A stretch of 64,000 bases of DNA from Lingula anatina (taxonomy: Eukaryota; Animalia; Brachiopoda), in contig CM120641.1 in the NCBI GenBank assembly GCA_051362555.1, positions 41,980,401 through 42,044,400 of the forward strand. The letters run 5' to 3'. Each line of letters starts with the position of its first letter. Positions within the stretch are counted from its first letter, which is position 1. Positions 1 through 64,000 of this stretch are shown here, one piece after another. The notes below the pieces were generated by a model that saw only the letters and a list, made by a program, of their open reading frames with translations, was not told the origin of the DNA and did not search any database. The position numbers were made by a program, and so were the translations under genes.

Positions 1-1409
1 ATTGTCATGTATCTGAGCAGGTGCTTCTGAATCACCTTAAAGGCTTAACAGTACAAGACCATACACAGTAACACAATTGTAACATTGTGATAAAAAAGCT
101 GATTATATCATACAGAGTATGCCTTTAATAAATGGAGCCAGAAACACAAGTCATGCGTATGTCTCCATAGGGTGTTAATTTGATATATTAATTGCTTTAT
201 GATATGGAGAGCCCTGATAAATATACTTTCAACTACCAACATCTATAGTTTACCTTGAAACTTGTATTGCAATCAAGAATGAAGTATTGGCACATCTAAT
301 TGCTTTTTATTTAATTTATTGAAATTGATCATGTCCTAAGAGTAAATGTTGGAGACAGACATCAGCTTTAATACACTAGTTTAACTCCCACTAATTGAAT
401 ATCAGAATATCATGGGCCTAAATTTTCACATTTTTTAAAAAAATTTTGTACAAATCCTGGAAACAATGACTCCCAGAGCAGATGAAATTGATTAAAAAAA
501 TTTTAATGGAATGGTGGTGATCTATAGCAATGGACATTTCTTGATACATTTGATTATTTTTTCATGCAAGCTGAAAATGTAAAACTGAAGATAAAATTAT
601 GCCATAACAAAAAAAAAAAAAGTCTAAAAAATATTACTAATACCCATATGAATATATCACATCCACCTAAATTCCATCTGGAATTTTTCCCAAACTACAA
701 AACACCATATAAGTATCAAGTAGACAATCTCTGGTGGAACTGTCATGTAATCCAGTACCTAACTACACTTAACACACATCACTGCCTTCAAAATTCACTT
801 CAAAGTCTACGCAATGACATATTGTCATGGCAACTACAAGATTACCGATAGGTTTTCTCCTAGGTACGTATGAAAGTGTCTGATGCAATTCCTGTGAGGC
901 TTTTCAAGAATCTTCCCTCATCCATTCCCATCATTACTGCATTGACAGAGAACGAGACACTGTTATGCAATAAAAAGATCTGTAGACATCAGTATTCCAT
1001 TATTTCTACCATAAAGGAATAGTTCTAAACAATACCTTGTCATCATACCATATACCAAATTACCTCGGGGCAGTTTAATGAGACCAACTACACAGATAAT
1101 CATGTAGTTGATTTACTACATCGTGAAAAACTCATCTTCTTTATGTAAAATCCAAATTCCTATGTTCTGTCATTTCTACCACAAAGGGAATAGTACTACA
1201 TTTTCATTGCGCCATAGGTCACAGACCCAAATAATTGAATAAATTCTTTTGTTTGATAATGATGACCCAAAGTCTGTGTGTTTATACACTCTGCAACACT
1301 AACTGCAGGAGTAAATACAACGCACACATGCATGCATGTGTGCTTTCGCATGCATGCATGCGTGTGCACAAGCATACACCACTACATAATTTGCCACATA
1401 GTTACACCT

Positions 1410-1600
1410 TGAACAAGTCTTGTGGAATAGATTTCTATTTTGGTACACGCACACATACAACTACATAACCCGTCACGTAGTATTACCTGAACAAATCTTG
1501 TGGAATGGATTTCTATTTTGGTACACGCACACATACAACTACATAACCCGTCACGTAGTAATACCTGAACAAGTCTTGTGGAATGGATTTCTATTTTGGT
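1410..1600. repeat. Intronic tandem repeat, 78-bp unit, ~2.5 copies
   Basis: The unit TGAACAARTCTTGTGGAATRGATTTCTATTTTGGTACACGCACACATACAACTACATAACCCGTCACGTAGTA.. recurs; TGGTACACGC is at 1441 and 1519 (period 78). Confidence 0.9.
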
Positions 1601-2465
1601 GCTGGCTGATATTTTATCTAACATCAGCCACAACTCAAATCCTAGCTTAACTCAAACAAATTACATATTAAATGAATGTCACCCAGCTGTCTCCTTATTG
1701 CATAGTGTGGCCAATAACATGAAGACACTAATAATGCACCATCCCAGCTCCAACTACTTAAAGATACTCTATACATTGTAAGTTTCCCAGAAAATCTAAT
1801 TTTCCTTTTCATGAGAAAGAAAAAGCAATTTCCTCCAACTTACAAATTAGAGCTCAACCTGCCCTGCATTTGGGTTTGGATGTTCTGCAAAATTTATATG
1901 TTTAATAATTTATTTAAAAATACCTTTGTTTTAAATGAAGCAGGATTACATAGGATTCGTATAGACCACAATGTCTTTTTGACATTTAAGAAGGAAATCA
2001 GTTTATATTTATATTTCAGGGGTTTTGACATTTTTAAGGTCTGAATAAGGAAAGATAAGTAGCTTTGCAGGATATGTAGCCTTTGAATCATTTTTCAAAG
2101 GCATAGAGTATGCACTGAAGGGAATATGATCCTACAAATGTCACCTTTGAAATACCACCTGGGTTAAAACATCAGTCTATTTCAAACAAAACACAACCTG
2201 CTGTTTCAAACAAAAGGCTTGTGTTAGCTCCCACCCTCCTTGGAAAGATGAACACATGATATACAAAAAGAAACAACCAACATAGAGGCAGATCCACAGA
2301 TATTTTCTGACAGTCTTCCAAATTATTTTTGTTGATCAATCTTTAATTTGTTACCATCTATATTATATACCCATCAATGTAAACTTGAAAATCTGACCTT
2401 CTTCTGGACGACCCAGAAGATGGCCTGAACCCATCCCTGCAACAATAATCACACAGGATACATAC

Positions 2466-5400
2466 CTCCACACATCTCTTGAGACCAGAGCTGGCAGCAT
2501 AGTGGAGACCAGTGTTTTTGTCCTGGAATGAGAAATATATCAAATAAATAACAAAATCACCACAAATTAGATACTCCTTAAACAGGTTGGCTTACAAAGG
2601 CACCACTCAAGTCTAATTTTAGACATAATTTCAATCCTTAAAACTAAATAAATAAATTTAATCTTGGGTTTCTATCTTCCATCCTCTCTCCCCTCATTCC
2701 CCCCCCTTACCTCATCCTGTGCCCCCAGCTCCACCTTCTCCATTTGTCCATCTTTGAGATCTGCCCCTCGCCACTGCAGCAACATGGCGATACAGTCCAC
2801 GCGTCTCTGCCGCGCCATAGGCCGAGTCTGATTGGGGTTGCCAGGGTTGATGGTGCAAACCAAATGGAGGGCCGACTGGTTCTTACCATTCTTTTTGTTA
2901 GGATTGCCTTGTAGGTCATGTAGGAATATCCTTGAAAGATTAAAAAAATCATTTAAAATTGCTGTTGATCATTTATTTATTAATGTTATAAGATCAATTT
3001 TAAGCTGGTTGATTTTGAAATTCTAATTTAGACAGTTATAAAATCTGAAACATCCCTGTCTAAATTTGAATACCAAATATATGAATACATGGAAAGTTTC
3101 TAAATGTCATTTTAAAAAATTTACATAATTTGTGCAAAAATATATGATATTATTTAAGACTTAGACGAACTTGTACATTGTTAATTAAGAAAATCAATAT
3201 AAATTTTAAAACATATTACCCAACTAAATACAACATCCATTTGCAGGAATTAATTTATACTAATCGAGGTATAAATGATGAAGTAACACAGCTATGTGAC
3301 AGTTGACTTACTTGGGTCTTGAGTAAAAAAAATTCATTTTGTCCAAGCTTAGGTGCATTACATGCCAAAGCACGTCTTAAGCCAGCAATTTGCAAGGGAG
3401 AGGGTGTTCTTTTTTACCTCTAGTTGAACAAAATTTCTTAAAACCTAAATTAAGTTTTGAATCAAAGCAAGTGGTTCTTTCTAAACCCCCCCCCCCCTAA
3501 ACTCCCCTATGGACCTGCAAAGGCACCAACCAGTAAGAAAAAATCATGTTGCCATAACAATGTATCAATGCATATCAAACGATGCTCGCTGCCATCAATA
3601 ATTCATCAGACGGGAATCAGCACTCCTTGTGCATTCAGCACACGAAATAAATGACAGATTATCTCAATCCTTGTTTTCTATCAGTTGTCAGTAATTTATA
3701 AGGAATAAACAAATCCTAAATCAGAGTTGACTGTGGATTTATACATATCTTGTCTCCTTGTATTTTATTTTTTAAATGAAAACTAATTCGAGCAGTCTAT
3801 GTTGATTGTTTGATCACATGCTTCGGACAACCTCTCGTGTAATAAACTGTTAAAGGCAGTTCATGGATTTTTGTGTACGTTTTTAATGAAAACTGAGCGC
3901 AACCAGTTAAATTAATGTCAATTGTCAAAATGCATTTTGACAAGATCAATGCCACCCAGTTACGTAAAATGTAAAGTGATCAGGCAAAAACTATTATAGG
4001 CAAGCATGGTAGTATGTATAATAATACAAAATCTTCATCTTAGATTATTAACAGACAGCTTTTGTGAGACGTAATTCTGTTCTAAATAATTCTCTAAATA
4101 GCCTGAAGGGCCAGAAACAAGGTTTTCTCATAAAGTAGGCTTGCAATAATCATGTTTTGTATTGCTATTATTTGGGATGACTGAAACAAACATTTCTGAA
4201 TCTAAGCAAATTCCAGCTATATCCAGCTACACTATATTAATTTTCCGTAGTATCTTTTATATGTCACATCCATGTACTGCCGTTTTGTCACTTTGACTAG
4301 CTAAAGACTCTTATGTTCTCAACGGAGTCAGCATTTTTTTTTTTTTTTATTTGGTTATTTCACCCTTTTCAATGTCAACTAGACTTGATGTGAGCAGATA
4401 TGTGAGAATCTATATACCTGCAAGATAATCACTGGCCTTAATGAGTTGTTTCAATGGTAATTTCATAAGAACTAAGCCCTTGAATTCTAGGGTCGTTATG
4501 AAATTTATTAGCAAATTATTTCAATATTAAAACATAATAATGACTTAATAATGGCTTGCCATTAGTGTTTTCTGTGGTTACATATATCAAATTTCAACTG
4601 ATGACAGCCTGCAGAGGCGATAAGAGAACTCCCATGATCTCCCATGTCAGACCAGACTGGCTTGCAATGAAAACAGGCACCACTTACTACACATCCTCAT
4701 TACATGTCAGTCACACATTAAAGTAAAACTAAGCCTTTAATTGCTGAGTAATAGTCTCCCATCGTTTCATCTGCGCCATGTTTCTCTCTGTCTCGACAAA
4801 CACCGATATTGATAATTCATGTTGAAATGATAAAATCAATTGCAGGTCTTTAAGCCTTGGTTGTTGTGAACAAGTTTTCTTCTTCAAAGTTCAGTCTGCA
4901 TGTCAATACAAAAGCAAATGGGATCTTCTTTCTAAAGCTGCATTAATTCAGACCACCACTGTGTTTTAGAAGAAATTGGAAACTCACACCTCTCTTCTGA
5001 ATGCTGATGGAAGAAAATTAAGTTGATCAAGTGTCTTCTGAAATTCCGGGTAAACTCTGAGAGCGTACCAAGTGAATTTGTCAAATGCCCATCTCTGAAG
5101 AGACACCATGGCAAACAACTTACTTTATTTCTAATGAACGAGGAACTTAGACTGGGTTTACATGCCTAGATCGATCTAACAGGATCGATCCATTTCCAAG
5201 GGGTTTCTCGCTAAATTGCTTTCAGCTTAAGCGGCTTAGATGTCTAGCACATGTACTAAAGCTACTAAATGATAATTATCTCCTAGCAGCTTCAGTAGGC
5301 GTGACAGACACCTTAGCCGCTTAAGTTGATTACAATTTAGCAAGAATCCCCTTGGAGATAGATCAATCCACAGTGCGACAGGGTCTGGGAATGATCCCTT

Positions 5401-8400
5401 AGATTTGCATTCTGTGGTGAACTATAAAAATAATCATATTATCATTGCTTTGCTGCAAAAGTGGGTACTTTGTAGTTTCAAAGCAGCTTGACTGGAAATG
5501 TGACAAATTTGTTCCCCTAGGGTTCAAATGTCTGCAGGGCATCTCAGTAATCTAATCTTCAACACGGAAATGTCTAAAATGGACAAAGCCTGATCATGAC
5601 CAATTAAATCGCTTCTGGCCTCACATACAATCCTGAACAGTCGGTAAAAAAAATTGTCTGTGTGCTGCTTTGTCCCTGAAGCAAAATGTCTATTGTTTAG
5701 CCCAAAACAATGCATATAACAGACACAATACTAACTGTACACACCCATTTTTTCTATTATTAAAAATAGCACAACTGATTGCTATAATTTCTAATTTAAA
5801 AAATAAAGTGAATTGCCAGACAGAGCTTGCAAATGTGAAGTTAGTGGTTTCATTGAATACCATTGAATATATAAAATTAAATGATAAGGCAGTTTGTCTC
5901 TTCTTGTATATAACTGCCTATCATGCCATGTTTCTATGAAGTATATATATTACATTATCCACCTGCTGTGATGGCAACATTTCAACCACACACAGCTTGG
6001 GATTCTCTAGCAACAGTCGTATTTATGTCTCACACAGTCTGCAGCTTAGTTAAAACTCCAGGAATCAGTTGTTTAAGTTACCTTAATTAGCTATATTATA
6101 TTGGTAAAAGAGATTCCCAGAATAATTGGTCCACAATTAATGAATTGAACACATCTAATTGGACTGTCACCAATGGGAATAAAAACCTTCAAGACAATCA
6201 CAATTTGTTTAATGGACCAAGAAAAAATGTTAAGCCATCTTTTAGTTTCTTAGTGAAATTAACTAATTAAGTTGGCTAAAAAAATCAAAAACTGACTCAG
6301 ACTTTTTGTGAAATAGACTCCAGGCCAATCATTTTTGCCCTCAACCAGTAAATGGAAAGCAGGACATATATATGATAAAATGTAGAGTGGCAGCACAACT
6401 TGGTGAATCATCTTTTGCAAATTGCAATCAATTCTGGCAACACTATTTGTCCTACACCAGTGGCTGGCAATGAAGTCCCATATCATGGTTAAATACAATA
6501 CGATTGGCTATTAGATACAGATACCACAGCATATGCTCATCAGGCCAGTAGAAGGGGGGGGGGGGGAGCAAAGAATGACCCTTTTTGCCAGGAAAAAGAT
6601 ATATATGCGCTTGGTAAAATATGATCCAGGTACATGACGGTTTCATGGTATGCGGTCCACTTTTTCAGAGAAAGAACCCCCCCTTTGAATTGCTGGCTAT
6701 GGGCATGTGTTAATGTGCTCATTTTGGTTGGTTGCAAGGTAGTTTTGTCCCCAAATTTAAGGTACTCAGCGCTAAGACTAAAATGTCACCAATGATAATA
6801 ACAATGTCAAAAATGAAGAAAATAGAAACTCATGATGTGAACATCTTTTAAATTTCTCTACGAAATGCAACTTTGTTGGCAAAAATATCTGCAATCTTTG
6901 CTAAAACTAACTATCAGCTTTTGTTGTTTCTTGCAACAGGGCTCAAAAATACAACACCTGATTTTAGGGAACTGAGCTATTACACAGAACCAAAACAACG
7001 ACAATAAACTGGAATAAGTGAATTTGATTGTCCACACTGTTGTCACAGAAAATATTTCTCCTAATCACTCCATCAATTCACTGCTTCATTTCAATGAATC
7101 ACAAGATGCAATTTCAAATTTCTTAACTCAAAAACCACGAGAGCATGACTAAATATAAATTTGCCAATTTCAAACACCCTAAGCCTTGTAATGCCTTAAT
7201 GTAAATAATAAATAATGTATGTATTGTAAATATGAATTGAACTGTGTCAATGTGGATGTAGCTGTGTTAGGTTTGAGTCCAAACTTCCAAAATGTATCTT
7301 TATTGCTAGTAATCTTTGCCTGGATCTCAAAACTTAGACAAGTTAAAAGACTTTATTATATCTAGGTCCTGTTTTACAAAAATGTCTGTCATACTGAAGT
7401 AGCCTCTTCCTGCTATTAAATATTATATATACCATAAGCATGGCACATTATATATATATATATAACTATAACAGTAAAATTTATGTTCTGCCAGTGTATT
7501 GATCTAGATCTATAATTGTAATAAGTATTTAAAGACTGTATGAGTAGCAATCCATAGTTATATATATCTATTTACTTATTTACCTATATGTAGTATAGGG
7601 GCTAACAAATGTAACTGTCACATTTCATGCTCAAATAAATTATTATAAATTATTATAAAATTCATTTTGGGGCTAAATTTTTAGACCACTAGATTTAGCC
7701 TACCAAGATGCATTGATCTTGTAATTTTCTCTCAAAAATGTAGTGATTAAATGTTAATGGCCATTTATGAATGAAGTTCTCTTCAAACCAGTGAATGAAA
7801 TGTTATATAAATCTTTAGACAGATAAGAATGTAAACAAAGTTCAGGTGTAAATGAAAAAATTGGCCTTATCTTTACACAACACTAAATGACTAGCATCAA
7901 GTAAATATGATCTGATTGCAGAATCCCATATGTATATTAATATATACGCCTGGCACTACCATCAATATTGGGCATCAATTTCAATCAAAATTTTCACCTA
8001 TCAACCTTAATGGCCCACAGAGCAGTCTGTTCCGACAATAAAGATTGCCTAAATTTTGCTACAGTCATTGAGCATTTCCCCTTCGTACCAATTAATTAGA
8101 CAGCAAAAATGCTTCATCTTCTCTCAAAATAGACAAGTGCACAGATTTAGAAGGAAACTATGGTTTTATATACTGCTCTCTCATTGATTTTAAGATTAAT
8201 ATTTACAAGGAACACCACAGGTTCAGTGGTGAAAGTTAAAGCATTAAGTGATGCTACCAGTTAAGCCATGCTGTCTTAAAGTGTTTGGTTACAGTAGGAA
8301 GAAATGATTTTTTTCTTTATTATTCTCTTCAATCACCTTTCTTCAACTTTTTCCAAAGACCCATTGATCATCTGTTCTGTGCATCTCCATTCATAAGACA

Positions 8401-9993
8401 TAAAAGGCATGATTCATCATTTCCTGGTTTTCACTTTCTTGACTTGATACATCTATCATAATAGCTACAGCATTCCAGACACATTTTATGTGCACTCCCA
8501 CCAGAGATGAAATGAACTCCAACCTCTTAACACTTTTATTTATTTTGATATGCCAAGTGAATGATAGACATATTATTAATTCATTTAATAATGTAACATT
8601 TCATCCAATAAACAAAATGTAAAGTTACAATATGCAGAATACAGGAGTCTCGAAAGACTAGATTGCTGAGGACTGTTTTAATTTCACAGCATTAAAGGAA
8701 AGGTGGTGATTCACTGATGCTAGGTCTAAAACAGAATTCTTCCAAGGTCTACAGACTGTTTCGCTTTTTCCACTCATTTTAAACTTCTTCAGAAACAAGC
8801 TTTTAATATAATATTTGCTCACATTATTAAGCCTATACAAAGGGATAATCCTGTCAAGAGAAGCAGGGAAATTTTTTCTTTTCTTAGATTCTACCATCAC
8901 ATTCAAATTACCAATGTCAAGCTGATAAACCTTTTTACATTTGATTTTTAAATTTTACTTTGGGTCAATTGACATTCAACACATTTAAACTTGCTTTTCA
9001 GGACTAGCATGTTCAATCAGACACATAAGGCAACTAGCTAACACATCACAAAATTGGCTTTCTTGATAAAAAGAAAAAGCCACCAAATAGCCATCAAGAT
9101 CTGTTCAACTGGCTCCCAGCTGGTGTGATCACTAGCTACGTTTCATCCACGTCAACAGCTCTAGATCTGCTCTACTCAAGTCTGTACACTTGCCATTGAA
9201 AATTTGGAAAAATTTTCCATATTCTAAGAAAAAAAAACAGCACTGCACAACAAAAAGTGATGACATGATTTCATACGAAATATTTTCACTTGATTGGTGA
9301 ATTGGCAGATGTTTCCTCAACAAATAGTTGAAACCAGTAATCCTGAACACTGACACATAGCAACACATACATTCTCTCGTTTTGTTTTGTAAATAATTCA
9401 ATCAGATTATGACTAGTACAGGCAAAACAGGGATTCTTTTTGTGTAAAACTTGGTTGCAAATGAGTAACCTCATTTACGAAACAAAAGCCTTTTATAGTA
9501 TATGTTCAATTGTCTCCTCTGATCCATTCCTAAAGCTTAAGTATCTTAAAATAATCTACAGCTATGGGGATGATGTTTTCAGGAACATTTTTTTTTTTTT
9601 TTTTTTGCCTATTAAGGATTCAGACTATGCATAAGATTTCACTACTAGTACCTGAATCAAATACATACAGATGAATATATAGATCTGAAAGTTCAAGGTG
9701 CAATTTTGCCTTTATGTGTGCATCCATGCAGTCAGGAGAGGGCACATGTACTGGCTGCACTTCCTGGATATCCATTATATAATTATATACAATACACCCA
9801 CCCACCTGAGTAAGGACTTCATAGCATACTGTGCTGCAAAGTGTAAAGGAGTCTGATGCTGGTACGTCTCCCCGTATGACATGTTCGGGTCCAGCGCCTT
9901 TCGCAGATCTGCATTGCTTTCATACAGCTGCAGCGCTGCATACTCGTCGCCATTCTGGAGATGTTTGCGGAATTTGGAGGACGAGCTTCCCAT
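2466..9993 (-). CDS. ANKIB1: Ankyrin repeat and IBR domain-containing protein 1 (RBR E3 ligase), N-terminal three coding exons; the gene continues beyond the left edge
   Basis: Coding exons 9993-9806 ([24 protein letters not shown]...[16 protein letters not shown]), 2930-2711 ([14 protein letters not shown]...QSALHLVC...[11 protein letters not shown]...AQDE) and 2522-2466 ([19 protein letters not shown]). All introns are GT-AG and phases (2, 0) join in frame. The myristoylation-type MGSSSSKF start and ankyrin repeats match the ANKIB1 N-terminus. An acceptor at 10139-10140 implies an upstream non-coding exon. Confidence 0.9.
5150..5398. mobile_element. Foldback MITE, PIF/Harbinger (Tourist)-like
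   Basis: Flanked by TTA at 5147-5149 and 5399-5401. Long internal inverted repeat (CTTAAGCGGCT / AGCCGCTTAAG; CCAAGGGG / CCCCTTGG). Right end TGGGAATGATCCC is shared with three other copies in the window. Confidence 0.65.
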
Positions 9994-11764
9994 GATGCTT
10001 CAGGGCGATTCCTGGCAATGCTGATGGAGATATTGTCTACTGATATTAGACCTATGCTTTGAGGCTGACCACCAGGACTGTCCTTGCAAGATCCTTTTTT
10101 TTCTACAGCTGATGTTGAAAGCTGTTAGAAGTGATGTCCTGAAATGAGACGAAAGACATCTGAGTTTATAAAAACATGGTACTCCCCCAGGTTTTTTTTC
10201 CATTCACAAATCCAAAGCAACGACATTTCAAAAAACCGCAACTTGCTTTTTACAATCAGTTCATCCTGCAATACTAACAATGATGACTACACTGCTAAAT
10301 CAACTATCCACCACCCCTACCTAAAACACTTCCTTCATCAATAACATTTACAGGGAGACAGTCTACTTTGATCCACAGGGGGGACAGCTTTTAGATAAGA
10401 TTTTTTTGTTTACCATCCCTTGTACATTGTCCTTCATTTATTCCAGACACATGACTCAATACTATCAGTCTCAGGGGAGATTACAAATAAATGCATTGAG
10501 GACAATGAACTGAGTGACCTTTCCATCAGTGTATTTAAAAATTATGGCAATAAAACTTGTTTTGTTTATATAACTTGTAGTTCCCAAAACATTAATACAC
10601 AGTCCACGTGTGAATTAAGAATACATCAAGTTTTAAGTATAAATTATACACTTTCAACTCCTGTCAGAGCTTTCAATGTACTTAGTAAGTAAGGTTATAT
10701 TCCTTCCTAAGTAATTAAATGTGAAAGGTATTTGGAAGCAAAGAGAAAGTTAAATATGGTTTCCACTTGCTATGTTCCAATTTTTCAAGAAAAAGCACTC
10801 ATTCTAATTGTTAAAAACCAATACATGGGTCATTGTTATTGAATATTACTTATAAAGTATAATTATCTAACACCTAATTTCTTCTAATGCTAGGTAATCT
10901 TTTAACCTTATTTCCATGACTCTATTTAATTTTTTAATATGTTTTTTAAAAATATACATATAACTAAATAGTCTGCTTCAATAACATTATTTTCCCTTTC
11001 AGTTTAAATGCAGTATTACCAAGGACGCAAATACTAACCAACAAAAATGAAGTCTCTATTCTGCAATCTCCTGAAATAAGAGCTTCTGTGATATAGATTT
11101 TATTGTAATAAGAGCCAGAAAACACCAAGATGATTAAGACAGTGACAGGAAATTGTGTGGACTAGCAGTGGCATGTTCACACAAGGCTGGACTTCAACGT
11201 GAAATGTGCTGTCAGAAAATTCAGAGTCACTAACTATATTATACATCTGAAGTCCAAAGGCTCATTTGCAACCAAGTTTTCCACAAAGAGAATCCCTATA
11301 GTGCCTGTAATAGTCAGTTGTGTTCAATATGATGATTAAAATATTAGTATTTAAAATGATCAAAGGCTAGGGGACAAATAAAATCCTGCACACCCACAGA
11401 GAGATTTTTGTTTCAATAGACATCTTCATCTTGTTAAATGTTAATAAAATTATTGTCTCTGTTAGCTCTCTTACTTTTTAAACTTTGCCTTGATCTCAAT
11501 TGACATTTAAAAGGATGCCATGTTCTTACTTAAAAATACATTTTCCTAGATTCTGAAATGTCTGAAAAAATAAATATCAATTGCAGAATATACAACGTAA
11601 TCAGAAGCAGGTGGTTTTGTGGAATATTATGAACACAGACATTAATAATGAAATATTGCATTACATGCTATTGGCCAAGTTTTGTCAGTATAATGGAATA
11701 AATAACAACACTGAAATAAGGCTTAGCACTGTTCAGTGCTCACTTTTTTCTCTAACACACTTTG

Positions 11765-11766
<2 letters not shown>

Positions 11767-11825
<59 letters not shown>
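11767..11825. repeat. (CT)n microsatellite
   Basis: Perfect dinucleotide run of ~59 bp. Confidence 0.97.
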
Positions 11826-11829
<4 letters not shown>

Positions 11830-12750
11830 CAGTGTCTATGCAAGAGATAGGAGGGTTTCAGGTCATCTTGCCTCTCCCAGCAGGCAAAACACTACACACC
11901 TGTCACAAATGCAGACATGGAGAAACTGTCAGTCTGACTGGTCATGACCACCTGAAAAGCCAGGGGACTGGCAAGATCTTTGATAATGCAGGTCTTCTGG
12001 ACAGGCAAGGTTTTTTGTGGAAATAAAATACATTAAAATTAATCATACGTAAAAACATCAACTACCTGACCTGCACAGAATACCAGTCCTGCATATTTCT
12101 TGTACTGCAAGTTTTCCAGAGCTTCAGAGCCTCCAAAGTTTTCCCCATGTCTGCATATGTGTACCTTTTACATCAAAAACATTGTAAAGATACCCGCCAC
12201 TCAAAATCCTTTATCCAGTGATAAGTATCCTTACACAAGATTCTCGCCCCCCCCCCCCCCCCCCGCCCTCTATAACTATATATATATATATATATATTCC
12301 ATTATCAATCAATTAATTAATCATCACCAAAATCAAAATTATTCTAAGTTAGCCCATTTTTGGCCTATCCTGTAAAATTTATCAAAATGTGTCCACAGCT
12401 ATTAGAGTTGGTTTACTCAGAATTATAAAGCAACCAATGCAAAAACATGATCTCCTCAGCACAAAGTACTAAACACACAGCAACAAAGACAAATATTATC
12501 AGCAGGACAGAGAAATCACACAGGCACCAGCTAAGAAAGGTTAACATTATTGTCTGGCCTGTTCAAAAAATTCAATCACGACATTCCCCACTCTATTCCA
12601 AGAGCTTGGAAAATTGGCTTTAACAAATGAGACATCTAATGCATTGGGATAATAAGGCCTCTAAAGAAAGAGACTGTGTATGTACATACTTGCATGTTCA
12701 GAGAAAATCCTAACAAGTTCTGGGGGCCCCACTTCACTCAAGACCCTATG

Positions 12751-13000
12751 GGGCTCATTCCCAATAACTCTGTCAGTCTACTTAGAACGATCAAACTCCG
12801 AGGGCATGCTCGCTGAATGCAGTCAGATTAACTGAATGGCATGTCTCTTCCTGGCATTGAGTAGAATACAGAATATTTAGTGACTGTACGTTGGAAACAA
12901 GATGAGGCATATTAATCTCTTAAACTGATTGCATTCAACAACAGTCCTCACAGAGCTGGATTGATCTGCCTAGACCGATAGTGTCATTGGGAATGAGCCC
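12751..13000. mobile_element. Foldback MITE, PIF/Harbinger-like
   Basis: Perfect 15-bp TIR GGGCTCATTCCCAAT...ATTGGGAATGAGCCC plus further internal inverted similarity (TGAATGCAGTCAG / CTGATTGCATTCA). Followed by TAA; the left flank is not a clean match. Confidence 0.75.
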
Positions 13001-14360
13001 TAAACCCGAAAATTTTAGAACAAAATTTTGGTATACTTCAGTTCACAATAAATTCAGTGTTCCACTAAAGGTAAATATTGGTCTGACTAATTGCTAATTA
13101 GCAATGTCTTTCTTTTTATAAAACAGGCACAAGATATTTCACTTTGCTGGGTCTAAGAAGACTAAACTTTTAGACCAATTTTTGGGCTCAAGTTCTTTTT
13201 CACACTAGACGCAACTTTTGTAATATCACAAAGTATCTTTTAATTGGAGTCCCACAATCCCAACCATTAAACATTACCATTTCTTGGGTAATCCTAAATA
13301 GAATTCTGTTTTGAGACCAACATTATACTTGACCAAATGTTACCAGTATTCTATGTGCATTCCTGCCAAGAATTAATGGCACATTAAAGGATGTTGTTTC
13401 ACTATGTAATAAAATACAGTCACCATAGTTTTGCATTTTTCAGATATAAATCTCTTTTCCAGGGCATGTTGAAAGAGTCTACATTTAAAGTTACTTGATA
13501 TCAATGTCAATCTTCAAACAGGATATGCAAAAATTGGCTCATGATAATACACTATGAAAGGTAAATATATATAAAAAAAAAACAAAAAAGGAATTCTGGC
13601 TATAAAAAATATATACACATATATATTTAAGGTCTTATTTGTCAAAGATAATATAACTGGAACAGACAAGCCCAGGTTTAAAAAAAACTCTGAACATGTA
13701 TTATGGAAGCAAATACCAAGGTTACGTAAATTATTTGGGGTTAAATTGCTCTACGGTCATGTAAAAATTTAAAGTGGAATTCTGTGATTCCACAGAAAAA
13801 ACTCATGTCTGCTGGAGAGAGAGTTCCAGTACAATCTCAAATCAAAAGCTCTAGGTCTGATAGCTGTACTTTCTCCCTTTTCTTCCAACCCTCACATTTT
13901 GTCCATCAGTCAGTAATGATTAAACATCCTAAATCTGTTTAATTCAATAGCTGAGAGATTCCCATACCTCTCACGATGTGCTTGTGTGCGTGACCAGAAT
14001 AATGAGATATATTGCATACAAAAAGGAGGCTTTCTGAAGGATTTGATGTCATTATGTTCTGGGAATATTTCAGCTGCTGGCATTTACATTCAAGGAACAG
14101 ACAGGAAGAGAGGTGAGGATGTCATTCCCAGACATCCTCACCTTCAGAAGCTGTAACAACAGTTATTCCGAGAATGCTTTATAACATTGAGCACATCATA
14201 CAACATTTGCGGTAGTTAAGAAAGATAATGAGATCAGAAAAAAATTGTAGATTTATATTAATAACTCTCTAGATTTCACAGATCATTCACATCATGATCA
14301 AAGTATGCCAGAGTAAGTGTAATTATTCAAAGAAAAAGCTAGGAATGGAATTTACACTAA

Positions 14361-14553
14361 GGGCCCTTTCTCAATAAATGTGCTATCATTCCACGTAGAT
14401 CTATCAAACTCGGCAGGGACTCTCACTGAACGCAATCAGATTGACCAGCCTCCTCTTGTTTCCAATGTACTTGTATGATTATCAGCTTTTCTGTATTCTA
14501 TGCTGATTGCATTCATGTAATCTACATAGAACAGTTTCATTGGGAATGCACCA
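14361..14553. mobile_element. Degenerate MITE related to the 12751-13000 copy
   Basis: TAA on both flanks. Ends GGGCCCTTTCTCAAT...ATTGGGAATGCACCA. Shares ATCAAACTC...CTGAAYGCARTCAGATT and CTGATTGCATTCA with the 12751 copy. Confidence 0.6.
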
Positions 14554-15503
14554 TAAGAAGCTGTTCATTCTGCTTCTGTACACCAGTTTCTACTCAATAA
14601 CTCGCCTATCAGCAAGAGAGAGAGAGAGAGAAAGAGAAAGAGAGAGAGAGAGAATTCTTCACTGCTGAGTAACATGCATGCTTAAATATATGTTTTGCTA
14701 GAATTCACTCTATCTTTAAATCTGTATCTTTCAGTAAAAACAGGACCCCCGTTTCTGGCCCAGTAAGTTGGAAATGTTATGTCAATGAAAAATTGCTTCT
14801 GATTTTAATTGAGCCCCAAAATTACCCCCAGGTTCAAACCTGGAGGAAATCCTGTACATAACCAACTATATTTCCATTTCAATCTTATCAACACTTGGTT
14901 ACACAAGGATTACGACTAATGCATTGAACACATTACTGTAACTCTAAGTCAAGCAACCCCAGCTTTGTTCACGGCTCAAACACAGATCTTCGTACCGAAG
15001 GAAGACAGATGTCAACATGGCTTTCAAATCACACTTTTATCGCCATAGATTTCTCCTGGCTGACCAGCATAGACCTCATCAATCACATATAATGACTTGA
15101 TTTGCTTTCTGCTGTCACCCAGCTGCAAATATAACTCGGACAATTATACCTATTGTGAAGAATGAAGGCTATTGGCACTCAAAAGTATTGGTTTCAAGGT
15201 TATTAAGCAAAAGAATACAGTAATGCCCTGTCAATTCATGTGTGCTTTTAGGATAATTTTGGCAGGAATCAGAAGCATAGGAAACAATCATTTTTCATTC
15301 TTACTGACTGAATGGCCTTGGGTGAACAAATGTGCACCTGTCACCACTAAAAAAATAAAAAATTCATTGAGATATGCAAATTCTATATTGTAATTATTTA
15401 ACAGTTGTTACCTAAACAGTTAATTGCTCATCTGTGGACCAGAATAGAAGCAATTAAATCTGCACACGTGCAGATGGCACTGTACCCGCTCAGCAGGAGC
15501 TTA

Positions 15504-15875
15504 GACTGGGTTCCCATTTCTAGTTCCATCCATCTGGATCCATCTAACTCCCTGGGGAGTCTCACTAAATGTCTATAAACTAAAGCCTAGATCCCAACTA
15601 CATTTTGGACGCACAGTTTTTAGGTCCGACTAGGACGTAGCTAGAGCGCAGGGAAGGAATCAAGTAATTCACGTCGAAAAGGTTCTACGTGCTGTTTGCG
15701 TCCTCCAAAAGTTGCACGATGGACGTGTTCCTAATGTACGAACTCCCACCTTTTTCCCATTTTTTTGGCCGTAGACCACATGTAGCAGCCCGTACATTCG
15801 GTTCACAGGTTGACAGCAATTTATTGAGACTCCCCAGAGAGTTAGATCGATCCAAATATCTGTGGGAATGGTCCC
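15504..15875. mobile_element. Foldback MITE related to the 5150-5398 copy
   Basis: TTA flanks at 15501-15503 and 15876-15878. Same left end (GACTGGGTT) and right end (TGGGAATGGTCCC) as the 5150 copy. Internal inverted repeat TCTAACTC..GGGGAGTCTCA / TGAGACTCCCC..GAGTTAGA. Confidence 0.65.
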
Positions 15876-17105
15876 TTAGTGGGAGCAGGGCTTCGCTCCA
15901 TGTGATTAACGCTCATTACACAACCTGTCTTGTCTTGTCTTGTCTGTCTGTTAAACAAGTCACATGGTGTTTAAGGAACACCCTGAAGTAACAAGCTATT
16001 CAGGGGCTGTTTTTATTATCACAGATGAGCAATTACTCGTAACTGTCTTGACTGCTGTCAAGGAGACTTGACAGGGACCTGCTAAGTGACAGTGCCTGAG
16101 TAGTTATGCAAACAATTACCAGCCAGGTAATCATCCTTGAGATTTTAGCATAGGGTCACAGTACAGAGATAAGCCACCTATTTAACCATTGAAAAAAATC
16201 AATGTGAGGGCCCTATAGAGGATATGGGAGAGTAACGACACTGGGGAGAGAACTTGAAGGATACTATGGTGAAGAGAATTTTGTAACATTCCATTAAGCA
16301 ACAAAAGAACAACTCAGTATCTTTATTTTACAAGGTAAATATGGTATTCCATGACAAATAACAAAGCATGAATGCAAAATTAATAAGTGTGTTGGGGGAG
16401 GGTGAAGTTGATTGGGAAAGTACAGAGTTGATTAGGAAAGTCCATCATTCCATTTTTTTCTGAATGGGATATAAGTACGGTATATACAGTGGTATGCAGC
16501 TTGAAAATGTGCTTATAGTTATATTGTGGTCTTGAGTCTTATACATTTAGGCATATATCATTCTCTCATCATTCAATATTCACATTTAATTTAGCCAAAA
16601 ACAAGAATGATAAAGTGCTGTCTCTCAGTCATAATGTCTTATTTATTTAGTTGTCTTTGTACAAGATACATTGTATGCATATAAAATTGTGTAGAGAGCC
16701 TGTAAACAGTACATGTTGACATTTTATTGCCTAAAATAAAATAAAATGTATGTCAAAATGTGATTTACATCATTTAATTCAAAAGCAATACTAGTATATA
16801 TAAATAAATAATCTTTAAAAATCACAAAAATGAAATCACTTCACCCCACTATACACAAACCCATTAGTTCAGGGTCTTTATGGGTTATTTATGGTGATTT
16901 TATTAAATTCATTTTTAATATACTTAACTGATTCAATCTGAATTTGTGCACTGTGGTAGACTAGTGTGGTATTTCTAAGCGTTTTTCTGTGGTTTTGGGG
17001 CTCATTTCACATGTTCATTAACGAATGAAGGTGACAGTCAAATGTAATATAGATAGTTCATTCGTAATGCTCTGTCAAGTCTTATACCCAGATAGCAGGA
17101 CGGCA

Positions 17106-17445
17106 TTGGGCCAACGTTGGCCCAACACATGGTTGGTTGTACTGCCAATATTGGCCCAACGTTGGTAAGCCAACCACCGACGTTGGGCCAACGTTGGCCC
17201 AATGTATGGTTGCTCATTGGCACAACGTTGTACAGGCATTGGCCCAACGTCATTTTGCCAACCTGCCAACGTTGGCCCAACGTCATTAGGCCAACCAAAT
17301 GCATTGGGCCAACGTCATGCCAATGTTGGAATTCTGACGGTTGGGCTGCCATCGTTGGCCCAATGTCATACACCCTACAAACCTTCATTGGGCCAATGTT
17401 GGCCCAACGTTGGGGCTTTTAAAGTGCCAACATTCATCCAACGTT
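17106..17445. repeat. Left subterminal array of TTGGCCCAACG/CGTTGGGCCAA motifs
   Basis: More than 15 direct and inverted copies of an ~11-bp motif. Confidence 0.9.
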
Positions 17446-18712
17446 AATTATTGCTTTCAATTATTTATTTTTCAAATGAATTTAAAGGCAATACATTAAA
17501 TTTAAGTTTTGATATTTATATTCACTACAAAAAAGTGATTATCAATTCTACAACTGATTTTATTCAAGTGCATGTGTATACATAAGGTAATAATAAAAAG
17601 GTATAAAAAGTAAATGTTAAAACATTAACGTTTATTATAATATTCTAAAAGAGTATGTGAAGCCTTTTTTAACTTATTTTTTAAAACACAGATGGCTGAT
17701 CCTAACCTTAGTTTATAGAAACAATTCATGCTTGAATCATTTTGAAAACTAAAGCATGCTAGATGTATTTGGATTCTTGTAATATCCAGATGTTTGTTGC
17801 AATTGCATGTCAAATACTAGGAAATGGCCTATATATATATATGTGTGTGTGTGTAACCAAATCAACAGTAAATACAGTGTCAATAAATTGAATAAAAAAA
17901 CTGCAGACTACAATGACTTCTTGTACAAAACAATGTATGTTTAAAAAAAAACTACACTGCAAAAATGGCAAATTAAGACACTAAACAGGGGAAAATGTCA
18001 CTTATGCAAAGAAAAAAGTAAGATTAGAACAAAAAAATTTTTTTTTACCAAACAAAGCTGCTCATCGAATCTGAAGTAAAACAAAAATACAAAAATAGTG
18101 ATAATTATGCATGTACAAAGGGAGGGAAGTATTTTTGGACTTCCAACCTAAATAATATTACATATTGTCATTTTAAAACTAATTCAAACAAATCATTAAT
18201 AATCATGATCACTATAGTTCTGTAATGCATAAATCTTGAATAACAAATGAAAAAAAAATTAGATGACCGTGAAATATAACAAATCTATAAATGACCATGC
18301 AGTAACTGTTTCAATTGAACTTGCATTCTGGCTACATTCATGTAAACTCTGAAAATAAGAATTATATATACCCCAGCATAGATATATAGATGTACAAAAA
18401 AAGAGAATTACATATTTTCAAATACAAACCCCATTATATTGTTGATGCTTCTAAATTAAATCACATCACTTCACAAATCAAATCACTCAGTGAATTGAAC
18501 CAGTTTGCAATGCTTGTGCTTTTTTCATATCCATAACACTAAGAAATGCAACATCTGGGACCTTGACTGAGTGACTCATCATAATTAAAGAAATGAACAA
18601 TGGAACAAGTAGCTCTACAAAGTTAACAACATTTCATTTACATGTCAACACAACATCCCTTCCTTTCTTGGAGAGAAACAGTCCTTTCCAAATCAATATA
18701 CAGTATGCTAAT

Positions 18713-18810
18713 TAGCTAGATATCTAATAGTGCTCTTTATATGTATCATTCCAGGTGTCCATCATCAACTAGATTAGTTCAATAAAGTTGAAGATATACA
18801 TATTTATCTA
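18713..18810 (+). repeat. 5' LTR (98 bp, TAG...CTA termini)
   Basis: Identical to 24068-24165. Contains TCATTC (Inr-like, 18746-18751) and AATAAA (18781-18786). Confidence 0.95.
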
Positions 18811-18897
18811 TGACGGACACCAGATTTCCCTTGCCACTGTGTAGATAACCGAGTTAGATTTTCAGCCATTATTTGTAGAGTCTTCAAAACAAACAGG

Positions 18898-21800
18898 ATG
18901 CCCCAACTGCAATGTCCTGTGGTGGGTTGTGACTGGCAGTCACAGGACCTTGACGCTGCCTTCGCAGGAGCCTTAACTGCAGCTCTCCAAATGCATGGCC
19001 AGACTGCCCATCCGACTCAGCCGGCGCCCCAGAAACTCAAGCTGGATCCACCACAAATTTCAACAGGGTCTGATCCAGATCAGTGGTCGGCATTCACCAG
19101 GCAGTGGAACATGTACAAGGCTGGTATGAACATCGCTGAAAACATGGTAGCAACCGCCCTCTTTTACTGTTGTGATCAAGACTTACGCACAGACATTATG
19201 CGAGATCTTAGAGACAATGTTGCAAATATGGCGGAGGCAGACCTCCTAGCTGCCATAAGAAGACTAGCTGTCAAAGATGAGAGTACCCTGGTTCATCGCA
19301 TACGACTGAGTAAAATGACTCAAACTCCAGGAACCAGTATTAGAACATTTTTGGCAAGCCTGAGAGGCCAAGCAGCATTGTGTCGGTATACAGCCACATG
19401 TAAAGAAGAAGGCTGCACCCATATGTTTGACTACAGTGATGAAATCATAAAAGACAACCTCATCAGAGGCATCGCTGACCCAGAAATTATGTCAGATTTA
19501 TTGGGTGACCCTAAAACAGACAGGACGCTAGAGGAAACTGTATCCTTTATCGCTCAGAAGGAACAGGGAAAAGTGACCAAGAGTGCAGTCGGAGACAATG
19601 CTAATGCTGCCAGCAATGTTCAAAAATCACCACTTGTTCAAACTGATGGGAAACCGAAATGCTGGGCATGTGGTGGACTTGCCCATGGACCAAGAAACGA
19701 TAGAAGAGCAAGAGCCAGGAAGTGTGAGGCATGGGGTTTCATGTGTGCCAAATGTGGTGTCAAAGGACATTATACAGACCTTTGCAGCAAATGTAACACC
19801 TGCGGTGAATGGGGCCACCGGGATAAGTCTTCAAGGTTATGCCAGCAAGGGAGAGGATATAGAAACCCGCCCAAACCACGTACTCAGACAGGTCAAACTA
19901 AGGGTACGGACCGCGCTGACACCAATTATGTATTTGATCAGCTGTGTACGGCTTCCGAAAACAATCCGCCCAGGCGACATAAACCCAACAAGACTGCATT
20001 TCTTGATCACCACATATTTGACGGCCAGTGGATAGCTCGCCCATCAAAACCCCACCCAATGGTTTTAGTGAGAATGACCCCTCTACCTGCAGATCATGCT
20101 GCTTTTGGGTATCCGATGCAAGACACGTCAACACTTAAACCAGTCAACATGTCCATGATTGCGGATACAGGGTGTCAGAGCAGCATAATACCACTGAAGT
20201 CGGCTATGGCTCTAGGCATAAGGAAAGAAGACCTCTTGCCTGTTAAACTTGTGATGCGAGGTGCCATCAGAGAGAATCTGGGTGTTATGGGTGGCATTGC
20301 TGTCAGTGTCTCAGTCAAAGATGAAAACAATCACATCAGAACGTCTCGCTTGATGTGTTACGTGTCTGAATCCATTGAGAAAGCCTTCCTCTGCAGAGAG
20401 GCACTGACAGACTTGGGGATAATTAAGCCAGATTTTCCGAGTGCCACGCATATAACACACACAGCTTCAATTGGCCCCACTGACGAAGTTCCATGCACAT
20501 GTCCAAGGCGCAGAGAGGAGCCACCACCATTACCCACATCTCTTCCCCCTGGCTTAAAGGCTTTGGAAGAAAATGTTGAAGTGCTTAAAGATTGGCTCCT
20601 CGACTATTATGGAGCAACAACATTTAATACGTGTGAACACCAGCCATTACCCCTGATGAAGTGTGAGCCGCTCCAACTTCATGTGGATCCAGATGCCAAA
20701 CCGGTCGCAGTCCATAAGCCAGCACTTGTTCCAATTCACTGGCAAGAGAGGGTCTTTGCTGATCTTGAAAGGGATGTCCGAATAGGGGTCCTTGAACGAG
20801 TCAGCCCAAATACCCCAACAACATGGTGTTCCCGCATGGTAGTAACGGGAAAAGCCGATGGCACTCCTAGGCGAACAGTAGACTTACAGCAACTGAACCG
20901 CCACTCTGTCCGCCAAACACACCATGTGCCTACCCCCTTTCACTTAGCAAACCGCATCCCACAGGGTGTAAAAAAAACCGTGACGGATGCCTGGAATGGG
21001 TACCACTCTGTGCCTATTAGGGAGGAGGACCGGCATATCACAACATTCATCACACCATGGGGCCGTTACAGATACAAGGTAGCACCTCAGGGGTTTTTAG
21101 CCAGTGGAGATGCCTACAACCAGAGATTTGATGCCATAATCACAGACTTCCCTAATAAAGTCAAGTGTGTAGATGATACATGCATGTGGGCAAACTCAGT
21201 TGAAGAGGCATTCTTTCAGGCATGTAAGTGGTTAGACCTGTGTGCACGTAACGGTATCACCTTGAATCCCAAGAAATTTCAGTTCGCCCAAGATGCAGTC
21301 GAATTTGCTGGTCTTGCAATCACACCTACGAACATACAACCAAGTGACAAATTTATAGATGCCATAAGGAAATTCCCAACACCTACAGATATCAGTGGTG
21401 CCCGAGCCTGGTTTGGGCTCATTAATCAAGGCGCTTATGCATTCTCAATGGCACGTCAGATGAAGCCATTCAGGAAGCTCCTAAAGCCGTCCACAAAATT
21501 TGAATGGACAGATGAGTTGGACAACCTGTTCCACCAATCCAAAGAAGTCATTATAGAAGAGATGAAAGAAGGAGTGCGTTTGTTTGATCCAAACCGCCAA
21601 ACATGTCTGTCCACTGATTGGTCTGTTGATGGAGTTGGATTCTTCCTGATGCAAAAGTATTGCCAATGCACCTCCAAAACTCCAGCATGTTGTCACAATG
21701 GCTGGAAGTTATGCTTGGTAGGAAGCAGGTTTACCCACCCAGCAGAAAGCAGATATGCACCCATAGAGGGTGAAGCCCTGGCCGTGGCCTATGCATTGCA

Positions 21801-23793
21801 TCAGACTCGCTACTATGTATTGGGCTGTAAAGATTTGATTGTTGCCACAGACCACAAACCACTGGTTCAGGTGCTAAATGATAGGTCACTCACCGAAATT
21901 CACAACAGGCGACTACTCAATCTCAAAGAAAAGACACTAGCATACAGATTCACCATAGTGCATGTCCCAGGGAAGAAGAATCCCGGCCCAGATGCAGCAT
22001 CCAGACACCCTGCTGGTTGGCCAAGTAGAATGCATCTACCAAATGAACCATCTGACAGTGACACCATATCCTACATGACTGTGCCTCCACAGGTCACATT
22101 GGCTAGTTTATACCAAGACACAGCAGACACAGACTTTGCTGATGATGCTTGCACCATTGCTGCTGCGTCTGCCTCACTGGATGCTGCTAACATTATTGTC
22201 ACCTGGGATATGGTCCGAGATGCCACCTCTTCAGATACAACATTACTTACACTAATGCAATACCTTGAGAAAGGCTTTCCAGAAGATTGCAGAGAACTCC
22301 CCATAGAGATACGTCCATACCACCGTCACACAGCAAGCCTGTGTGTTGTTGATGGAGTGATACTCATGGGTCAACGAATTGTTATCCCAAGGGCCTTACG
22401 CACACCAATCCTCAATGCCCTCCATGCAGCTCACCAGGGTATAAGTGCTATGCAGTCCCGAGCAGCAGACTCTGTTTTTTGGCCCAATATCTCAGTTGAC
22501 ATTGCTAGAGTTAGGGACCAATGTGCACATTGTCATCGCATGGCTAAATCAAACCCGATGCAGCCACCATCTGATATTAAACAACCAGACTACCCTTTCC
22601 AAATGATCTGCTGTGACTACTTCACATACAACAGTAAAGATTATGTTGTCATTGTCGACCGATATTCCAATTGGCCAATGGCTTTTAAAGCAGAAGGAGG
22701 CGCAGAGGGTCTAATCAGAAGATTGCGTGAAACTTTCGTCACATTTGGAATACCAGAGGAGTTAACCTCAGATGGTGGACCACAATTTACTGCGGGGAAA
22801 ACACAAGAATTTCTTAAAACCTGGGGTGTTAAACACAGAATTTCGTCAGTTGCCAACCCTCATGCTAACTGTAGAGCTGAGATAGCTGTCAAAACTGTGA
22901 AGCGAATGCTTGCAGACAATATAGCCCCAACAGGATCCCTTGATGTTGACAAGTTTCAGAAAGCCATGCTTATGTACAGAAATTCTATTGACCCACAAAC
23001 AAAGGCCTCCCCAGCATTAATTATATTTGGACGGCCTATTCGCGATGCCATTCCAATACCCATGGGAAGGTATTCCCCACACGAAACATGGGCAGAGCTG
23101 ATGTCACATCGAGAAAGAGCACTTGCAAAACGTCATTCCAGAGAGCATGAACGCTGGAGTGAGCATACTAGGATCTTACCACCATTGAGGGTTGGAGATC
23201 ATGTGTACTTACAGAACCTTGTAGGAAATTATCCCCGGAAGTGGGAGCGAACTGGAATAGTAATTGAAGTAAGACAGCACCACCAGTATGTCATCAAAGT
23301 GGATGGTTCAGGCAGGGTGACTATCCGCAACCGGCAGCATCTTAGGAAGTTCACTCCATTTGTTAGCAGTGACTACTTCCCCATGATTGAGATGGCCCTC
23401 AAGGAGAACACAGTGCCTGAGCAACCCACTAAGTTGGTCCATCACGAACCTGGTGACCTTTATCTGGGAAAGAAGCAAACCCATGACAACCCTGTACAGG
23501 TCACACAGCCAAAAAATCCAGATGAACCTACTGTGCCATACCAGGATGCTTCTACTCCATCGCAATTATCTGAAGAGCCAGATTTGAGTGCCCCAGATCC
23601 CAGTGGCCAGGATGCCCCTACTGTCACCAAACAACGCACCAGTGGTGGTTTGCCACGTGCATTAGCCCGTTTGCTACCTCATAACAAGCCAGGAACTACA
23701 GAAATGCTTACTCCATCCAGACCAAGCCGTCATTCTAAAGAGACTGACATACAGGAAACTCGGAAACCGGCTTCAACCAGGGACTCTTCTTGA
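18898..23793 (+). CDS. Gag-Pol polyprotein (Gag zinc knuckles, aspartic protease, RT, RNase H, integrase)
   Basis: CAKCGVKGHYTDLC knuckle; ADTG protease; RT RRTVDL...DAWNGYH...TTFITPWGRY...PQG...CVDD; RNase H TDWS...RYAPIEGEALA...TDHKPL; integrase H-x3-H...CAHC, CCDYF, SDGG, RAE. Domain order PR-RT-RH-IN is Ty3/Gypsy. Confidence 0.97.
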   Translation: MPQLQCPVVGCDWQSQDLDAAFAGALTAALQMHGQTAHPTQPAPQKLKLDPPQISTGSDPDQWSAFTRQWNMYKAGMNIAENMVATALFYCCDQDLRTDIMRDLRDNVANMAEADLLAAIRRLAVKDESTLVHRIRLSKMTQTPGTSIRTFLASLRGQAALCRYTATCKEEGCTHMFDYSDEIIKDNLIRGIADPEIMSDLLGDPKTDRTLEETVSFIAQKEQGKVTKSAVGDNANAASNVQKSPLVQTDGKPKCWACGGLAHGPRNDRRARARKCEAWGFMCAKCGVKGHYTDLCSKCNTCGEWGHRDKSSRLCQQGRGYRNPPKPRTQTGQTKGTDRADTNYVFDQLCTASENNPPRRHKPNKTAFLDHHIFDGQWIARPSKPHPMVLVRMTPLPADHAAFGYPMQDTSTLKPVNMSMIADTGCQSSIIPLKSAMALGIRKEDLLPVKLVMRGAIRENLGVMGGIAVSVSVKDENNHIRTSRLMCYVSESIEKAFLCREALTDLGIIKPDFPSATHITHTASIGPTDEVPCTCPRRREEPPPLPTSLPPGLKALEENVEVLKDWLLDYYGATTFNTCEHQPLPLMKCEPLQLHVDPDAKPVAVHKPALVPIHWQERVFADLERDVRIGVLERVSPNTPTTWCSRMVVTGKADGTPRRTVDLQQLNRHSVRQTHHVPTPFHLANRIPQGVKKTVTDAWNGYHSVPIREEDRHITTFITPWGRYRYKVAPQGFLASGDAYNQRFDAIITDFPNKVKCVDDTCMWANSVEEAFFQACKWLDLCARNGITLNPKKFQFAQDAVEFAGLAITPTNIQPSDKFIDAIRKFPTPTDISGARAWFGLINQGAYAFSMARQMKPFRKLLKPSTKFEWTDELDNLFHQSKEVIIEEMKEGVRLFDPNRQTCLSTDWSVDGVGFFLMQKYCQCTSKTPACCHNGWKLCLVGSRFTHPAESRYAPIEGEALAVAYALHQTRYYVLGCKDLIVATDHKPLVQVLNDRSLTEIHNRRLLNLKEKTLAYRFTIVHVPGKKNPGPDAASRHPAGWPSRMHLPNEPSDSDTISYMTVPPQVTLASLYQDTADTDFADDACTIAAASASLDAANIIVTWDMVRDATSSDTTLLTLMQYLEKGFPEDCRELPIEIRPYHRHTASLCVVDGVILMGQRIVIPRALRTPILNALHAAHQGISAMQSRAADSVFWPNISVDIARVRDQCAHCHRMAKSNPMQPPSDIKQPDYPFQMICCDYFTYNSKDYVVIVDRYSNWPMAFKAEGGAEGLIRRLRETFVTFGIPEELTSDGGPQFTAGKTQEFLKTWGVKHRISSVANPHANCRAEIAVKTVKRMLADNIAPTGSLDVDKFQKAMLMYRNSIDPQTKASPALIIFGRPIRDAIPIPMGRYSPHETWAELMSHRERALAKRHSREHERWSEHTRILPPLRVGDHVYLQNLVGNYPRKWERTGIVIEVRQHHQYVIKVDGSGRVTIRNRQHLRKFTPFVSSDYFPMIEMALKENTVPEQPTKLVHHEPGDLYLGKKQTHDNPVQVTQPKNPDEPTVPYQDASTPSQLSEEPDLSAPDPSGQDAPTVTKQRTSGGLPRALARLLPHNKPGTTEMLTPSRPSRHSKETDIQETRKPASTRDSS

Positions 23794-24067
23794 AGTCTCA
23801 TAATACTTGACTTTTCTTTTTTAAATGACTTTAGCTAGATATTTAATTTGATTTTCTTTTAGCATATAGCTTTTAAAAGTTGTTGTTGTTGCTTCAATTT
23901 CCTTATTCAATTGACTTTTGAAAAGAACTATGGAGGACCCATGTTCACAAACTTTAAAAGCTCCCCAGGGGAGGAGACAGAGGACTTTAAAAAAAAGAGG
24001 AATGAGGACTGACATATAAGTGACGTTTTATACATGCCCGTATAAAACTTCCCCCGGGGGAAGGAGA

Positions 24068-24165
24068 TAGCTAGATATCTAATAGTGCTCTTTATATGTA
24101 TCATTCCAGGTGTCCATCATCAACTAGATTAGTTCAATAAAGTTGAAGATATACATATTTATCTA
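24068..24165 (+). repeat. 3' LTR (98 bp)
   Basis: Identical to 18713-18810; preceded by the polypurine tract and followed by TSD CTAAT. Confidence 0.95.
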
Positions 24166-24429
24166 CTAATTGACAGTCCAGGCCTTAAATTGTCTTTTCA
24201 AACATTTGCAGAATAACATATGAACTCCAACTATAATTCTTTTAACCACATTGAAAATTCTGAAATCTAATCAACTCATTGACATTTAACAACAACACTT
24301 CTATTTTACATTAAATGTCCTTTCACTTCAAATTCCGCATGATCTCTTCCTTTGCCTGCCTTAATGATCCTTTATGTCACTATACTTCTGAAGGTTTCTC
24401 AAACATGTATGAATAATATTTTGTTTCAT

Positions 24430-25130
24430 GGTCCTGCACTAGAGCCACATTTATTTTTCTTGGATTTCAGCATTTCCCACGTATTTTCATCAATGATATT
24501 ACAATATTCACCCGAGTCTGGTAAAACACTGAGATTAACGCTGCTTATCTCTATTTCCACAATGTCTTATGTGCATATTGCATCAGTTTCCACACCAAAT
24601 GTACATGCACTCCTGGATTATCATGTTCATAACTGTGATTTACATGGATAATAGTTTCGGTTTTGCAGACTTTTGCAAAGTGATCCAACTTAATTCTTAC
24701 ACTTGTTGCGAGATTTTCCTCTAGCAGGGCATTTAAGGTCACGACCAAAGTGTCCCTTACCTCCACATCTGTAAAATGTTTTCTCAGTCGGGGGGTTTCT
24801 ACTTCGTTTTTAATGTCTGACCTCCTGGCGCTGAGACTGAGGTGGTTTGTCAAATGACTTCGGTTTCACCATACTCACAGTTACTGGTGTTCCATTTTCA
24901 TTTAAAGAGTTAACTGACGATGTATATTCATGTTTCTCACCTGTGTTTGAGAGAGTTCTGAAAATATCTTGTACACCTGTTCCTGCAACATAAGCGAGCG
25001 TCTCCTCTGACATGTATTTTTAATTTTCCGTCTTTGCTAATTATTCATTCCGTCCGTTGGTTCTGAAAAGATCAATCCTTTTTCCGAATCCGTCAGCGAA
25101 GAGTTTCAAACTTTCTAGCCAACGCGTCTA
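24430..25130 (-). pseudogene. Decayed gag/protease of the old LTR element
   Basis: Frameshifted fragments TRWLESLKLFADG, LAYVAGTGVQDIFRTLSNTG...NSLNE (Gag N-terminus), KLDHFAKVCKT (zinc-knuckle tail) and VLPDSGEYCNIIDENTWEMLK (D-S-G protease motif), in the expected order downstream of the PBS. Confidence 0.75.
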
Positions 25131-25714
25131 GCAGGCGCCTCTCCGACTTCTGTACGGCTCGATTTTCAGAATTTCACATTTTTCCTCCATTTTCTCAAAG
25201 AAAGTTGGCTTACAGTCTTGCACTAGAGTTTATCCTCGTCGCCGTTGTTGATTCCTTCGAATCAAAACACATGACGAGTCAAATCACTCAACGAATTGTA
25301 TCAGTTTGATACGCTTGTGCCTTTTTCATATCCATAACTCTAAGGAACGCTATATCCAGGTCCTTGACCGGCTTATCATAAAAAACGGAATTTTAAAACA
25401 GCGGCCGCCGGAACGAGTAGCTGTACCAAGTTAACAACAGTTCGTTCAAATGTCAAGTCAAAGTCAAAACACAACATATAAATGAAACAAATAGTGCACT
25501 AATGAGGGACTTTGAAGAAAAGAGAGAGAGAGAGTGAGAGAACACTCTAGTGATAAATTAAATCAAAATTGACCAAATGACATCAATGCTCATGCACTGG
25601 TAAAAAAAAAAAAAAAAAAAACTGACATCACCAAATATTGGCCTAATGGCTGGTTAACATAAAAAAGAATCTGGCTCAACATAAGTTTAAAGGTTAAAAA
25701 TTGACAAAAATTAA

Positions 25715-25927
25715 TTGGCCCTATGCACGTTGATTCAACGTCAAAAAAATGATGTTGGTCCAACATTGGCCCAATGGCAGCAGGCCAACGTCAAAGTGCC
25801 AACGTTGGCCCAATGTTGGCTCAACGGCGGCAGGCCAACGTCAAAGTGCCAACGTTGGCCCAACATTGGCCCAATGGTGGCATGCCAATGCCAACCAAAT
25901 GCCAACCATGCCAATGTTGGCCCAACG
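25715..25927. repeat. Right subterminal array of TTGGCCCAAY/GCCAACG motifs
   Basis: Same motif family as 17106-17445, including two copies of GGCAGCAGGCCAACGTCAAAGTGCCAACGTTGGCCCAA-like units. Confidence 0.9.
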
Positions 25928-26335
25928 TCTTCTTGCTATCTGGGTAAATACATGTATATTAAAAAAGAAAACAATGACTTTCACTTTCTGGTGAATTGAA
26001 ACATTTTAGTTTCATATAATGTATGGCTCCCTTCGTTTTTAACGTTAACAGATGCATTTGGCTTTCAAACAGCTATTCATATTTTGACCTAGAACATGAA
26101 AAGCAATAAGCATGAACAAGACAGCGCTATATTTGTTTTGTTTTTCGTGAGCTCGACTCGAGCGATCAGCTGATTACGATTTTTCTCGCTTTAGCCGGCA
26201 AACTACGGGGCAAGAGTACATAAACAGGCATACAGACGGCAGCTCAGCTCTTTGTTTGTTTTAAACTAAAATACACGATGCAAATATCGAGTAGTGCAGT
26301 TAAAAACAGAAAAGGAGAGAAGAAAGAATATTTAC

Positions 26336-26400
26336 CTTGCGGAGCAGTCCCATCTTGCATATTGCATTATGGGGAAACCAGGCAGGTGCGAGTCGCAACC
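26336..26400 (-). other. Putative first (non-coding) exon / promoter-proximal region of ANKIB1
   Basis: Strong donor CAAG|GTAAAT (GT at 26335-26334), YY1-like CAAGATGG just upstream, and locally CpG-rich DNA (26140-26400). It lies just downstream of the presumed Dmrt 3' end. The link to ANKIB1 is an inference. Confidence 0.4.
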
Positions 26401-28510
26401 AACACAATCTTTCAGAGAAATTGCATGTGAATGTGTTGTGATGTTTGTCACATCTAACACACTCGGTCTTTTTTTTATTCATTTTCTATTTTAAATAAAA
26501 CAAGACAGTTTAATATTTTTACATTATAATGGTCACCTCCTTTTTGGCATACAAGAATAGGTGGTGAGTAGTATGTTAAGTATGGTCATAAAAATAAAAA
26601 TACAAAAATTTAAGGGAGAATTAAATGTCAAATTCATTTGACTGAGAAAATGTGCTACAACCAATTCATGTACGTTTTAGGAACTTTATTCTTCAACTCT
26701 TACAGAAATGTCTTTAAAATTTTGAACAATAAATGTAACAAACATTTGAATATAACTAACCTTTTAAAGCCAGCATGCCAATTGTTATTTTCTATATGCT
26801 AAAATAAAATGTAACCTTATCTACTGAAAAACAAATATAACTAAATTTGTACATGTACATCTCTATATCAAGAATTACAAGGAAGGGGACACAAAATGCT
26901 TACAAAGGAGGAATAATATTCTAACCCTGCCTGAAATATCCCCATTATCATATAGCATGAAAAATCCACCACCTCTCTATGTTTTTTCTAATGAAAAGAT
27001 GGAATATTTCCAACCCTGCAAATAATTAATCAAGATAAAACGATTAACAAGCATTCTATTTAATAAGCAAAGAACAAGCACAACATCCTAGCTACACAAA
27101 AATCTCAAGGTACAAGAAAAACGACAACAAAAGTTATTCAACTCCATTTTTGTGAATCAGAAAAAGCTTATTTAAAAATAAGCTGAAGTAATGCTCCCCA
27201 CTACAATACAAACATGTTTTTCAAGTTAAGATTTTCGTAAAATTCAAATCATCGTTCTAAAATAAGCTGAGAACTATAGTATTCAACTACAAATCATCTC
27301 AATTTCAACACCATCCATGTGAGAAAAATTCACAAAAAAATTAAATAAACGTACAACTACAATGTAGGCTGTGAAAACTCCAAATGTCTGTCAAGTTGGT
27401 TCATTTCTCATGATTCCTCATCAGAATTCTTAAATGATCAAAAAGATAATACTGTTTTACTTCACAAAAAGCAAGTATGAAAATATAAATAATTTATCCT
27501 AGTTCAAATAATTTTTCTCCTAGCTCCAATAATTGTTTGATCATTTTTTCAAAACTTCAACAAATAAAAACATTTAAATCTGGAGCTTATTGATTTGCAT
27601 CTCAAGAGCAAATCATATAAACAGTATACACTATTACTATTTGTACATACAAAAAACAAGAAATGATCAAACTCCCCTTACACAACAATTGTTACAACTC
27701 TTAAAATACAACAAAAGACACTTTTCCATTGATATTCACTGGATTCAAGTCTTTTATGTAGTTTGTAAAAGTCCATCAAAAACACAGGTTATTAGAACAT
27801 TAAGTAAACACTACTGTACTGAAAACAAATGATTTTTTCCATTCCCTGATATACTGTATCTTAATATATTTTCTGCTATCATCTCTGACAAACACTTGTT
27901 TATTTCTCATTTTCAATGTTCAGGTGTTATTTTAGGAAAAACTATAATATAATTTCCCAACTTTGAAAAAAGGGGCACTCTTATACACAAAGTACCACTG
28001 CCAGCACGTCACCACTGCCTGTCCTCACTTTCACAGCAAGAAAGAGATGTTATGCAGATCAAGGTCATGCAATAAAGGTCAAGGCCACCATTTGTCACAG
28101 TCAAGGTCACTCTGGTGTTGGCTCTTGGTCACTATATCCACTGTCACTAAGCAAATAAAAGGCTTTTGTTTAAAAGTTTGTAAAATTGGTATGCACAATA
28201 TCAATATAATGTTTGAGAACTTTTATTATGTAATGTAACATTTCTCACAGGCTTTAAATCCTTCTATACTGTAAGTCAATATTTACTATACATGTGAACT
28301 GTGTCCATATTATTTATTCAATGAAAATTCTTTTGAAACATCATTTTTTAAAAGTCAACAGTTACTGTAATCTAATTTTTGTGATAATGTACTTGTCAAA
28401 TTATTGAAATTAATCTACATGTAATTTTTAATGCTAAGGTACGTACCAACGGTACGTATCAGTAACTTGTTTCTTTAATATATTATTGATTAACAGGTTA
28501 TTAATATTTC

Positions 28511-30818
28511 CTACCCCATGTCAGCTTTTCCTAGACGTGGAGCCCTCTTTCTCTCAGCATCCTCACACCTCGGTTGCTGTTGTTCAGGGGTGCCTAAGGT
28601 GTCCATCTCCTCAGCTGGGTGCATCTCGATGACCAACTGATCAGAGTCGGAACAGGACGAAACTGGGGAATGGTCAATCCCTGGTTGACCAAAATGGTCA
28701 GAAGCAGTCATGTTGCAAGAGGAAGATGGGGTATCAATCTGAGCTGTAGTGGACGTAGCGGACATCTGTGAGTCCATGCCATTACAGTCCAGTAATCTTG
28801 TTGGTGAGTAACCATTCTGTGGGCTGGACTGGCTACTGTTGTGGATGACCTCTAGGGAGCTTGACTCTGATTCTGTGCCACCGCCAATCTGGTCAGCCTC
28901 AGTCTTGACCACAGCATCAAATATTGCAGCACTGGACTCCTCCCCATAGGACTGACATGCAGCGCCACCTACACCTGGGGCTGTATTTGCTGTGTTGGCA
29001 TAGTTCGAGTCTGTGCCCTGGTCCGTGCTGGCGGCCATAAGTGCTGCACCAACAGGTATGCTTGGACTGTAGTGGACAGGGGTTGGGATGGGTTGGAAAG
29101 ATGACCCCAAACTGGCGAACTGGTGAGATCCTACACCACTTGTGGTGCATGAAGATGACCCTGGACTGATCGGCTGACCAGAATAAAACGGACCTCTCTG
29201 GTGCTGAGGCACTGGCTGTAACGGGAAACCACCATTGCTTGGGGACATAAGGGAAAAATCGAAGGTGGAATCACTTGAAGAGGGGTAGAGGTTGTTAACG
29301 AACCTGTTACTAGAGGTGCTGAAGGGGAACTGGGTTTGTGATCCTGGGGGAAGGTAGGGGGTTGACCCTGGGGCGGCACTGGCAGGATAGTTACACAATC
29401 CCAAGGATTCACCAGTCGGATAACTTGAGAAGGGTCCAGGGCTGCTGGGATCTCCACTTTGAAAGTCTGCAATTCTTGCTGTGAGAAGTGAAAATGAACA
29501 AAAAATAAATACAATGAAAAATGTAAATGCACTGTATCTAAGAACACGTAATAAATATGCATTTGCTCAAAGTTCCAACTAAATAATACTTATAGATCAT
29601 AAAGCAACACATTATTTTTGTTAAGATGATATGTAATAAAATCCCAATAGGTACTTTTATATATTAATTTGTCAACATTTCTTAGTTTGACCAGATAAAA
29701 CCGAAAAATTGGTCAAAAAGCATGTCCTCAGACTGACCCTAATCTTGAAGAAATAATAAAATAAATAAATAAAATAAATAAATAAAAAAATGCAAAATGG
29801 GCTATGGGTTTGACAATTGGGAGAAATTAACCACTGACCCTAGGAAACCCCTTAATGCTTGTGTGTTTATGCTCTACAACCCCCACATTGTGGATTTGAA
29901 ATCTTCCCAAAAAGATATTTAACAACCAAAAACAAAAATATCCTGTTTACAGTTAGAAAGTTGCCATCCATTAACTATCTGATCAATTTTGCCTTGCCTA
30001 AACATTGGCTAAATTGTCAATTACTAGTATACTAAAATCAAAGAATTCCTTACATTCAGCCACCTTTTGACATGCAGACAGAATGTCATTATTTGACAAC
30101 TTCAGAGCTGCTTGCAGGCGTATGGGGTTCTCGCCTGGAAACACCTGCATCAGCAATTCTGTGGAACTCAGTGATGCACCTAACGTGAAAAGATTGATTT
30201 TAGTTCATTTTAGTTGAGATAAAAAAGCACAATGAGTCAATTGCTTCAACTTGCAAAACTAAAATGCTCAACTTTTCACATGTACAAATCAGTAAACAGG
30301 CTTAAAAAAGGATAAATCCACACTATCTGTTACAAGTATGCACCTGATCTACAGTTATTTTATTTTATGTTAAAACCGTTAAAGAAGTTCAAAATTAATT
30401 AAAAGTAGGCTTATTATTTGAGCCTGAGAAATATGCTTTTTTTCTTCACCTTACATCAGGAGGGTACTGGTATGACTAACTTTTTTCAGTGAAATATTAA
30501 CCATTTTGTACCTTGACTACAGGTGTTGGCAGGACGCTGGTATTCTTGCAAGCCCATCGTCTCATCCAGTTCCTGGTGTCTTTTCAGCGCCACCTGCTTA
30601 GCCATTATCTTCTGCCTTTCTTTGATAAGGAGACAGGAATTGCAGGAGCACTCACGAAACTGGCAGTAGCGTTTGTGGCCTTTGAGTGGTTGACAAACGC
30701 CATGGTTGCGACATCTTGCACATTTTGGAGAACGGTTTTTCCTCATCACTTCTTCCAGGTCTTTTTCACTATTTCTGCTTCTTTCTGGGCTGTCAGCAAA
30801 TTTGCGTTTTGAGCTCAT
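28511..30818 (-). CDS. dmrt: Doublesex/mab-3 related (Dmrt) transcription factor, DM domain + DMA-like domain, 466 aa, 3 coding exons
   Basis: Exons 30818-30512 ([55 protein letters not shown]), 30179-30054 ([36 protein letters not shown]-like) and 29478-28511 (Ser/Pro-rich tail). Two phase-1 GT-AG introns; total 1401 nt. A probable upstream UTR exon ends at 31428 (CAGG|GTAAGT), with an acceptor at 30862-63. The paralogue cannot be fixed without a tree. Confidence 0.93.
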
Positions 30819-31429
30819 TGTTAGGGATTCTTTCAACTGTTTCTTTCTTTCTTTTTCTTTGCTGTGCATATAAACATAAAATCAATAATTTTATTTGTAA
30901 TTGTAAATGAGGCATCAATTAAAACTATCCTTTCCACAGTAAGGCTACTGTATACACTGTGGAAAGCATAAAAATTTAATAAGAAGGATTTAAGATATTT
31001 CTCATAATAATGTTTCGAAATTGAATGTCTTAATTATATTCACAGTAATTTTTTTCTTTTTTTCGTCTGTTGGACGTATGTTTTCCAGCATGTTTTTAAC
31101 GTAATGTACCTCTCTTTTTTTATATAAAATAATTTCATATTCTTAGTGGGATATGGCAACTTTATACTTCATTTAAACATTTTAATTAATGAATAATTTG
31201 TTTTCTTTTCAATCAACTGTATCAATCTAGACTATTCCACCAGACAGCGTGGCGCCAGCCTGCGCGCGGCCACAGTATAAAATTGTCGCTATATCTATAC
31301 CTGTATTCGTTTTAAAGAATTGAAGAGTTTATAAAACAATCTAACAGCCGAAGTTTTTGTCTTTAAAAAGTCTTATAGGTGTACCTTTCAATACAATGAA
31401 AAAAGAAACAGAAGAAAAAACACTTACCC

Positions 31430-32147
31430 TGTAAGCTAGGGTTGTTGCTTTCTGCTGTAGGATATTTATCTAGGTCAGTGAAATGCCAATCAAATGTACA
31501 GGAAATCTCTTTCAAGACTGACAGTTTGACGGTGAAAAGGTTACAATGTTGCATTTGTCACTAGCTCAGTGGCTGCACTAGGTGACCTAAAGATGGTACA
31601 ATGGGGGGGATTTTCAGGTGGCGGAGAGAACGCAGGGAACGGAGTTACTTGGTTATTTCTGCAGTGTGTGCGAAGTGCCGTTCTGCAACTTGCAAGTGCC
31701 AGCGGAAAAGAGCACCTGCAGCATTGTTTATTTTCCTCTGCTTCAAACGTCACCTAAGTTTTTGCCATGCCATTTTCTTACATCTGAATTTTAAGTCACC
31801 TATCCATATAATTTTTCTATCTTGCTCACTGTTTTTATGGCAAACGTACACGAGGTACGTACTAGAATGTCTGGTTCACTTCGCGCAGGTAATCGAGGTA
31901 ACGTCCAAATACCAATTGGTCTTGTCTTGAATAAAACCAGTTTTGTGATCGCATCGATGCATTGAGTATCCCATTGCACTCCTTGGCAACAAAAAACGAT
32001 CCTGCAGGTGCTGTGAAAAAATAGCACAAATTCAGACCAAAGATGGTGTAGAAACAAGCTCTGTGTTATTTTGAATCAATTTTTTTGAAGAGGTATGGTA
32101 TATTGTTGCTCATATTTATGCTATAGCAAGAAGCTTTAGGCGGTAAA
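31430..32147. promoter_or_regulatory. Putative bidirectional promoter between Dmrt and the WDR49-like gene
   Basis: Divergent genes whose 5' exons lie ~0.7 kb apart. CpG-richer than the flanking gene bodies. RFX X-box-like half site CCTTGGCAAC at 31981-31990. Confidence 0.55.
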
Positions 32148-45398
<13,251 letters not shown>

Positions 45399-47140
45399 TT
45401 ACTAATTATAAGGTTTTTTTATGTTTTTTTTTTCACAGCTATAGCAGTGGACACAGACACAATGTTGCACTGATAATTTTATTGGTAATTCTTTGGAAAT
45501 GAGTTCAGTGTAGTAACTGTCTATGACTTAAAGCTGTTTTAGATCAGTTTTATTTACATATAATATTATATAAATATTCTGTGATGAACTTTGAAGGGTA
45601 AGATTGACAAATGTTGTAAATTCAAAGTTTAACTGATGACCCTAAATATGATGAAACATAAATTATATTGCAGGATATTTTGTTCAGTTTGTAAATATCC
45701 TTAACTCAATATCATATGCCAAAATTAGTAATGCAATTACTACCTCCTGCCTAACAATATATTTTATGTCTAATGAAGTGAGTAATGCACGTTACCCTTC
45801 AGTATTTTTGTCCAAGTGAAGAAAAATTTTTCTTAAAGAGGTTTATTTTAAGGGTACTTTGAATTGAATTGAATTTGAATTGAAATTCAAAACAATGATC
45901 ATCAATAAGTGCATGTGCTAGTACTTTTTATTGGCACAATTTACGGAAAATTGATAATTTTATACAGCTCTTTTAATATTGTTTTGTTTACTTATCATTA
46001 GAGAGACAAAAAATCTGATTATCTGAAAATTATTTTCTTATTTTTACTGAACAGAAAATACTTCATTTTATAAAATCATGGACCAGCTGTAATATGTGAC
46101 TCTTAAAATACCAACAGGGAACTTTCTAAATGTCTTTTCACATTGTAAATAATAACTTAGCAATATAGCTGTACCAGTATTTTTTTTTTTTTTTTTTTGA
46201 GTAATTGGCAAATTGATACCCTGACTATTACCTAAAAGAGATCCCTAATAAGTTATAGGAAGCACTGGGCTTGACATGGTCAGTTGATGAAATTCTGCCA
46301 AAAAAAGCATGATGGGTGCTTTTGGAGAACCACGCAAAAGATTCTGCTACAGGTGTGTTTCTAAGATGGAACACTTGATGTGAAATGTCTTTTTAATATA
46401 AAAGTGTAAATATTTTTCATTACACACGATGTATGCTGTATATGATATGTAAACAAAAAGGGTAAATATTTTTGTACCAGGTATTTCAAACTAAACAATT
46501 TATATGCGAATTGTTGATGCTATAATAAAAAAATACATTTAGGAAAAGTTACTCGTATTAGAATGGTGACCTCTGATATTTGAATGATGTGATAATGTCC
46601 AAGTGAATTATTTTTATGCATATTTACACTGTACTTATTTTGCAACTGTGATGCAGTATAGATGTAAAGCACTGTAGCAGATAAAATAATTGTCAGAAAT
46701 AATTTTCATTAGCTAAATTATGTACAGTTAGTGCTGTAATGGATTAAAATTTTATAGTAACATATGTTGTTTCATTTCTTTTATAATCTTTTTTATTATT
46801 AATTTGTTGTAGCTTTGTGTGGTAAAAAGGCAGCATCATCGCAACTGAAAACGTGTCGAGAACGCGCTGAATGTCGCATCAGAAGGGACAAATACTTTGC
46901 AATGGCGCAAATACATGACGTGGCACCAGAAATGGATATGATACTTATGATACTGTGAACATAGCTTATAATTCACGAATTTGTCTGGTAGAAAATGTAC
47001 CTTGACGCCAATAGAACAATGCACAAATATTGCGACACTTTGGTTCGGCGCGTGAAGGGCATTGATTTCATGGATTGACTTAACGTCCAAACCCAATAAT
47101 AGAGGTGCAAATGAGGTCACGGGCATGCTCTTAAAGATAT

Positions 47141-49101
47141 TGTAACGCGCGAGGTCGCCGCGTCGGCGCACGACCCCGGACGCGACGTGGGAATATGATG
47201 TTGAAACAGGGAAAGTATATCCCGGTCCTTCGAAATTAACAACAAAGGCATATGGTTACAGTTCAAATATTATTATTATACACCAATTTGCTTTCAATAA
47301 AAGAGATATTTCAAGAGATATATACAAGGCCTAAAGCCATAGAGTTCGTAATAAAATCGAGCAACGTTTTTCATGGTATGGTAGCGTAGCGCAAATCAGC
47401 ATCTTTCTTCATGGTAGCGTAGCGCAAATCAGCTTCTATCTTCATGGTAGCGTAGCGCAAATCAGCTTCTATTTTCATGGTAGAAACGACGACCGTTGAA
47501 CGCGGCGGCGTCATCTAGGGGATGGCGACGATATCTTACGCCTGGGGACGGCATAACGACGACCGTTGAACGCGGCGGCGTCATCTAGGGGATGGCGACG
47601 ATATCTTACGCCTGGGGACGGCATAACGACGACCGTTGAACGCGGCGGCGTCATCTAGGGGATGGCGACGACATCTTACGCCTGGGGACGGCATAACGAC
47701 GACCGTTGAACGCGACGGCGTCATCTAGGGGATGGCGACGATATCTTCATGGTGGGCGTCTGTTCAGTTTCTCAGCATTCCGGCTGTTATTCGCAATGGC
47801 AGAGGAGCTCGGTACGCATCACACGGCCGCAGCCGCGGGAACGGAACCTGAATGGGATTCACAGACTGTACCCTCGGTCTGTGAACCTGGTTCGACGACT
47901 CGACTCTGAAGTGGACACGGCGACACTCTCCACCAGCAAAATCTCACGGGTACGGTTCATGCACACAACAACTCAGTCCTGGCACTTTTTCCACCCACGG
48001 GCGGCGAGATCGTAGGGGAACGCTGAGGCCTTCAGTTCAATCAGTGAACATCTTGGCGGCAGTAAACCCCGCGGACCCGGAACCTGTGACTGTTAGCTCT
48101 GAAAGAGCAAGGTTAATCTTCCGTGGCGCATTTCCTGCATTATCTACGCCCTGGACCCGTCTGTCCCATGGGAAGTTCCCAGTCTCGCCTCGGCGGGAGC
48201 GGAGGTTTCCTAGGGGAGCACCGTGATCGAGGGTTAGGACGTCCTTCACCATTACTGTCTCTTTTCGCTTTCCGGTAGCTGCATGCAAAGGGACACGTCC
48301 GGCGGACCGAACTAAAACAAAATAAGAACATAACACTGCCCCGATCATACACGGGGGAACACTGCGCACTCGGGCTGGCATTTTCCCTTCAGCTCCGAGC
48401 TGTCGACGGCGCCTCCTACATGACGTCTTGGACCCGATCAGCCTTTCACCCAAAATCGTCCATGCCGCAGCGGCTTCCTTGGCCAGGATCCTAAACATCT
48501 GCAACCAAGGGATCCCATGATCTGACAGCCACCACTTGTCCTCCGGAGCGCGTCACGGCGAATGCAGTTACAGGATTGCGTTAAGAAACTCGCTAAAAAC
48601 TAACGGTACATGTAGCTGACGTAACTGTCAGCCAAAATACTACAAAAAAAAATAGACTAATCTTCGAAAAGAAAATTTTTCACAATTTTTCCCGACTACG
48701 TCGGGTAGCCCGAGGGCTACCCGCAGCCCGTTTCACTCACTTTTTGTCTCTCTCTTGTGCTTTATGACTGTCACTCAAAGATACTTTCTTTCTTCCCCGC
48801 TTCAACTCGAAGAACTTGAAAGACGCCGCTAACGATCAGCTGAGCGGTTATTTATAGCGACCGTGACGTCATGACCGCAGGTCGCGCGGTCACACTTTCT
48901 GACGGCACGTCGACACGGTTGGAACGTCATTGTTGATTCTTTCCCGTACAGCGGTACAAATCTAACGTTTCTTTCTTTGTATAAAATCATGGGGTATTTG
49001 GCATCTTTTCGTCTTTAAACGGCTCTAGAACGGCAACTAAAGTTGGACTGGTAAATTTTTGTCGGCATCGGTGTAGAGCTATTGGAGCCCCGTTCGTTAC
49101 A
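47141..49101 (-). repeat. 3' LTR (1961 bp)
   Basis: Direct repeat of 54544-56434, longer by exactly one 70-bp unit (offset changes from 7403 to 7333). Confidence 0.96.
47379..47747. repeat. LTR-internal tandem arrays: 33-bp unit x3, then 70-bp unit x3.75
   Basis: TGGTAGCGTAGCGCAAATCAGC.. at 47379, 47412, 47445. AACGACGACCGTTGAACGCGGCGGCGTCATCTAGGGGATGGCGACG.. at 47485, 47555, 47625, 47695. The 5' LTR has one fewer 70-bp unit. Confidence 0.95.
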
Positions 49102-49222
49102 TTGCCCCCATCCTTTTAAAATTGATTCTCCCGAATCAAAATTAGTTTCTTCACAGGAACAACAGAAGCCAAAAAGAAAACGTTCAATTATTTAATGACA
49201 TTCAGAATTTCATACAAAATTC

Positions 49223-49758
49223 TCAATAGTGATACTCCTTTCGGAGTTCAAATCTCCCATCTGGGTACTTAATTCTTCTAACAATTATCAACCTCTTGGG
49301 TCTCAGAGGCTCTTCATCATCTGGATCGTCGTCTTCATCATCATCTTCTTCTTCATCTGTCCACTCTGTGGGAGGTGACTCTGGGGGATCTGAGAATTTG
49401 ATGTTCTTCCCTCCAGGGGCTGGTCTGCTGTAAACTTTGGGTAGTATTGGCTTCAACTGCACGCCTTCTTTTTCCTCCTTCACTGCAGGTGGGTCTAGCG
49501 CAGGTGTTGACTCTTCTGGTGATTGTTCCAAAGATGCCTCTTCTTCCAGGCTGACCTTCACTACCAAGGGGCTATTGATGTGTGCAATTTGTACAGTGGG
49601 TAGAGGATGCCGCTTTTGCAGATGTTTTTCCAGGTAGTCCTTGTTTATCAGTATCCTGTGGCACAGATTACAGAATGCATGGATTTCTTGCTCATGTTTC
49701 CTCTTCTTGTCTCTTTGAGTGAAAGAGGCTTGGCATAAACGACAGGTCAGCAAGGGCA
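49223..49758 (-). CDS. ORF3 of the LTR element: two C2H2 zinc fingers + Pro/acidic region + basic tail (178 aa if spliced)
   Basis: CRLCQASFTQRDKKRKHEQEIH and CNLCHRILINKDYLEKHLQKRH; acidic run DEEEDDDEDDDPDDEE; basic RPKRLIIVRRIK. No ATG; preceded by the acceptor TTTTTTTGTCACGTTTCAG (AG at 49760-49759). Confidence 0.8.
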
Positions 49759-49806
49759 CTGAAACGTGACAAAAAAATAGAATTTACATTTTAATTGTAC
49801 GTCCAC

Positions 49807-52800
49807 CTAGTAACACGCTTTCAAATTGTCGTAGTGTACTACTCTAGGTGGACTTCTGGAATTCAGCTGTATTCGATAAATTTGGGCGGACAATCTCTCC
49901 ACGACCTCATAGGGACCTAGCCACTTGGGTTGAAGCTTTGGACTGACACCTTTCTTCTTCGTGAGATTGCAGTACCACACCAAGTCGCCTTTCTTGAACA
50001 CGTCTCCGTGGACTCTTAAATCGTAATTTCGTTTCTGAATTACAGCACTCTTCTGTTGTTTCTCCGTCGCTCTCCTCCATACTTCTGTCAGATTTTCTCG
50101 AAGATTGTATGCGTAATCTGTCTGGTTTTGATCTGCCGAGGGTGGCTCTTCAATCATTGCGTGGACGGGTAAGTCTACTTCTCTTCCCAGCATCATCATG
50201 TTGGGCGTTTCGCCAGTGCTGGAATGTCTAGAGCTTCTGTATGCCATTAGGAAAAGCGGAATCTTCTCATCCCAGTCCTTCTGGTTCCTGCTGGGTTCTA
50301 GAAACTTAGTTATGCCGTTTATTAGGGTCCGATTGAAGCGTTCCACAAGGCCATCTGACTTGGGGTTAAAGGGAGCGGTCCTGGTCTTGTTTATACCCAT
50401 CATGGCACAGACCTCTTGCATAACTGTAGACTCAAAATTTCTACCCTGATCAGAGTGGATGCTGCCAGGTGTCCCAAACCTTGTAAAGACCTCCTCCACT
50501 AGGACTTTGGCTATTGTGTTGGCCTCTTGATTTGGCAATGGAAATGCTTCTGCCCACTTGGTGAAATAATCGCATACCACCAAGATAACTCGGTTACCTC
50601 GGTTACTCTGGTTTAATGGTCCCAAGATGTCCATTCCTATCCGTTCCATAGGAGCTCCCACGAAAAACTGTTGTAATGGCGCCTTAGGTTTTCTTCCATA
50701 TGTCTGTTGCTTTTGGCAAGTTCTGCAATTTTTGCACCAGGACCTTACATCATTGGCTACACCATACCACCAGTATCGTTCCTGAATCCTGGCTAATGTT
50801 CTCTCTGCACCCATGTGACCGGCAGTAGGATGCGAATGGAAATGCTCCAGGATCATCTTTCGATATACCTTAGGGACAATCACTAGGGGTCTTGTCACCG
50901 ATCCATCGTTTGATTCTTCTGTTGTGCATAACACTCCAGATTCTAGAGACAACTGGTCCCATTTAGCTACAAGGGTGCGGATGGCTGGAGACCATGGCTC
51001 CTGGCCATACTCTAATGGTCCAGATCCTTTACGCATGGCTACTAGAACTGGTCGGATATCTGCATCCTCTCCCTGGGCCTCGGCCATCTCTTCTAATTTC
51101 ACCAAAGGGGCAATGGAGATACTTCTTATGTGAGCTGGTTGAGGGTGCATCTGATCCTGGCGAATCCAGCGTCTCTTCATCACACGGCCCTGTTGTTCGG
51201 GTTCTTCTTCTCGTCCACACTGATGGCAAGGGTAACGGGATAGCCCATCCGCATTGCCATGACTCCTTCCAGCTCGATGTTCTAGGTTAGGTTGGTACTC
51301 TTCTACTACTTGTATCCACCGGGCCAACTGTCCCTCGGCATCTTTCATTCTGAGGAGCCAAGTCAGGGCTGCATGGTCGGTACGCAAAGTAAAATCTTGT
51401 CCATACAGGAAGCTGCGAAAATGCTTCATGAAATGAATTGCTGCCAGAAATTCTTTTCTTGTGACACAGTAGTTTCGTTCTTCTTTTGTGAAGGCCCTGC
51501 TAGCATAGGCTATAACTTTTTCTTGTCCCTCTTGGACTTGAGACAACACTGCACCCATACCAAAATTACTGGCGTCTGTATCTAATATGTAGCGACCTTC
51601 AATGCTTGGATAAGCAAGAATGGGGGAAGAAATAAGTCGTTGCTTCAGTTCTTGAAAAGAGTCTTCACACTCTTCATTCCATAGGAAGAGATTTCCCTTC
51701 TCTGTCAAACGGTGTAGGGGTCTGGCTATATTGGCAAACCCTTTTATGAACTTCCGGTAATAGGACGCTAACCCCAGAAAACTTCTAACTTCCGTTACCG
51801 TTCCGGGGGTTTTCCACTCCTTTATCACCTCGATCTTGTCTGGGTCTGTTCTAACCCCGTGCTTGGAGACAACGTGACCGAGGTACTTCACTTCTGACTG
51901 AAACAGGTGGCATTTCTTTGGCTTCAACTTCATCTTGGCCTCTCGGAGACGACGGAAGACCTCTTTGACCCTTTCTACCTCCTCTTCGAACGTTTTTCCA
52001 AAGACTATGATGTCGTCCAAGTACACGAGGAGAATTTTCCAGTGGAGCCCACTCATCACTTGCTCCATGAGTCGTTCAAAGGTGGCTGGCGCGTTGCACA
52101 TCCCAAACGGCATAACCTTCCATTGAAAAAGCCCGCCTCGGACAGCAAACGCTGATTTCCTCTTGGCATCTTCATCCAATTCCACCTGCCAGTAGCCACT
52201 GGCCAAATCAAATGTAGAAAACCACTCTGTCCCCGACAGTGCGTCAAATGTGTCATCAATTCTCGGGAGAGGGTACGAATCTTTCACGGTGACAGAGTTC
52301 AGTTTCCGGTAGTCAACGCAAAATCGTGTAGACCCATCTTTCTTGGTCACCAGCACGATCGGTGATGCCCACGGACTCGCAGACGGCTCTATGACGCCCC
52401 TTTCTAACATCTCTTGCACATGTTTATCAGCTTCATCTTGCTGTGATCTAGGCAACCTTCGGTATCCCTGACGAATAGGTGTTGCATCTCCAGTGTTAAC
52501 AGAATGTTGTACGATGCCCGTGCAGCCAAGGTCGAAGTCATCTTTTGCAAAGACATCTTGGAACTCTGTAAGCAATCGTTTAATGGCCTCTGTCTGTTGT
52601 CGGTCTAGACAGCTCGTGCTTCTTTCCAACAAATCAAGGAGAAACTCAGGGAGGACCATTTTCTCATTTGTCTTTTGGAGAGTGTGTACCTTAAGTCCCC
52701 CTCGTTTGATCACTGCGATGTCTTTATCTTCCACAGTAGAAAGAGTACCCACTGTAGTCCCCTTGTACAGAATCACTGCTTCTTCCCCCGGATTGAAAAC

Positions 52801-53502
52801 CTGAACTGGGAACTCTTCTGCAGTGAGATCAACCAGAAGTCTGGCCACCATCAGTCCTCGTGATGCTAGTCCACCTTCTTCCAGGGGTTCCATAAGTCCC
52901 TGGGTCGTCTCTGCAAGACCGCTTGTCTGTCCGCGTACTGCAGGTAGCACTACTTCATGACCTGGCAGGATACGGATGGTCTGTTTGATATGGACGCGGG
53001 CACAAAATGGCTCTGCATTTTGATCTAGGCAGGGCAGCTTTTGTCCCTCACAGTGAAGATTGAAACCTTGAAAGTCTAGAACGCTTGCTGTTGACACCAG
53101 AAAATCTAGGCCCAAAATACCTTGGTTTTGTATGTCCGCCACAATAACGTCTAACTCAGTGGGTTGATCCTGCACGTCAATGGATACTTTCATTCGGCCC
53201 AATACGGGTAGCGGCTTGCCATCGGCTTGCTGTACTTGTTCTGTCATTTGACGGAGTTCTGTTTTCTTGTCAACGGCAATTTTTCTGTAACACTCAACGC
53301 TTAAAAAGGTATCTGAAGACCCTGTGTCAACTAAAAATAAAACATCAACATTTTCAACTTTACCAACAATAAATAACCCATTCGAAACATTATGTACATT
53401 TGTTCGTCCTTCTTTGACTGGGACCTTCAGTGAGTATTGGGTCTTCTCCCGGTCCCTCGGGTGGACCACTGGCCGTTTCCCTCCTTGGCTGGTTGAGGGC
53501 AT
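49807..53502 (-). CDS. Pol polyprotein (protease, RT, RNase H, integrase with GPY/F motif), expected to be expressed by -1 frameshift
   Basis: FLVDTGS; RFCVDYRKLN...YLDD; LDTDAS...RNYCVTRKE...TDH; H-x6-H...CRTC, GMDILGP, HSDQG, VER; WLGPYEV. Overlaps the gag 3' end. Confidence 0.97.
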   Translation of the reverse strand: MPSTSQGGKRPVVHPRDREKTQYSLKVPVKEGRTNVHNVSNGLFIVGKVENVDVLFLVDTGSSDTFLSVECYRKIAVDKKTELRQMTEQVQQADGKPLPVLGRMKVSIDVQDQPTELDVIVADIQNQGILGLDFLVSTASVLDFQGFNLHCEGQKLPCLDQNAEPFCARVHIKQTIRILPGHEVVLPAVRGQTSGLAETTQGLMEPLEEGGLASRGLMVARLLVDLTAEEFPVQVFNPGEEAVILYKGTTVGTLSTVEDKDIAVIKRGGLKVHTLQKTNEKMVLPEFLLDLLERSTSCLDRQQTEAIKRLLTEFQDVFAKDDFDLGCTGIVQHSVNTGDATPIRQGYRRLPRSQQDEADKHVQEMLERGVIEPSASPWASPIVLVTKKDGSTRFCVDYRKLNSVTVKDSYPLPRIDDTFDALSGTEWFSTFDLASGYWQVELDEDAKRKSAFAVRGGLFQWKVMPFGMCNAPATFERLMEQVMSGLHWKILLVYLDDIIVFGKTFEEEVERVKEVFRRLREAKMKLKPKKCHLFQSEVKYLGHVVSKHGVRTDPDKIEVIKEWKTPGTVTEVRSFLGLASYYRKFIKGFANIARPLHRLTEKGNLFLWNEECEDSFQELKQRLISSPILAYPSIEGRYILDTDASNFGMGAVLSQVQEGQEKVIAYASRAFTKEERNYCVTRKEFLAAIHFMKHFRSFLYGQDFTLRTDHAALTWLLRMKDAEGQLARWIQVVEEYQPNLEHRAGRSHGNADGLSRYPCHQCGREEEPEQQGRVMKRRWIRQDQMHPQPAHIRSISIAPLVKLEEMAEAQGEDADIRPVLVAMRKGSGPLEYGQEPWSPAIRTLVAKWDQLSLESGVLCTTEESNDGSVTRPLVIVPKVYRKMILEHFHSHPTAGHMGAERTLARIQERYWWYGVANDVRSWCKNCRTCQKQQTYGRKPKAPLQQFFVGAPMERIGMDILGPLNQSNRGNRVILVVCDYFTKWAEAFPLPNQEANTIAKVLVEEVFTRFGTPGSIHSDQGRNFESTVMQEVCAMMGINKTRTAPFNPKSDGLVERFNRTLINGITKFLEPSRNQKDWDEKIPLFLMAYRSSRHSSTGETPNMMMLGREVDLPVHAMIEEPPSADQNQTDYAYNLRENLTEVWRRATEKQQKSAVIQKRNYDLRVHGDVFKKGDLVWYCNLTKKKGVSPKLQPKWLGPYEVVERLSAQIYRIQLNSRSPPRVVHYDNLKACY

Positions 53503-54431
53503 TCTCTGGCAAAATGACCTTCCTGTTGACAGTTGTAGCAGATTACTCCCTTTGCCCTCCTGAATGGCTGCTTACCGAAGAATGAGACAGGCTTGGATCT
53601 TCTGAGGTCGGCAAGCTCTCTTCTTAAAGCATGGACTTCATCCTCCAGTCTTTTCACCTGGGTCTCGTCTTCTTCAGTCTTCTGTACTACCCGCAGTTGC
53701 CGTTTACCAGCCTCGCTCAGTCTTTCTGCATCCAGAAATGACTCCATGCCTGCTGCCACCGTCACTGCATCTTCCAGAGTCTTACAATGAGCCTGAAAAA
53801 TACATGATTTCAATTCTTTGCTCACCACGGCTTCCTGGAAATGTACCCGGGCCAGGCGATCCTGTGACATCACATTCAACTCTGGATAGGCTAGGGCAGT
53901 GAGTCTTCGGATAGCTTGTCCCAATTCTCGCAGGCTCTCATTTGGTTTTCTTCGACGATGACGCAGCTCTGCCACAAAGATTTCTGCTCCCTCTCCCGGA
54001 CCAAACCTTCTCTGTAATAAGTCTACCAAATCTTTGTAGGACAGTCTTTTCCCCCCGGCTTGGGCATCACTTAGAATGGCTTGAGCTTCTCCCTTCAAAC
54101 TGACTGCGAGAAATGCTGACTTCTCATAACTGCTCCAACCATTGATGATCGCACAGCCCTCAAAGTGCGCCAGGTAATCGGACCACGGACTGCTTCCATC
54201 GTAGCGGTCGGGAATTACGCTTGGCCTTCCTTTCTGGACTCCTGTGCTGCCTGGAAATACGTCTCTAGGTGGGAATGGAGAACTCACCAGTCTCTTTCTA
54301 GGTGATGGACCCGCTAACAAAGTATCACTCTCACCGTCTATCTCTGCGTGGCGGCCCTCGTGGTCTCGCAGATTCAGGATGACCTCACTCTCACTTGACT
54401 GGTCAAAGTTGTCTACCTTAACATTTTCCAT
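53427..54431 (-). CDS. Gag protein
   Basis: First ATG is at 54431 (MENVKVD; the ORF-track start at 54449 is a TTG). PDRYDGSSPWSDYLAHFE...NGW capsid-like motif; CYNCQQEGHFAREC zinc knuckle. Confidence 0.93.
   Translation of the reverse strand: MENVKVDNFDQSSESEVILNLRDHEGRHAEIDGESDTLLAGPSPRKRLVSSPFPPRDVFPGSTGVQKGRPSVIPDRYDGSSPWSDYLAHFEGCAIINGWSSYEKSAFLAVSLKGEAQAILSDAQAGGKRLSYKDLVDLLQRRFGPGEGAEIFVAELRHRRRKPNESLRELGQAIRRLTALAYPELNVMSQDRLARVHFQEAVVSKELKSCIFQAHCKTLEDAVTVAAGMESFLDAERLSEAGKRQLRVVQKTEEDETQVKRLEDEVHALRRELADLRRSKPVSFFGKQPFRRAKGVICYNCQQEGHFARECPQPAKEGNGQWSTRGTGRRPNTH
53475..53481 (-). other. -1 ribosomal frameshift slippery heptamer G GGA AAC
   Basis: In the gag frame (GAG GGA AAC) inside the gag/pol overlap, followed by a GGTCC...GGACC stem. 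Confidence 0.8.
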
Positions 54432-54524
54432 TCTGACTTCTTCTGACAAGAGATATTAAAAAAAATAATTATAATAATTATCATCCATTCATGACCAAGT
54501 AACCATAGCACATTTCGAAGGACA

Positions 54525-54542
54525 ATCCCACCGCTGCCACCA
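54525..54542 (-). other. Primer binding site complementary to the tRNA-Leu 3' end
   Basis: TGGTGGCAGCGGTGGGAT, 1 nt downstream of the 5' LTR. Confidence 0.9.
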
Positions 54543-54543
54543 A

Positions 54544-56434
54544 TGTAACGCGCGAGGTCGCCGCGTCGGCGCACGACCCCGGACGCGACGTGGGAATATG
54601 ATGTTGAAACAGGGAAAGTATATCCCGGTCCTTCGAAATTAACAACAAAGGCATATGGTTACAGTTCAAATATTATTATTATACACCAATTTGCTTTCAA
54701 TAAAAGAGATATTTCAAGAGATATATACAAGGCCTAAAGCCATAGAGTTCGTAATAAAATCGAGCAACGTTTTTCATGGTATGGTAGCGTAGCGCAAATC
54801 AGCATCTTTCTTCATGGTAGCGTAGCGCAAATCAGCTTCTATCTTCATGGTAGCGTAGCGCAAATCAGCTTCTATTTTCATGGTAGAAACGACGACCGTT
54901 GAACGCGGCGGCGTCATCTAGGGGATGGCGACGATATCTTACGCCTGGGGACGGCATAACGACGACCGTTGAACGCGGCGGCGTCATCTAGGGGATGGCG
55001 ACGACATCTTACGCCTGGGGACGGCATAACGACGACCGTTGAACGCGACGGCGTCATCTAGGGGATGGCGACGATATCTTCATGGTGGGCGTCTGTTCAG
55101 TTTCTCAGCATTCCGGCTGTTATTCGCAATGGCAGAGGAGCTCGGTACGCATCACACGGCCGCAGCCGCGGGAACGGAACCTGAATGGGATTCACAGACT
55201 GTACCCTCGGTCTGTGAACCTGGTTCGACGACTCGACTCTGAAGTGGACACGGCGACACTCTCCACCAGCAAAATCTCACGGGTACGGTTCATGCACACA
55301 ACAACTCAGTCCTGGCACTTTTTCCACCCACGGGCGGCGAGATCGTAGGGGAACGCTGAGGCCTTCAGTTCAATCAGTGAACATCTTGGCGGCAGTAAAC
55401 CCCGCGGACCCGGAACCTGTGACTGTTAGCTCTGAAAGAGCAAGGTTAATCTTCCGTGGCGCATTTCCTGCATTATCTACGCCCTGGACCCGTCTGTCCC
55501 ATGGGAAGTTCCCAGTCTCGCCTCGGCGGGAGCGGAGGTTTCCTAGGGGAGCACCGTGATCGAGGGTTAGGACGTCCTTCACCATTACTGTCTCTTTTCG
55601 CTTTCCGGTAGCTGCATGCAAAGGGACACGTCCGGCGGACCGAACTAAAACAAAATAAGAACATAACACTGCCCCGATCATACACGGGGGAACACTGCGC
55701 ACTCGGGCTGGCATTTTCCCTTCAGCTCCGAGCTGTCGACGGCGCCTCCTACATGACGTCTTGGACCCGATCAGCCTTTCACCCAAAATCGTCCATGCCG
55801 CAGCGGCTTCCTTGGCCAGGATCCTAAACATCTGCAACCAAGGGATCCCATGATCTGACAGCCACCACTTGTCCTCCGGAGCGCGTCACGGCGAATGCAG
55901 TTACAGGATTGCGTTAAGAAACTCGCTAAAAACTAACGGTACATGTAGCTGACGTAACTGTCAGCCAAAATACTACAAAAAAAAATAGACTAATCTTCGA
56001 AAAGAAAATTTTTCACAATTTTTCCCGACTACGTCGGGTAGCCCGAGGGCTACCCGCAGCCCGTTTCACTCACTTTTTGTCTCTCTCTTGTGCTTTATGA
56101 CTGTCACTCAAAGATACTTTCTTTCTTCCCCGCTTCAACTCGAAGAACTTGAAAGACGCCGCTAACGATCAGCTGAGCGGTTATTTATAGCGACCGTGAC
56201 GTCATGACCGCAGGTCGCGCGGTCACACTTTCTGACGGCACGTCGACACGGTTGGAACGTCATTGTTGATTCTTTCCCGTACAGCGGTACAAATCTAACG
56301 TTTCTTTCTTTGTATAAAATCATGGGGTATTTGGCATCTTTTCGTCTTTAAACGGCTCTAGAACGGCAACTAAAGTTGGACTGGTAAATTTTTGTCGGCA
56401 TCGGTGTAGAGCTATTGGAGCCCCGTTCGTTACA
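54544..56434 (-). repeat. 5' LTR (1891 bp)
   Basis: Direct repeat of 47141-49101, adjacent to the PBS. Confidence 0.96.
56184..56204 (-). promoter_or_regulatory. LTR promoter: CRE palindrome TGACGTCA + TATAAA
   Basis: TGACGTCA at 56197-56204 immediately upstream of minus-strand TATAAA at 56189-56184; the same arrangement is in the 3' LTR. Confidence 0.65.
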
Positions 56435-57415
56435 ATATATATACCCAGATTACGTTTTCACAGAGGGTCACAAATTAACATACCGCCTGATCAAAGATTC
56501 CGAATTAACGAAATTATTACCAGAAAAATCAATTATCCATTACAAAAATATACGTACGGAATATCACTTCTAATAATCTTATATTTCGAGTGTAATAGTA
56601 AATAAAACAGATGGTATAAATGACAATAAATTTATTTGAAAACAAATAATTGATACTTAACACCATATAATTGAAGTCAAAATATCAATTCTTAGAGCAC
56701 TTAAATTAACGCAATTTACAGCGATGTAGAATAAGTATAGAAAAAGTAATGAATACGATTTTTTGTTATCTATAAACAAGACGGTAATATAGAAACGCAT
56801 GGGCACATAACTACCAAATTTATAAAATTACACATCAAATAAAATTTTCCGATTTTGAAATTTAGAAAAATACCACAAATATTGTTTAAAAAAAAAGGCC
56901 AATTATTGGTGAGGAATATTTGTAAACCTAGTTGCGTTTTCGATACATTTCTCTTTATGCCAAATGTCAACTGTACTTCATTCGTCAACCAAAATACTCG
57001 AAGAGAATTATTCCCATTTACAGCAATCATTAGCCGCCGTGAGGGGCCTCCTCTTTTTTTTTTTTTTTTTTTTTTTACAAATGATGAAAATCAAACGTAG
57101 ACGTGACAAACATCGATCGCAAAACTCTCCTTCTGAATCTAATGTCAAAGTAATGTCGCTTTATTATGCTGTTATTAGACGACCGATTTCTTGAAATGAT
57201 TATTTCTAATTCTTTTTAAGTGATAGACAAATACACTACAAACCTATCCAAAATGCACGATTCAATGAAAATCAGTGTATATATACGAAAAAACTATACG
57301 TCTATATAATAAATAATGCTCACACTTTTAAAGCCAAACAGCGTTCTTTTGTATGTGCATCACATATAAGACATTGGCGAAATGTGGCAAGAGAGTGAAA
57401 TCCTAAACCAAATTC

Positions 57416-60400
57416 TTAAAGTTTTTCACTCAAAAGGACTTCTGTGTCACTGTTGGATATCTTATCGGGGTCAGATTCGGGTATGTCGACGGAGCTAGAT
57501 CCAGGTATGTCGGCGGAGCTAGATCCAGGTATGTCGACGGAGCTAGATCCAGGTATGTCGGCGGAGCTAAATCCAGGTATGTCGACGGAGCTAGATCCAG
57601 GTATGTCGGCGGGGCTTGAACCAGGTATGTCGGCGGGACTAGACCCTGGTATGAGAGCGGGGTCAGATTCAGGTATGTCAGCATACAGTCCTTCCTCTCC
57701 TTCGAACGCAGGGTTATCATACTCCTTGTCTGGTCCTGTCATAACAACCGGTATATTAAACGTGCCGCTTGCCGAGCCCTCCGCCGACTCGTTAATAGTT
57801 TCAATGTTCTGCGCCTTGACAGCTTTCTTCAGTTGAAACGCTCGGGTGAGCTGGATGGCTCTGGCCGCCCCTTTCCACTTGTTACGTAATTTGGAAATCT
57901 TCTCTTCTTGGAACACCTGGTCCCACTCATCAGCTAAGCTTGCTAGAGCTTGCTTGCGTTTACGATCCTGGTAGCTGGCAGTCATTGTGTTTCGCCGTCC
58001 ATGTTGTTGCTGAAGTTTCTCAGGCCCTTGGTCGGACAATGCCAAGAAGCGCTCAACAAATGCTTTATTCATAGTGGCATATCCCTCCTTAACTGTCTTC
58101 TTCTTTTTCTTGATGTGTTTCGCGAATGACTTCTTCCTCTCTCTGGCAAAATTGAACTCTTCGTCGGAGGCACCGGAAGTGAAGCTGCACACCGACATTC
58201 TGTCGGAATCGTCATCGCCCTGCGGAAGGCGTTGTAAGTCGCGCACAAGAGCGATTTTTGCGGCGGTTTGATCGAGTTTTCCTGAGACGGGGGTTGTAGA
58301 CATGATGTGCCAGAAGGTCAGCAGACGATGAGCTATCATCCCAAGAAGTTGAATAAGGAGAACCAACAGGAAGAATATCAAGAAAACCGTCCCGATAGGC
58401 TCCAACTTCACAGGCTTGGAAGGGGGACTATCGCCGCATTGGAACGGCCAAGGAAGAGAAAGTCCGTGTCCGTTCTCATCTTCTTTTTGTGTTTGAAGCA
58501 CAAAGATCACCACCACAAAAATGGCGTTCAGAAGAAAGATGGCGAATGTGACCTTGTTGCGCAGTTCTTTTAGCTCGGCAGCCATGTGCTCCTGGTGCTT
58601 TGGGTCGTTTTCCAGGGGATACAAGTATTGTTTGATGAGCTCTTGCCAAAATTGTGTCTCTGCCTCTTCTTGGAGAACTATAGGCCCGTCCTTAAGGCCT
58701 TCGTCCTCCGTCCACAATGGATTGACGAGTTCGTCGCGTTCTTCTTCCTCATACATTGGGTTAACTGGATCAAAACAACAAAAAACAATAAGAAAGTAGA
58801 AAAAAAGGATTTAAAAACAATGTGGAGAATCATACCAGGTTTTGGAAATATATCGATGTAAAGTCACGTAATATTTCAACGGCTCCTTTTCCAAACATAA
58901 ATATTGTAATTGCTTTGGACATATATGTTGTCATTGTTGTTTTTTTAGATAGTACCAAAAACTTAAAAACCTAATGGCTCTACAAGTATTTAAGAATATA
59001 CTGGCCCCAAACAATGTCAAATAACTGAACATTAATTACTTAATAAGATTGTAATTTTACTGGTATTTATGTACGAACAGTGATTAATCTCAATTTCTAT
59101 TCGACCATTGTTTTTTATGTTTTTTGCTTAAAATAAAACTGATATAAAATTTTTACATACAACAAAAGACAAACCTACCGGTAAACACATCCTCCTCCAA
59201 GATATCTAATTTTGGGAAGTCTTCGTTCTCCATCGTAAAAGACGGTCGACGATCCTTCACCATACTCTCAGTGCGCACACGTAAATTACTCTCTGCTGTG
59301 GAGCCTGACAAACCTGGATGGCATTTAAGAAATATATTTTGAAAGAGAAACCAACATCCTTTTGTGAATAATGTCACGATAACAATTAAAATTAAAATTA
59401 TTCAAATAGAAATGACTTTATTTATTTAAATAATATGCGACAAAAAATATTCGGAAAATGAAAGACGTTTTGCACAAGCAACATTTATGCATTTATACAT
59501 TTTTATATACTTCCCACAATATGTCCAAAAGGGTGCCAATTGCAGTAATATTTGATCAACTCTTTTGTTCACGCGAAATCAACACAAAAAATTAAAGAAA
59601 AAAATCACCTCTTCCAGCAACCAACGCCGTTCTCTGATTCAGCAATTTCCTCTCCATTTCTTCCATGCGAGAAAACAAGCCGTTCAACTTTTGATTCATG
59701 CCTTCACCATTGTCACGTGGACAGCAGATACACCGGAAGAGTTTTCCAAACGTAAATTTGAACCCATCCTCGCCCTTTTCCGCCGTCGCTGCACTGAAAA
59801 GTTTCATCAGGGCAGCACTGGCTGAGTTATCTGTCTTCTCTTTCGTGTTTTTGGCTTGCTGATTGCCTTTATTGGGAGTTGGCATCTCTGCAACCTTGAC
59901 CTCTCTCGTGCCCCATGAGACCACGTGCAGGTTGCACATGGAGTATATAAAAAGCAACAGGTACATACTGGGAATGAGCAGATAATACAACACACCGGCG
60001 AACACACAGGCGAATTCCTGAGGATGGAGGATAGCAGCCAATAGAAAGGCGCCAGCCACAAGGAAAAAGAACAAGGCGGTAGGGGAGCAGGGTCCTTGTA
60101 CACTTATCTGCAGACTGATGCTGACCAGAACCAGTGCCATCACCAAGGCGTAAATAGAAGACATTATGGCTGCTACAAATAGCTGAAAAATAAATTGATC
60201 AAATATTCCAATAAAAACCGATTCCACTGATTACATGACGGACAGCAAAAAGTCATTTGTGCCTCTTAATGTTTATAGGACTGAACAAATTGCCATGAAG
60301 TGTTTTTATAATTTTTTTCTCCATTGCTCCACCAAGTTCTTAACCTTAGAATCCATATTAAACCCGTTTATGAACCACTTTTGTCTACTTTAGTACAAGG

Positions 60401-63400
60401 AATATCGTTTACAATTTTCTGTATGTTTTGATACAATATTAACGTCAATATGTGAATCTACGAACATATGTTCAGTTTGCATACAACAAAAAACACCAAC
60501 CTGAGTCTTCGTAGTTGTAACATAACACAATATGATAAAGAGTACGATGGGCACCAGGTTTACGATGAAGGACGTAATATCCCCCAACTGTCCGCTTTGT
60601 CCGATCTGGATAGTCTGGAAAGCTCCTACAACCACTAAGAATATTGTTCCCGGTCCCAAAATGGAGGACACCATGAGACAGGCTTGGTAGATGATGTATA
60701 ACATGGAAATGTCCTGGTTCACCTGAATAACCAACATATAACATATATAAGACTTAAAGTTGTGATGTTTGTGATATTTTGAAGGTCAACAAATTGTTCT
60801 GTTTGTTTGTCACTTTCTGTTAACAGCATTTTGTGTTGTCTTGGATATCCCTTTGCTATTGGATAATTTAAATTTGTGATAATAAAATAACATCACTTCA
60901 ACACGGCGAAATCCATAGCAACAATTGAAACATTTATTCAAGCAACTGAAATGTTTATATAAAGGCTAAGTAGTCGTATATTACTTCCATCTCAAAACCT
61001 TTATAGAATAAAGAGAAAGTGGCAAAAATCCTTATTTTTAGCGCAGCATTTAGAGAGCGGGGAGACAGAGAAAGGGAGGAGAGAGAGAAAGAGAGTTCGA
61101 CGGTGTACACGTACCTTGATGGTGTGTTTGAAACTGAGGAGCAAGTCCATAACGTTAGCCATAGTTGATGGTGACCAACGTCTTCTTTGGTTGAAAAATT
61201 CGTCAAAGGTCTCTGGAGCGTAGGTAAGAGCGTCAGAAGCAGCACTGTATTCCACGCGGTACCCTTGTTGTAGTAATAGGGTGCACAGCCAACGATCTTC
61301 ACCTGCAACACGGAAGTAAAAAGTTTTTTTTTGTGCTAAGATTTAATTTCTCTTCAAGTCTGGATCTATCTGGATAGCTACTTATGCGATTCACGTCAAC
61401 CGTTTTTTTTTAATCTATAATAGGAATACGTTGTACGTCGCCCTCCAATGAAACATTCTTTTTTTGTTTTTTCATTTACCAAAGTCATATTAATTTGAAA
61501 TTGCTGATCAAGCGTACACTGTTTGTGTTCAACACTGCATCAACATTCATTTCATTGTACATAAAAATATTGTGTAAGGATTATTCAAAATTAATGATCT
61601 TTGTTGTTTCTGCATACCTTGATCATATTGTAAGTAGTGTACAGCCTCGGTGGGCGTGGTCGCGTATTTCCGCATCACGTTATCGTCCATGAGAGCAGAA
61701 CCGCGAAACAAGCTGAAACATCCGGGGCTGCAGAGAACGCAACCAATCATATGTTCCGTTGCCTTCTGGAACCAATGAGAGATGGCATATTCGAACTTCT
61801 GGTACCAAACCATAGGACCTAAAACAAAACTGGACTGGTTAATATAAGTCAATACCTAATAGGAATACACTGTAAGTAGTAATGGTTGGTTGCTAATTTT
61901 TTAAACAAAATATAAATACCCCTGTTCGCCTGTTTTCAATCCTGTGGGCTAAAACACATGTTAAAGTTTTCCACCAAAGCAAATATGTACGAGAAAGCTA
62001 GACCTTGCTGAATAGTTCCAAAATAAACCATTTTCCTTCTTCTATAACGACTTCATTTCATTCATACCTGATCCTATAGGGTGAATACGACCGCATGCAG
62101 CCCCCACGTTTTCGTTCCTCTTCATCAGGTCCACCAGGATTTGAACGGCAGAAGGCTGGAAATCAACGTCGCCGTCAAGAGCCAAGAGGAACGTGTTTTC
62201 AGCCAGCTTTCCAACTTTGTTTACGTTTTCTACCTTCTGCATCAGGCGATAACCCAAGAAATAGTAGAGATACATCACCTGAAATTATCAAATTAACGTT
62301 ACTTATAAAAAAATTGAAACGTGTTTGCCTATTAAATTAGTTCAAATTATCAAAAATAATGTTAGTGTACAATAAAATGTTAATTATTTTAAATTTACCT
62401 GACTCCATCTTTTTCTATGTCGTATCTTTGCTTTATCTTTAAGGTGTGCCACCAACTTATTGCCACCAGGTAGCAGCCATACAAGACGACCCCCATACGG
62501 AGTTGGAATCTTTGTAGGAGGAGTGATGGACATTGGAATTCGATGTATGGAGCTGAAGATAAGAAGTTCTATGATTTTAGATGGTCATTTTGTTTTATAG
62601 AATAATTGTTGGGATGTTGTAATGCCATATTTATGTGATAATGATGAAATTTGCTACTTCCTGTAATAATGAAATTAAAGCAAACAAATAACAATTTGGT
62701 GTGTGTCAGTATTAATTTTTAAATAGGCTGATATCAGTATAAAAATAGTAACTGGATATAAATGGCCATATGCTCTTCAAAGACAAAGAGAATGTATGGT
62801 TTACAATTTTCTATTTTCAGTCAGATTATTTTCTCTTTGCCATCTGTATTGCACTACACAAGTCTAAAACCAGTAATCTCAGCCAAGGCTCATACCTGGC
62901 AGCAATGTCCACAACACGAACCAAGAGTTTGACAAAATCGTTCACTGTGTAGTTAGAGTTGCCATCCGCATGAGGAGTGAACGCATCATCAAAGAAAATG
63001 TGACCTGAATAGATTAAATAGAGTGGCTTATCGTGCAATATTATTGAATATGGATGATTGAAGTAAAGGAAAAATAAATATTTTGAAGAAATTTGATGTT
63101 ATACTGTTATTGAGGAACTGAATCGAGGTCTCCTGAAATTGTACATTTATTATGTATCGTACATTTGGCCTAGTAATTTTATTCTTTGCGTAACCAGATT
63201 TCTTACATATAAACAATATTTCTTTCTCTTGACATTTTCTTTCTCTTTCATCAGAGATTTAACCCAGCACCCTTGCCGTTCTCTCCGACAATATCAAAAA
63301 CGGAAAACAAAAATAAAATTTTAATTTGAGTTTTTACCTTCAAACTCATAGTAATCCGGGTCATTTACGTCGAGATATTGCTGCGCCAGGCGACGGGAGC

Positions 63401-64000
63401 ACTGGTCCATGTCAAGTCTTCAGGCGAAACAAAAAATAAAGACCTTTTATCATTTGAATGTTTTTTTAATTAAAGTAAAAAAACTTCTAAAAAATCAATG
63501 TCGTACAAGCTCTTGCCATCATACATGCAGCTGAAGTGACACTATCGACGCAAACTTATTATGAATTCAAATGTTAACTGCATTTTATTATGCTGAAGCA
63601 ACTATTAACAAAAACGAAAACGTTCGTACACACAACCCCCCCCCCCCCCCCCTCGGTGGCAAGGGTTGTCGAAACAACCGCCCTTTTGGTCGGATATGGC
63701 TCGCTCTGAATCAGATTTTGACTCGGGGTTTAATTCCATTTTTCTAGTTGGGTTAACTTAGGGGTACGAACTTATATGCCCCCTATTTCTTGTCTATTCT
63801 TTTTATGATAATTTAACTTACCTGAAAATTGACTTCAGCATCTGTAACATCTCGTTCTCCGTCTCGTGCCACATGGTGGCGCAGATGTAGATCAAGGGGG
63901 TCTTGGGGTTTCGCCTTGCTACAGAAGCGGTATAAACACGTCGGGTGTCGTCGAACGATTTCGGGTTGTTCATTACCTCCTCCACGCGCATGTAATCACG
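57416..64000 (-). CDS. chs: Chitin synthase (GT2), catalytic and C-terminal part; 5' end beyond the right edge
   Basis: Exons >64000-63822, 63417-63338, 63004-62896, 62552-62399, 62278-62068, 61818-61618, 61302-61115, 60722-60501, 60182-59609, 59313-59179, 58764-57416, all in frame with GT-AG. Motifs [56 protein letters not shown]. Confidence 0.96.
57465..57683 (-). repeat. Coding 24-bp tandem repeat in the chitin synthase tail (xDIPGSSS, ~9 units)
   Basis: CCAGGTATGTCGRCGGAGCTAGAT units on the plus strand; translation [40 protein letters not shown]-... Confidence 0.93.

What the first reader, a model, noticed from the sequence alone, without database searches (positions are those of the whole stretch)
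49223..56074. LTR retrotransposon with a C2H2 zinc-finger ORF in the env position whose start codon would be created by splicing
Seen: between pol and the 3' LTR lies an open 178-codon frame with two tandem C2H2 fingers, a Pro/acidic region and a basic tail. It has no obvious signal peptide or transmembrane segment and no in-frame ATG. It begins right after a strong acceptor (...TTTTTTTGTCACGTTTCAG|TG CCC TTG, exon start 49758). The 5' LTR has a consensus donor ~110 nt downstream of its TATA box (GAGACAAAAA|GTGAGT, exon end 56074). Joining them gives ...ACAAAAA+TGCCC = AAAAATG CCC, an in-frame ATG in an A-rich initiation context. Known: errantivirus env ORFs are made from spliced subgenomic RNA, and complex retroviruses encode regulators this way. 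Inference: this element encodes its own nuclear DNA-binding regulator (trans-activator, repressor or anti-silencing factor) instead of Env. I do not recognise this as a described Ty3/Gypsy architecture.
Basis: partly seen in the sequence, partly recalled or inferred. Interest (0 to 1): 0.9.

Follow-up and report, generated by a model that had tools for sequence, protein, structure and literature searches.

The report
Zinc-finger accessory gene in Gypsy retrotransposons
A young, intact jumping gene of the Gypsy type carries, where retroviruses keep their envelope gene, an extra gene for a small two-zinc-finger protein; many distant relatives carry a similar gene, it is likely made from a spliced RNA, and it probably regulates the element's own expression, as accessory genes of complex retroviruses do.

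Summary
Observation confirmed. The element is an intact Ty3/Gypsy insertion with near-identical LTRs. [quoted passage not shown] The acceptor (49758) ranks 3rd of 624 AGs and the LTR donor (56074) 2nd of 440 GTs; joined, they give an in-frame A|TG. The feature is not a one-off: 13 of 51 related Gypsy loci carry a sense tandem-finger ORF after pol (0 antisense, 0.1 expected), mostly right behind a strong acceptor; a second set gave only 1 of 18, plus 6 TatD-nuclease ORF3s. One subfamily is conserved at 35-64% identity. The junction itself is unshown: four RNA runs gave about 20 genuine reads, none on it. Function is inferred: most likely a nuclear, LTR-directed activator or anti-silencing factor; a Rev/CERV-like exporter is the main rival. 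Spliced non-env ORF3s and splice-built start codons are known; a C2H2 ORF3 in animal Gypsy elements was not found in ten literature searches (Repbase unchecked). This scan earlier noted C2H2-JmjC ORF3s in fungal elements.

The parts
54544..56434 (-). 5' LTR, 1891 nt, TG...CA; short U3 (about 270 nt), very long U5; CpG-rich (o/e 1.27 against 0.29 in the flank)
56182..56204 (-). CRE-type palindrome TGACGTCA (56204-56197) and TATA box (56189-56182)
   Evidence: CRE label recalled
56068..56077 (-). Splice donor; exon 1 ends in A at 56074 and holds no ATG
   Evidence: rank 2 of 440 GTs; use inferred
55945..56064 (-). Predicted stem-loop just after the donor (z -3.3; 2 of 44 windows passed -2.5); further acceptor at 55972
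54781..55080 (-). U5 tandem repeats: 70-bp unit x2.8 (x3.8 in the 3' LTR) and 33-bp unit x3.2
54525..54542 (-). Primer-binding site, shared with relatives such as L023, L033, L007, L081 (tRNA-Leu type, label recalled)
54442..54465 (-). Strong acceptor 11 nt before the gag ATG; the unspliced leader holds 36 ATGs, so gag-pol mRNA is likely spliced too
   Evidence: rank 2 of 624 AGs; inference
53427..54431 (-). gag, 334 aa, one CCHC knuckle
53475..53481 (-). -1 frameshift heptamer G GGA AAC in the gag frame
49807..53481 (-). pol: protease, RT, RNase H, integrase with SH3; intact; stops right after SH3 with no C-terminal tail
49759..49780 (-). Polypyrimidine tract and AG acceptor of ORF3; exon starts with TG at 49758
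   Evidence: rank 3 of 624 AGs
49223..49758 (-). ORF3, 178 codons with the splice-built ATG: fingers 49744-49607, acidic/Pro disordered region (net charge -20), basic C-terminal beta-hairpin 49291-49229
49102..49117 (-). Polypurine tract
   Evidence: sequence
47141..49101 (-). 3' LTR, 1961 nt; same as the 5' LTR but for one more 70-bp unit
56435..56438 (-). 4-bp target-site duplication ATAT (second copy 47137-47140)

Best explanation
This intact Ty3/Gypsy retrotransposon carries a third gene for a two-C2H2-finger protein in the env position, likely translated from a spliced RNA whose junction builds the start codon, and the protein likely acts in the nucleus on the element's own LTR to switch it on or keep it from being silenced. 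Steps: (1) shown: intact element, open ORF3, ranked donor and acceptor, in-frame A|TG on joining; (2) shown by comparison: the same slot holds tandem-finger ORFs behind strong acceptors in many divergent Gypsy lineages, inherited with pol; (3) inferred: transcription from the LTR TATA box, with one donor serving a gag-pol mRNA (acceptor 54442) and an ORF3 mRNA (acceptor 49758), while the unspliced RNA keeps the PBS and is the packaged genome; (4) inferred: the fingers target element DNA, and the acidic, aromatic-containing disordered region recruits host co-activators, giving positive feedback like foamy-virus Tas or sequence-specific anti-silencing like plant VANC. My odds: real selected accessory gene 0.9; spliced A|TG start 0.7; DNA-level activator or anti-silencer 0.45.
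For: Tandem fingers in a sense frame within 1.9 kb after pol in 13 of 51 usable loci, 0 of 51 antisense, 0.1 expected from resampling (29 of 80 loci dropped as too short). In 16 of 20 hand-picked ORF3 carriers the acceptor before the first CxxC is in the top 3% of all AGs of the locus (4.9 expected), and first in 11 of 20. ORF3 similarity follows integrase clades. The L023 subfamily is conserved at 35-64% identity with fixed finger residues and short motifs; its finger 2 keeps K(-1), N(3), R(6) in 6 of 8 members where the pattern was found, a base-reading pattern (recalled code). Layout fingers + acidic disorder + basic tail, no membrane segment. The LTR is CpG-rich in a CpG-poor host region. 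In L081 the tandem-finger ORF follows an internal CCAAT/E-box/TATA promoter, and ACTCGG is a top 6-mer both there (4, expected 0.1) and in its LTR (6, expected 0.4), the layout of foamy-virus Tas (PMC517496 abstract). Fingers also occur fused to TatD nuclease in sister lineages, which fits a targeting module.
Against: No junction read and no read on the finger region in 4 of 9 listed RNA runs, 6-26% of each read, with only 22 reads at 95% likeness or more over the element: inconclusive. The window's fingers have a 2-residue linker and Lys at the hydrophobic helix position of finger 1; none of 21 ORF3s has a TGEKP-type linker, so canonical two-finger DNA wrapping is unlikely. The window's ORF3 matches the L023-subfamily profile only in the fingers (probability 2.7%), and its hairpin does not match that family's hairpin profile (84 of 2000 shuffles as high): common descent is not shown. 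The second locus set gave 1 of 18 tandem. CpG-rich LTRs and LTR repeats occur in finger-less relatives too; the window's LTR has no enriched 6-mer outside its repeats; ACTCGG also occurs 7 times in L081's second ORF. LTR donors and gag acceptors are not clearly conserved in relatives. The acceptor-to-start test (13 of 18 against 4.5) is partly circular, as starts were chosen with acceptors in view.
Confidence: 0.45

Rival explanations
1. ORF3 is a Rev/CERV-like factor: it binds the unspliced genomic RNA (for example the U5 repeats or the stem-loop after the donor, which splicing removes) and licenses its nuclear export or shifts splicing.
For: The element has a strong donor and four strong acceptors, and the PBS lies in the removed part, so the genome RNA must escape splicing. 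CERV of Cer1 sits in the same slot, comes from a spliced mRNA, has a cysteine loop and does this job (PMC10309623, sections 4 and 15). Non-canonical finger linkers suit RNA or protein binding (recalled).
Against: The U5 repeats are not unusually structured (z -2.3 or weaker). L081 appears to use an internal promoter instead of splicing. No sequence likeness to CERV was tested. Strong gag acceptors are rare in relatives.
Confidence: 0.22
2. ORF3 is a protein adaptor or counter-defence factor (decoy for host zinc-finger or piRNA silencing, dynein light-chain-linked transport, or tether of the integration complex to chromatin).
For: Closest packing matches by rmsd include non-DNA-binding pairs (ZNF295 Z 4.2, rmsd 2.3; TRAF-type Z 3.2, rmsd 2.7; all Z under 5). 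The L023 subfamily keeps an invariant S/T-x-x-Q-T motif that resembles LC8-binding sites (recalled). ORF3 diverges fast. Sister lineages fuse a finger to TatD.
Against: The window's ORF3 has no QT motif. Fold scores are too low to rank. No partner identified.
Confidence: 0.18
3. ORF3 is a self-repressor that limits copy number or times expression.
For: Same DNA-binding layout; the element is nearly silent in the runs read.
Against: The acidic region looks like an activation domain (recalled); no repressor domain found.
Confidence: 0.1
4. ORF3 is a recently captured or decaying host zinc-finger fragment with no role; donor and acceptor are coincidence.
For: ORF3 is CpG-poor like the host flank (7 CpG against 22.7 expected from pol codon use; o/e 0.24); no close homologue found; no reads on it.
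Against: Intact frame ending just before the PPT; recurrence in 13 of 51 relatives with acceptors; conserved subfamily; no host gene matches beyond generic fingers; low CpG is not general among the other 18 ORF3s.
Confidence: 0.05

Closest known systems
CERV of the C. elegans Ty3/Gypsy element Cer1 (PMC10309623; abstract and sections 4, 6, 15 read)
   Same: [quoted passage not shown]
   Different: CERV is large, restricted to Caenorhabditis, with G-like and M domains and a C4 loop, and is needed for export, not transcription. Here: 178 aa, tandem C2H2 fingers, many lineages; function untested.
Errantivirus env-F subgenomic RNAs (PMC12992720; passages read)
   Same: Third ORF from a spliced RNA; in the springer subclade the env exon is spliced to an AU dinucleotide, so the junction builds the start codon.
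   Different: Product here has no signal peptide or membrane anchor and is not Env; the split is A|TG, not AT|G; the donor lies in the LTR.
Non-env ORF3s of bdelloid rotifer LTR retrotransposons (PMC5408684; abstract, first part and passages read)
   Same: Family-specific third ORFs, described as typically from spliced messages, including nucleases.
   Different: Those are GDSL esterase, DEDDy exonuclease or membrane proteins; the main text has no 'zinc', 'finger' or 'C2H2'.
Foamy-virus Tas/Bel1 (PMC517496 abstract; search listing)
   Same: Element-encoded DNA-binding activator lying between the structural genes and the 3' LTR; acts on LTR and internal promoter. L081 shows a similar layout.
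   Different: A Retroviridae gene; not known to me as a C2H2 protein (recalled); activity here is inferred only.
VANC anti-silencing proteins of Arabidopsis transposons (PMC5735166 abstract)
   Same: Element-encoded, sequence-specific factor; targets often in tandem repeats; fits a CpG-rich LTR in a methylated host.
   Different: Plant DNA transposons (recalled), other protein family; repeats and CpG richness here are not specific to finger-bearing elements.

Membership tests
Ty3/Gypsy LTR retrotransposon (Metaviridae) | pol order PR-RT-RH-IN | tested here: met
Ty3/Gypsy LTR retrotransposon (Metaviridae) | Two LTRs TG...CA, PBS, PPT, target-site duplication | tested here: met
Ty3/Gypsy LTR retrotransposon (Metaviridae) | Named clade (Osvaldo/Gmr1, 412/mdg1, CsRN1, MolGy) | not testable with these tools
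   No named reference set; some hits carry the automatic name 'transposon 412'; the window's place in the quick tree is unresolved
Errantivirus (env-bearing) | ORF3 is an F-type envelope with signal peptide, furin site and membrane anchor | tested here: not met
   No hydrophobic segment; fingers and disorder
Errantivirus (env-bearing) | ORF3 from a spliced subgenomic RNA | tested here: inconclusive
   Signals strong and recurrent; no junction read at very low depth
C2H2 zinc-finger protein | CxxC-x12-H-x3-5-H with beta-beta-alpha fold | tested here: met
   Pfam score under the curated cut-off
Classical tandem DNA-binding C2H2 array (Krueppel type) | TGEKP-type linker between fingers | tested here: not met
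   2-residue linker; 0 of 21 ORF3s with TGEKP-like linker
Classical tandem DNA-binding C2H2 array (Krueppel type) | Sequence-specific DNA binding | not testable with these tools
   needs EMSA, SELEX or ChIP
CERV-like export factor | G and M domains with C4 loop, large protein | tested here: not met
   178 aa, only two fingers and a hairpin are folded; no direct comparison with CERV sequence made
CERV-like export factor | Needed for export of unspliced RNA | not testable with these tools
   bench test
L023 ORF3 subfamily (found here) | Profile match beyond the fingers (W-x-x-x-DPG, GVQT, hairpin) | tested here: inconclusive
   Only fingers align; motif profiles no better than shuffles; predicted hairpin shared, but the model used that family's alignment

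The most novel reading that the evidence does not exclude
A broad group of animal Ty3/Gypsy retrotransposons are 'complex' elements that encode their own C2H2 zinc-finger transcription factor in the env slot, expressed by splicing (with a junction-built start codon here) or from an internal promoter (L081), which binds the element's own CpG-rich LTR to activate it and keep it unsilenced; sister lineages fuse the finger to a TatD nuclease. This would mirror, on the transposon side, the host zinc-finger arms race, and would parallel foamy-virus Tas outside the retroviruses.
Probability: 0.4. Interest if true: 0.88.

Novelty: new variant of a known kind. Interest (0 to 1): 0.72.

Why it matters
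LTR retrotransposons are usually drawn as gag-pol with or without env, and hosts as the side that owns zinc-finger regulators. A recurrent element-encoded C2H2 protein in about a quarter of one sample of related animal Gypsy loci would add a class of accessory genes that annotation misses, because the ORF is spliced or lacks an ATG. It makes an open question testable: how do animal LTR elements switch themselves on or escape methylation and piRNA silencing? This copy is intact and very young, with one predicted junction and a 178-aa protein, so RT-PCR, reporter and binding tests are simple.

Tried and rejected
No host genome is held, so other copies and dN/dS could not be examined. No RNA holder was listed; nine same-species runs were offered. 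Four were laid: most laid reads were low-complexity matches to the acidic codons at 49325-49358, and the listed joints there are artefacts; the other five runs remain unread. Direct searches with the window's ORF3 found no close relative (0 of 223 candidates; 30 generic multi-finger proteins; weak feature hits; nothing). Viral contigs gave nothing for integrase or ORF3; genome contigs nothing for ORF3, so the reverse test, that ORF3 homologues always lie behind pol, was not possible; P0152-P0162 have no DNA context. Fold searches gave only generic fingers; the hairpin was not searched alone. Self-association of the hairpin was not modelled. Rejected: read-through or frameshift from pol (a stop lies in the ORF3 frame 24 nt after the pol stop, so two recoding events are needed); the gag-internal donor 54288 as ORF3 start (no in-frame ATG); hairpin homology by eye; LTR repeats or CpG richness as a mark of finger-bearing elements; U5 repeats as a structured RNA element. 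The tree is the quick one; the careful search did not finish. Literature: ten full-text searches; none listed a paper whose title or abstract start describes a C2H2 ORF3 in animal Gypsy elements, and 'TatD' had 0 occurrences in the 20 of 188 papers listed. Term look-ups found no 'zinc' in PMC5408684, PMC13524379, PMC12801592, PMC6238403, PMC8556966, and only unrelated uses in PMC3383448, PMC12992720, PMC11952523, PMC13269885 (passages only). Repbase, GyDB, Dfam, subscription journals and supplements were not seen and may already note such ORFs.
Full report
The element. On the minus strand lies a complete Ty3/Gypsy retrotransposon from 56434 to 47141. The LTRs (1891 and 1961 nt) match at 100% over 1547 nt and differ in the number of 70-bp units; the target-site duplication is ATAT. 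Gag (334 aa, CCHC knuckle) and pol (PR-RT-RH-IN) are open and linked by a -1 frameshift heptamer in the right phase. The insertion is therefore very young. It lies about 1 kb behind the stop codon of a host gene that resembles chitin synthase (recalled; Pfam gave no hit). The flank is CpG-poor (o/e 0.29), the LTR CpG-rich (1.27). No host genome is held. Pol relatives at up to 60% identity come mostly from unnamed metagenome assemblies; named ones are animals.

The observation. The frame 49783-49223 has no Met; from the acceptor it gives 178 codons, more than any of 5000 shuffles of the gap. It encodes two C2H2 fingers with a 2-residue linker, an acidic and proline-rich disordered region and a basic end predicted as a beta-hairpin, with no membrane segment. 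With a simple recalled scoring matrix the acceptor ranks 3rd of 624 AGs and the donor 2nd of 440 GTs. Exon 1 has no ATG, and its last base, A, joins TG to give an in-frame ATG five codons before the first cysteine. The donor has A where most donors have G, which is what the start codon needs. The other top acceptors lie in U5 (55972, 55644) and 11 nt before the gag ATG (54442); the unspliced leader holds 36 ATGs, so gag-pol mRNA is likely spliced from the same donor (inference).

RNA. Four of nine same-species runs were laid, 6-26% of each. Only 22 reads were 95% alike or better; none joined 56074 to 49758 and none lay in 49596-51077. At this depth the result neither supports nor refutes the junction.

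Relatives. An integrase alignment fetched the best 80 of 471 confirmed loci from a metagenome scan that stopped at 22 of 64 parts. Of these, 51 had a complete integrase end and 600 nt or more behind pol; 29 were dropped. A tandem-finger pattern occurred in a sense frame in 13 of 51, in 0 of 51 antisense, with 0.1 expected; a single canonical finger in 15 of 51, 0 and 0.6. Among 20 hand-picked carriers (window included), the best acceptor before the first CxxC was in the top 3% of the locus's AGs in 16 (4.9 expected) and first in 11. In most, an in-frame ATG follows within 0-37 nt, where the window has its A|TG; L064, like the window, has a top-ranked acceptor and no ATG before the fingers, and its protein relative P0159 shows the same start region. 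The best AG of the pol-ORF3 gap lay within 20 nt of the start in 13 of 18 (4.5 expected), a partly circular test. A second set of 30 loci, host contigs inside bacterial genome bins, gave 18 usable ones: 1 tandem-finger ORF (L081), none antisense, and 6 long ORF3s ending in TatD. The frequency thus depends on the sample.

Descent. On a quick integrase tree the finger label (15 rows, two of them weak) needs 10 changes against 13.9 for shuffles (1 of 500 as low); carriers lie in several well-supported clades with an unresolved backbone, and the window's own place is open. ORF3 likeness follows those clades: L023/L033/L037, L047/L051/L055/L046, L044/L057/L049/L078, L025/L022, L007/L059. A profile search with five ORF3s found 13 proteins, 12 of them ORF3-like, one being L023 itself; the L023 subfamily is 35-64% identical with fixed finger ligands, a W-x-x-x-DPG motif in acidic context, a GVQT motif and a terminal hairpin. 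This is the pattern of a selected, fast-evolving gene. The window's ORF3 shares the layout but matches that profile only in the fingers, so one origin is possible, not shown.

Mechanism. Small finger pair, acidic disorder with an aromatic residue, basic tail and no membrane anchor describe a nuclear regulator. Finger 2 of the L023 subfamily keeps K(-1), N(3), R(6) in 6 of 8 members scored. L081 places its finger ORF behind an internal CCAAT, E-box and TATA promoter, and shares the word ACTCGG between that promoter and its LTR, the layout of foamy-virus Tas (PMC517496, abstract); this is one element, and the word also occurs in its coding DNA. I rank an LTR-directed activator or anti-silencer first (0.45). 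The strong internal splice signals, with the PBS inside the removed part, make a Rev/CERV-like exporter the main rival (0.22; PMC10309623). Non-canonical linkers and weak fold matches to both DNA-binding and adaptor fingers leave a protein adaptor open (0.18), a repressor at 0.1 and neutral capture at 0.05. LTR repeats and CpG richness do not single out finger-bearing elements.

Known and new. Spliced third ORFs without env function are known (CERV, PMC10309623; rotifer GDSL and DEDDy ORF3s, PMC5408684), and a junction-built start codon is known for env in the springer subclade (PMC12992720, passage). Ten searches listed nothing on a C2H2 ORF3 in animal Gypsy elements; repeat databases, closed journals and supplements were not seen. 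Earlier unchecked notes of this scan report C2H2-JmjC third genes in fungal elements. Interest 0.72.

Noticed in passing
L044:7501-9000, L049:4096-7077, L078:6627-9269, L087, L089, L090, L092, L095, L097 (after pol): Nine related Gypsy loci carry a long ORF3 ending in a TatD nuclease domain (Pfam E 1e-11 to 1e-41), several with a single C2H2-like finger and a helical domain in front. 'TatD' had no occurrence in the papers listed.
   Followed up: partly
L081:1900-5376: Tandem-finger ORF (329 codons) behind an internal CCAAT/E-box/TATA promoter, then a second 735-codon low-complexity ORF before the LTR; ACTCGG repeated in promoter and LTR; CRE-type palindrome before the LTR TATA box, as in the window.
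   Followed up: partly
window 54442-56074: Predicted 1.6-kb intron that removes U5 and the PBS and puts the gag ATG near the cap; would separate gag-pol mRNA from packaged genome RNA.
   Followed up: partly
L023:4150-4200, L033:6640-6680: Invariant S/T-x-x-Q-T motif in the L023 ORF3 subfamily, resembling dynein light chain LC8 sites (recalled); absent from the window's ORF3.
   Followed up: partly
L071:6673-8849, L080:4862-6610, L075:7268-10371, L030:5261-6064, L074:1782-2717, L019:2040-2450, L007/L059: Other ORF3 types in the same sample: env-like with signal and membrane segments, two exonuclease-like ORFs, an esterase-like ORF, coiled-coil ORFs and a CxxC-x-H-x-x-x-C ORF (labels by eye; Pfam gave no clear hits).
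   Followed up: no
window 18713-24165 (+): A second, unrelated intact Gypsy element with 98-bp identical LTRs and a single 1659-codon frame; its Gag begins with a C-x4-C...H-x4-H motif; no third ORF.
   Followed up: partly
window 57416-60230 (-): Last exons of a host gene resembling chitin synthase (recalled), ending in a 24-bp tandem repeat; the element inserted about 1 kb behind its stop, same strand.
   Followed up: no
window 49223-49758: ORF3 has 7 CpG against 22.7 expected from pol codon use, unlike most related ORF3s; unexplained.
   Followed up: partly
window 49807: Integrase stops right after its SH3 module, without the acidic linker and Arg-rich tail seen in most relatives; some relatives end in a chromodomain-like (L020, L071, L080) or PHD-like (L078) module.
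   Followed up: no
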